Shown here: positions 1 to 64,000 of the stretch, in pieces
How positions within the stretch are numbered: the stretch's first letter is position 1
How the letters are laid out: every line of letters begins with the position of its first letter
Assembly (NCBI GenBank): GCA_017499595.2
Contig: CM038999.1
Coordinates: 2,976,001 to 3,040,000 of the forward strand
DNA from: Psilocybe cubensis
Taxonomy: Eukaryota
Length of the DNA stretch: 64,000 nt
Direction: 5' to 3'
Translations under genes and position numbers: made by a program
Notes under the pieces: model-generated
Seen by the model: the letters and a program-made list of their open reading frames with translations, nothing else
The model's database searches: none
Told to the model about the DNA's origin: nothing

Positions 1-1
1 T

Positions 2-202
2 ATTTCCAAAACTTCTTCAAGTGTCTCCAGCTCTTCAACTATTGCATCGACTTCTATCGATTACCTCAGTGGTCCAGCGAGCGGTCTTGCTATTCCCACT
101 GGCTCTATCGACCGCACCGACTCGTCTCCCTCCAATTTGCAAGACCTTAATCAGTTCCTCATCCAAGTTGGAGGCCTGGCCATGGCGGCAGGCGCTCTCT
201 AA
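2..202 (+). CDS. 3' end (partial) of secreted RlpA/DPBB loosenin-like protein, paralog 1
   Basis: Frame from nt 2 reads ISKTSSS...IDYLSGPASGLAIPTGSIDRTDSSPSNLQDLNQFLIQVGGLAMAAGAL* (TAA 200-202), nearly identical to the C-terminus of the 3440-4480 gene. Confidence 0.85.
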   Translation: MSKTSSSVSSSSTIASTSIDYLSGPASGLAIPTGSIDRTDSSPSNLQDLNQFLIQVGGLAMAAGAL

Positions 203-1714
203 ATACTTTGGTTGCGCTTTATAGCGTTGTTCATTGCGTTGTTCTCTCTCCGCTTGTATAACCATGTATCTATTCCAATGCCCCCCTACCTTCACCATTG
301 TTTCCCGATATCATCCATTTGCGCTATACCCCAAGGCTCCCTCGAAATCAAGGTGCTGGGTCGCCTAAATTATTTATATTCTGCCGTACAGTCGTTTTAC
401 AAGGTTGGTTTTGATATGGTAGTTAAACTTCACAAAAATGGCCATGGATCTGGCACATTGCATGTTGTTTAATTGTTTATGCTCTAGTATGCTTTTGTTT
501 TGTTCCGTACAATTACCAAGGTACCTCCGGCATGATCCTGACTCGAAACGCACCAACCTGCTCCGTCTTCTTTCAGAAGTGGCCCACGTCGCTTTCACCT
601 GCTCCATAGCCGTTAGTTTGCTGCTCGCTGGAGATAATAGAAAATATCTCGGTGAGTTCGAAAGCTACATCCTGCTCGTGCCAGATGTGAACTATGAAAC
701 AAGCTTCTCAATCGGATGAAGGAAAATGAAGGAAGACAGATAACTGGTTTGAGTTTTATCATACACGACGCCTTAAGCAACAATATCCAAACATATACCT
801 ATAGTTGATCGATTAGATATACAAATACCGACACTTCGTACAAAGTAGGCATGGTAGCGTAGATGGGTGAGCAACACTCACCCGTGCGTCTTAGCACTTA
901 TATTCAAGTTGCTTGTTGCACAATAATAAACAGATTCAAAAAAGAAAGAAAAAAAAACTGGTTCGGATCGTATTTCCCAACGTATTACTAATTAAGTGTT
1001 CCTGGCTGTCTTTCCCTGTGTGGCTCTAACAATCTACCTTTCTGTATTTTGTGTGCCTGAATACCTCAGCTTACGAAAAACTCCTTGAAGGTGTGGTACA
1101 CGTACGCGGTCATCGACTCAACCTATTTTTCCCTTTTGCAGAGTTTCCTCAGTAATCAGTATCCAGAAGCCGCACCTTTCTATTGGGACACTTCGGTCCC
1201 GGCTTTGTTACATAACACTTTATTGAGGAACTTACAACGGCGGGTGCTCACCTCTGGTGTGACCGTATTACGATGCAAGTGTGTGTGATTTAAAAATAGA
1301 TCCGCGTAATCTATTTATAACAATTCTATTCTCGGTCACGAATGTCCTGTTTCCCTTACGCTGCCCAGAGCGCTCGATGAATGTCAGCCTGATTGTCATA
1401 ACCAGAAAGATGATGGTTTTTTGAAATTATAATGCTAATTTTTTCCTCTGTCCAATTTTGTGGGAGGCGCAATTTGGTTTTTTCAACGTGTACTAATCAC
1501 GTTTGTGTTAATACAACAAATCCGTAATTTCAACGGGGCAATCTATCATATATACATAATTTATAGCTACCCTAGAGGGCTCAAAAGATTTAAAAGTCTC
1601 GTATTGTGCTCTTTTCCCCCATCATTCCTTTGACACTCTTATATTACATTCTCTATCCAAACACACTTGTTCCACACTATACGACTTCAATAAGCTTAAT
1701 CTTTTTTGATGCAT

Positions 1715-2774
1715 ATGAAAATCGGAGCATCTCTGGTATTCTCTATTCTGGCCTTGAATATACCATGTGTCATCAGTTCTGGTTTTTGGCACTATCTTAA
1801 CCGACATGCTCACTCGCTCGCTTTGCACGGCGCGGGTGGCCTTCAACTTCCCAAGCGCGCTGCTGGATCGACTTGGAAATATTACAATGTCGAGACTGGA
1901 AATCCGTTAAATATCTTCATTTAATGTTATTTCCTTGATTTTTCTGACTTCGATTTTATAGCGGTTCTTGCGGATCGAAGCATGTCAATACTGATTTCGT
2001 GAGTCATCTTCCATCAATCATATTATGTTTCTCGGAATACCAACAGATGACTTGAAAAAACCAACAGACAGTTGCAATGAACGTTGCAGTACGACCATAT
2101 TTCTCTATATATATGAGCAGTATGTCCCCCTGTCTAACTTCACGACTTTATCCTCCAGCAAATGAATCCCGACTGGTGCTTCAAAACTATTAAGCTGACT
2201 CAAGGTGGTAAAAGTACCACTGCGACTATAAGCGACACGGTTAGTAATCACGGTTATTGAAGCATTTTTAATAAATCTTATACAAGTGCAGTGTATGGGA
2301 TGTGACTACGGTGGAATCGATCTCACTGAGGGTCTCTTTGCATTTTTCGTCGGATACTGGCCCACTCAAGGCGGAGTGTTAATTGGCGACTGGGAGTTTA
2401 TCGATGACACCCCTCCAAAGCCGTCGGCTCTCTTTTCTCCACCTCCGGTCAAGACCACTAAGCCTTTGCCATTGGTACCTCCACTTTCTACCTCCACCGT
2501 GACTTCACACAAGCCAGTCGCATCAAGTGCAATAACTCCGAGTACTACCAGAGCCACCTCAACTTCTGCTACTGCAAACACAACAATAATCTTTTCCATG
2601 TCTGCTAGCAGTACTAGCACCCCATCGTCTGTCGGATACTTGAGCGGGTTAGCCAGTAGCCTTGCAGTACCCACTGGATCAACCAAAGCTATCAATAATA
2701 CCTCCAATATCGAGATATTAAATTCAGTCATTATCCAGCTTGGCGGGCTAGTTTTGGCTGCTGGAAAGGATTAG
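1715..2774 (+). CDS. Secreted RlpA-like double-psi beta-barrel (loosenin/expansin-like) protein with Ser/Thr-rich tail, paralog 2 (5 exons)
   Basis: Signal-peptide-like MKIGASLVFSILAL, Kex2-type KR, then spliced YYNVETGNPGSCGS...TVAMN...WCFKTI...ISDTCMGCDYGGIDLTEGLFAFF (D-x-C-x-x-C...DL motif of DPBB/barwin-like proteins), S/T-rich linker, hydrophobic C-terminus; four GT-AG introns. Confidence 0.85.
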
Positions 2775-3439
2775 ATGTTCTTATGTCCCATATACCTACT
2801 CCCAGAGTATGTGATCAAGATATTTTTAACGTTATGTGTTACTTTGAACACAAAAATCCTTTTATTATGCTCAGGATATATTTTTTTTAATTCCTTTGTA
2901 AGCGTATACAGTTTTTAAATGACATAACTGGACAGCGTCGTTAGATCTGGCAAACAGCCTTGAGAGCACTGATTGCCGGATTGGCAGATGTATACTTGCT
3001 AAATAAGGGTTAATAATCTTCTTCGTCTCCTTTCAGAAAACATTGGTACTCTCTATCTAACTGCGATGATTATTAGTAACTGTCGGTAGTTACGAATAGA
3101 AAAATTTCACTTTCAACTAACTGCGCGAATCGCATAAGACGACTCGAGTTCGATGCCACATTCCCTGAATCTATTTATAACTTTCATGAAGTTTTTGATG
3201 GCATCAATAACGTGGCGTTCCTGGGAGTTATTGTGTAAGAGTTATAATTTTCCAACAAGTTTCAACCTAATGGCCATGTGCGCATAACAACACCAATTCA
3301 TTCCCCTTTCGAACCCGACATACCTATCTCTTCTTCGTTCATCCTCCACGCAGTTCCGCTCACGCTCTTTACATCGCGACATTCCTTTAAGTCTCTCTAA
3401 ACCATTTAACTCGAAAGGCGTGCCCCTGTCGTGCACATC

Positions 3440-4480
3440 ATGTTTGCTAAGATTCTCTGCATCTCGCTTCTAGCAGCGACCCTACCAGTTCTGAGTGTAT
3501 CTCACAACGCGCGTCATGTTAATCGTCATTCGGATCTAGCAAAACGTGCCGACAGCGATATTCAAGTCTTTAAACGCTTTGCAGGATCTCACTGGACCTA
3601 CTACGATGTTGAAGAAACTGGTAATGCGTACGATCTTTTTACAATTTACGATTCATTGCAGTATTTCTGACCCATTTTTCTCAGAGGGTCGTGTGGAAAG
3701 CATCATGTTAATACTGATTTTGTATGTCTTTTCATTTCTATGTAGAGAAAGAAAAATTTCATGTCTTGACTTACGTTTTATGTATAGACTGTCGCGATGA
3801 ACGCTGCTGTGAGTGGAAGAATCGCAGTCACACGGTGTTGGCGCATTGCTCATTGTTTTTCTTCCTGGTAGCAAATGAATCCTGGGTGGTGCTTTAAAAC
3901 GATTGTGTTGACGTTAGGTTCAAAGAGTACAACAGCTACAATCAGCGACACGGTCTGATATTTTTCTTTAATAGCTTTATCCTTCAACTCATACGTTTTT
4001 TTACAGTGTCCAGGCTGTCCGTATGGTGGACTTGATCTGACTGAAGGCCTCTTTGCTTTCTTCCTTGGGAGATGGCCCGAAGGCGGAGGTGTTTTTACTG
4101 GTGACTGGGAGTTCACGGATGCAATTCCTGCTAAGCCTGTTTCACCGCCAATCACCACAAGTAAACCAACTGTCACTCCCAAGCCCGCACCTGCCAGTAT
4201 CACCACCACCAGCAAGCACAGCAGCACGACTACGAGCAGAAAATTCTCTTCCAGCTCGATCTTGTCATTCTCAAACAAAGTGTCCTCAATTTCTTCCATC
4301 TCAAGCACCAGTCCCGTCAGTCCAACCTCATCTATCAATTATCTGACTGGTGCCGCGAGTGGTCTTGCTATTCCTACGGGCACGATTGATCGCACTGGAT
4401 CTACACCCTCGAATTTACAGGATTTAAATGAGCTTTTTGTCCAGCTTGGTGGTTTGGCTATGGTCGCGGCGAGTCTCTGA
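3440..4480 (+). CDS. Secreted RlpA-like DPBB (loosenin/expansin-like) protein with Ser/Thr-rich tail, paralog 3 (5 exons)
   Basis: MFAKILCISLLAATLPVLS signal, KR sites, YYDVEETGNA-GSCGK...DTCPGCPYGGLDLTEGLFAFF; same intron positions as paralog 2; last exon 4007-4480 is in one frame. Confidence 0.85.
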
Positions 4481-5063
4481 TTTGGTACCTGTGTCATTTT
4501 GGTGCCATCTATCCCACGTCGCTGCTTGCACCTATAGAACATACACATGTCCTTCATTCTCCTACAATACTCATGGTATTTTCTACTTTTAGTGACGCTG
4601 CTGGCATCGGTAGTGATTTGTCATCGCAGAGGTAGACGTTTCAATGCAGTGTCAGCGACTTCCCAGTGCAATTATCAAACTAATTATTGAGGCTCTCGGA
4701 GTAGTACATTATTATTGGCCTCTACTACTACTGATCATGATATTTGAAATTTTGAAGAGCTTTGCATAGAGTTTGAATCTTAATTTTTCTTCAACACAGA
4801 GCATTTTCCGCCATCGGACCCGTACTGATAGAGAATGACCTTCACTCAATTTATGCGATGCCTTCCAGAGAGTCAGAGCCAAAGTTGTATGTTCGCCCAA
4901 TAAAAAGGCATCATTGCATGAATTGCATCAAATGTTCTTTCACGTGACTTCTTCATATGACTGAGAGCGACTTGGGCGTACAACCGCGTCGAATATTTTT
5001 ACTCTTAACCAACGCCTAGGCGCCGGAGGACTATTCCCCAAACATCGCCTACCGTCCTGACCG

Positions 5064-7354
5064 ATGTCACCATGCCCGAACTACTTAACTACCCGTAAAG
5101 TGATTGCCAAATCCCTTGCAAGCCTTTCTGGTTCCAGCGCATCTTCTTACCTATCGAGAGGTTCCGTACGATTGGCCAGTTCGTCCACTTCTGCAGTATC
5201 AGACTCAGCAAAATCAGAGAAGGATGCGCAGCATGCTATACCTGAACCACTGACTCTACTGCATAAAACGAGGAGCCTATTGCCTCGCATTGTCGGGAAA
5301 GGTGGGCCGGGTTTCCAGCAGATGGCGGAAGTATCGCACACTTTGGAGTCAGTTCTGTCCAAAGCGTATGATGATCTATTGGCAGTAACTGAGCAAAGAT
5401 CAGCAAAAGTTGTAGGCGCGTTGTTTACCAATATCCCAACGAACTGCGACCTCTGATAATTTCCTTTTATCACGAAATCTAGTTTGCGGCCTGGACCATT
5501 GGTCAGGAGCTCAAAATCTAGTGACTGCGATGCTTGCAGACCCTTTGTCATCAGAAAAGACCCAGTTAGATGCGTTGGAGAACAGGTGGTTAGATCCTAC
5601 ACTCCAGAAAATACAATTTTCGTTCGTACTTATATCCTGACATCTGGCCTAGCAGAACATTCACACTTTTTTGAAGGTATCAAAACGGATCCTGTGTTAG
5701 CACTCCTTCGTTGTTCAACCTCTCGTCAGGCTATCTTGCACAATTTCCCATCCCGGTGGAGATATCCGAACTTCGCTCACCTTCACTTCCCTTAACATCC
5801 TCGTTCTCAAAGGTACACGAAACCCTTCGCGATATCCTCAGAAGCCCTACTTTCCTGGAGAGCGACATCCGCATCATTGTTTGCAACCCGGTGACAATGC
5901 CAATAAATGCCATCCTCGAAGAACACCTGCCTTCCAAAACGATACTGGTATTGTCCTCAAACTTTCAGAAAAAGGAATTGGAAGCTGTAGTACATCAACA
6001 AATGTCGCGTCATAATACACACTCGCTGCATCCTCGCACTCAGTCCAGGGATTTCCACATTATATCAGCGGACCCTGGACGCGCAATCCGGGCAATCAGG
6101 ATTTTGCAGGCGAACCCAACTTCCCCATCTGCTATTCAAAAGTACAGCACCGACTTCGTAGAATCACAGTTATCTCAAGTGACTAAGTCTCTACATGACA
6201 AATTGGTACCAACTAAGAGTATGAAAACGGTACAACGGAAGCTGGGTTTAGAGCGTGTGCAGGATGTGTTGCACTGGTTTTCTGTCGCCATTCTCCGTAC
6301 GCGGAACGAACTGGACAATGCCTTCCTTGACCAGACTTCGTTAAAAGAGACGCTGGAAGAGCACCGAGCCAGGATAGAGGTCGACATTTTTCAAGGTCGC
6401 GGTCAGAGTGATGAGAAGACGCCCATTAATATAGTCTCCGAAGCTATCAAACAGGCTGAACGGGATATGCGGCCAGTCATGGACAGACTCACTTGGTGGC
6501 AAATGATCTGGAGAGTGGACGAAATTAGTAACATTGTCGCAACTGCCGTAGAGCGGACATGGTGTTCCAATCTCGAGAAAAAGGTGTTATACTGATTCGC
6601 AGCACATAATTTTCCTACGTTTGCTGACCCATACATATAGTTGATATTGGAAACAGGTCATCTTGCAGCCTTACAAAATGAGACGTCCGAATCAGCCCTC
6701 TCCCTCCTCTCCAGTCATCCCACAGTTGCTACTGCTGTTCTTAAGAATACTCTTCTGCAAATTAAAAGATCACCAGGGTATTATCTAACACCAGAAAGTC
6801 TTACGCAACCCATATCTTCGCGTCGCAATCAAATTATAGAGTATCCGACAATGCGCCTCCATATCACCGGCCAGAGGGCAGTTCTTGGAATGACAGGGGG
6901 AATCGTTGGAGGTGCAGGGATTGGGTGGGCAGGTTGGTTAGGCTGGCTTCTCGGTAGTGGTGAGGGTATGCTGGGGTTTATTGGGATAGATGCTGGCACT
7001 GCAATGGGAGTAGGTATGATGAGCGCAGTTGCAAGCATCCGATGGGCAGTAGGGAGATGGGAGAAGTCAAAATCAAGATGGTGGCAAGATTTGGCTAGAG
7101 TGGGTGAGGGACTCGAAAGAGATCTCAAGGTATACTTCAGCAATCTGCTTTTCCCCTCAGTGTTTAACTATTCCTAGGTCAAACTCCAAACCACGATGGA
7201 ACGACAAGTTGTTATCTTGGGGGAAACGGCATGTGATGGGATGGAAAAATCCATACGAGCACAAGAGAAAGAGCTTGCCGACGTAGTCGCAAGGATTGAA
7301 GAGATACAAGCTGGGGTCGATGAGGTGCTGCATGGATCACAATGCAAACCATAA
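5064..7354 (+). CDS. Mmc1-like fungal (probably mitochondrial) membrane protein
   Basis: ORFs 5064, 5711 and 6641 join through GT-AG introns; LTWWQMIWRVDEIS motif and a Gly-rich hydrophobic hairpin followed by W-E-K...WW recall fungal Mmc1-family C-termini; last exon 7178-7354 ends in TAA. Confidence 0.6.
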
Positions 7355-7440
7355 AGTGCTCCCTCTTGCGGTACCCTTACGCCAAATGCCCCGCTGAGTT
7401 GTCCCAATATTTTTTTGACTTCTGGCTTCAAGGTAGAGGC

Positions 7441-8476
7441 TCACAGATGAGAAATTACGATGCGAGGCATTTCAGGTCTCTGCAAGCTATGACCAACTTG
7501 AAGTTGGGACTGATCATTTTCGTCATCACCATCGCCAATGTCGAATAGTTCTTCACGCTCGTCCCAGACGTCGGTCAGTCGTGTTGACTTCCCAGCGTGT
7601 TTTGCTTGAGTGTGACCATTATGAGTAGGTAGAAGCTGCGTAGAATCAATATCCTCTTCGTCCTCTTCGAGATCAGAATACGAGCTTGATATAGGGCGAT
7701 ACAGACGCGCAATCTGTTGAACAAAGAGGTGTTGATTGTTTTGTTTGCTGAGAAGTAGTGCTTTACGTGCCTCTCTTCTATGGCGGTAATAACGTTCAAG
7801 ATAGTAAGCTACAACAAGTCCTAAGGTTGACCCCAAAAGATTGGCCTATAACGAGGTAAGGTAGTGGCAATACAGCAAGTTAAGATGCGCACAAAGATGT
7901 CCCCCCAATCAAATACTTTATACTAGTTTCAAAATTGTTAACATGATGTATATCGGGAGGAATCCAACACACTCAACTGGAAGAGCGGATTGAACGACTT
8001 CACTCATTATGCCTCCGAAGAAGCCGCATGTAATTGTTGTAAAGATGAGCCCCGAGTATCTCCAAAACCAAATCCTTCGTGAGGATCTGTTGATGTTGTA
8101 TTGAAATTAAAGTAAAAGAAACTTCATTTTCAGAGGACGTACTCTTCGACGTCAACAATGAAGTAGAAAACGATAGTTGCAATGCAAAAGCACAAAAAAT
8201 GTAGCAGCTTGTCGTTAAGAGGTAGAGACCTCGAGAAGTTGGTAAACCCCAAAAAGCCAAGTAGCACCATGATAATGCAGGTAAACGCGAGAAACCACTG
8301 TATATCGTCAGAACTCGCCAATGTTGTGCTATTAGGGCTGCATCCGGAAGGCTCACTGGTCGCAATCGTATGGGCATTTCGTACTTCGGTATCTGAACTC
8401 GATGAGACTTCATGATAGACCTCCCCATTCGGGCGGGTATCTTTCGCATGTCGTTCATACTCGAAAGAAGTGGCAT
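7441..8476 (-). CDS. VanZ-like small membrane protein (yeast YJR112W-A/Llp1-like)
   Basis: Spliced product ...PIRLRP/WFLAFTCIIMVLLGFLGF...NDKLLHFLCF...SEVVQSALP/YKVFDWGDI..ANLLG; DK..HF, SE..Q and FD..D..AN..G are VanZ-like motifs. Confidence 0.75.
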
Positions 8477-9062
8477 CGTTAAGGAATTGAGCTATTTTGT
8501 AACGTTCTTTGAAAACAAAGAAGACAGGGTCACAATGATGGACCACTGCCATCCCTCACAAGGCTGGGTCATGACTCATTTATGCTGACCTGACCGTATA
8601 TATTTGGGACACGGTGATTGAACCAAATTGAAGCACAGCATTCAGGGTAATGTTAATGCCAAAACGGTAAAAACGGTAAAATTGGAACGACAATTTGACG
8701 ACCGTTTCAATTTCAAAAGTTTCTCAAAGTTGTATGCTTTGAAAAAGTTGACCGGCGTCCTCAAGAATCAGAGCAGGTAGAGCCCATATATAGAACCTGG
8801 AGAACTTCCGAGTATTATCAATATCATGTCCATCCATCTGGCAGTGTCCGTGAGCTAGGATTATTCTTCCACAAAATCGTTTATTGTGAATATGTACAGG
8901 TGTGTTAGTACGTGTTACTCAATGAACAACGCTGGATCCATGGCACGCCTGGTTAACAGCCGAGCGTGAAGCCGAGTTATCTATGGAATACAGGATTTGA
9001 GTTTAAAATATCCACTCTGAGCAAAGATATCAAGGCGAGTTGGGGTCGGAAGTTTGGAACCA

Positions 9063-12000
9063 TCACGCCATGTTATCAACATTGACCGAGAGGTGATAAG
9101 ACCATGCCCTTTTTTCGTATGCTTTCAGGAACGCGTACCCCTTAGCAATTTCATCGTTTGCAAGGACCTTTACAGATGGACAGAGGACTTCATTCGAGCT
9201 GATTAAAATGCATAACGTCTTCGCGCGACTGATTGCTACATTCAGCCGCCTCCGTTCGAGGAGGAATCCAATATCTGAGGTGAAACTCTTTGGGACAGAG
9301 AACAAACATATTACGAAGGCGGCTTCAGAACCTTGATATAAGGCGATGATCAGATATTAACCGAGCTTCCAGTCGCAGGAAAGATAAAATCACCTTGCAG
9401 TCGTTCAATTGTATCAACAATGACGTTGGGTTTCCTATCTCCACTTGCAAGATGCATCTTTTCAAAAGCTACGTCCATAGGAAGTTGACTGTTTGCCCTA
9501 GTCAATGCAGCTTTCACGGCTTCTCGCTGAATTCGGTGCGGAGTTGCTACAAAAATGTCATCATTTGGACAACACTTTTGTAAGGATGCAACCAGGGAGG
9601 CTGCTACGGCGGCTTCTCCATGCACATGTAGCTCGTACGGTATAAGAGGAGTATGAGCCGACCAGCTTCGTAGTTGGATGAGGGAGAGAGATACAGGGCG
9701 ATGTGCCACCGCAAGTTGGGATGTCCCTTTCAGCAGGGCAAACGGGTTTATAGAGTGCACTTCCGGCTCCGCAAGTACAGACTGAGGTCGTCTTAACATG
9801 ACGTCAGACAATGCAACGAAAAACTTCTGCACTGCACTGGTAATATTTTGCTGGACACTGGGGTTCGGATATTGGCACCCTCCTTCTGCCAATGTTCCAA
9901 GGGCAGCTGCTAGCTGGCGTGCCTGAAATTTCTGAGGTTTAAATTGACGAGAGTAAATTGTCGACACAAATTCCCCTAGATCTGGGTTCAACCTGTGTGT
10001 ATGTGAAGTCTCATGAGCATGCCACAGATTTATAAAAAATTTAAAGAATATACCTAAAATTTTCTATCAACTGCACTATTGTCCCTTGGGTAGATGTCAT
10101 GTCGGCGTCGTCATCCGAACTAGGCAAAGAGGAACGAGATTTCTCTGCAAACGCTGTTGCCGACTTTGAGAACATGATACAGTCTAACACGGACCCAAAG
10201 AGCACATTTGACTTGAGCAAAGGATATTGTCCACTGAGAATGGGAGCCAATTGCTCGGAGTCTCCAGCAATTATTATGCGACCATGAGGGCTAAGAGACC
10301 GCAATACAAGAGAAATAGATCCAAGAGAAATTTGGCCTGCCTCATCGATAATGAGACAATCAACTTGAATTGAACATTTTTTGGTGAAATTATATAACTA
10401 TTGCCCTTCAATGAGCAACCAAATACATCTAGAAACATTGACTATACCTGGTAAATGGTTCCTGCATAAATCTGGACGTTGCTGCCACATTTCGAGGGGG
10501 CTGGATGGTCGCTGCCTTTGGAAACTACTTCAATTTTGACATCATCGAGCCATTTGCTGGGTAAATCATCTATTGATCGGTATGCATCCATTAAATGTAC
10601 AAGTTTGTTTCGACAGGCCTCAATTGCGGCATGCGTAACGGCAGTAACGAACACGACCTTCTGTTGTGGCCCACATTGCCGACGTTCTACTTCAATAAGG
10701 CGCAAAAGCGAGAGAGAAATTGTATATGTTTTTCCAGTCCCTGAATATGATGATGAATTAATAATAGTCTGCAGAACCTCGTATTTTGGATTCACCTGGA
10801 GGCCCCCAAATCACCGACAACCGATTTGAAAGGATACGTTGGGTGGCCGTGTGCTGAGACGCTTTGAGTACAAGTGTGCCCGCTACACTATTGCCAAGAT
10901 CTTTGAGATCACGGAAAAGTTTTTGAATCTCCCGTTCGATCTTCACATAGTGTCTGGCCACTGCAACCTTGCCCAAAGAAGTTGGCTCGACGATGAGTTG
11001 AAGAAAAGGAATATCTCGATGCGGATGTGAATTATCGTCTTCGTAAAACTCCTCCTCTGAGCCCCAATGAAGATCTATCTCAAATAACGACGATAGAACT
11101 TTTGCGGTGTTGAAATCAATTAAACGCGGCGATAGACGATAGATAGCACCTTTCTCAAACTTCATTGTTGCCGTGCCCCACGTGCGTAAGGAGACTAATG
11201 TGTGAGGTCGGTCACGGTCTGCATATACATTCCTAACATCAGCTAACAAAAGCTCGTTTTGTACCCTGCCATGTTGCTGATACCAGCTGGCTCTGGTATA
11301 TCGGTTTAGCGGGAATACAAGCCCAGATACGCCTAAATCATCAAAGAGTGCTTCAACAGGAACACTATCCTCCATTCCTGAGACACCGGGAGTGTCAAGG
11401 ACCAGCAGTTTATCGTAGAAAGCATAATCTCTGTCTGATGACGGAACATCAACGGCACCGGAGACGAGGCGGAAAACATATTCAACTCCGTTGATACCTT
11501 GGATGACGTTGCAGAATTCGAGGGTTGGTGCCTCCGGACAGGCATCAATGCGTGCTTGCCAAAGTTCGCTTAGCTTTGTGAGAACTTCAAACTTGTAAAG
11601 ATGAGCTCATGGTCGCGGTTCAAACTTGACAAAGACATATACGTACCTGCTGCATAAAAAATAGTTTGCGTATGTGTGTTTCTCTACAGAGGTCCATAAA
11701 TTGGGTTGACAATATCTTCGCATCATTGACCAGTAGTGAGGTGCCGTTTGTTGAGAGGGCCCGGTTTCTTAATTCATTCAACAAGTAGAATACGCAGGTA
11801 TTCCGACGCAACAAAAGTTTTCCAAGTTCATGGGCATCTCGTGGATCCTTGTATGCGGCGAAAATTTGTTCTTCTGAAGGACATGCCTCAGCTCCAGGCA
11901 GAAGAATAGATATACACTCAGGAAGATCCCAATATCCGGGGATGGGCAAGGCAAGCTGTCGCTCGATTTCTTTCTTCAAGACAACAACACGAGGGAGTTG

Positions 12001-13786
12001 ACCGAGTTCTTTGCGACGCTGTTGGTATCCAGGAGCGGTTGATTCTTGAAGCCTTCGAACCTCATTATCAACCCTCTTCTTAAGGATCTCAACGGTACCT
12101 TCGGACGACAGACCCATTCGTTCTAAGCATGCTTTATACTCCGCTTTCAGTAGCTTGCCTTTCCCCAAAAATTTGAGAAGAGCCCCAGAAAGCAAGATAG
12201 GTTGGAATGTTGTTTGTAGTAGAGAAGCTCCTTGTGCAAGAGCGCCTATGCACATACGAATATCTTGGTCATTTGAGGTAGAAGTTAGTGCTGCATTGAT
12301 GATATGGGTTTGGAGCAAGGACTGTTCACTAGATGACCAGACATAGAACTGAGATGTACAAGGTGATCCACAGTCTTTGAGGACGGCGTCGACCAACCGC
12401 AGCAGTCCTGCCAATTCAACAATGATGGCGCTTGCTGAGCACAATATAGACGTCGGAAGGACGATGTTGGCGATCTTACAATGTGTCGTAACACAGAAAT
12501 AGTCTCCGTTCGAGTTGGGCGATGAAGGATCGTTGACAACAGATAGAACAATCGCTACATCTTCTTGTTGTGGACACGTAAAATTGCGTCGAGGGATAAT
12601 CTCATGGATTTGGTAAGCACACACTTTTCGCGACATCCTCTGGCAATTGGCTCACTTGTACATTGTTTCTTCGAACTGCTTCGATCGCTGGACTGTAGGC
12701 TGCAACATTCTGCATTCGTGTCTTCTTTGGGAGACCCAATATATGCTTGGCTCTCTTGACAATGATTGGCGAAGACTTTGCGATAGTTTCAAATTTTGTG
12801 GTATTGCCAACAAGCTGGTGCAATTCTTCAATGTCCGGTAAACGCACACCTGAATTGGGTATGCTCGATACACGAGAAATGCGCAAAAGATCTTGCAATG
12901 TCTTCGCGTCGTCTATAGAGATGTTTGGCATACTTCCCAATTCGCCCTGAGCCTGCGCCCTGGGCCTACATTCTGACTCAAAACGACACCCGCGACATAA
13001 AGGATTATAATGCCATTTAACACGTTCGACAGGCTTCGAGATAATTTTAGGGAGATCTCGAAACAAGAGGGTGTCCAAAGTGGGAGATAGGAGAGAAATT
13101 GTTATGGTTTTTATGTCGTCCATGGATGGCGGAAATACATCGAAGCCATCTTGCGGAGCAAGCCAGATTCCAGCACTATCTGCATTTCTGAAGTGTGGTT
13201 GAGTAAGGAGATAGTTCAGACAAAGAGTATAAAAGTATATTTGAATGTGATGAGATGTCTGGTGAACATAGAGTAAGATACTTGATTCAATGCGATATAT
13301 AATTTTATGAATTTTCACCTTGACATGTTTTGAAGCTTTAGCATCAATAACTCTCCAATAGATACCGGTGTCGGTTTGCTTGATTTCAAGCAAGTCCGGT
13401 TTAGCAAGACCAAATGTAAGCGGTTCATTTCTAAAACTTGAAAAGCGATCTGCAAGCCCGGCTTTTGGAGGCCAAAATGAAAGGCCGGTTATGAAAAAAT
13501 GCTTTCGATCGTCAGCGAGAATATTTTCCAAAAGACTGGATGGTCCGTCCAATGGAACGGAAGGAACCTTGAGGAGAAGTTGCGAGGCATCCAACCACGA
13601 GTAAAGATACGCCTCCCAGTCTAAACCACGCTTGAAGTGTGCCTTAGACAATTCCGAAGGACTGGCGGTGGCTGCGTGAGGCCCTGAGCTACCGGTGTCA
13701 TTGTAGACATTGTGGATATAAAGATCGCAGTCAAGTTGCTGATAGATCGCAAGGTTGGTGGCTGTTAAAGATTTCTTGGGACTCAT
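9063..13786 (-). CDS. Fe-S RecB/Cas4-like nuclease + SAP-like motif + DNA2/NAM7-type SF1 helicase fusion
   Basis: N-terminal KPDLLEI...IDAK...HIQIYFY with Cys20 and CRGCRFESEC; helicase motifs WGPPG/TGKT, IIDEAGQ, GDSEQLAP, ENFR, TPHRIQ, DTIERLQGSE, RRLNVAISRAK across exons. Confidence 0.85.
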
Positions 13787-14002
13787 TTCTTGCTTCGTGG
13801 AATAATTCGCATCGTGGGCTTTATATGGAGCTTAGACACAAAGAAAGTACTTTGCACATGATGTAGAGCGGAGCCATGGCATTGTGTCCCGATTGTCAAG
13901 TTGACTCAGTTCAGATATGATGTCGTAATGTCACTGTCGAAAGTCGAGTCAACGCGTCTGTTCACGTGAAGTTCCACCTTCACCTTCACCCGCAATCAAC
14001 AC

Positions 14003-15277
14003 ATGTTCCCTCCATCCACAGCACAGGCTGGTGACGCTCCAATCCGTTCTACTGATAATGATGCTGCAGTTGCCCGACTCTCTGCAGTTCAGAAAGGATA
14101 TCTTAACGACCCCTATATCAAATATTTAGTTCCTCGTGCCCATTTGATATCTCCTCGTCCACCTCTTATCAACATTGGTACCTACGTCAGGAGCGCAGGG
14201 ATTGATGCCCTTGTAGATCAATGGATAGAGCTTTCAGCAAGGGGTGGTCTACGATGTCAAATCATCAGTCTCGGATCGGGCAGTGATACTAGGTTCTGGC
14301 GAATTGCGGCACGTTGAGTCCATGTCTGTACTCATAACCATCGAATTCATGCATCGTCCTTCGAGTAGGCGGGACAGATGAGAGACCATCTGAAAACATA
14401 TGTAGAAATTGATTTTCCTGAAATTACGACAAAGAAGGCAATGTCTATTCGCAAAAGTAAAGATCTTATGGTTGGTTTGGGCGATCCCCAGGCCGTGTCT
14501 TTGGGTACAAACGCGATGTAATCGTTTCTCTTTTTGTCGCCTAACTCCGGTCTTTCTAGGACAAGGCGGCACAGCCCTCCATTCAGAAAAATATCATCTT
14601 CTACCCGCGGACCTCCGATTGTCACCTTCAGATACTATTGAGCCAATGTTGTTCTCCGCAAACACGGAATATCCATCGACTTTGGATCCATCTTTGCCGA
14701 CTCTTCTTCTCTTTGAATGCGTTCTCGTTTATATGGAACCTCAAGCTTCCTCAAGGCTTCTCGAATATTTTATTAAGGTCTTTGAAAGAGCACAACGAGG
14801 CGTGTTAGGCTGCGTTATTTACGAAATGTTCGGTCTCAACGATGCATTCGGCCGTGTTATGATCAACAACTTAAAGGTGTTCCGTGACTTCCCATTTGTA
14901 AGGTGAATCTGATATCTTACAGGTTCTTAGGAACGTCATATTGCACTCCCTGGCGCCCTGCCTTACACGACTAAAGAAAGCCTTTCTAATCGGTTCCTCA
15001 GAGCGGGATTTATAGCCGCCGTAGCCGTTACACTCGATGAGATAAAAAAGGCCTACATTGCTAGGGAAGAGCTTGAAAGGTGATTTTAACTTATTCTGAT
15101 TTTGCACACCAAAGGTCTGACCAACTTCTGTGAAGAATATCTAAAGTAGAGTTTCTAGATGAAACCGAAGAGCTTGACCTCGTCTTGGCTCACTACGCTA
15201 TTTCATGGGGGTTGTTTTTAGGATCACGAGAACTCGGCTCACACTGGGGCCATTGGGGATTAACTAAGAAGTCTTAG
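14003..15277 (+). CDS. PPM1: Leucine carboxyl methyltransferase 1 (PP2A methyltransferase)
   Basis: IRSTDNDAAVARLSAVQKGYLNDP, PLINIGTYVR, QIISLGSGSDTR, EIDFPE, LFECVLVYM, DAFGRVMINNL, FLDETEELDLVLAHY; TAG 15275-15277. Confidence 0.93.
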
Positions 15278-15456
15278 CTAGCCTTAGCTCGAAAAATAAT
15301 TGAATGTAGGGAGCCGTTATTTATTTGTGGAAAAAGGTGTTTGAGTTTGTAGCCTGATTAAAGGATGACAGCGAGTATGTATGCTCCAGGCGTGTAAATG
15401 ATTAAAAATAGCGAGAAATCTACTCAATGCTAAACAAGCAATGATAAATGTGAAAT

Positions 15457-16889
15457 CTAAACAACCTGGAATGCTGAGCCACCGGCTTTTGCGTCCAATT
15501 CAATGACCTCGTTAAGGCCTGAGTAAATTGTCAGGTACATTTAAAAAGTGAAAAGTGATGGGGACTAACCCATGACCTCGAAAAAGGATTTTGGGTCCAT
15601 TCCCTGCGCGGATGTGAAATCTGTCCCCGTCTTCTTCAGTGACCTCATTGCAGCCCTCACGGCGTGCACCATAGCCACAGACGAAACTAATGAGAAGACT
15701 AGAGGGGGGATAATGAGCTACAACTTAATATGATTTGAATATAAGAAACGAACTAATGATTTTAGCACCCATAGTTTCGGCTTCTTGGCTCGTAAAAGAA
15801 GGTGTGAGGCCACCAGAAATAACGTTTACCAGCACAGGTTTTGGTGCAAGGGCGGCGACAGTAGATCGAAGTAATTCTTCTGTTTTAACGCCTTCGATGA
15901 AACACACGTCGGCACCAGCATCAGCTGCGAGTTTAAGACGCGTAATAGCCTCCTCCATGCCAAGGACCTGGGCAGAGTCCGTTCTACCAATGATAACCTA
16001 AACAGCCATTCAGTGATCTTTCTTTAACAATAATCAGAAATATCACGTACGAAGTCGGAGCCTCCAGGTATCGAATCACGAGCAATAACCGCCGCCCTGA
16101 TTCTAGTTAAGAATTCCTCACGAGAAACAACCTGTTTTCCCATCAAGTGACCGCATCGTTTGGTTTGGACTTGGTCCTCGATATGCATGGCGGCCACACC
16201 AGCCTTCACATACTGTCTCACAGTACGAGCTACATTTATGGGACCGCCGAATCTACAAGCATTTTACCAACCGCTCGCTTGAATAGTTATGAGATCCTCG
16301 ATGCTTACCCTGTATCTGCATCGGCAATAACAGGCACCGTTGGGTCCAAGCTGCATACCATTTGAGCAGCCTAGTATTCCACTTCAGCTCACTATGAAAG
16401 CAATGTGTTATTTAAAGATATACCTGAACGAAATCGTTCATAGTAGCAATGGCAAGGTCAGGTTGTCCGAGGCGAGAAGCGGTTGTGGCAGCGCCACTTG
16501 GAGAGTCGAAAGTTAGATTGATGTTAGATTTAAAAACTTATTAAACTGATTCACCTCTGATACATGCAGTTAAATCCGGCTTCGAGGGCGCATCGAGCAC
16601 TAATACCATCGCATATACCTGGGGCGACCTTGGTGTCAAGAATTAGACACTGAAGTAACAATTACTCTAAGATAATTGGTAAAAATTTACTCACTACAAT
16701 ACCAGGCCTAGCAAGCATCTGTCGGAGACGAGTGGCAGGGTTCAAAGACAGAGGCCCTTCCAGGAAGTTTTTTGGATCCAGTCGTGCATTGTAGTATACA
16801 CCAGGTGCTGTTTCCACAACGGTGTCTGTTGATGTGCTCTTGGTGGAGGCAACATCCTTGCTGTTGGAGAAGTAATCGAGGCCAGGCAT
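15457..16889 (-). CDS. oahA: Oxaloacetate acetylhydrolase-type ICL/PEP-mutase family enzyme, paralog 1
   Basis: [53 protein letters not shown]; spliced GAKIIIFSLVS carries Ser (15691-15693) at the OAH marker position. Confidence 0.85.
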
Positions 16890-17053
16890 AATCGATGTCT
16901 GTAAGGTGTGGTGCCGAAGGGTGAGTTTGAAGGATGAGTGCAGAACACCAGTGAAGTAAGATTGGAGGCAGTATGTTCTCAAGCTTTAATACTCAAATGG
17001 TGGCTCATACTAGGACTCAGCCTACTTTGGGACATCAAAGAAAGGAAACTGAG

Positions 17054-17105
17054 CACGAGGCCGGAACGGCGCTAAGTGAGTATCTGTGTACCAACAAGTC
17101 TTGGC
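17054..17105. promoter_or_regulatory. Candidate cis-elements upstream of OAH paralog 1 shared with paralog 3
   Basis: CACGAGGCCGGAACGG (17054-17069) and ACAAGTCTTGGC (17094-17105) recur upstream of paralog 3 at 36661-36676 (1 mismatch) and 36368-36379 (exact). Confidence 0.45.
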
Positions 17106-18649
17106 TCCGCCCTGGAATCCCAGGATGAGAAATTACACCACCTGAAAGGAATTGAAATCTAAAGAAGGGGAGGCGGGTCTGCTGAGCCAAGTAAATGGAA
17201 CAACCATTAGAAAGCGACTAAAAATGGACGTCCAGTTTCCTTTCGGGGGTCTAATATTCCAAAGCACTCACAAAATGGGGAAATGTCTGAGAAAGGGCAT
17301 GTGTTGCAACATCGCTTTCCTCGATACCATGATATCTCTATCACAATGCCGACTATTTTCCCTGCGGATTCGCGGAGGTAGAGGGGCGGAACGATGAGTA
17401 GGAGATCACTCAGGGCCAGCGGAACGGAAAGGCAAAAGTGGTCATTCCGAAATCTGACTTGATTTTCTTACATCGGTGATGCCATTATCTACGGCCGAAC
17501 CATCTGGGCCGATTGACGTAGTGGGATGTCTTTCAGGGATCTTTGAACCACGGAATTCGGGAACTCGGTGGTGAGCATCCCAAGATGTCTTCGTTTCACT
17601 GAAATATGAAGAGGAACTAGCCTCTGCGAATGTCAAGGCTGTGCATATGCGTCGCGTTATCGAGGGCTTCTACTTCGTTTACGACTACGTGACAGAATAT
17701 TTCAAGCGTTAGATGATACCTAATATTAGAGCTCTTTACCTGTATCACCGAGGTGGCCTTGTCAAAATAGCCTTGTCTGAAGAATGCGGAGTGTTCTTCC
17801 GTGGAAAAAGGCAGCGTGTGGTCAACTCCACCCCCAGAAAGGTGGAAAGCGCCTTTAAGATGCGGTGGCTTTGGTGAAAGCCAGACATGTATGTGTATTT
17901 CCGATAATTCACGTCGAGAAGATACTGTAATAAAACCAGAGATCTACACAACGAAAAGGGATTAGTCTAGGAAGAAAAGCTGCAACGTTTTAATATGAAA
18001 GGTGGAGTCAGAGAGAAGATTCGGTCTGCGAGCAGACGAGTCACTCTGAAGCGCGAGTTCATTGAGTGAACAGCCTTCAGTCAAGAAAGTACTGGATGCC
18101 CAGTGATACGAATATAACATCTTGATGGATTTAGATAATAATATAACATATAACAGTACTTACAGGTTTGTAGGTGAATCGACCAACTAGGAAGCAGACA
18201 CTGGGTAGCTGCTACATGTTGGATGCTTCGCGCTGACTGAGGCATGGCGCACCGGGAATGAAAATCCCTCATTTCGGAATTTAATTACACTCGAAAAGGC
18301 AGCTTTGCCGCAATTACCTGCCATAAAAACTTGTTTTTACTTTAGCGTACTAGATTGCAGTTAAATACCTGAAAAACATTTGCCCACAGCAGGTAATAGT
18401 AAATTTTGTGGGGAAAAACGATTGGCCTTATGCATGCATACACGCTTTCCCAACAAAATTGAAAGAGTAAAAGACGAATAGCATTTGCGGATGTATTCTG
18501 GACGGGTTGTGTACGAGATGAGTCGTTGTGTTGACAGTTTGTATCAGAGGGTGCGTCCAAGCTCAACGTTAGCTGCCATGACCTTCGGAAGAAAAAAGTG
18601 CTTACGTAGTCAAACGGCTACGTGATTTGATCTGGTTCGACAAACTTTA

Positions 18650-18895
18650 CTAGTATGACCCGTCGCTACGCACCGTGGGGTGAGCGAAGCGAACCCACGT
18701 TCTTGCTTCGCTGACGGGCCAACAGACTGCCAACAGCTCGCGGGGGATGCACCCCTCGTTTGGTTCGATATGCCAAGTTCAAATGAAATTGACCCGCCAA
18801 GCACTGGCACTGCACTGGCCTGCACTACTACAGGCTACTACAGGTCGCTTACGTTCAGTTGACCTGGAAATAAGCAAGAACACATATACTAAGGA
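18650..18895 (-). mobile_element. Probable short non-autonomous Helitron
   Basis: On the minus strand it begins A|TCCTTAGTATAT and ends with GC-rich hairpins (CGTGGG-TTCGCTTCGCTCAC-CCCACG; imperfect GTGCGTAGCGACGGG) followed by TCATA-CTAG|T; no TSD; GC-richer than its flanks. The 5' boundary is uncertain (18895 or 18898). Confidence 0.5.
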
Positions 18896-19057
18896 TGATG
18901 AATGTCAGACGAGTTGCTGAAGGTTCGATACTTCAAGTTAGATTTAGTATTTCAAAAGTATGTAACGTGATGGTCTAATGTGAATGAGATTAATTACAAT
19001 GAAATATGAGAGGAACACAACAGGAAGGCGTCGATAACCACAGCAAGCAATGACCAT

Positions 19058-21239
19058 TCACAACTTATTTTTGAAAGCAGCAAGGCTAAGAGGTTGGTCT
19101 ATGTGGAAAGATCTAATTAGAAAGCTAGAATATCGAAGAAGAAAACCCCACTTACATGTTGTGTTGTACAAGTTGTCAGTCGGGGTTAGACCAGCGTGCG
19201 AGCGTAAGGCACTGGCATCAACCATCTCTGGAACGATTTCGCTGATGGAACGGGCCCCCAGAAGCCGCATGTTCATTTCAAACTCGTCCTGCAATACGGA
19301 TATCAGAAGGATGAAAACTCCGTTGACATACGACGTACCCGCAAGATTTCAATAGCCCTCTCGACACCCTCTTGTCCATAACTAGAGAAAGCGTACAAGA
19401 AACCGCGACCCACGCCAACTGCGGAGGCACCCAGAGCAATCGCCTTAAGTACATCGCTAGCACGACGAACACCACCATCTACAAAGACAGCGAAGTTGGG
19501 GTTAGGCCAAGGCCCTTTGGTTTTCAGCGCAGCAACGATGTCAACCAAATTCTCAAGGCCGGAGCGCGACGTATCAAGCTGTCGACCACCGTGGTTACTG
19601 AGAACGATTCCTTGGCATCCTGCTTCGTATGCTAGAATAGCATCTTCTGGAGTGGCAACACCTTTGAGAATGATGTGCATATTGGTAATGCTCCTAAACC
19701 ATGGGATATCTTTCCAGGAGAGACTGGGATCAATGAATGACTGAAAGCAATAAATGTGTTAGCTAGAATAATGCGCAATCGAAGGAAGTATTTTACGCTG
19801 ATGGCTCGGGCAACACCTTGATCCTTCTTGACATCCTTCTGATTTTCTTGGACCTTTGCACCAGCTCCGTCGTCGACAAACTTCATGCGCATATCCTTTT
19901 CACGACGTCCAAGTTGGGGTGCATCGACAGTAATAAAAAGTGCCTTAACACCTCGTTTCTCTGCGTGCTGTACATATTTCTTGGTAATTTCTCTGTCACG
20001 GTTTACATACCTGTGACGGGAATGTCAATATCTGCTTTGAAGTGCCTACGATGACCAACTCACAACTGAAGGAAGAGGGGTTGACCTGGAGTAGCAGCGT
20101 CAACAATTTCGTCGAAGGAACAAGAAGCGAGGGTTGGAATCTTATAACAAATCAGACCACCGACTTGGTTCAAAGGAATAATTAAGTTGCCTACCATCTG
20201 GATAACTCCATGTTTTGCGGCCGCCCTGGTGAGATTCAATTCACCGTCGGGGTGGCCAAGTTTACCAAGGGCGGTAGCGGACTAAGGGATATAATGTCAG
20301 AGAACATGCGAAACGTCGAGTACAATAAACTCGGCGACTTACGATGTAGATAGGGAGGGAAGATTTACATCCAAGGATGGTCGTCGACCAATCGACTGAA
20401 GTGACATCGCGCAATATTCTTGGCCGGAACCAGACTCTGCGCTGACCTCAGTCATGCGAAATTGTATGGGAAAATGAATTTTCTCACCTTTGGAAGGCAG
20501 CTCGATTCTCGCGGATGGTGATTTCATCATCTGATGCAGAGGAATAGTATGCCCAAGCCTTCGGAGGAAGTACGGCTTTTGCAACTGCCTATTGAGATGG
20601 GGCGTGTTAGCGAGGTATATATAACCAAGATTTTCAATAGTTTTGCATAAAAAAGACAGAAAGGTAGAATATGCATTTACCTCGAAGTCGTGCAAATTTA
20701 GGATCTCATCGAGAGGAGGCCTAGCGTCCATCAACGCTTGCCGTCTTTTATCTTCTTCTGTGACTTCTTTTATGGCTTTAACAATTGTGCTGGGATCAAT
20801 GGCGCCGATGCTATACCACACCATTACTAATTTGGTATCAAATCTTTAGGCAATAAATGTGCACGTACTGTTTCTCAATGGGCAAATTATCCGTGATAGC
20901 ATTAGGAGGGTGGATGGGCTCATAAGCTTCACTGCGAGGGGATAAGCATATTTTGAGCCTCTACAACAAGAGTTATGCTTACGTTGCATCCTTGCCCGCA
21001 TACTTCAAGATGATTTTGCTCCCTCCTGGGTGCTCTGCAAAATAAGTGTAAGTTTCACGTCGTTTACTGTCAACGATTGTAGATACCGTCTAAGAAGTCT
21101 GTGACGTCGTAGACCTTGCCTTCCAAGAAGTTAGCATTGGCAGATGATAGTAGAGGTGAAGAAACTTACTATGGACAATGATCCAGCAACTGTCGCGGCT
21201 GGCATGTTCGGCAAGAGTTTCTCCGGAGATGAAGGACAT
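19058..21239 (-). CDS. Flavocytochrome b2-type FMN alpha-hydroxyacid dehydrogenase (cytochrome b5 + FMN domain), glyoxylate dehydrogenase-like, paralog a
   Basis: MSFISGETLAEHASRDSCWIIVH...VYDVTDFLD-EHPGG; AWAYYSS, IPTLASCS, FLQLYVN, ITVDAPQLGRREKD, LKGV, SNHGGRQLD, DGGVRRASD; ends -FKNKL*. Confidence 0.88.
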
Positions 21240-24200
21240 TTTCTAGCTGGTTAGAGGGAAGAGCTTGAGTTATCCATAGTTCGCCAGGTAGATATACATA
21301 TTCGGGATCCAGGGAGGCCGACTCTTTCATGAGAAGCGTCGGGAACGACCACGACTCCTTTTTCGTTTCCATATTCCGTGGATCCGAAACGACGGAAAAA
21401 GAGCGAGTTGTAAAATGTGAAAGTCGAAATCGGAGTTAGAGAGGTCAGTTCGCATGTACGTATTTGACCATAAAACCCCTGTTCCGTTCTGTTTCCTCCG
21501 TTTATAATGATATATTATAAGCCACACATGGCCGCACCATTTGTAGATTGTGGAAAGGTAAACTCAATGTGGCACATAGATCGTCAAGTTGTGTGCTTTT
21601 ATTAATAAATCTACAACTTGTAAATGCTACTTCCTGGTGAAAATAATGAGAAATATAACCTACTTACCGGATGTTCCGAAGACCTCTTAATCGCCGATGT
21701 AAAGGGCAAATGTTCGTCCCTCAACGATTGCTCGTCCAAAGTTGTCTTTGATAAAGTACTAACCAAGCCGGACACTGGCAGAATCTCTACTAAGCTCAAG
21801 AAAATTCTTGGATTTGTTAAGCATTCGTAAAGATGGTGAGACACCGAGTGCACAACAAGCCTATCACAAACACGTATTACGGTTGAATATTACGGTTGAA
21901 CCCCTCTACACTCGTGTGGTGCACCATAGAATGAGTGAATTGTAGAAATCTGGGGAAGCCCAGGCGGATCATGATAAGATTGGGCTCATCAGAAACCAGC
22001 ACCCTTACGTAATCAATGGGCTTGGCGCCAAGAGCGGCCAAAATCCAGCTCGAAAAAAAAATCAAAAGTTATGTTGACGGAAAATGGTTTCAGACAAAAA
22101 GTTTAAAAAAAAAAAATTCATAAATGTGCATATACAATCCTTACTACTAGCCTTTATGCCCACAATAATAGAATTACACCTCAGAGGTCAAATTGTAGTC
22201 TCTGGAAGTCCATAATGAGTCTGAGAGGTATTACTTAGGCGTGACTTATTGTCACGTGTGGTCACGTGTACCATTATATAAGCGGCCAAAAGAACATTGT
22301 CAAATTTTCGAAAATCTCCCAAACTCGAGAAAACACCATTTCTGACGTGTTAGACTAAAAAAAAAGGAAAAAAATTAAAATCTTTATAACTTCTTGAGAT
22401 CAAAATTTTTTTGAAAAAAAAAACCACAGATGTGTTCAAAGAAGCATAACCTACATATCTGTGGTTCAAAAATGTAGAATAGTGTGAGTGCAGAAGGGTT
22501 GAAAAGGTTCGGAGGTAAGCCAACTTTTGCTTACCTAAGGGGGTGCTGGTTCCTGATGAGCCCAATCTTAGATTGAGTAGAGGGATATGCTACAGTCTTG
22601 GCAATGGTCTGTCAATGTAAATGTAATTGGTCAGGGTGTGCCAAGCCGGTATCAAGCATACGTAAGCACACGTAAATGGCCTAAAATAGACATTCTTACT
22701 ACTTTTGGAGAACTCATGTCTGCATTTGGCGTGAGCGCAATGATTTCCGCCAGGCCAAGGCAGGTGTAGAGAAAGCCATATATCTGGGGTCGGAATTCAA
22801 TGCATTTTTATGATACTAATCTACACCCAATGGCTTCAGGCCGACTCTGGCATCACACAGTTAAGTTGTATATTCATACACTAATTCGAACTGCTATAAA
22901 ATATTTTGCTTACAGCTCTTTAAAATAACCAATAGGAATCTCAGTCAACTTAAGTTAGAAAAAAAAAACTCGGCAAGTTGGTAGACCCTTCCATGTGAGT
23001 GGAGCATCTCCATTTGTAAACCAGATCATTAAAGTGGAGGTTTCTGTTCCATTAAGTCGTCGTGCTCGGAGAGTCGAGTATCTGATTCCCACCGCATGTA
23101 AGTACATTGAATTTAGATACCTCATCGTTACTCTCATTGCGCTGCATTATATCGTAGTCCTATCTGTTACATTCACATAAATAATTTTTTGTTCTCGCCG
23201 AACTGAACTGCATGCTACTTACGAGACAGCTCGGTAAGAAGTTGTCTATCAGCTCCCGGTCATTAAAATTTTTAATTACATGCCCAATTGTCTCAACGGC
23301 TGTCCGACACGTTTGTTGACCGCCGACGATGTCGACATATATGTTGATATAATAATCGTTTATTCACTTCAAATAAATATATGTGTTGGGTGATACGAAG
23401 AGCCATCAATGTCACTGTCAAGTGTCATACCTTACTATAACCTTGTCTCGAACCGGAAGTTTCTCCACGCCTGCCGAATCAATACTGTAGTCCACAATTG
23501 CTAGTGTCTGACGGCAGAAGATTCTCTGACTTACCTCGGAATTAGGTATGGTTCAAGGTAGAAAAGTGGTATATGGAGGATTGAAGAAAGTGTGTGGTCA
23601 ACAACCTGATTAAGTTGCGACGCACTGATCGCATCTTCGATTGATTTCCACCTGTGTACACTTATGTATGAAAATAATGGTGGCATTTGTTTAGTTTACT
23701 ATTTGCCGAGTCGTGAACCGGAGACTCCGAAAATTCATTGTAAGGGTTGCGTACATACGAAGCCGGTCTCCGCAGCGCTATAAATAGAAACATCTGTGCG
23801 CAAGTCCACTTTAACTCCGCTCCTACTCGCGAAAAAAATTCAACGGAGTCGACGGAGCAGACGATTTTTCTATCAAATTAGATCTTCCCGAGACGTCGTT
23901 TAAACTTAAACTTTCCGAGACCTTTTAGGGTAACGCCACATATCTTGATACAGGATGAAAAAGTGGCTGGGCGCCTAAACAACGATTTGACAGCGATAGC
24001 ATTCGTTCCATGTTGGCAGAATAAAGAAGCAAAAAACATGAACTAAACTTAGCCTTATTCGCTTTGAAAGTACATATAGGGGAAAGTGCGCTGTGGAGTT
24101 CGCTTCGTTCGGTTATTTTTTTTTGCACATTTCATTACTTCTCTCAGCTCATTCGTCTAGAGCTAGTGGCTGGTTCTCATCGCCGTGCTTAACCCACGTA

Positions 24201-24498
24201 CCCGACTCACACATGCAGGTCTATCTGTTACTGGCGAAAGTGGAACATTAGGACATAAAGCTTCTGATCATCTTTTTCCCACTTCATTTACCAAAGGCGG
24301 TTGTTCGACTCGGGTTACCGTGTATCTTCTTGGCAGCTTTCAAGTAAATCTGGTTTAACTCCCTTGTAGGATCTCGGTGGAGTTACGCGGCAACATATAA
24401 TAGAAGTTTTGCCATTATCGTGACGGCTCCAGCTACAGACTATATCTTTGGACGAGCTTGGAAGGCTTGGAAAGCACACTTGCCATCCTCTCGCAAAT

Positions 24499-25987
24499 AT
24501 GTCAAGTATTTTTCGAGGTCTTTGGGCGTCGCTTCGCTTCATTTTGTCACCACTTACATGGCTGTTTTCTATCACTACTGCGGAAGAGGTTCGCCGGGCA
24601 ATCGAACCCCCGCCAAAGATCAATTCGGTCCAGAAAGTTGTTGATAGCAGCGAAAACAAAAAGTATTACAACCCGCGACTGGATCCGAAAAACTATCTAG
24701 CGGGCCCCTTATCACTGAACCCTGCCACACGTCTACGACAACTGTTGGCGAGGCCAGGAATAATAGTATGCCCCAGCCTGCTCGTTAATTCATTTGAGTT
24801 ACTTACATTTATAGGTTGCACCCGGTATTTGTGACGGCATTAGCGCTCGTTGCGCAATCGAAGCAGGATTCGAATGTCTCTACCAAAGGCGAGACAATTT
24901 CCATACATTGAACGAAGAAATAGTTCTAATGTCCTAAATTACAGTGGCGCGGCTACCACAGCGTCTAGGATGGGTCAACCTGATCTGGCTATTGCCACGC
25001 TGAACGATTTTGTGGAAGTAAGTGATCATTACACTATGATGATTATCTTGACTCACATTCTTCGTTATCTGTAAGGCGGGAGAGATGGTTTCCAGCATTA
25101 ATCCTACCATACCTGTGATTGCGGACGCCGACACTGGGTAAATGCATTCATTATATCCATTTAACGAGATAGTAATTTCTCTTGCCAGATTTGGAGGTCC
25201 TGCCAATGTCGCTCGGACGGTGAAGCAATACATTCAAGCTGGTATTGCTGGGTTACACATCGAAGATCAAGTACAAACAAAACGTTGTGGTCATCTCATG
25301 GGCAAACAAGTGGTTTCTAGGGAGGAATTCCTCACTCGAATCCGGGCTGCAGTCATTGCTCGCGACTCCATTCCAGGTGGCTCTGATTTCGTCAGTACAA
25401 CTTCGAGAGGAAATAAAATAAACCGCTGATTGTACCACCCACCCAGGTTATTATCGGAAGAACGGACTCTGCGCAAGTATTGGGTATGGAAGAGGCTATC
25501 ACACGTTTAAAGCTTGCCGCCGACGCTGGTGCCGACGTTTGTTTCATTGAAGGAGTCAAAACCGAAGAGCTGCTTCGTTCGACTGTTGCCGCTCTCGCTC
25601 CCAAGCCCGTCTTAGTGAACGTAATCTCCGGCGGACTTACGCCATCATTCACTTCTTCTGAAGCTGAGAGGATGGGAGCCAAAATTATCAGTATGTTAGC
25701 TCTACCAGCGCTTATCGACCTTGTCTCATGAATTCTCCAGTATTTTCACTGGTGTCATGTGTAGCGATGGTACACGGCGTGCGAGCAGCTATGAAATCGC
25801 TTAAAGTAACAGGGACGGACTTCAGTACTGCAAAAGGGATGGATCCCAAATCATTTTTCGAAGTCATGGGTATGTCATTGAGTGACTTCTTCTATTTCGT
25901 GTGGCGTTACTCACACCTGATTTAGGACTGGATGAGGTCGTAAGTTTGGATGCAAAGGCTGGAGGGACGGCCTTTAAATTGGTGTAG
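24499..25987 (+). CDS. oahA: Oxaloacetate acetylhydrolase-type enzyme, paralog 2, with amphipathic N-terminal extension
   Basis: MSSIFRGLWASLRFILSPLTWLFS...[45 protein letters not shown] marker Ser at 25746-25748; one GC-AG intron 24889-24944; TAG 25985-25987. Confidence 0.85.
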
Positions 25988-26479
25988 GATATGTAACATA
26001 TAATGAGATATGCATATATCATGTAGACGTTCACTCACATCGTATTTTTAGACCTCATTCTCATGTATAGATATAACCAAATCATACTCATAGCGCTCAA
26101 GATACCGGAATCCACAATTTGCTGCCATTCGTTAGGATTATTCCAGTGGCATCTAGCCTTTTCTATGAATGGTAGATGATGAGATTCTGTATTTGGGAAA
26201 CGCGGGGCCCCGACGCAGCCCTCAAAAAACGCGTCAAACCGGACTATGAATCAATCACGCTACCGTGGACCAACCTTGACGTCATCAGCTGTAACCGGTT
26301 GGCCGGCACAGAGAGCGGCTCTGCGGCCCGGCTTAATCATTATTCCGACTCAACAACTTGCTTTGCAATTGTTCTCACTACACCCAGCATCCCTTTGGAC
26401 CAACCCTACCAAACGTATACCTAAATCTTGACAATTTGCTCAACTTAAATAAAGGACTGTACTGAACACAAATCTGATA

Positions 26480-28972
26480 ATGGCATCTCAGAAGATGATC
26501 TCCGGAAAGGAAGTTGCAACACACAACAGCAGGGAAAGTTGTTGGATAATTGTCCATGGTATCGTCGGTTTCAGCCCAGGTTGGAAATCCTTTGCGAAAA
26601 TTAACAATATGTAATGCAGGAAAGATCTACGATGTTACGGAATTCTTGGATGGTGTGTAATATAGCTACTTATAAATTTCTTTTTGTACTAAGGGGTTGT
26701 ATTTGTAGAGCATCCAGGTGCGCTACCGACGCGCTGCCATGCTATCAGTAACGAGTAATCTGACGCATGTTCAACAAGGTGGCAGCAAAATAATCTTGAA
26801 ATATGCTGGAAAGGATGCAACGTGCGTACTGCAAGCTTCAATAGAATTATCCCCCCCATGACCTTCCCGAGTATCTCAGGCAGGAATACGATCCTATACA
26901 CCCGCCAGACGCCATTGAAAATAACCTTCCTCCCGAAAAACAGTAAATTTTACCACACTATACCTAACGACTCAAAGCTGAGGAATTTTCGCAAGTTTAG
27001 GTCCAGTTGAACCAAACACCGTTGAAAAAGTAGAAGTCCGCATAACCGATGAAGAGATGGCCCGCCAGGAACGCATGTCAAACAGACCACCTCTAGATGA
27101 GATATTAAACCTTCACGATTTTGAGGTGAGACCTAACAGGGGACTTCGCTCAGTCTGATGTAATCCTTTAACTAGTCCATTGCACGACAAGTGATGCCCG
27201 AGAAAGCATGGGCATATTATTCTTCAGCAGCTGATGACGAGATCACACATAGGGAAAATCACTCAGCGTATCACAGGTAAATCAAGGGGTTATTTACTGC
27301 ATCCGAAAAGGCACTTACCTGCGAACTAACCTAGAATCTGGTTCCGACCCCAAATTCTTGTTGACGTTACGAAGGTTGATTGGTCGACTAGAATTTTGGG
27401 TCACAAGTCATCCATGCCCGTGTACATAGTACGTCCTGTCGATTCAGTTTTGAACATGCGGTTCTTGTTCGAGTTGATGCTTCTTTCTCGTTTTAGACAG
27501 CAACAGCTCTCGGGAAGCTTGGACACCCTGACGGCGAACTCAATCTTACGCGAGCTGCAGCTCGACATAATGTTATCCAGATGGTAAATCAACATACTTA
27601 TACTTCCTCCCATGCCTACTGTTAACGTTTCTATCGAAGATTCCGACCTTAGCGTCTTGCTCTTTTGACGAAATTGTGGATGCTGCTCAGCCTGGACAAG
27701 TACAATTTCTGCAATTGTATGTAAGCTCACAAGCATTATGCCGAATATCTAACTCAAATCCGACTAGATACGTTAACAAAGATAGAAATATCACCAAACG
27801 CCTGGTACAACATGCTGAGCAGCGGGGTATAAAAGGTCTGTTTATTACAGTTGATGCGCCCCAACTTGGCCGGCGTGAAAAGGTGCCTTACACCGCAACG
27901 CAGCTCATAATACATATGCCTGATAAAACATTTTAAAAAATGCAGGACATGAGGATGAAATTCACGGCGGAAGACCCTTCAGAAGTAGTCAAGTCAGGGT
28001 CAGACGGCATTGACAGGTCGCAAGGGGCTGCACGAGCTATCAGTGTTTGTTACTCAGCAGCATACCAAATTCAAAGCTGACCATGGATGCATGCTTACAC
28101 AGTCGTTTATAGACCCTGGTCTGCAGTGGAGTGACCTAGATTGGTTTAAAAGCATCACCAAAAGTATTCATTGTTGTTGTCTAAAACATATACCAAACTA
28201 ATGAAGCTGTCAGTGCCTCTCATTCTCAAAGGCGTTCAGCGGTGGGAGGAAAGTATTTTGCTCTATCATTCGATATTTATGACCTATTTTTGATGTTAAA
28301 CTCTATCAGGATGCTTTGAAGGCATACGACTTGGGCCTTGCTGGGGTTGTTTTATCGAACCACGGGGGCCGACAATTAGATTTTGCACGCTCTGGCGTTG
28401 AGGTACTCGTTGAAGTTGTCACAAATTTGAAACAAAAGCGTGGCCTTTCTTTCCCAAATGACAAATTTCAACTGTTCGTGGACGGAGGTGTACGACGTGC
28501 TACCGATGTTATCAAAGCCATTGCTCTGGGTGCAACAGCAGGTGCGAACCATATTCCTAGTCAGTCAATTATTCTGCTAAAAGTATGGTCTGTAGTGGGG
28601 ATTGGGCGGCCTTTCATCTATGCTTTCTCCTCTTACGGAGAACAAGGTGTCGATAAAGCGTTGAAGATTTTACAAGTATGTCACCCATATCTTCATTAAT
28701 AAGACCTTCATAGATTTTGATTTATCGCAAAGGATGAATTTGAAATGAACATGCGTTTAATTGGAGCTAAATCCATCCAAGATATCACCCCAGACATGGT
28801 CGATGCTACAAATATCAGTTCACATATCGCGTCAACACCCACAGACAGGCTTTACGATAGTAACTGTAAGGAGCCCACTTATTTCAAGCTCATCGCATAT
28901 ATTGATGCGACCTTGTTACTAGATGAAAGCATGCAACACGCCAAATTGCGGGAAATCAAATCAAAGATGTAA
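26480..28972 (+). CDS. Flavocytochrome b2-type dehydrogenase, glyoxylate dehydrogenase-like, paralog b
   Basis: MASQKMISGKEVATHNSRESCWIIVHGKIYDVTEFLDEHPGG; AWAYYSS, IPTLASCS, ITVDAPQLGRREK, SNHGGRQLD, DGGVRRATD; ends -IKSKM*. An intact frame requires a GA-AG intron at 28249-28309. Confidence 0.85.
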
Positions 28973-29876
28973 ATTTGCCAACACCGATGGGGGCAATGAT
29001 GATCTCGTATGGGTGCATGGACTTTGTGTTTATAGGATCCAATATCTACCTAAGAAATCTTGAATGGAAACAAATTCAACTTCAAATATATACTACATAA
29101 GTACTATGAAATGGAGAAATAACCTCAATCCAGTATCTCCATATGTATCGAAATTGAACTTGGTCGAAGGTAACTATTCGGGTTTCATTCTTTTCTTCAA
29201 GTTATGCACTTGGTTTTGTAACGATCTCTATCAGCTGATCCAGCTCCTTTTGAAATCCGCTTCAATAAACGAGCGCCTCAACTGGCAACCTAACTCATAA
29301 AGTCCGGCCATCCGTATTTTTATGAGCTAATACAGACAAACAAGTTCGGATGGATGGATGCTTCTCGAGCCCTTACTTCCGCGATATCCGTGCATGTTCG
29401 AACCACCCTTGACCGTTTAGGGTTCTTCTTAATCGTCTTTGGTTACTTGATTTGTCTACAATCGTACCCGCCATGCTGGCGAGAGTTTGTCCATGACTTC
29501 CTATAGTCAGGTCTACCATAACCAACCTCACGAACAAGAGTGATTGCGCCAATATTTGTGTAACACAGCACAGGCGTTTCTCGACAAAGCACAAGGACAT
29601 ACTTTGGGACCTGGGGTGGATTTGTCCTTGAATTTAACATATCCCCTTCAAGCGCCTCGTTGAAAGAGAAGGTTCTTCATATCTCGTCAGATGGTTGGAA
29701 AACCGGAGTACTGAAAATATCCATCCTAAACTTCCTTCATTTCCGGGTTGGGCAATAAAACCCGCGATCGTGTCGCTATATCTTCAGCCTATAACTCAGT
29801 GAGGCTCTCCTTACGCCATCCATCGCTCATTCCGGGTCGCTGTAGACACCACGCATCCTTGCGCCCCTCATCCAGG

Positions 29877-32439
29877 ATGTCAGAAAAAGGCAAAAACGAT
29901 ACAGCTGCGGCCGGGAGCAAGGAAGGGGTGGATTTTTTCAACAGAATTGCTCTTCCAAAAGTTGGATCCCCTGAACGAATATCGGCTGAGCGTGCGTTGG
30001 TTCGGAAACTGGATATGCGCCTTCTGCCTACCATATTTGTTATATTCATCATGAACTATATTGATGTAGGTGTCCTTTTCCCTCTGGCGACGATATAGAT
30101 GTTGAAAGAGCTTCAAAAAAGCGGAACGGCGTCACGACCGCAAGATTGAAAGGATTGCAGAAAGACCTCCACCTGAGCGGTATGTGGCAGCTTGGCCTGA
30201 AATCAATCAAGCCTGACAAAATCGGGATACTGCCGTCTGAACTTCAGATGTTCAATACCAGACAGTTATCGCCATATTGTTTGTCTCTTACTGTCCTGCA
30301 CAAATACCATCTAATATGGTGTGTCTTATAATTTATTTTTCTGGAGCATTTCATTCATACGACAATCCTATTCTTAAAATTCAGATCATCAACAAAGTCA
30401 ATCGGTGAGCTTGCCCAAATATCATCTTCGGTGCAAATTTTGTTGATTATTAAAGGAAGACCTTCTTTGTACATTGGTGTATGCACGTGTCTATGGGGCC
30501 TAACAAGTCTTCTCACTGGGGTATTTCCGTTTCCTGACGCGCCTCCTTTTCGTTGATTTTTTTGCCCAATAAGATCACCAAAAATTTTGCGGGGATCGTG
30601 GCTTGCCGTATATTTATAGGCCTTCCGGAATCTGTTTTTTATCCTGGTGCCATCTATGTTCTATCTAGATGGTACACAAAGAAAGTACGCGTCAATGATC
30701 CATATTTTCGCCTTCTATTCATCGAATCCTCCTAGGAATTGGCGTTTCGATCCGCCTTTTTATACGTTGGACTACTTATCTCAAACGCTTTTGGCACGGT
30801 AAACACTATCAAAAAAATTTTGAGACGACCACTGACATATTCGTTGTAGTTATTGGCTGCTGGCATCCTTGCAAATATGGAAGGCAAACGTGGTATTCGC
30901 GCCTGGAGATGGTAATGTTGAAATACTGATCTTGTCGTATCTAGATTTTCATTAACTTGCTCAGGTTATTCTTTATTGAGGTACCAAATATCTGCCTTTG
31001 GTCCCTCGCAAACTAAATCGTTCCACAAGGGTGCTCTCACAATATGTGTTGGCCTTATTAGCATGTTGGTGTCTTCTCTCTTGTCCTGCCAATATACATT
31101 AGTAACATCTGATGGGATACATCATATAGGTGGTCACTACCGGATTATGTCAGTACTTCTGCTCATCAATCTCTGAACTTTCATCTAAAGTATGCAGCCT
31201 CACAATACGAGGTGGATGTCCAGCCTGGAGTGTAAACTTGCGCAAGTTCGGCTCTCTGAGGATGTTGGCGAAGCTGATATGGATAATGGAACTGATTCGT
31301 AAGCCCTATTTCTCTCACAGGAGTCGTCTCTCAATATTAGCTAGTCCTATGCATGGATTATTTTTGGCTCTCAAAGATCCAAAAGTTGCCCTGTTTTCAA
31401 TCATGACAACAGCGCAACTTCTGGGATTGAGCTTTTCACAGTATTTCCCTACGTAATCGTGGTCTTTCCATTGAACGTACATTTGTTTGCTGATCGTAAT
31501 ACAGCCTTGCACAGACACTGGGATTCAATACCACAAACACACTCCTTCTAGCTTCGTAAGTAGTATTATTTTGAACCTTTATTTCCGATTTGTTGATGGA
31601 TTTAGACCCCCGTGGATTTTAGCATCAATATTATGTTTTTGGAATGCATGGCACGCAGGTAACTTTCATTATCTCGCTTGTATGCTCTGCTGCAGTGATG
31701 ATTTTCTGCCTCAGATCGAACAGGCGAACGCTTTTTCCACATGGTCGGTTGGTGGGCAAGCGTAGTGATAGGATATATCATCGCGTTTTCGACCAAATCA
31801 ATAGCTGTACGTTACATCTCGCTTTTCTTCATGGCAGGTGGTTACGCTGGTCAGTGAATATGTTTCACTTCTTTTCAACACACATATATATATTTCCAGG
31901 CTCTGCTATAACCCTAGTTTGGGTGGCAAATACATTTCCACGTCCACCAGCGTAAGTATTTAGCTCTATGATAGAACGCTACACATAACGACTTTTTGGC
32001 TAGAAAAAGGGCAGCCGCAATCGGCCTAGTTAACGGAATTGGAAATGTTGGAATGGTGTAAGACTTCCTTTTTTAAAATCTTAATGCTGTATCCTCAAGT
32101 TTTATACCTAAGAATGGGCTCATACACCTGGAAAGTTGTCTGGTCTCCTAATTACTACCCATCGATGGCCGTATCTCTCGGGGCGCTGGTGATTAGCGCT
32201 TTACTGGCCTTGGGTTAGTTTCCCACTGCCTTTTTAATTGCGAATCACTGACCTGCGAATCACTGTTCCCGATAGTGATCCGTCAAATACTTGTACATGA
32301 GAACAGGAGGTTGGATGCAGATGGGAAAGCTACTACTGAAGATATGGACCGAACTCGCGTTCAAGAAGCCGCAAAATTGGAAGGTATCACTTTCGAACAG
32401 GCTATGCAAAGGAGAAAAGGATACCGGTACTTGTATTGA
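29877..32439 (+). CDS. MFS transporter, anion:cation symporter (ACS; TNA1/DAL5-like) family
   Basis: ERALVRKLDMRLLP...NYIDR, QIPSN, GLPESVFYPG..YVLSRWY, ELAFRSA, AWRWLFFIEG, LPDYP, DRTGER, KRAAAIG, C-terminal GYRYLY*; hand-spliced through 19 GT-AG introns with an intact frame. Confidence 0.9.
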
Positions 32440-32739
32440 GCCCCTGTTATAAGAAAATCAGCCCATTTTGCATCTGTCGGAGACATGCCAAGAAACACCG
32501 TGTCGCCCGGACTTCTTCAAGTGACTTCGAAAAAAAGCAAAGCCTCTTTGGCCAAAACTTTATCATATATTTTCTATCATAATAACACAAATACATGCTT
32601 CTAGATCCGTGTGCATCGCAGAATTTTTGCACAACTGTTTGGATCGCAGTACCCGAATCCTGATTGGGTCCTAGCGACATCACATTCCAGACTCTCGACC
32701 CTATAAAAGCCCTCGCAGGAGTTTTCATCTTGTAAAAGT

Positions 32740-34479
32740 ATGCCAGGAATACCTTCTCAGAAGGACTTTACTGTTGCAATTGTCGGTGGGGGGATTTGCG
32801 GCTTGTCTTGGTGAATTTATTAGTGATACAACTGGGTTTATTGCTCATGTTATATATCTTTACCATTTAGTGCCATCATCTTATCTCGAGCTGGGTTAAA
32901 TGTGAAGCTTTTTGAGCGAACGGTATGTTTTTTTTTTGTTATTGGCATGAATATATTTTCAACTGTATTGCAGTCCAGATTTGAAGAAATCGGTGCTGGG
33001 ATAGGTTTAGGCCCCAATGCTGTCCGTGCATTAAAATTAATGGGTTTACTGGAGCCTATTCTTGAGGCAGTCAACGTTGCCGATTTAACAACACAAACGA
33101 GCATTCAGTTTGTTCAGGGAACAGGAACTCACGAACTAATCTATGACCTTCCTGTGACTTGAATCATCCCTTTTCCACAAAATACCGTTACTAGTGCTAA
33201 CAAGACATTCAATAGGATGTTAATCCGAATGATAAAGGAAATTTGGAAAAAACAGGATTTGGAATATACAGGTAAAGGTATTGACGCGTTTGCTAATCCT
33301 CAATTCTCACTGCATCATCACTGGCAGGCCAACTTTTTTAGACGCGCTCTTGCCTCTCATCGATCCAAACGTCGTCTGCTTTCTGAAGCGCCTGACATTG
33401 TTGACAACATCGAAGTCCGGAGCATATCGACTTCATTTTTCTGATAACACAACATACGATGCAGACGTTGTAATCGGAGCTGATGGTATTAAAAGTACTG
33501 TACGCAACTCTGTAGCGGTACCAGATGAGGGTCTGCTGGCATTCTCCAATAGGTACATATATCGTGACAGGGTCTCGATAGAAGACCTCAAAGCACTTGG
33601 AGTTAAGGGAGAGGTTTACTCTCGTTTACAGGCTTGGCTAGGCAATGGAAAGGTTCGACAACCCACCTTTGAAAGAAAAACCGACATTAACATATCTTTA
33701 GCAAATAGTGACGTTTCCGGTCAATGACCACACCATTGTATGTTTATGCATTGATACCTGATACACAGAATAGGACGTTCGTCGTTGATAATGGTTTCTT
33801 CAGCTCAGCATCACTGCAGCAGTAAATGTTCACGCTCCAGGGATGCCTCCTTCTCCAGCAATACCCGCTCCGTGGGTACAGGATGTCGATCAAGAGGAGT
33901 TGCTCAAAGCTTATGAACCTGAGTTTGGGGGCGACATTCTAGCAATTATTCGGCTAATGACAAGGCCAAAGAGATGGGCCCTGCATATGATATATCCTCC
34001 TCTCAAGACCTATGTCAAGGACAGGATTGCATTAATTGGAGACGCTGTAAAGTATTTTTATCGCATTTATATTGTGCAGTCACTGATGTATGTCATTGAA
34101 GGCTCATGCAATGGTTCCATTCATAGGTGCTGGAGCCGGGCAAGGCTTTGAAGATGTTTACGCCATCTGTCGTATTTTATCCCATCCCAAGGTTACAAAA
34201 AGCAGGCTGTCCGTGAGTAGCAGTTGGATATAATGGCTTTCCTGTTTTTATTATTTTTCAAAGGATGCATTTGTCATGTACGACAACTATAGGCGACCCC
34301 TTGCTAATAAAACTTTGGAACAGAGCTTGGTGGCTGGAGATAATTTAGAGTGCTTCATTCCTGGAGGAGAGGATGTAACGAGACAGCGGATAAGGATGAT
34401 GTACGAAGATCAGTGGATACAGAATCTCTGGCATCATGATTTTGATGAGGAGGTCACAAAGATTTTAGAAGAATTTTGA
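32740..34479 (+). CDS. FAD-dependent monooxygenase (group A, salicylate hydroxylase-like)
   Basis: VAIVGGGICGL (GxGxxG), EIGAGIGLGPNA, VIGADGIKSTVR (DG motif), IALIGDA-AHAMVPFIGAGAGQGFED (GD motif); TATA-like TATAAAA at 32702. Confidence 0.9.
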
Positions 34480-34692
34480 AGTCCATTATAGGGTATACAA
34501 CGAAGATGTGTCATGCGTACGTAGTCTAGACACATGTCCTAATGGTATATGGAGGTACAATGTGAAGGGTGATATGTATATACTGACTCTAATAGCTAAT
34601 AACTAAAAAAGGTCAACCTCATCTCAAAATGACGCTGGCTTCACCAAGCATAACTCAGTAATAGCCTCAAGTATCGTCCATGGACGACGAAA

Positions 34693-36211
34693 TCATACGA
34701 CATTGAAGGCTGATCCACCAGCCTTTGCATCAAGTTCGATTACTTCATTCAAACCTGTTAAGAACGAGAATTTAGAAGTGCACATATAAGAAAAAGAAAA
34801 AACGTGTTACCCATCACTTCGAAGAATGACTTAGGGTCCATTCCTTTAGCTGAGGTAAAGTCTGTACCCGTTTTCTTCAAAGATTGCATGGCAGCGCGGA
34901 CTGAGTGGACCATTGCGACGCATGATACCAGCGAGAATACTGCATGAACTGTTAGCATATGTATGTTATACTTGGAACAATATACCAACTGATGATTTTA
35001 GCACCAAGTTTTTCGGCTTCATGATATGTAAATGATGGTGTCAGACCACCAGATATCACGTTTACGAGTACCTATTTGGCGAAGACGAATGTTAGTTACA
35101 AAGGAAGATTAGCGGCAATCGGAATACGTACGGGTTTTGGAGCCAGTGCAGCGACAGTCGATTGTAGCAACTCCGCCGTCTTGACTCCTTCGATGAAGCA
35201 AACATCAGCGCCTGCATCTGCTGCCAGTTTGAGCCTAGTGATCGCCTCTTCCATTCCCAACACCTGAGCGGAGTCGGTTCGGCCAATGATGACCTACGTA
35301 GAATTGCTTAGTTTTGCCTATGAACATAGGAGGTAGAGTAGGTGCGTACAAAATCAGAACCTCCTGGGATAGAATCGCGAGCAATGACAGCTGCCCTGAT
35401 CCTCGTTAAAAATTCCTCACGAGAGACGACTTGCTTGCCCATCAAATGGCCGCAGCGCTTAGTCTGAACTTGATCTTCGATGTGCATGCCAGCGACTCCT
35501 GCACTGATATATTGTCTCACAGTGCGAGCGACATTCACGGGACCGCCGAACCTGTATCAAATTATCAGTAAGATTCAACCAGTATTATATAGGATGGGTC
35601 AAACGGTGCATACCCAGTGTCGGCATCTGCAATGACTGGTATTGAAGGATTAATGCTGCACACCATCTGTGCCGCCTAGGAAAGCTTGTCAATTGCAAAA
35701 CAAAGATAATGATATTAGTATAGACGCACTCCAACGAAGTCATTGAGGGTCGCGATGGCAAGGTCTGGTTGTCCCAAACGAGACGCTGTAGTTGCCGCAC
35801 CACTAAAACGAAGGTCGGTATATGCGAGGAGGAACTTTAGGCCGCGACAAAAGGTATACCTTTGATACATGCAATCGAAACCGGCTTCGATTGCGCATCG
35901 GGCGCTGATACCATCACAAATTCCGGGAGCAACCTGCAAGACGACTTCGCTTTGACACCTGAACAAAGGGAAATTTTACATTGGTGACGTACAACTATTC
36001 CGGGTCGGGCTAACATCTGTCGCAACCGAGTGGCGGCGTTCACAGATAGCGGTCCTTCCAAATAGTTTTTTGGGTCCAGACGAGCATTATAGTAGACGCC
36101 AGGACGAGATGGCCCGTCATTAAGATCCTCACGCGCCTCTGGACGAGACTCTGAGCGAGAATTGCTTGGTGGGGCAGTCTCGGTTTTCGAGTAAAATTCA
36201 AGGCCTGGCAT
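34693..36211 (-). CDS. oahA: Oxaloacetate acetylhydrolase-type enzyme, paralog 3
   Basis: MPGLEFYS...[53 protein letters not shown] marker Ser at 34932-34934; an extra intron at 35072-35131 absent from paralogs 1 and 2. Confidence 0.85.
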
Positions 36212-36367
36212 TGCTGGATAGCAGAGAAGGGGGCTGAAGAGGAACTAGGTGTGGCTCGAATTTCGATGAGGTTGTAGCCCAAAGTCAGCCAATTTAAAGC
36301 AAAAGCGTGTAATTCAAAACTTCAAAAGAAGAACTGTCGAAAATCCAAAATTGCATAGCCGGAAAAC

Positions 36368-36676
36368 ACAAGTCTTGGCAGTTTTCCATCTCAATGAACT
36401 ATTTTTGTCACTTGACATTTATACACATACCGTGGTCTCGACATGCGCTATATGGAGATGGAAAACTCAACAAGTCTGTGTAAAAACATTGGTGAGCGTT
36501 ATGACATTGCGAAGAAGTTTTTTCGGTGAAAACCATGTTATGCCGTTATTTTGTAGTTCTAGTGAAGAAGCGCACGCCAGTACGGGTCGTGATGAGTGCA
36601 ATTTTGACTTTGCCAAGAGGTTGAATCATAGAGGAAGTAAAAGAATGGGTCCTGGAGAAACACGAGGCCCGAACGG
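36368..36676. promoter_or_regulatory. Candidate cis-elements upstream of OAH paralog 3 shared with paralog 1
   Basis: ACAAGTCTTGGC at 36368-36379 and CACGAGGCCCGAACGG at 36661-36676. Confidence 0.45.
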
Positions 36677-37108
36677 TGGAGTCAATACAGACGTAAAACT
36701 ATTAGTTCCCACTTGGTATATCGTGGGTCGTGTAAGCACAAGGATAGGTAGTGGACACTGCAGTACGACTCACCATTTGTTTTTTTTTGGAAGGGAGAAC
36801 TGATACGTTGAAGCAGTTCCTTGCGGCGCTAGAGCGGATTTTCTCTCCAGCGCAGCACGCAGCAATCTGTTTGTAGGCTTTTCAATCGGCCTGAAGAATT
36901 TATACCACTGAAGAGAAAATTGTAGTGGAGTGGTCGAACAATCTGGAAATGACTACACATTACTGTCAGTAAACAGACACGGAAGAAAGAATCCATGCAC
37001 TTAATTCAGATAGATTCTGTCGGGAAATTGAGAGCAAAATTTTAATCATTCAATTATTCAATGTTATGTAAGAATCAGAATCGTGCGATAGCTTGTGAGA
37101 ACGATTAA

Positions 37109-38087
37109 GGCCCCGTTCGGTAACCCTGTTAGAGTCGGTTAGGTTAGGTTTTCCCCCGCCAAATTTTGCGCCAAGCCGAGGAGAGCGTCGGATCGACTGG
37201 GAGCGAGGGCCAAATGGACCTGGACCTGGACCTGGACTTGGCCCTCACATGAATCTGGGAATATTTGTCAGATTTTCCCAAGGTCCAAGGCAAGGTCCAT
37301 CGTAGGTGTTATTTTAGTGTTACCTTTGCCCGTCATTGCCATTGTGTTTGTGCCACAGCTGACAGAATCTGATAAATAACCAGTAAATTACCACTGAATT
37401 TAAAAAATTGGATTAAGTAGCTTCTCTAACTCATTATAAACTAGCATGGTACTATGGCATTAATTTTCTAAGTAATCCAAGTAACTCCCTATATAAATTT
37501 GATATAACATTGATCATTCTGAAGAGCCCTAATATTGTTTAAAGCACTAGAGATTTGGTCAATATTCATAAATATCTAAACAATAATTCTTCTGGTGATA
37601 GAGAACCATTTAAATCTTTTTGAGCAATGCACCACCACAAATGATGTTAAAAGCAGTTGAATGAGTCTCAATATGCCGCAAATATTCCAAGTTCAAGCTG
37701 AGTTTCGGCTGAGTTTTCGAGTTTGATCCAATCAGGTGACTCATCCCACAGGTTCCCCTTAAGCTCCATGTTTGTCACTCATGGTACAACAACAGGAATA
37801 TATGTGGAACATATCTAGTCCACTGGAGGTTTACACAAAGGCCATATGTGGGCCACGGTGAGATTTTATCTCGGTCAAGCCCCGAAGTCCAAGTCCAAGT
37901 CTGGGCCACGGTCCATGTTGGACCTGTGACCCAGTCGATCCGACTTTCTGAAGCCGAGCCAAGTCGGTTACCTCTGGTTACGTCTGTCACGCTATGTCAC
38001 TTTTTGGCAGGCAAAACCGTGACAAATCGTGACAAAACCTGACTTAACCTAACCTAACCGACTTTAACAGGGTTACCGAACGGGGCC
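37109..38087. mobile_element. Non-autonomous PIF/Harbinger (Tourist-like) MITE, 979 bp
   Basis: 42-bp terminal inverted repeats GGCCCCGTTCGGTAACCCTGTTA(G/A)AGTCGGTTAGGTTAGGTT (37109-37150 and 38046-38087, 1 mismatch), TAA target duplication at 37106-37108 and 38088-38090, subterminal inverted blocks (GTCGGATCGACTGGG / CCCAGTCGATCCGAC; TGGACC / AAGTCC repeats), AT-rich core, no transposase. Confidence 0.92.
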
Positions 38088-38478
38088 TAAAATGTCTCTG
38101 AAGTTTGCGCGGTGGTTCCAATACAACGAGGTCGTCCTTGTTGGCGGAACAGATGGTGTTACGAAAAGGAAGCTCGAACGTCATGTGCATTGTAGATTTG
38201 ATGGTCACTTCTCGCCCAAGTGGATAAACCATCCAAGAAACAAGGTGGAGTACATGTCACATACACAGCCTCATCGACTACTTCGCCAACTTGGAGCTTT
38301 GCACTAGCTAATTTTAAGTTAGTTGTGTTAATCTCCAAGACTAGTGTGCTTATGTTGACAAGCCTTGACATTAAAGTGTGCGCAATTTCCTTTTCAATAT
38401 ATCGGCTAGCTTAATTAGTCGAATTACTACATCTGTCGATGATCAAGGAAGCGAGGCGAAAGGTGGACACCGGAGAGA

Positions 38479-39401
38479 CTACTTCAATAGCTCTTCATGG
38501 ACATTGAAATGCCTATTTACTGTTGGTCACTAGTTGTGCAGAAAAATATAAACCGATGGTAGCTTACCGTACTACATGGCCAACTTCATGGCAAGTTCCT
38601 GCTCCGTTTTCTTCCCATTTGACAATCCACCTTCCGAGAACTTCCCCCTTTGAGTCTCGAGTTTCAGCCACGGTTTCCTCTTCGCCAGGCGAAGGATGCA
38701 CATTGGTCCCAACGGCATCGGTCCGGCTTCGTGTAAGAGAGATTCGCTGTGCCAATTCCCATCTAGCCAAAGGCCTTCGCGTTTCGATCAAGAAAGAAGG
38801 GTCATATACCTGTATTTGATAGACATCAGCATTGCATTTCAGAGGGACATAAAAGGTTTTGAAGATCAACCTTCGTAAATCTGGGTTGCAGAGTCATCGT
38901 GTAAGTAGTCATTTCCACTTCCTCTGCGCAACCTACACCGTCAGGACGGAAACGATGCATCTCCGTCACATATGGTTTAGCACACCATGCTACAAGCGTT
39001 GTGCTCATGCCAGACGTCCCAACAGCAATCCCAGCAAGCGCAATACGAGCATTCAGCGGTAAAGCAGAGTCAACAATGAAGATAAAGGGCGACAGTGCCA
39101 GTGAAACACCAAATGACCCAAGTGAAAACAATTTTAGGCGATGGAAAGCTGATGTTAGTGGGCCATGGTAGACAAAGGGATCTTCTGTGACAGTATGTTT
39201 TGTGGACTCGGCCTCGGAAACTGAAACTGTGGCTTCTGCTGTGCGTGACGGAGAGTGGGAGAGGTGTCGGAGAAAAAGTTGATTTCTGTTGGCCGAGAGT
39301 ACGATGGTGGGGAACTTGGAGTAGGTGGAAGTCCGTAAGGCGGTTGATAGTTGTACACTGCGACAGACTCTAAAGTCTGCCGGTCGAAGTAGTGAATTCA
39401 T
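38479..39401 (-). CDS. TMEM70/TMEM186/TMEM223-like mitochondrial inner-membrane protein
   Basis: Arg/Ser-rich presequence-like N-terminus; YHGPLTSAFHRLKLFSL + two hydrophobic helices + KPYV; two introns; ends HFNVHEELLK*. Confidence 0.75.
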
Positions 39402-39566
39402 CGTCAATACCAACGCGAGTTAACAGTTAAAACACGAAAGGTCGTGACCGAGTAAGCACAGCAAGTACTCCAAACACAGTAAGTATTACCACATTCAGCA
39501 TGCGGCGGCGGCGAAACTTTGTCATTTGCTTCCTCATCCCATCACAGTCCTATTCCCGGTTTGTTC

Positions 39567-40341
39567 ATGGACCTGCCTATATACTACTCGAAGGCTGAAT
39601 TTATTGAGACTGTATGAAATATGAAGTAAAATCTCAATTTTTTGTTCCAATCTTCTATTTAGGACACAGGAAACAAAGTCTCGCGTCGCGCCACCATTGC
39701 TGGGCCGCAGAACATCATCCTTGGTGGCAAGACTATCATATCTAGCGGCGCAATTATCCGAGGAGACTTGAGGAGAACAGGTCCTGGTCATGCAGTTGTC
39801 ATATCTCTAGGACGATACTGCCTTGTAGGAGAAGGTTGCGTCATGAGGTATGCACAATCGATACGTAGTCGCTTTCTTCACTAAATAATTTAATTATGCC
39901 CCTTAGACCTCCATACAAAACATATCGAGGCAACTTCAACTACTATCCTATGAAAATAGGCGACCATGTTCACATTGGGGCTAATACTATTGTCGAAGCT
40001 GCTCAGATCGGCAACCATGTTGAAATAGGCAAGAACTGCGTGATTGTACGGTATTGCGCTTCTCTATGAATGAGATAGCTTATTATTGGTTTAGGGAAAG
40101 TTCACAATCATAAAAGACTGTGCAAGGATTGCAGACAACTCTATAATTCCTCCCAACACTGTCGTTCCTGCTTTGTCGTTATTTTCTGGCTCCCCAGGTT
40201 CGTGCCTGGCTACCGCAACGTCTCGCTTTCTGACCCGCCTTGACAGGGCGCTTCCAAGAAGACTTGCCAGAGTCTACTCAGGAAATGGTAGAGGCCCAAA
40301 CAAAGCAATATTATACACGCTTTCAGGCTTTGGACCAGTGA
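39567..40341 (+). CDS. DCTN5: Dynactin subunit 5 (p25), left-handed beta-helix
   Basis: Spliced MDLPIYYSKAEFIETDTGNKVSRRATIAGPQNIILGGKTII...IIRGDLRR...GRYC...RPPYK...YYPMKIGDHVHIG...EAAQIGNHVEIGKNCVIGKF; missed by the ORF track. Confidence 0.92.
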
Positions 40342-41722
40342 CGGAACCTGAAATAACACTAATTACATTCTTAACGAAGGTAACGGGTTAGTGGCCTCTT
40401 GTTTATTTATTTGACGTATCGACAAACATAATTCAGGAAGAACATTCTGAAAAAGTGATATGGTATTTGGTGTTCATCTCGTTCCGACATCTTTTCTACG
40501 AAAATGAGTTCTAGTCTCATTACGCTGCCGCTGCTATTCCATGCCCCTCTTTCAAGCAGTCACGACAACCAATAGAGAGTTGCAATTTACGCCGTAGGGG
40601 CCAATGGTGTGCCCGTTGGAGAAAATATCACAACGATATCATGCCACGGATATTAGGATCATTCATTTACCCAGTTTTTGCCCTTTTTCTTGTAGGGTCA
40701 ATGTCGAATCGATGCACTAGCCCTTCAAGCTTCATCAGTTCAATGATGCTCAAGCTTCTTTCTCTAGATCAATCCTTAGGATGTTAGACGTTGTGTAGTA
40801 GAAGGTAAAATTGATGGTAAATATGACCAATTCGAATGATTGCCAAATACTTGCCCTTTTTGGTGTATGAGGTGAAGTCTTGCTCAGTATCTTTTGTACC
40901 AACCTATGATGACCTGTGTAGGACAGGTGCCTTCTGCTGCTACACACCGGGTGGCTCTGTTGAGGGCTGTGTGGTAATCTCTTAAACAACAACGATATTC
41001 GATTTAGTTACAATTCTTCCTTCAAACAATCGATACTCTTTCCAACACATCCTCTGTCCGATGCCACATCAAATAACACGCACTTTTCTAGCTTTCTCTC
41101 AACCTCAGAGTCACGAGTGATTTCACACGACTACAGGATGGATCCAGGAGGCCCGAAGGAATACACTGAACGTTTGAATTCACGCTATTTATATTTGGAG
41201 AACACAGAAGGGCGTAGAGTTTTAACTTCAAAGGTGTTTCCTCGAAGATGTATCTAGCAGCATGTTAAACCAATGTCAAATACAATTTTTGTACTCCAGG
41301 ATTCTTTGATATCGTTCAGGTATAAGCGTTAACCAAACAAAACACAATTGCATCTACCAAGTACTGTGCTATAGTGGTACAAGCACTCATAAGCCAGACA
41401 CTCTGAACCAATATAACAGTCATTATATGCATAAAAAATCCTTTGCAATAGCGTGAAATATGTGATTACAATGCGTGGTAAATAATTAGTTACTTGAGTG
41501 GGGGTGCAACAAACTCTAAGAAGATGATAGTGTAGCAATACAAGATAGCAGAAGCAAGTACTTTTGACGAATATAAGTCAAGCATAAACAACGAGGGGAC
41601 ATCCATCAACCACCTGGACCAAAAGTGTACAGGCATCAAAGGACCAATGAAAGCGGAACGTCGTTGACGACTGGAAGGGGAAAGAGATCAACAACCAGAG
41701 GAAAGCTGGAGGAAGGTTTTTA

Positions 41723-44146
41723 TTAATCTTTCTTCTCTTCCTTGTTCTCAGAGGCAGGCTGCTCAGATGACGAATTCTCTGCAGCGCGCTTCTCGTAAAC
41801 CTTCTGGAAAAGGCCGAGGGAAGCGTTCTGTGTCTCGCCAATCTTTTCACGAATTTGGTCGGCAGTGATGGAAGCATCTCCAGATTGCCCCTTGGTGGCG
41901 AGTTCGCGCAGTTCGGTGACGAGCTTTGAAACCTTATCCTTCTCAGTAGCATCAAGTTGATCCTTGAATTCATTCATAGCTAGAAAAAGACGCGTTAGAA
42001 AGTCGCAGCAAAATGTCGTGTAGACATACCCTTTTCAGTGTCAGCACAGACAGAGTCAGCCTTGTTGGCCTCCTCAATCAAAGCACGGCGAGCCTTGTCA
42101 GCCTCTGCAAATTGCTCGGCATCCGAAACCATTTTCTCAATATCCTTGTCAGAGAGACCAGACGAGGAGGCAATCGTCATAGACTGATCCTTTCCAGTGG
42201 CCTTGTCCTTAGCAGAAACGTTAACGATACCATCTAGAAAAAAAATGAGTTTGTGACAAGTGATAAATCGTACGTTACGAACCGGCGTCAATGTCAAACG
42301 TGATCTCGATCTGAGGGACACCCTTGGGTGCGGGAGGGATACCGACGAGGTTGAAGTTGCCGAGGAGTTTGTTGTCACGAACGAGTTCACGTTCACCTTG
42401 GTAGATCTTGACTTCGATAGCGGTCTGACCGTCAGCAGCAGTAGAGAAGACTTGCGACTTCTTTGTTGGTATGGTAGTATTGCGGCTGATGAGTTTGGTC
42501 ATGATACCACCGAGAGTTTCGATACCTAAGGCAATGACATTGAGCATCGGGCGAAAGCCACATAATTGAATGAAAATTTACCGAGCGACAGAGGAGTAAC
42601 ATCCAAAAGCAAAATATCCGTCACGTTTCCGGCAAGAACACCACCTTGAATGGCGGCACCGATGGCCACAGCCTCATCAGGGTTGACACCCTTGCTAGGC
42701 TCACGACCGAAGATACTCTTGACGGTCTCGCCAACGCGTGGCATACGAGTCATACCACCGACGAGAATAACCTCGTTAATTTCATTAGCCTTGACACCAG
42801 CGTCACTAAGGGCCTTCTTGCAGGGCTCCACAGTGCGTTGAATAAGGGGGCCAACGAGAGACTCGAATTGAGAACGCATGAGCTTGGTGTTGATATGCTT
42901 GGGACCAGCAGCATCTGCAGTAATGAAGGGAAGATTGATCTCGGTTTGCGAAGTCGAGGACAGTTCAATCTTGGCCTTCTCAGCAGCCTCACGAACACGT
43001 TGAATGGCCATTTGGTCGCCGCGAAGATCAACACCGGTCTCTTTCTTGAACTCATTCAAGATATGTTCCACCAGAACGATGTCGAAATCTTCACCACCAA
43101 GATGAGTATCACCATTGGTAGACTTGACCTCGAAAACACCCTTCTGCATTTCAAGGATAGAGATATCAAAAGTGCCACCTCCAAGATCATAGACGGCAAT
43201 CACAGCATTATCTGCGCGGTCGAGACCGTAAGCAAGAGCGGCAGCAGTGGGCTCATTGATGACGCGAAGAACTTCAAGTCCAGCAATCTGACCAGCGTTT
43301 TTGGTAGCTTGACGCTGGGCATCGTTGAAATAAGCAGGAACAGTAACGACAGCATGGCTACAATAAATTGTGAGATATAATTCAGGGTGAGGCACAAAAG
43401 GAACAACTTACTTGACCTTCTTGTTCAGGAACTGTTCAGCGGTTTCCTTCATCTTGGATAGAACCATTGAAGACAGTTCTTCGGCAGCCTATGTATCATA
43501 CATTGAGGATCCACAACAAGAATAGAAAAGATCACAGTGAACGTACAAATTCTTGCTTTTTTCCTCCATTGTCAACCTGGACAGCAGGGCGGCCATCGGA
43601 CTTTGGGACGAGAGTGAATGGCCTGAGGACGGAAAAAGACTGTGAAGGAGTCGCGGTGGAGCGTGAGAAATAAAATTTACCAGTGACGCATATCATCCTG
43701 GACTTCCTTATCCTTGAATTGGCGACCAATCAAGCGCTTGAAAGCAAAAACGGTATTAGCTGAGTTAACAACAGCCTGTCGCTTTGCTGGCAGACCAACG
43801 AGGCGTTCGCCATGCTTGGTGAACGCGACCACTGAAGGCGTCGTTCGGGCACCCTCGGCGTTTTCGATGACACGGGCAGTCTTTCCCTCCATGACGGCTA
43901 CACATGAGTTTGTGGTACCCAAGTCAATACCAATGACAGGGCCTGAAAAGAAACATAGTTGAGAATTGGTTGAAGCATACGTGTCTTGCAATTTTACCAT
44001 TGACTTTTGAGTTCATGTTTCGTACAATCATGCTGCGGGTAAGACCCTGAATAGTGAAATAAGCAAAGGGACGATACATTTAATGTCGGAGAACTTACAG
44101 CATACTGGGTCGCCCGAGATGAGGAAGACAGCCTAGCTGACAACAT
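41723..44146 (-). CDS. SSC1: Mitochondrial Hsp70
   Basis: Presequence [81 protein letters not shown]. Confidence 0.96.
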
Positions 44147-44491
44147 GGTGGTTGATGGTTGGAAAATAAGAAAGGTGAACTCCGTCACGAACTTTTTTTT
44201 CCAGTTATGTACCTGGTTTGCCGACCGGTCTTTACCGATCATTCCAGAAACATCCACGTAATTACGCCGGCGTTCCGGATGCAATGCTATAATTACATAA
44301 TATTTAGTTAAGTCAACTTTGCAAATTTTTTTTGCCAAGGTTAAGCTATCCAACCCCATCCGGTTCATAGTTGACCGACTGCCGACTTGAGAGGCAAAGG
44401 CCCCTATTAATAGCGGCTATACCTTATTATGAACTTCTCATCGCAAGTCTCTCCCTCCTACTCTTCCCCTCTCCCATATACTTAAACTGAA

Positions 44492-45993
44492 ATGTCAGGT
44501 GCTTCTCCTAAGATTGGTGGCGAATATGGAGACATAAGAGCTGCAATTGATATAGAAAATCTCAATGCATACCTTTCCAAGCATACCAATATCAAAACAC
44601 CCGTGGAAGTGAAGCAGTTCAAGGTGCTTATATCATTGGTGGTTGCCTCACTATACTGACAACATTGACATATAGTTCGGCCAGGTAACAATTCTTTTCT
44701 CGTTTGTGGGAGATTACTGCAGGCACTTAAATACGCACTGTAGTCCAATCCTACATACTTCCTTACAGATGCAGCGTGAGTTGAAGTTTGGCTATTGTTA
44801 ACGTATGGACATATTCACCCGAATGTAAATCCAGTAAAACGCGCTTTGTCCTGCGAAAAAAGCCAGCGGGACAGCTTCTATCTCAAACAGCTCATCAAGT
44901 CGAGAGAGAATATGCCATGTTGGCCGCTCTGCACAGGTACAACATCAAACCCACCACACCACCATCGAAACGTGTGCCAGTTCCCGAGCCTATCATTCTC
45001 TGCGAAGACAGCTCCGTTGTCGGTACACCATTCTACATCATGGAATTTCTGGACGGTCGCATTTTCACAGATACAAAAATGTTAGAAGTGTCTCCCAAGG
45101 ACAGACGCGAATGGTAAATATACGTGTTGTGTGGATTACAAGTCTGTTTACTAATATTAATGAAGTTGGTTATCCGCTATCAGTGCACTTGCTTCTCTCG
45201 GTGCAGTATCCCCATCTGAAGTAGGACTATCCAACTTTGGGCCTTCGACACCCTACTTTCCTCGTCAAATCAAGTCGCTTTCTCGAGTATCGGCTGCGCA
45301 AGCCGAGGCTGTTGATGTAGAATCCGGAAAGAAAACCGGGGACATTCCCTTCTTCCATGAATTAATCGCATGGTACAAACAAAACCTCCCTGATGAATCC
45401 AAGACAGGCCTGCGTATTGTCCATGGAGACTATAAATTAGACAATCTTATCTTCCACCCTACGGAAAATAGAGTCATTGGTATTCTAGACTGGGAATTAT
45501 GTACTTTGGGAAGCCCAGTACGTCTCTATCTGTCTATCCTTCGTATCATTATCTCAATTGAAACCTAAAACAGCTCGCTGATCTCGGAAACTTGACTATG
45601 CCTTGGTCAGTCGATAGCAACAACATTCCCGAGCAAGGAAGATTCTTCATGCATGGATTCAAAAATACTACCAAAGATGTGCCGATATCCCTCGAAGACC
45701 TGGAGCGGGAATACTGTCGTTTGAGTAACCGACCCTACCCCATTGACGAGATGATTTTTGTTAGGAGCTGGATGCTTTTTAGAGTAAGATTTAGTTCATG
45801 GAATATATGCTGTTGTTTTGACCTTTTTTAGTTATCGGTCATTTCCCAAGGCATTGCAGCTCGTTATGCGCGACGACAAGCAAGCTCAGAAAGAGCGCAT
45901 CTACATGTCTTTGGTTTCCCGATGTTCGGTGGACTAGCAAAACAAGTGTTGGAGGACGAGGGTATAATTTTAAACACAGCATCGAAGATGTGA
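44492..45993 (+). CDS. APH/choline-kinase-like phosphotransferase (ACAD10/11 N-terminal-like), PTS1-like C-terminus
   Basis: QFK-FGQ-SNPTY (9-nt micro-exon 44676-44684), [49 protein letters not shown]; ends -ASKM*. Confidence 0.88.
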
Positions 45994-46171
45994 CATCGCT
46001 GAACATTAACTACATACAAACAACATCTATACCGTAATATATTGATAAACTTCCAACGTCGAACGACAACATTATATGTACGTTTAGTAGTAAAATGTAC
46101 GGCTGTCAAACCATTAAAACAAAACAAAATATGAGTAAGGTTAATAGTGCGTGTGTGTTTGCGGTGTGGGC

Positions 46172-49100
46172 CTATGACAGTTCACGTTGGCGCTCTCCTG
46201 AGCTAGATCGTTTCCAGAGGTGAAACAAGGACAGCTTCGACCTTTGTTTTCTGGGTGCGCGATTTTCGCCAGAAGTGGACGTCCCAGCTTCACTTGATGT
46301 CCCCTCCGACGACTCTACAGAAGCTTTAGTGTACAATGTATGCGTCTGCCTCCCAGGCGTTGCAGTCAAAAAGTTTATGACAACAGCCCACAAATTATTG
46401 CCGCTGAAAGTCTGGTCCCCACTCAGAACAGCTTTATCTGCGATATCCGCAAGCTTCTGGGCTTCTTCAGTATCCCTTCTGGAGACAATGCTGCTAGGCG
46501 GTGGGTATTCTCCGTCCAAGGCCCATGCCCACCCCCAACCGGGTGATGCCAGTACGTTCTCTCTTAAAACTTTCTTATTGCCATTTACAGCCGCAGCACC
46601 GTCTCGCCGTATTGATTGTTTGAGAATACCCAATTTTTTGATAGTATCCGTTTTAGCCCTCTCAAGGTTGCGTCGACGTTGCTTTTCAACTGCTTTGTAA
46701 ACCTTGGCAAACTTTTTCTCGAACAAAGCACGCTCCTTGAAAAAACGAGTGGTGGTTTTCTCTCCAAATATTCCGATGCGTTCAGGTGGCATTTGAATAG
46801 CGTCCAGCTCCGTTTCAGGTTCGAGAGGTCGAGATATTCCTGCAGTAGATATTCGTTCGCGGATCATCCGACATTCCCAGGAATGAATATCCTGAAAATG
46901 AAACTCTCAGGCTACAATGAATTAACGAAGATATACGACTTACCTTGATGCCCTGATAAACTGCCATATCGCCTGCGAAAAGTTCCTCTGTTGCAGGGGT
47001 TATGGAGTGGGCGGGGGATGTCTGGAATCTATGGCCTCCAACATCGCTTGAGGTGACCGACCCTCTGCTAGTGGGGGAACCAACATCTCTAGAAAGTGTC
47101 TGATTCCGCGCAGAAGTTTCTGAAGATGTTACAATCATGCCTGGAGAAGACGTCTGCCGCCGAAGAATGCTTCCAGCTCGAGACAGATGTGAAGAAAATG
47201 AACGTTGAAGAACAGGTTTGACACCTTTCGGTTGCGCAGGCCCTTTATCCTCAGGCGGATCAGCAAAAGCTGTCCCGTTCACAACGAGAGCAGGAACATA
47301 TTGCTCTTTCTCGTGACGGCGGGGGGTAGATTTAAAACCAGCGAATAGACTCTGACGCCGCGAAATAGGCGGCGGTGTTGGCGTTGGGCTATTGCTGCTG
47401 GAGGAAGAAGGTACAGTCGCCAGTCCCGTTACAAACTTCGAAAAGCTTGCGATACCGCGGAAGCAGAATTTGGCAGGGGTAGTGAACGAGAACAAGACGG
47501 GTAAAATATGAGGGCTGTCTGTGGAGTTATCAGAGCATGTTCGAGCACAGGTGATACCGAGTGTTTGCATACCGTCGTACACTTGTAGATGGACCGATGT
47601 CGCTTTATACCTTTTCTCGACACCATCTAGATGTGGGCACAAATCTCGTGTACGATCCTGTACCGGAAATTTTTCAGGATAGGCAGCCTTGTGAGCACTG
47701 AAGAATTCATGAGCAACAAAATACTAGGTTAGGAATCTGAAAGCATACGTGTAAATAATCTCGTCCCGGAGGACCTCCTTATCGCCTGCAATGAATAGTA
47801 AAGGAGGAAGACCACCGAGATACGCCATTACCGGACTGACCAACGGATGGCCCAGCATGCTATTTCTAGCATAAAATTGTAGTTGTTGGGTTACTTCAAT
47901 CGTTTCACCAGATTCTGTTTGCAATATAACCTTCTCAGGGTCGAAGAGGGCCTTCGAAGGTGCTACTGGAGTGACTGGAGCATCGCCCTGAGCTTCAGAG
48001 AATGTTGATTCTTGCGTTTGCCGAGCCGATTCATCGGATTTGAATGCTTGACGTATTCGAAAACGTAGAGAAGCGTGCACCCGGTTTGATAGATCTTCTG
48101 AAGGTGGTGGCCAGAGAAGACTTGGTTTGTGGAAAGAAAGGCCGGAATCGGGTATAATGTCCTGCTGTATTTTTGAGCTGGTCAGCTCTTCAATAAAAGG
48201 AATGCGACGAACCGTCTGTGTATTGATGTGGACACTAGGAAAGGAATGGGTAAGGTCGCACCATGGAGATATAAGAACTCCTCCAGCAGGTGCTGGTAAA
48301 CCAGTGTCACGAATCACCTGCAGAAGAGCAAGCGACAAGCCTCCTCCTGCGGAATCACCTGATATAATTATATGACCAGGGTCAACAGCACGATGAGCAG
48401 AACCAGCCGGAGGTCTTATAAGATATAGATCTAATATTGCTTAAGTGAGCGAGGCAAAAACAAGTATTTTTGATAGAAGACATACATGCAGCCAGAGCAT
48501 CTTGAAGTCCACAGGGGAATGGGTACTGTGGCGCTAGTCTATAATTGATAGCTAATTGGAAGGTCAAGATCCAATTGCTTTGTAACACACTATTGACATA
48601 CCGAAAACCCGACCATTGATTTTGCGAGCAAAACGTTGTATACTGTATCTGTTGTTGCAATATTGTTAAGATCTCGGGTGTGTTGATATCTTATGAGACA
48701 AACCTTTCCTGATCCACACTTCCAAAATAGTAACCCCCTGAAGATGTGCATGGGTAAAAAAAAAACAAAAGATTTCTGAGAAATTAATTACCTCCATGAA
48801 GATATAAAATACACCGCATCTCATCCATGTTCTTTTCATATGTTCCCTCATTCTTGTCCTGGTCTTCGCCTTCTGGCGTTGACGAAGAAAAGGCCCCGTC
48901 CGTTGGGGATGATGAATCCGGGAAAACATCACCAACAGGTGATGATGGATTCAATGGACCGTTTTTCTTGCTCTGTTGCTGCCGCTTCTTGTGTCTTCGC
49001 TTAGCATCTTGCCAATCCTTTCTGGCAGTTAACCACTGAGCATCAACACTAGAGTTGGATCAACACAGTGTGGTGTTATTAACAAGGAGAACGCACCCAT

Positions 49101-49661
49101 TGACTCCACGAACTTGCCACCATTTGACACCCCCGACTAGACGTTGCGCAACATCTTCACCTCCGAGGGCAGTGATCAGATATGGCGCAGCGTCTTCGCA
49201 GCAAGACATGGGAACGAGCACTCTGACCATGTGGGTCCATGGCGGTGACGGGGTTCGTGTATTCGAGAAAGCTAAATTATGACAAGGACCACTGCTGGTA
49301 AGATATCATTTATAACTCGCGATCAGACCCCTCACCCTGAAGTTCCTCGATGGTATGGCTATAGATATGTGGTTAGAGTGATGGTATCGCAATAATTCAA
49401 ATGACTTTCTCACAAACTAGAGGCATTTAAAAAAGACTGCCGTTCGAATTTAATAAATACCACAAATGCGAACTGCAAGAAACTGACCTTAACAATTGTA
49501 AAAGCCTCGTGATACAAGACATCATCCTGCTTCAAATTACCCTCCAGCCCTGCACTGTCCGCATCGCCTTTGAGTCGGTCGAAGTAGTGTTTGACGAGAA
49601 CCTCCAAGATGACGGGCCCGACCTTCAGGGATACCTCACGAGTTAAAGAATTGGCAAACAT
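46172..49661 (-). CDS. Alpha/beta-hydrolase (HSL-like lipase/esterase) with long C-terminal extension
   Basis: WWQVRGVNGVDAQW, LYLHGGGYYFGS, NYRLAPQYPFP, GDSAGGGL nucleophile elbow, ISPWCDL, GGLPPLLFIAGDKEVLRDE. Confidence 0.88.
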
Positions 49662-50209
49662 GGCAGACTTAAGACTAGTAGGGAGTTATGGAGTGAGAAC
49701 GTTGACCATCAGCTAGCATTAGGCGCGCCGAGGTGATGACTGTGATATATATATAATAGAGCAGAGAGTGTTTCGTCGCAATCGAATGCCTTGACCCATG
49801 CGGGACGGAAAAGAGGTAACTGAAGTTGGGCCTCCAGGTCCGATCAAAACTCAATGGAATTAGACAAATGATCACTTGGCTTTGAAGGCGATGATATTAC
49901 TGTTCAGCGTTCATTCACTTTGTAATGCTGACATGAAAAATGCTCGACATAAACTATCTCCCCCTTCATTTCCTGATAATAAGCACTCTGAGTTACTTCA
50001 AATTTTGAGCTTACAATTTGATTGCTGCATGTATGTAAGCCATTTATTTTGAAAATTAATATTATGCTGCCATTTCCGATTTTCGCATGTTCTCCGATTG
50101 ACTGTGTCGATCAGATTTAGATGTAGTTACATTTTACCAGCTTACATCGCGTTACAACGGACTATGATACATCACATAAAGGCGGCCAAGCTCATTGCCT
50201 GAGATGTTT

Positions 50210-51157
50210 TCATGGAATTACTCCCCCTGCCCGGATGGCCTTCGCAGCGACACTTTGTGCCTCATCGCGGAGGTAGCGCCCGTAAATTTCAACTGTATGT
50301 TCTCGGAGCTGGACAAAGCGATCTTCACGTCAGCAACAACCTCAAAAATATAGAAACGGGCCGCCCCTTACACTTGTTGTTTTCACTACACTGTCCCTTT
50401 TCTCCACCAATTCAGAGTATGCTTTCCAGCCTGGACTGACATCCTCTCTCTTAAATCCTCGATGCTCTTGGACTACCCAGTCTCGCACAATCCAGGGTGC
50501 AATGGCTACATCCACAATGCTAAACTCCTCGCCGAAGAAGTACGGCCCCTTTATGTTGTCCGCCAACTTCTTGAGCGACGCATAAGTGTCCTGCAGAGCT
50601 TGATGCTGTTTCTCCGGGTCTTGAAGTTGAAGAAGCCGGTGATGAGCTGGGATGAACGTTTTGCTGATATGGTCCAGCCATATTCGCGCAACCGCTCGAT
50701 CGACAGGGTCATTCGGGAGCAGATTTGGTTTGTGAGAAGGATATGCATCCTCAAAAAATTCACACAAGACTAGAGACTCGTACAGTGCTCGTCCTTTGTA
50801 TTCGGCAGCAGGAACGAGACCTTTGGGATTTAATGCTTGAGGAATACTCCATTCAGCATTTCAATATATATATTCCTTCAGTTTTCGTACCTAGAAAGTG
50901 TGCCTCTTTTTTGTACGGATTAACCTCCTTGTACTGGTATGGGATGTCCTTCTCCTCCAACGTAATCCAGGCGCGCTGTACATACGGGCAAAACTGGAAT
51001 ATGTTTGTTAGTTGCTCAATTATCAATCTTCTGTGTATATGACCCATATTACCCATCCACTGTAAAAAATCAAATCCTGGGGTTCTTGGTGTTTCGCCAC
51101 AGTTTCTGCAGCAGCAGCAGTAGCATGAGGGAAGATCTGTTCATCTGGAATGCCCAT
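50210..51157 (-). CDS. Glutathione S-transferase (Cys-containing, omega-like)
   Basis: FYSGW/FCPYVQRAWITLEEK, INPKGLVP, LYESLVLCEFFED, GPYFFGEEFSIVDVAIAPW. Confidence 0.9.
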
Positions 51158-51777
51158 GGTAAAGCGTAGCGGGAGGTTGGGAACATTCTACAAAAAATTC
51201 TCAGCTTTATCTATGATTTATCGAGATATGGCGTCAATTTCCCTGGAAGACTATGAATAACGTTTTGGTACCACTCCTACCAGAAAATGAGACTCGTGGG
51301 GGTGTTGTACGGTGTATTTTGAGCCACCAGGAATTTATTTTATTGTTGGAACCTCATGACAAGATTATCGAAAATATGACATCTATATTGGTGTTGATAC
51401 AGATTCCGGATATAATAATTTTGGGTTCAATGACAAAGTAAGAAGGTTGAAAACACCCATTGAAAAGAAAGAAGTAAGGTGTCAACAAAATGATTAAAAT
51501 GTAGTAAAATCTAGCTAGAGTCCGATGTCGTAAAGAAAATAGCTCGAAGATCGTAGTTGAGAATGGCGTGTAGTGGAGGATGCATTCTGACCATCAGAGA
51601 TAGAAAGTATCGCAAGTAGAGAAAAAAAGGTGCACAGGATGAAGGTATGACAAAGTTTGCACACGACGGGTTCAGATACATGGCGTCGTCGAAGAATAGG
51701 ATCACAAGCATATCAGAAAAATGCACTCGATGACAGATAAACATTGCTTAAGCATCGGTGCATTCGAATCTCACATT

Positions 51778-53283
51778 CTAAGCATCATCTTCCGAGTCCA
51801 TCTCCTTGTGCATCAGGAAAAATCGTCGTGTGTTACTTGCACAGAGTCCATATTCCAAAAGAGGAGCAGGCGCTGGTGTCTCAAAGAACTGATGCGTTCG
51901 GTCCCAAGCACCTCGAGATAGTTCCACGAGAAGTTCCCAGCGTCGGTACCAGTTTAGTGGTCGGCCTTTTTTCGTACGAGCAGTGAATCTCGGTGACGCC
52001 TTAGCATGAAGAACATTAACAGTCCGGAACCAGTGACCAACGTCCAAGTTCGAAATGTTGCAGGGTAAATGCGAGCCTATCAACAACGAAGAACCTCCCT
52101 CAAACAGTTGTCCTGATTCAAACTGGTTGCTGGCTTTGATATCGAGTTTGCTGGCCAAGATATTTGGAAGATCCGTTTCACTTTCGCTTTCTACAAGTGT
52201 GGAGTCTGAATCGTCGCTGAAGCCAGTCGAGGTCGACATCTCAAATTCGCATTCCGATTCCGCGTCCGATACATCTTCGTGCGATGAAAGTCGGAAATCC
52301 GTGTTCCGTTCATCGGTCACCATATGCATTTCGTGCATCCAAATTGTCTTGCCAATTGTCCAAGTTGGCACGTTAGCAAAACAGCGGTCTATATGCACAC
52401 AATATGGATCTCTCAATGCGGATATATCTCCACGTCGAGGATGAATAGTCAACGAAGGTAGATCTTCAGAAAAGACATCTGTTTGCAATAACCGCGGCGG
52501 TGTTGAGGGGCGGCTTGTAGGAAGGGACTGATTGCCTTTAGGGGGAACACCTTCGTACGGCAATGCATCATGATGATACATAGTGTAACCCTCCCAGTCT
52601 TCCTCTCGTGTGGACCAAAACCATTTGATTTGTTGAAGTGCAAGACGCGAGTACCCGTGTTGACGGTAATTATGACGTTGATGTTTAGGCAAAGAACGAC
52701 CAGTCGAAGAAGGAGACATCGGAGAAGGGAAACATGAATATTTATGGCGGGTGGGAGGTGGGGACGGGGGCGCTTTGTTGCGGCGGGAAGATGTCGTAAC
52801 GAAGGGGAAACATAGTCGGGACACAGGGGGTGGTGGACCCTTGGGAGATTTGCTAGGAGCTACCGGCGATCCAATGCAATCACGCGAAACAGAATTACGA
52901 ACGAAATCTTGAGACTTGGGGTTGTTGGCATTGAGTGTCTGGCATTCTTGGCCTGTACCCACTGGCGTCAGGGTTGCGGGTTCCATTGCCTTTACGTCCG
53001 CCTTTGCTTGAAGGTGAGGTTTAATGGAAGACAAACGCAGATCAGAAATACCGACGCTTTGGAATAAACTATGGGACCATTGTACTGCTCTTGAATCAGG
53101 AAACGCCTCAGGCGAGTTTGTCGATAAGATGGTCCGGTTGAAACCAAGGCGACTTGAAGGGCGTGTGGGCTGAAGAAAATCTTCACCTCTTCGAGTAGCT
53201 TCCTGACCACTTTGGAAACCAGGCAATAGTGCGGCTTGTTCAAAATCCGAGTAAAGCAAAGCCTGGGAAGCAGCGGGGACCAT
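51778..53283 (-). CDS. Hypothetical Ser/Pro-rich protein (501 aa, apparently intronless)
   Basis: Single 1506-nt ORF with ATG start; low-complexity, with Trp/aromatic-rich patches (IKWFWSTREEDW, IHPRRGDISALRDPY, NWYRRWELL). Confidence 0.7.
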   Translation of the reverse strand: MVPAASQALLYSDFEQAALLPGFQSGQEATRRGEDFLQPTRPSSRLGFNRTILSTNSPEAFPDSRAVQWSHSLFQSVGISDLRLSSIKPHLQAKADVKAMEPATLTPVGTGQECQTLNANNPKSQDFVRNSVSRDCIGSPVAPSKSPKGPPPPVSRLCFPFVTTSSRRNKAPPSPPPTRHKYSCFPSPMSPSSTGRSLPKHQRHNYRQHGYSRLALQQIKWFWSTREEDWEGYTMYHHDALPYEGVPPKGNQSLPTSRPSTPPRLLQTDVFSEDLPSLTIHPRRGDISALRDPYCVHIDRCFANVPTWTIGKTIWMHEMHMVTDERNTDFRLSSHEDVSDAESECEFEMSTSTGFSDDSDSTLVESESETDLPNILASKLDIKASNQFESGQLFEGGSSLLIGSHLPCNISNLDVGHWFRTVNVLHAKASPRFTARTKKGRPLNWYRRWELLVELSRGAWDRTHQFFETPAPAPLLEYGLCASNTRRFFLMHKEMDSEDDA

Positions 53284-53655
53284 AGTTATACCAAAGAACC
53301 CCAGATTTCAGGAGTTCTAGGCGGAGTATATGGGGGATGATTTGGAGTCGTGACCTGACTCGTATGTCTAGAGATATTCGCAGAAAAAATGCAGAAGCAT
53401 ACCGTCTATAAAATACAAAGGAGTAGGCAGTGAATCAGGGTTGAGCACAACCAGGGCGAGCCTGTTGTCTCGGGAGAGTGGTGGTGGCGGGAGCAACACA
53501 TTTAGAGTTTCACCAAAACAGCCATATGTACAAGCGAAACACACCAACACGTGATCCACATCTCCTGTAGCCTTATTTTCGCCATCTAGCATCATGATCA
53601 TGATCATACAATTATAGCAGACGGTCCATCCAGCTATGAATACAGTACAATGTCA

Positions 53656-56600
53656 TCAAGGCAACACAAGTATCGTAAAAGGCTTCTCATCTGCCTCTTC
53701 CGCACTCGTTTCTTTCGGCATGGCAGACTCGGGATCGCCATGCACTGCAGAGGCTTTCCGGGCATCCCATCTAAGATCAATGACCTTGATAGTATCCCCA
53801 GTAGAAACGTCAGCAGGTACTCCAGGTTCCCCAGCGCTTTGAGACGGTGAGAGGGGCTTTCGTCTATCTATAACCTTGATCCGTGGTATCTTCACATACC
53901 CGCACTCGATTGGTATCATCCTCCACACCAGTTTCTCTTCGGATCCAGGAAGAAGGACAGGCACACGAGCGTTGCGTAGTCCTGACACTACAAATGCATC
54001 TAATGAATCGCCCTCCAATTGTACAACAATGTTTGCAGATCGTGTTGGATGATAATTGCGAATCGTGATAGAAAATGACACAGGGACATGCAGAGTGGCT
54101 TTGGGCGGCACATCGAGAAGGGCGACCAGATCATTTAAAGGTGGCTGAAGTGATGGCAAAGGGAAGAAACTGACAGCTGTAGGCCCCAATTCGCCTTTTT
54201 GAAACACTCTGAGATCATGGGACGCTGTAAGCAAGTATCAATTTGTTAAATACTGACAGACATACCTGCGCCAAGTAACAACGTAACGCCCCGGACCTTC
54301 AATTACTTCCTGTTTTGTGTCTTCTTCCTCATTGAGAGAAAAGGCAATCCGGCTGCTTGCACAATACTCGTCGCCGGCCAGGTATTCTGTGGAACGGCAA
54401 AGTCAGGTGGCAGTTTAAACTGTTTATAATGATGTTTGCTACCCGCAGGAAATTCGGTTGTACCTTCGTCGTCAATATCGGTCGACGAATTGATAATATA
54501 CGCGTGCGAATTGTCCTAAAATTACTTCAGCACCACTGTTCTATTGCATATGTCGGTAGAACTTACTAGACGTTCGAGCTCGATACGCTGGATGATAATG
54601 CTCCAAGGTCCAGCACACGTCATAACAAAGTTCACCAGAGCCTCGCCTCCCTGCCGGCTGTCCCAGAAAGATTCGTCGAATGTCCTGAGGTCGGCCAAGC
54701 CTGACCACGGGTCCAAAGCTCGTCGGTAAACAACGTTATTCGTGATTTGAATCGCTTTGACTGTCGGCACGACGAGTAACTTCAAATGCTCCATAGTGTC
54801 ATTTCTGGAATCCGTGCGGCCTTCGTCATCTGCCTCTGTCTCCGGACCATCATTGTCCCCATCATCCTCCCTTTCATCGTCGGGTGTCTTCAAAGCTATT
54901 TTAGTTCGTGTCTGAACAGAAACATCTACCACTCTATCCCCACCAGCCCCTGTATTAAAGAGGTGTAGAGTTTTTACTGCGCTTGTTCCGGGAACAAGGA
55001 CACCTAAATGAATGCCTTTGACCAGGCTTGTAGATCGCACGTCGTCAACGACCATCCAGTTGACTGTATTGTCTGTCAGTTTCTATGAGATTATTATTCA
55101 AATGTGTAAACCCACCTGCGTCGTCAATTTCCGTCGGCTGGAGCAAAAAATTCACAATCACGTCCAACTCGCGAGTGTCAGTGTTTGTCACTTCAACTTC
55201 TATCGGGTAATCCTCATCGAGGTATGAAGGAGAACGGTGGTGGAAGGCGATATGCAAATGATGTTCTCGAAGTTTTACCCTGTATATCAGGTGTCAGCTC
55301 GCATAATCGAAAACGTAAGCTGAAAAGCATACAGGGTGGATGAATAGTCTTCTCTCGGGGCATGGATAAACCTAAGTGGATCAAGGGAGCTCAGCCATCT
55401 CGCAGGTAACCTTGGGTTAGAGCGTGCTGCACGCGGCTCAGACGTGATATTGATTTTCCAACCATTCTCCTCGATAGAAAGTACGATGGATGAAAGCTAA
55501 GAAAACATTCAGGATGAAAGTTATGGTGAAAATAAATCAAATTATCTTGCCTTTATAACACTTGGTACTTCAGAAGATATTGAACCCGTGAAGATGATCG
55601 AGCCGGCTTTCGACCAGCGCAGGTCAGCTTTCACAGTAGGACGTTCGTTCTCCGAAATTATGACCTGTCCAATTTGTACAACCTGGACGTCATCCTTTTT
55701 CTCCGAGGATTGATGCTCGACGATCACTGGAGAGACGTCGTCGCCAAAGTGAAGCGCAACCCAAGAAAATGGTATTGATGAAATGCCTATTGTGCTTGGA
55801 GCGGTCAATGTTACCTGGAAGGCAACCTGTTCCCCAACTTTGACTTCAGGAGACCAGAAAATGACATCCGAGTCAACTTGAAGACAAGTCAAAAAACATG
55901 GACTCGTCTATGGAGCCGATATACCATACGTACATATGGGTTGTGCATCCGCCAGATCAATTACCAGCGTTTCATCGGGTGTTGCAGGCACAGTACTCTA
56001 AAAGACATTTAAGCGTTTGAATAGCAAAATTAGAAGATAATGCGCACGGACCTTTAATACCGTTACCAAATCTTCTTCCAGTGAATCCGAGTCTTCAAGG
56101 TCAGTAGCATCTAAATCGTGGTTCCATATGTGGCACGTATTGCATGTGAGCATGATGCGTACCATGACCCAACATTTCCACCAACAATTTGATGCTCAGT
56201 TCAACATCACCCAACTGTTGAGCGCAGGCATACCACGTTGACAAAAGAGGCCTTAACATAGAGTTCCACCTTTCGCGTCTATACGTTTTGGCTATTCGCT
56301 CAAAGAACCTAATGGTGCATTAAATATCGCAGTTGATGCCGTTGTAAATATACCCACCGAACTGCCATATCAAATTTTCCTGCCTCATAGTAAGTTTGTG
56401 CGATTCTGTACGCAATCCATAGCGTCAAACGCCCTTGGCCTTGATTCGATGCCGAAGAATATTTTTTGAAAAGTTCATATGCTTTTGTATATAGCTGGCA
56501 CAATTAGGCTGTGTGGAAGAAGTAAAAATGTTGGAAACTACCTCATTGATGATGGCCAGATGTTCAACCTTTTTCTCATTGGAATAACCAGGAGAAAGCG

Positions 56601-58419
56601 CTATTGGTTTTTGACTTAGCTGTAGGAGATAGTGTCAATGAATGCCCTCAACAATAAAAAAAGCTACGAACCTCGGCATCGGCAATGGCCATGAATCTCT
56701 CTCTGCGCATCTCCGTGCACCTTGCTGCCACATAATAATAAAACCCTGGATGCTGCAGAGCATGACTTGGATTGATGCCCAAGGACCGCACAGCATCATA
56801 TTCAACATTATGTGATGGCCTTGTAGTCTGCTGGGAGGCGGCAGCGCTTGCTGGAACAGGTTTATGTACAGGGAGCACCAAGTTAGATCGTGTCCCTTGT
56901 TCTAGAAGCTCCGCAAGAACACGATGTCTGCTGCAGTATTAAGAGTTAGGAGCAAAGGATATACTGAGATTACGCACTGCCGTGCAATCCAGCTCCAAAA
57001 TTCGAAGGTTTCTTCCCCGATTCCCCATCCCCTAGAGAAATCGCCAAATACTCGGATATGCGCGTTATGATGAGAAAGAGCAAGCGCATGCTCGTTATTG
57101 TACAGATATAATTTAACGATCTGTTAGACATCAGCAATAACCATTAAAAGCGTCCACAAAATAATACCTTTATGTTGATACAATCAGCAAGGACCTTGGC
57201 TTCTGCCCATCGTTTTGTACGAGGAGGGAGTATTGCTGTAGAACCAAACATTATGGTAAGCATTTCATACGCATCCTGATAATGTCTACACTCATGTGAG
57301 AAAATGATGTCTAATGAAGCGATTTCAAGTCGATACGTACTTCAATGCGACCTCGTCTTCACTTCTAAATTCCGCGAAACATGCCATCTTGTATTCATAA
57401 CGAACTGTCCATCCTTCTGGACGAAGAGGACGTGCGATGGGGAGCCCTCCCAAGGCCACTGCCGTGTTGGGATATGAAGAGATGGCTTGAGAATGTCTAT
57501 TTCGCTTTCTTCTAACACGCTTTGAGTGAGCTGTGTAATATTCGACTGCTGGTTCGTATAGAGCTTGCTGGAGGCTATCAATAAACCTTTAGCATTACAT
57601 TTCAACTCAGTAAAAAGAACATATACCTTCTGACAAATTCATTGAGTTCAGATGCGCTCACGGGGCTAAGAACGAAGAGTGCGGCTCTAGAGTCGAGCCC
57701 ACTTTGTCTTCTAATAAATGTCAGTCTAGCATCCAGAGATGGGTCATCTACACCGCCGCAACAAGAATTGAGTATTTCTTTCATTACGTAAGCAAAATGA
57801 ACGAACCTAACATCTTTCTACTGGCCATAAGAACCACCGTAAGCTTGATGCCACGTTCGTTCGTGATCTTCTTCCTCGCAGCAACATCTGCGGCAAGTTC
57901 AGTATCCTTTTTCCTTTCTTCTGTTTCTCGGTCACGCTCTCGATCGGCATCTGGCAAGTCTAAAGGTGTCCGTGAAACGTGCGGAGGATATTCGAAGATG
58001 CGTAGGAACAAAACAAAAACAGAGGGTAAAAGAGAGGTGTGCTTTCTTATCCAAATCGGAGCAATAAGTCCATCAGGGTGAAGTGGGGAAGTAGGTGTGA
58101 GAGGAGATAGAGGAGAATGTGCAGCGGAGTATTGGGGATCATCAGGCGCAACTAGCTTTCTTGGAGGAAATTTCACGTCCCTGTCAACTAGGATGACTTG
58201 GAAGGATTTATTTTTTTCCGGTTGCCAGATAGCTACCTTTCGTTGTGCCAACAGTGCCTCTCGGAGGCGAAGGGTCAGGACTTGAAATGCATCGTGAGGT
58301 TTCGATACGGGTGCAGGGGTACTTGGGGATGCCGGGGGAGGTGCTGGAGGGAGGTCAAGTCCCGCAACAAACATGACCGGTGCCAATTGGGCCAAAAGTT
58401 CGGGAGGGTATGAGTTCAT
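53656..58419 (-). CDS. TRAPPC11: TRAPP complex subunit 11 (Gryzun/foie gras domain protein)
   Basis: MNSYPPELLAQLAPVMFVAGL, HSPLSPLTPTSPLHPDGLIAPIWIRKH, EYYTAHSKRVRRK, VRYEYKMACFAEF, RWAEAKVLAD, QHPGFYYY; multi-exon. Confidence 0.9.
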
Positions 58420-58769
58420 CGTTTATAACGCAGTTGACGATCGTAAATGGTAGAATATGATGGCCCTCCTGGCATATTGAACAAACTGTTTAGAAAAAGA
58501 GGAAGAACGAAAACATAGAGATCAACTGGCGTCACCTCATAAAGTTAGCTGGTATATTTATTATATATTGAAGGATGGAAATGAATACGCTGGACCCGAG
58601 AGAGTTGGTCAACACCGTGTTATTGCCAAGTTCTACTTTCGGGATGACGAAAGGCAATTCATCGATTACATAAGAATTCAATGACCAGCTGTTGCCTACA
58701 TAGACCTCAATCTGTCTTCAATCCTTCCGTATTCCATTACTTTCTTGCTTGAGATTACAATTGGACTGA

Positions 58770-59210
58770 ATGGCTCTTATCGAGGTGAGATATACTCCTT
58801 CCAAATCATGATCGATCTTCCTTGATTCTTGTTTCAGATCATTGCGAATGACCGCCTTGGGCGTAAAGGTTTGTGTGCCATGTACCATTAATTCTTTCAT
58901 TATCACTCACGGCCTTGTGATTTCCCATCTGCCACGGCATACCTCTAGTCCGCGTCAAGTGTAGCCCTGATGATACCGTCGGCGACTTGAAGAAACTCAT
59001 TGCAGCGCAAACCGGTACCGATGCTTCAAAGATCCAACTCAAGAAATGGTACGTCGCTTTTTCTCGCTGTTATATTCCTTGCAAACATCGTTATGGTGGT
59101 GCCTTCCGATTTCTCTAACTCCTCTATGTCACAGGTACACAACCTATAAAGATCATATCACTCTGGCGGATTATGAAATTCACGACGGAATGAGTCTCGA
59201 GATGTACTGA
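58770..59210 (+). CDS. HUB1: Ubiquitin-like modifier Hub1/UBL5 (4 exons)
   Basis: Spliced [73 protein letters not shown]; missed by the ORF track. Confidence 0.95.
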
Positions 59211-62200
59211 TTGTCTGCGATCCTGCCGATTATCCTGCGATTTGAAGTGACCGTATGGATTTGTCCAATCTGGAGGGGTTGATTGTGGATTGCCCGCGAA
59301 TATCATATTAACAAGAAACAATGTATAGTAATGTGTATCTTTTTACCAAATCGGCAAACCACAACTTGATTATATCAATCTAGTAGCCTTTTTTAGTTTC
59401 TGCGCGAACCAAGGCGGCTACGATTTCCATCAACTCAATATTCGGAGCAACTCACTGTTAAACCCAATTCATTTGGAAGCCCGTTTTGCTTATCAACATG
59501 CTCCTTCGCAACATAGGCATCCTTTTTCCGATATGCAAGGAGTAGGATTATGGGACCCGTCCAAATCAGCCCCATGATCCATCTGCCCGTCCGCATGGTT
59601 GTCATCGGTATTTCCGTAGGCGTATTCCAAGCGGAAAGCACCGGCACCTTAAAAAAGACAATTGCTCTGTGGCTGGTGCGTGAGCGCACCAGAATATCCA
59701 CGCAGAGTCGCAGACTCAAATTCACCGTCGCTTTCAGAGTTTCCATTGTGAGGTGTGGGCTACTTGGATGGATGAAAGTCCACAAGCTGTGGAGATATCA
59801 CGTTTTTCCGATTCAAGTTGACTACTCACTGGGAACAACTAGACAAACAGGCTGAAAGTCAGCTTATTCTCTGTATGTAGTCCCTTGATAGCCAAGTTAC
59901 TTATAGGGATAAGCGGGTTCCTGATTACCAAAATCCTAAATAGCCCAATTAGGGTGACTTGAGCCATAATAAACGACCAATGGAGCCAATCTTTTCGACG
60001 CTTACATCGGTTTTCCGATCCAAAAATGCGCGCCGGAGACGCTAAAAAAGAAGGCAGAAGGCCATCTAGTCCCCTACAGGGTTTCTGCCCTTCTTGATTA
60101 GCGTCCCTCACTTTCACGTCTTGGCCTCTTTTGCCTTTCCCGCTGAGCTTGCCCACACATTCATTTTCTCTGGTCGAATTGTTTGATACTTTTGCTTGAC
60201 CCTCGCTCTACTCTTCTAATCCACTACCGCAATTAAATGGCTCTTTCTCGTGTCTATATGCCATCTATAAGCCTCGTTCTAGAAGAAGAACCTCAGTGCT
60301 GCATTCTAGAGCCAGAGTCCTCAGTGCTCATACCAGTCGATGTGCCCCCAAAATATGCAAATCATCACCTTCCCTACATTTCGGTATGAAATGCGTTATT
60401 ACTTTGTGTTATCGCACGGAACTCACACTTCGCGTAGAAACCGGTGAATATGGTTAATGAGGAACTAGAGGGAGACGAGCATTTTTCTTTTGTTGTACAT
60501 TTCCCTCAAGGCACGGTATGTCGGGAGATTTGCTTGACCACATAATGTGCTGTGTTAATTATGAAGGAATGAATTGGTAGAGACCAACCATGCAGCAATA
60601 CAACGTTGTCGGCCAGCCAGTGAAAGAGCAGCGACCATATACTTCTCGGGGGCACCCTGATTTCAATGACGCTTCGATACACTCAAACGCGAAGGTCAAG
60701 GTAAATTTTGAGTTATCATCTTTTCTTCGGGACTGAACCGTAGTCATTAGCTCAGCATCTCTGTTTTCATGGGTGCCCTCCGTAAACTCTACCCAAGCAA
60801 AACAGTTAAAATTTCCTCAACCCTTTAGCAAAAAACAGTTCAGCATATAATCAGTAATCATGTTGTTGGAACATCTTCCCTAATCGCGATGTTGATCATC
60901 GAAACATCTACCCCTATGTTTGTATTAATGATGGTCTTTGACCAAGTACCACTTCACTGTATAATCGTAACATATCTATGTACTTGTTTACTATCATTTA
61001 GATCTGTGACATACTTACTGTACAGTCTAGGTGTATACCTATCTGCTCATATATAATTAATACCACTTCCGCCCCCCAGTGTGTATACGCATGCCAACTC
61101 GTGATTGGATCCATTTGTCAGACGTTCATGGAGCACATCTCTATCCATTCACAGAAGAAATTTGAAGCTGAATTCTGAATTGTCCGATGCACAAGGTCGT
61201 GGTCTCCTAGAGGTCGATCTTTAACTGCATGTGGAGACTCCATTTCCTGATGTATGAATATTGCGATCGTTCTAGCTCAGGTTCCACCGTTCCAGTCTTT
61301 CCAAGCTTAATCGATTAGAAGGATGAGATCAATATTTTGTCAAGAGGTATTGAAAACAGCAGCCCCCAGAGATGGTTTTATAAACCCACGCTTCACTTTG
61401 AAGAGTTTGCCAAGAGTGGTGCTTTGGCCGTTGAAACAACCACAAACAGCTTGCACTTGTTTTCATCATCACTTTTACAGACACTACTTCTTCGTCATTC
61501 CACGAAGGCCGTTCGTTACTCACCTGTTGTTCTGGTTTTGAAACCACCCCAAGATTCCTTGTTCCGATCGCAAAAGAGGTTTACGAACGAATGCTGTCGG
61601 AACTACGTTACAGAAGAGACAACAATCGGAAGCAATGTATTACGCCGAAACGTCCATCTTTCCTACAAGGTCCCCTGGACATGATGGGCGATGCTATACG
61701 CAGCAGTACGAAGTTTGGCTTCATTAAATTGTATCTGCAAGAGCGTACAGGATAGCGCGTCGGAATCGAAGATGGTGAACATGACGTATAAGCATGGCGT
61801 GTCAAGTAACCTTGGGTTAACTTAACGAACTCGCTATCCGTCTACCCACCTGCCAGTCGTCACAACGCTCAACAGAGGAGACACAACAATCGATTTCGTG
61901 GAATCAAGTGAAATTGATTAATCCTTCATGCAAGCTCCTGGATTTTGGTGTCGCAGTCGCTTGTATCCTGAAGCTTGGCTTGGTCCGGGTGCTCGTGTTT
62001 CTCGTCACTGCGGCTGTTCCAATCATGGAGAATCTCGTTTGCAAGGGTAAAATTTGACCTTCAAACTATGCCATCTGTCATTCTTGGAGGACCTAGCGCA
62101 CGGAATCAGCACGAGGAGACAACAGGAGGGCTCGAAACCCGAGAACATTTACTCGCTCATTACCTTAGAAGCTACCTTTTTCAGTCCTCTGCATGTCTTC

Positions 62201-63049
62201 GGGAATCATGGATTGAAGATCAGGCCCCCGACTTTATGTACTGTTGAATGTTTCCTATGGCTACGACGGCGGTGGGGCGCCACAACAAGTGGGTGTTGCA
62301 TGCATCAAAATTTTTTTCTCAGGCTTCGTAGCTTTACAGTTTTAGCCTTGTTAGCTGGCTGTCGGGATTCTTGGAGTTTTCGATATTGGAACAAGGGCAT
62401 TGTTCGATGGGGCTTTTTATTATACGACGAGCGTGTTCCCTTCTCCAAAGCTCGTCAGTTCTAATATCATCGCCCACAGTCAGTTTTTCAACTTAGCCAA
62501 CCTGAAGTTCCCTCCCTCTCCCCGAGTTCCTACATCACATTGAATATCTCACTATCTTGGCTTTGCAGACTGTTGCGGCGTTGTTGTTGGCTTCGAGAAT
62601 TTTGGAAGAATAAAATATCGTTCTCAGAACATGATCATTGAGCTATGGTGATTGTATCCTTGGGAATGAGACGAGAATCTTCAAAGGATACCGTTGAAAC
62701 AGATGGTAATCTGCTAGTTGGCTACGGCAATTAAACTGAACTGGTATCTAAGAAAAGACAGCTTCTTTGGACGTAATCAATGCGGTGCCGCCTACCTTCA
62801 ATTAATTCATCATGCCAACATGTTGCATCTAGTCATATACGCAATTATGTGAAGGGCCCGAAGAAAACATTTTTATGTTTCAACTTGTTCCAACACGCCT
62901 GAGGCTCCTTCGTTCCTTTCTTTCCTACTACACTCACTATAATATTTCCTGGAACTTGATATTCCATAGACGGTCCTTTCCCCCTTCCCTCCAAACACAT
63001 TTTAATAGCGGTACATTCATTTTGGACTCTTGGAGTCTTTCATTAGACT

Positions 63050-63691
63050 ATGCATCGTCCTCGCACCTCTTTTCTCCCATCTATCACACAAGTCCTTGAA
63101 AACGGATGTCATCAGCCGCGGCCATATTGTGAGGGCTCTTCGTCGGTCTTAATTTGGGTGGACCCCGTCCATCTCATGCCCGTCAGCAGACCCACAAGCA
63201 CTAAACGTCCACAGACACCCTTGACACGTTTAATGGTACGTGGACGCTTGTATCTCGTCGATTTATAGTTGTCACTAACTTTATCCAGAAAACTATTGAT
63301 ATACAAGGCGCACAACCTGCCCAAGAGGGTGTGGAGCACTTTTCGTACGTTGTATGCTTCCCGGACGAGGCCGAGGTGTGTACTTACCTTCTTTATGGGT
63401 ATTTACTTAAAATGTATTGTCATCAAACAGGACGACGCCGAATCGAGCGCGGACTTTGTTGCTCGTCGCCCCAATACTTCTCGAGGATTTCGGTTTGCAT
63501 CAGTTGAGAGTAATGGACTATACTCCAATGATTTTATCAAGGTAAGTAATGCAGTGTTTATGATGTTTGCTTACAAGAAGTTTTAATTTATTATTTCATT
63601 GCAGGATAAATTTCTGTTACTCACAAAAGGCGCCCAAAAATTGATACCGACTGCTATGGCAGAAGCTCTCCTTCGAAGGAGATTATCATAG
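63050..63691 (+). CDS. Small hypothetical protein (156 aa, 4 exons)
   Basis: Exons 63050-63235, 63289-63375, 63431-63541, 63605-63691 joined by three phase-0 GT-AG introns give an open frame MHRPRTSFLPSITQVL...LLRRRLS*. Confidence 0.6.
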
Positions 63692-63979
63692 TCCAACCTG
63701 GATTTAGATGTTGTGCATTCAGATTACGCTCACCTCTTCAACCCGAACTTCAACTCGAAGTTTGTGTCCTTGGTCCCATCTCGCCTTAACGGTTCTCTTC
63801 TTCGCCCTCCTTGTTGGGTGCTATGTCTTGATTGCAGCGCGCCCAACTCAGACGTCCTCCTATATCTGCCCAATCCTCGACTCATTTAATTCAACATACA
63901 CAATCTTTTTCACTAATTGGTTGTCTATTTCTTGAGCCATCATTTCCCCCTTCCTTTCCTCTCCTCCTACTACTACTAC

Positions 63980-64000
63980 ATGGACGCGCCTCCATCCAGC
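63980..64000 (+). CDS. Possible start of next gene (MDAPPSS..., truncated by window edge)
   Basis: ATG after a CT-rich, 5'UTR-like stretch; only 7 codons visible. Confidence 0.3.

Follow-up and report, generated by a model that had tools for sequence, protein, structure and literature searches.

The core of a seven-gene locus in Psilocybe cubensis is best explained as an enlarged version of an old and conserved gene linkage, which joins the two enzymes that form oxalate terminally in Agaricomycetes, the oxaloacetate acetylhydrolase-type lyases (OAH) and the flavocytochromes b2 (FCB2), with the MFS and FMO genes forming a separate module. We put the probability of this reading at about 0.6. 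The locus occupies positions 15457-36211 of the window, that is, of the whole 64,000-nucleotide stretch that was analysed. The initial annotation had proposed a dedicated oxalate cluster joining both routes to oxalate; the OAH-FCB2 core of that proposal is supported, but the membership of MFS and FMO and the assumed export are not. The recurrence of the linkage in other fungi points to an old, little-noticed mushroom gene cluster for oxalic acid production.

Gene models were obtained as spliced protein-to-genome alignments with a custom script. All modelled genes ran from ATG to stop without internal stop codons, and their number, order and strands, OAH1(-), FCB2a(-), OAH2(+), FCB2b(+), MFS(+), FMO(+), OAH3(-), were exactly as first annotated. 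The bounds given at that time coincide with the first base of the OAH1 stop codon (15457) and the first base of the OAH3 ATG (36211). Among 135 stop-to-stop ORF pieces of at least 60 aa from 15320-36321, Pfam PEP_mutase/ICL matched six pieces in three loci and FMN_dh eight pieces in two loci. Five paralogs from two families inside 21 kb appear to be far more than chance would give. On the left, exon pieces of an LCM/PPM1-type leucine carboxyl methyltransferase were located at 13970-14903 (+), with Pfam LCM on two ORF pieces; on the right, a TMEM70-family exon (38829-39419, -; Pfam TMEM70) was followed by DCTN5 (40095-40388, +; Pfam DCTN5). These matches bear out the flanking PPM1 and TMEM70-like/DCTN5 genes named originally.

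OAH1 (15457-16889, -; 8 exons, 346 aa, PEP_mutase/ICL on exon pieces), OAH2 (24499-25987, +; 8 exons, 370 aa) and OAH3 (34693-36211, -; 9 exons, 354 aa) all have KRCGH as the catalytic loop and the marker serine within the 'IIIFS' motif. The marker column holds Ser in the Cryphonectria OAH (3lye) and Pro in the Aspergillus 2,3-dimethylmalate lyase (3fa3). The 'position 281' serine is given as the marker of oxalate-producing OAH in an excerpt citing Joosten et al. (PMC3256194). Ser was present in 88/88 pattern-matching sequences among the best 120 OAH matches, the other 32 lying outside the local pattern. Marker serine and KRCGH loop thus support the assignment of all three lyases as OAH-type, as had been claimed. 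They share the PEP mutase/ICL fold, KRCGH and the marker serine with Aspergillus niger OahA, Cryphonectria parasitica 3lye and Fomitopsis palustris FpOAH, but differ from these known OAHs in that three old paralogs, known here from sequence, occupy one locus. The top-scoring solved structure for OAH2 was the A. niger dimethylmalate lyase 3fa3 (300.5 bits, vs 286 bits over the whole catalytic domain for 3lye). A 2,3-dimethylmalate lyase function is nevertheless disfavoured, with Ser in all three window lyases where 3fa3 has Pro.

The OAHs are 93-95% identical to their Psilocybe cyanescens counterparts (OAH1, 95% to CVT25_014504). OAH2 corresponds to P. cubensis P0123 (100% over 370 aa) and OAH3 to P0166 (100% over 354 aligned columns); the deposited P0166 model keeps an intron, and the database records of P. 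cubensis call the lyases '2,3-dimethylmalate lyase'. A comparison of the N-termini revealed a hydrophobic extension of ~30 aa in OAH2, absent from OAH1 and OAH3. OAH1-3 encode the same amino acids in an 84-codon core; between any two of them, 49-56 codons differ synonymously and none non-synonymously. Each of the three also has orthologs of its own in other genera. The three paralogs are old, and purifying selection on them is very strong.

OAH and FCB2 were found on a shared contig, judged by identical lengths of the contigs carrying them, in 21/21 species present in both lists of the best 120 homologs. In eight species of Agaricales and Polyporales, the locus tags or gene identifiers follow each other directly or almost directly. 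The tags differ by one in Cerrena zonata (QCA50_005240/41), Hermanssonia centrifuga (EW026_g4476/77) and Taiwanofungus camphoratus (AcW1_003475/76), by two in Leucocoprinus leucothites and by three in Agrocybe chaxingu. Three published data sets contain such pairs, on whose proximity the sources do not comment: Trametes versicolor XM_008045015/16 (adjacent, both down on wood), Irpex lacteus 0811.538/539 (adjacent, both induced) and Rhodonia placenta FPRL280_17_38/_43 (both up). A merged 985-aa model of Dentipellis fragilis, with PEP_mutase, Cyt-b5 and FMN_dh domains, extends the adjacency to Russulales. The linkage spans many genera and at least three orders; conservation of the neighbourhood in related genomes had been set as a test in the initial annotation, and it was found in Agaricales, Polyporales and Russulales. 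Our literature search, within the searchable papers, found none describing OAH-FCB2 linkage, in agreement with the earlier statement that no description as one physical cluster was known. The nearest parallel is the obcA/obcB operon of Burkholderia glumae, likewise a dedicated, physically linked gene pair for oxalate synthesis according to the part of the review available (PMC11045627); unlike the fungal genes, it is bacterial and polycistronic, encodes unrelated enzymes and serves one route rather than two in parallel. Because the three OAH orthologs of P. cyanescens lie on three separate contigs, the full 3+2 layout may vary, and may not be conserved, even inside Psilocybe.

Such a neighbourhood could also be devoid of functional meaning, a slowly rearranging ancestral block in which local tandem duplication supplied the extra copies. 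Other old linkage is indeed present: a Tulasnella model fuses Gryzun and FMN_dh domains, and the window itself has a Gryzun gene, at 53.6-55.9 kb. Moreover, no 8-10-mer common to at least four of the five OAH/FCB2 upstream regions was found as a shared upstream motif. We consider this explanation improbable, since adjacency of exactly OAH and FCB2 persists in all three orders, both FCB2 clades are linked to OAH, and the pair is co-regulated in the T. versicolor, I. lacteus and R. placenta data.

FCB2a (19058-21239, -; 13 exons, 498 aa) ends in NKL. The divergent second gene, FCB2b (26480-28972, +; 18 exons, about 501 aa), ends in SKM and begins 493 bp 3' of OAH2 on the same strand. All five OAH/FCB2 genes are intact, with the note that the FCB2b donor site expected at 28249-28250 reads GA and looks defective. 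The FCB2a ortholog P0001 matched Cyt-b5 and FMN_dh in Pfam, and an x-[K/R]-[L/M] C-terminus occurs in 95/104 full-length FCB2 matches (SKL 40, AKL 30). The evidence supports FCB2a and FCB2b as cytochrome b5 plus FMN-dehydrogenase proteins with peroxisomal-type (PTS1-like) C-termini. FCB2a shares 91-93% identity with proteins from Hebeloma, Hypholoma and Agrocybe; in the tree, it falls within a clade holding Fomitopsis spp. proteins annotated as glyoxylate dehydrogenase, so that orthology to the F. palustris enzyme (GLOXDH), itself outside the tree, is deduced from annotation names and tree position. FCB2b joins the FCB2 portion of the merged D. fragilis model (support 100). The architecture is that of FpGLOXDH and yeast Cyb2 (1fcb), and the C-termini fit a peroxisomal enzyme; the window differs from both in having two paralogs, 66% identical and in separate old clades. 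Yeast Cyb2 carries a mitochondrial presequence, which the window FCB2 proteins lack. The two glyoxylate dehydrogenase-like flavocytochromes of the initial annotation are therefore upheld in domain architecture, PTS1-like ends and the clade of FCB2a, while glyoxylate specificity is not readable from sequence.

Substrate choice bears on a second explanation, which is possible though unlikely. OAH and FCB2 might act in series or for another end product, FCB2 being peroxisomal 2-hydroxy-acid (L-lactate, glycolate, L-malate):acceptor oxidoreductases; the output would be acetate/acetyl-CoA or redox balance, e.g. in fruiting, and oxalate would be a by-product. P0001 aligned end to end with the yeast L-lactate cytochrome c reductase Cyb2 (1fcb, 480 bits). 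In this alignment the active-site residues are the same as in the yeast L-lactate dehydrogenase, including motifs which we take to contact the substrate. In the accessible part of PMC9485241, recombinant OAH of F. palustris acts on oxaloacetate and recombinant GLOXDH, the one characterised enzyme of this name, on glyoxylate, and the Vmax/Km for glyoxylate is similarly low for GLOXDH (0.17) and yeast Cyb2 (0.15); because of this similarity, glyoxylate may be a side substrate of the FCB2 clade. An excerpt of PMC10282164 reports developmental expression of oxaloacetase genes in 11 mushroom species, and its authors propose that acetate/acetyl-CoA is what is wanted. On the other hand, the F. palustris enzyme owes both its purification and its name to its action on glyoxylate, as stated in the parts available of PMC11045627 and PMC9485241, and the pair is co-induced in I. 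lacteus and R. placenta in ligninolytic/oxidative decay, which presumably requires oxalate.

Under the preferred reading, cytosolic OAH1-3 would convert oxaloacetate to oxalate and acetate, and peroxisomal FCB2a and FCB2b, with their clade annotated as glyoxylate dehydrogenase, would convert glyoxylate to oxalate. The compartments would match those in the 2024 review, which in the portion available assigns GLOXDH to peroxisomes and OAH to the cytoplasm (PMC11045627). The linkage may allow co-regulation of both outlets of the 'oxalate fermentation' reported from F. palustris, in which TCA and glyoxylate metabolism are coupled, and the OAH-FCB2 pair would have been amplified to 3+2 copies in the lineage towards Psilocybe.

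The MFS gene (29877-32439, +; 20 exons, 507 aa) and the FMO gene (32740-34479, +; 9 exons, 429 aa), which begins 300 bp 3' of MFS, are placed between FCB2b and OAH3. MFS_1 matched one ORF piece (30538-30732, +) and FAD_binding_3 another (33236-33724, +), both with scores below the curated Pfam cut-off. MFS is of the anion:cation symporter type (Dal5/DgoT-like); its homolog P0243 matched MFS_1, and the best PDB match, via a homolog 75% identical, was the D-galactonate transporter 6e9n (DgoT; E=3.3e-9). FMO is a group A FAD monooxygenase, 41-42% identical to P0312 and P0338, and no full-length relative above ~42% identity was present among the matches listed. P0338 contains FAD_binding_3 and matched the salicylate hydroxylase 6bz5 (260 bits); FMO relatives also match 6-hydroxynicotinate monooxygenase. 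The likeness to salicylate hydroxylase-type monooxygenases (6bz5, 5evy) and to DgoT is at the family level, made via homologs 42% (FMO) and 75% (MFS) identical rather than the window proteins themselves.

These relatives suggest that all seven genes could together serve the catabolism of a hydroxy or aromatic acid as a single cluster, the alternative offered in the initial annotation, in which MFS takes up the substrate, FMO hydroxylates it, FCB2 oxidizes it and the lyase cleaves a C-C bond; the best MFS match is an organic-anion uptake symporter, and the label in the P. cubensis records would suit such a lyase. We regard this as very improbable. Besides the OAH-type serine in place of the dimethylmalate-lyase proline, many species with OAH-FCB2 linkage show no sign of MFS, which was near an OAH in only 1/8 comparable species and on a different contig in Galerina, Hypholoma, Panaeolus cyanescens and Flammula. 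FMO and MFS also change far more quickly than the core genes, with MFS identity to its best relatives at most about 75%, vs 93-95% for the OAHs to P. cyanescens. Both genes are thus probably outside the conserved core, contrary to their proposed membership in the oxalate cluster, and most likely form a separate lineage-specific aromatic-acid module, which would perform uptake and then hydroxylation of an aromatic/heteroaromatic carboxylate. The roles of oxalate exporter and accessory enzyme are probably not theirs, given the poor conservation and the likeness to symporters and salicylate hydroxylase. Export is unsupported, as the family comprises, we presume, uptake symporters.

The spacers were screened at 16.9-19.05, 21.25-24.5 and 28.97-29.88 kb. 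None of 86 spacer ORF pieces of at least 40 aa reached the Pfam cut-off (97 were listed, the remaining 11 overlapping modelled genes), and no Rfam families or tRNAs were found there; the codon-usage score was low. The claim that no unrelated gene intervenes agrees with these searches but holds only weakly, with orphan genes or non-coding RNAs possible in the long spacers. Two of these are long for the P. cubensis genome: 16890-19057 between OAH1 and FCB2a (2.2 kb, without a recognisable gene) and the divergent spacer 21240-24498 between FCB2a and OAH2 (3.3 kb). The latter contains a MITE-like element with 30-nt inverted repeats at 21975-22004 and 22541-22570 (97% complementary), and the GC content falls to 0.40 at 22-24 kb.

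The window was intron-rich fungal DNA with a GC content of ~44%. A Pfam scan of 135 ORF pieces from 15320–36321 identified three loci with PEP_mutase/ICL domains and two with FMN_dh, and weak MFS_1 and FAD_binding_3 signals between them. Homologous proteins were aligned to the DNA with a purpose-written spliced aligner that permitted GT/GC-AG introns, and this spliced protein-to-DNA alignment yielded seven complete genes. Three encode lyases of the oxaloacetate acetylhydrolase (OAH) type: OAH1 (15457–16889, minus strand; 8 exons, 346 aa), OAH2 (24499–25987, plus strand; 8 exons, 370 aa) and OAH3 (34693–36211, minus strand; 9 exons, 354 aa). Two encode flavocytochrome b2-type proteins, candidates for glyoxylate dehydrogenase (GLOXDH): FCB2a (19058–21239, minus strand; 13 exons, 498 aa) and FCB2b (26480–28972, plus strand; 18 exons, ~501 aa). 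Between FCB2b and OAH3 lie the anion:cation symporter-like transporter gene MFS (29877–32439, plus strand; 20 exons, 507 aa) and the FAD monooxygenase gene FMO (32740–34479, plus strand; 9 exons, 429 aa). The initial annotation had described seven genes here and tentatively assigned all of them to oxalate synthesis and export. The seven genes themselves were borne out by complete spliced models, and the limits proposed for the cluster, 15457 and 36211, fall exactly on the stop codon of OAH1 and the start codon of OAH3. OAH2 is the deposited Psilocybe cubensis protein P0123 (100% identity over 370 aa), and OAH3 shows no difference in 354 aligned columns from a second deposited Psilocybe cubensis protein encoded on the same 4.33-Mb contig as P0123. 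In the gene models, non-homologous genes are close neighbors, with gaps of 493 bp between OAH2 and FCB2b and 2.2 kb between FCB2a and OAH1.

Oxalate is central to basidiomycete wood decay, metal chelation, pH control and mineral weathering, and its two biosynthetic routes, cytosolic and peroxisomal, are usually treated separately. We examined the OAH-FCB2 linkage in other fungi from the match tables, using the contig of each protein and the locus tags where given. In all 21 species common to the two best-120 lists, OAH and FCB2 were on contigs of equal size, some of only 36 and 65 kb. Cerrena zonata, Hermanssonia centrifuga and Taiwanofungus camphoratus had consecutive locus tags for the pair; the tag numbers differed by two in Leucocoprinus leucothites and by three in Agrocybe chaxingu. 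A merged OAH-FCB2 model in Dentipellis fragilis implies adjacency on the same strand. Loci with several OAH genes were also seen repeatedly. One Hypholoma scaffold carries three OAH genes together with the FCB2a ortholog. The OAH tags were 000894 and 000899 in Agrocybe pediades, and 005971, 005973 and 005977 in Panaeolus cyanescens; the Psilocybe cyanescens orthologs of the three OAH genes, however, were spread over three contigs. The Panaeolus cyanescens protein P0121 (CVT24_005973) is 777 aa long, about twice the OAH length, and is probably a merger of two tandem OAH genes, which would bring the OAH count of that species to four over a span of seven locus tags. The OAH-FCB2 adjacency is conserved in other taxa.

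The same adjacency can be read from published transcriptome tables for Trametes, Irpex and Rhodonia, which list it without comment. The adjacent identifiers XM_008045015 and XM_008045016 of Trametes versicolor were both lower on wood (PMC10512323), 0811.539 and 0811.538 of Irpex lacteus were both induced ~30-fold at the same time point (PMC5833081), and FPRL280_17_38 and FPRL280_17_43 of Rhodonia placenta were both up in the oxidative phase (PMC10512373). The adjacent pair co-varied in these three published transcriptomes, all from other species. We found no paper describing OAH-GLOXDH gene linkage in a search that extended to neither subscription journals nor preprint supplements, where a prior description is possible. 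The words “cluster”, “adjacent” and “locus” were absent from the accessible text of a 2024 oxalate review (PMC11045627), and “cluster” in the corresponding part of PMC10512373 denotes expression clusters.

The conserved physical link between OAH and FCB2 genes argues that both routes may be regulated as one unit. It gives strong support to the core of the earlier proposal, a plausible dedicated locus that joins both oxalate routes; the part that included MFS and FMO was unsupported. We put at roughly one in two the probability of a more specific reading, in which OAH and a predicted peroxisomal FCB2-type dehydrogenase form an ancient pair that is older than the divergence of Agaricales, Polyporales and Russulales, occurs as two paralogous forms (the FCB2a type and the OAH-to-FCB2b tandem), and stays linked because co-regulated production of oxalate is selected for. 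If true, this would be an unremarked primary-metabolism gene cluster of mushroom-forming fungi, though its members are routinely listed together in transcriptome tables. In that case, the gene neighborhood would provide the first independent support for placing the whole “GLOXDH” clade, with its one characterized enzyme, in oxalate metabolism. The linkage itself offers context-based support for the role of this poorly characterized clade, and five core genes within 21 kb are a compact target for knockout and expression work.

The three lyases are predicted to be of the OAH type by fold, gating loop and a serine marker, as initially annotated. Pfam PF13714 and PF00463 matched exon pieces of all three loci as well as P0123 (OAH2), indicating the PEP mutase/ICL fold. 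P0123 aligned across the whole catalytic domain with both Aspergillus niger 2,3-dimethylmalate lyase (3fa3, 300.5 bits) and Cryphonectria parasitica OAH (3lye, 286 bits). All three proteins contain TKRCGH, aligned with the same K-[KR]-C-G-H gating loop of 3lye and 3fa3, which we take to be the catalytic cysteine motif. They also share IIIFS, with Ser at the column occupied by Ser in 3lye and by Pro in 3fa3; this column is presumably residue 281 (Ser281 in A. niger numbering). The accessible part of PMC3256194 attributes a serine marker for oxalate-producing OAH to Joosten et al.

An 84-codon core encodes identical protein in the three OAH genes, which raised the suspicion of recent gene conversion. 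That explanation was rejected, as DNA identity in the core is only 77–79% and the 49–56 codon differences per pair are all synonymous, with 0 non-synonymous. The OAH tree had 81 rows (77 hand-picked from 120 matches, the N-terminal half of the Dentipellis model and OAH1–3, with fragments, unnamed rows and one double-length model excluded). In it, each paralog grouped with a separate set of orthologs from Psilocybe cyanescens and from further genera of the family group. The synonymous-only core differences and the separate orthologs argue that OAH1–3 are not recent copies and that, judged from their sequences, they are old, functional and strongly constrained. The OAH2 N-terminus (24499–24600) has a hydrophobic extension of ~30 aa in common with its Psilocybe cyanescens relative, and the close relatives from P. 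cf. subviscida and Pholiota conissans have different, likewise hydrophobic, extensions. OAH1, OAH3 and most relatives have none of this type. The extension may serve to anchor the protein in a membrane or to direct its targeting.

The initial reading of the two flavocytochromes as glyoxylate dehydrogenase-like proteins was partly supported. FMN_dh matched exon pieces of both loci, Pfam found Cyt-b5 and FMN_dh in the FCB2a ortholog P0001, and both gene models begin with the cytochrome b5 “HPGG” region. FCB2a shares 91–93% identity with Hebeloma, Hypholoma and Agrocybe proteins. The FCB2 tree had 76 rows (73 hand-picked from 120 matches, the C-terminal half of the Dentipellis model and the two window proteins). 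FCB2a fell there within a large clade whose branching mirrors the species tree and to which two proteins, of Fomitopsis schrenkii and F. serialis, belong; these are named glyoxylate dehydrogenase in their source annotation, and F. palustris is not in the set. FCB2b, 66% identical to FCB2a, belongs to another clade. It grouped, with support of 100, with the FCB2 half of the 985-aa OAH-containing Dentipellis fragilis model, and the pair grouped next with proteins of Clavulina, Tulasnella and Serendipita. The placement of FCB2a and FCB2b, together with the Dentipellis merged model, points to two old FCB2 clades, both linked to OAH.

FCB2a ends in NKL and FCB2b in SKM, and 95 of 104 full-length FCB2 relatives end in x-[K/R]-[L/M] (SKL 40, AKL 30). 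These C-termini fit a predicted peroxisomal location, and GLOXDH is described as peroxisomal in the accessible text of the 2024 review (PMC11045627). P0001 aligned end-to-end with yeast flavocytochrome b2 (Cyb2; 480 bits), and the active-site motifs, which presumably hold the substrate-contacting residues, were unchanged. Cyb2 also oxidizes glyoxylate, and the single characterized GLOXDH has a Vmax/Km on glyoxylate of 0.17, versus 0.15 for Cyb2, according to the accessible part of PMC9485241. Cyb2-like motifs and a Cyb2-like efficiency count against a glyoxylate-specific role of the FCB2 proteins. We also observed an irregular splice site in FCB2b. At 28214–28310, the DNA after “...KG” runs on in frame as VQRWE, matching the homologs, and the donor expected at 28249–28254 reads GAAAGT instead of GTAAGT. 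The sole canonical in-frame splice, with GT at 28234, loses 5 residues beside the conserved Lys of the “LKG” motif. A strain mutation, a sequencing error or a rare GA-AG intron could each account for the anomaly.

Membership of MFS and FMO in the oxalate cluster was not supported; both diverge fast, and conserved adjacency to OAH and FCB2 was found for neither. MFS is at most ~75% identical to any relative among the matches, whereas the OAHs are 93–95% identical to those of Psilocybe cyanescens. Among eight species with both an MFS and an OAH match, the two were near each other only in Psilocybe cyanescens (tags 006301 and 006304). Three had them on one large contig, including P. cf. subviscida with tags ~350 apart, and the remaining four (Galerina, Hypholoma, Panaeolus cyanescens and Flammula) on different contigs. 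The MFS homolog P0243 (75% identical) matched MFS_1, and its best solved match was the D-galactonate:H+ symporter DgoT (6e9n, E = 3.3e-9), which we take to be a member of the anion:cation symporter family. Among 1.8 billion representatives, FMO exceeded 50% identity only to a 120-aa fragment, and its full-length relatives were ~42% identical; they are named salicylate hydroxylase or FAD-binding protein, and their best structural matches were salicylate hydroxylase. MFS and FMO are co-oriented and 300 bp apart. We infer that they form a separate uptake-plus-hydroxylation module unrelated to oxalate. Nicotinate catabolism, with a Tna1-like MFS, a NicC-like FMO and a dimethylmalate lyase, was considered and dropped because the lyases carry the OAH serine and the FMO relative scored 260 bits to salicylate hydroxylase versus 100 bits to NicC. 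Not every neighbor need be a cluster member, and the transporter and monooxygenase look like an unrelated insertion.

Shared promoter words were rejected by k-mer comparison: no 8–10-mer was common to at least four of the five OAH/FCB2 upstream regions, and 7-mers were at shuffle level. The spacers at 16.9–19.05, 21.25–24.5, 28.97–29.88 and 36.2–38.2 kb had no ORF piece at the Pfam cut-off, no Rfam family, no tRNA and low codon-usage scores. Hidden genes of these kinds were thus rejected, and the initial statement that no unrelated gene intervenes stands with the caveat that orphan genes are possible. A 177-aa ORF at 36270–36800 was also discarded, as it had no Pfam match and its translation was not protein-like. 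The divergent 3.3-kb FCB2a-OAH2 spacer is low in GC and contains a 596-bp unit (21975–22570) whose two ends, separated by 536 nt, are inverted repeats of 30 nt with 97% complementarity; most simply, it is a small non-autonomous transposon. In the OAH3-TMEM70 spacer, ORFs on opposite strands (37099–37305, plus; 38044–38256, minus) encode a similar peptide, RPRSVTLL.SVRLG, with Gly-Pro and Thr-Trp dipeptide runs nearby, which suggests an inverted, degenerate repeat.

The flanks were as claimed, with LCM/PPM1 on the left and TMEM70 and DCTN5 on the right in the Pfam scan. Farther right are HSP70, a phosphotransferase-family (APH) gene, an alpha/beta hydrolase, a GST and a Gryzun/TRAPPC11-like gene. 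No further oxalate-related family occurred among the 119 ORF pieces of at least 80 aa outside the cluster within the window. Long open frames of 306–509 aa outside the cluster (51781–53307, 12605–13831 and 11623–12651, minus strand; 5675–6592, plus strand) matched no Pfam family at a threshold of E ≤ 1e-4 or 1e-3. The Pfam family NAD-GH (PF10712) matched at 41980–43377 on the plus strand, opposite the clear HSP70 gene (41998–44012, minus strand); the family presumably matches the antisense strand of HSP70, and we therefore do not regard this match as a second gene. The Gryzun/TRAPPC11-like gene (53659–55907, minus strand) is ~25 kb from FCB2b, and the 1694-aa Tulasnella model P0110 merges Gryzun and FMN_dh domains, which hints that the linkage across this wider block is very old.
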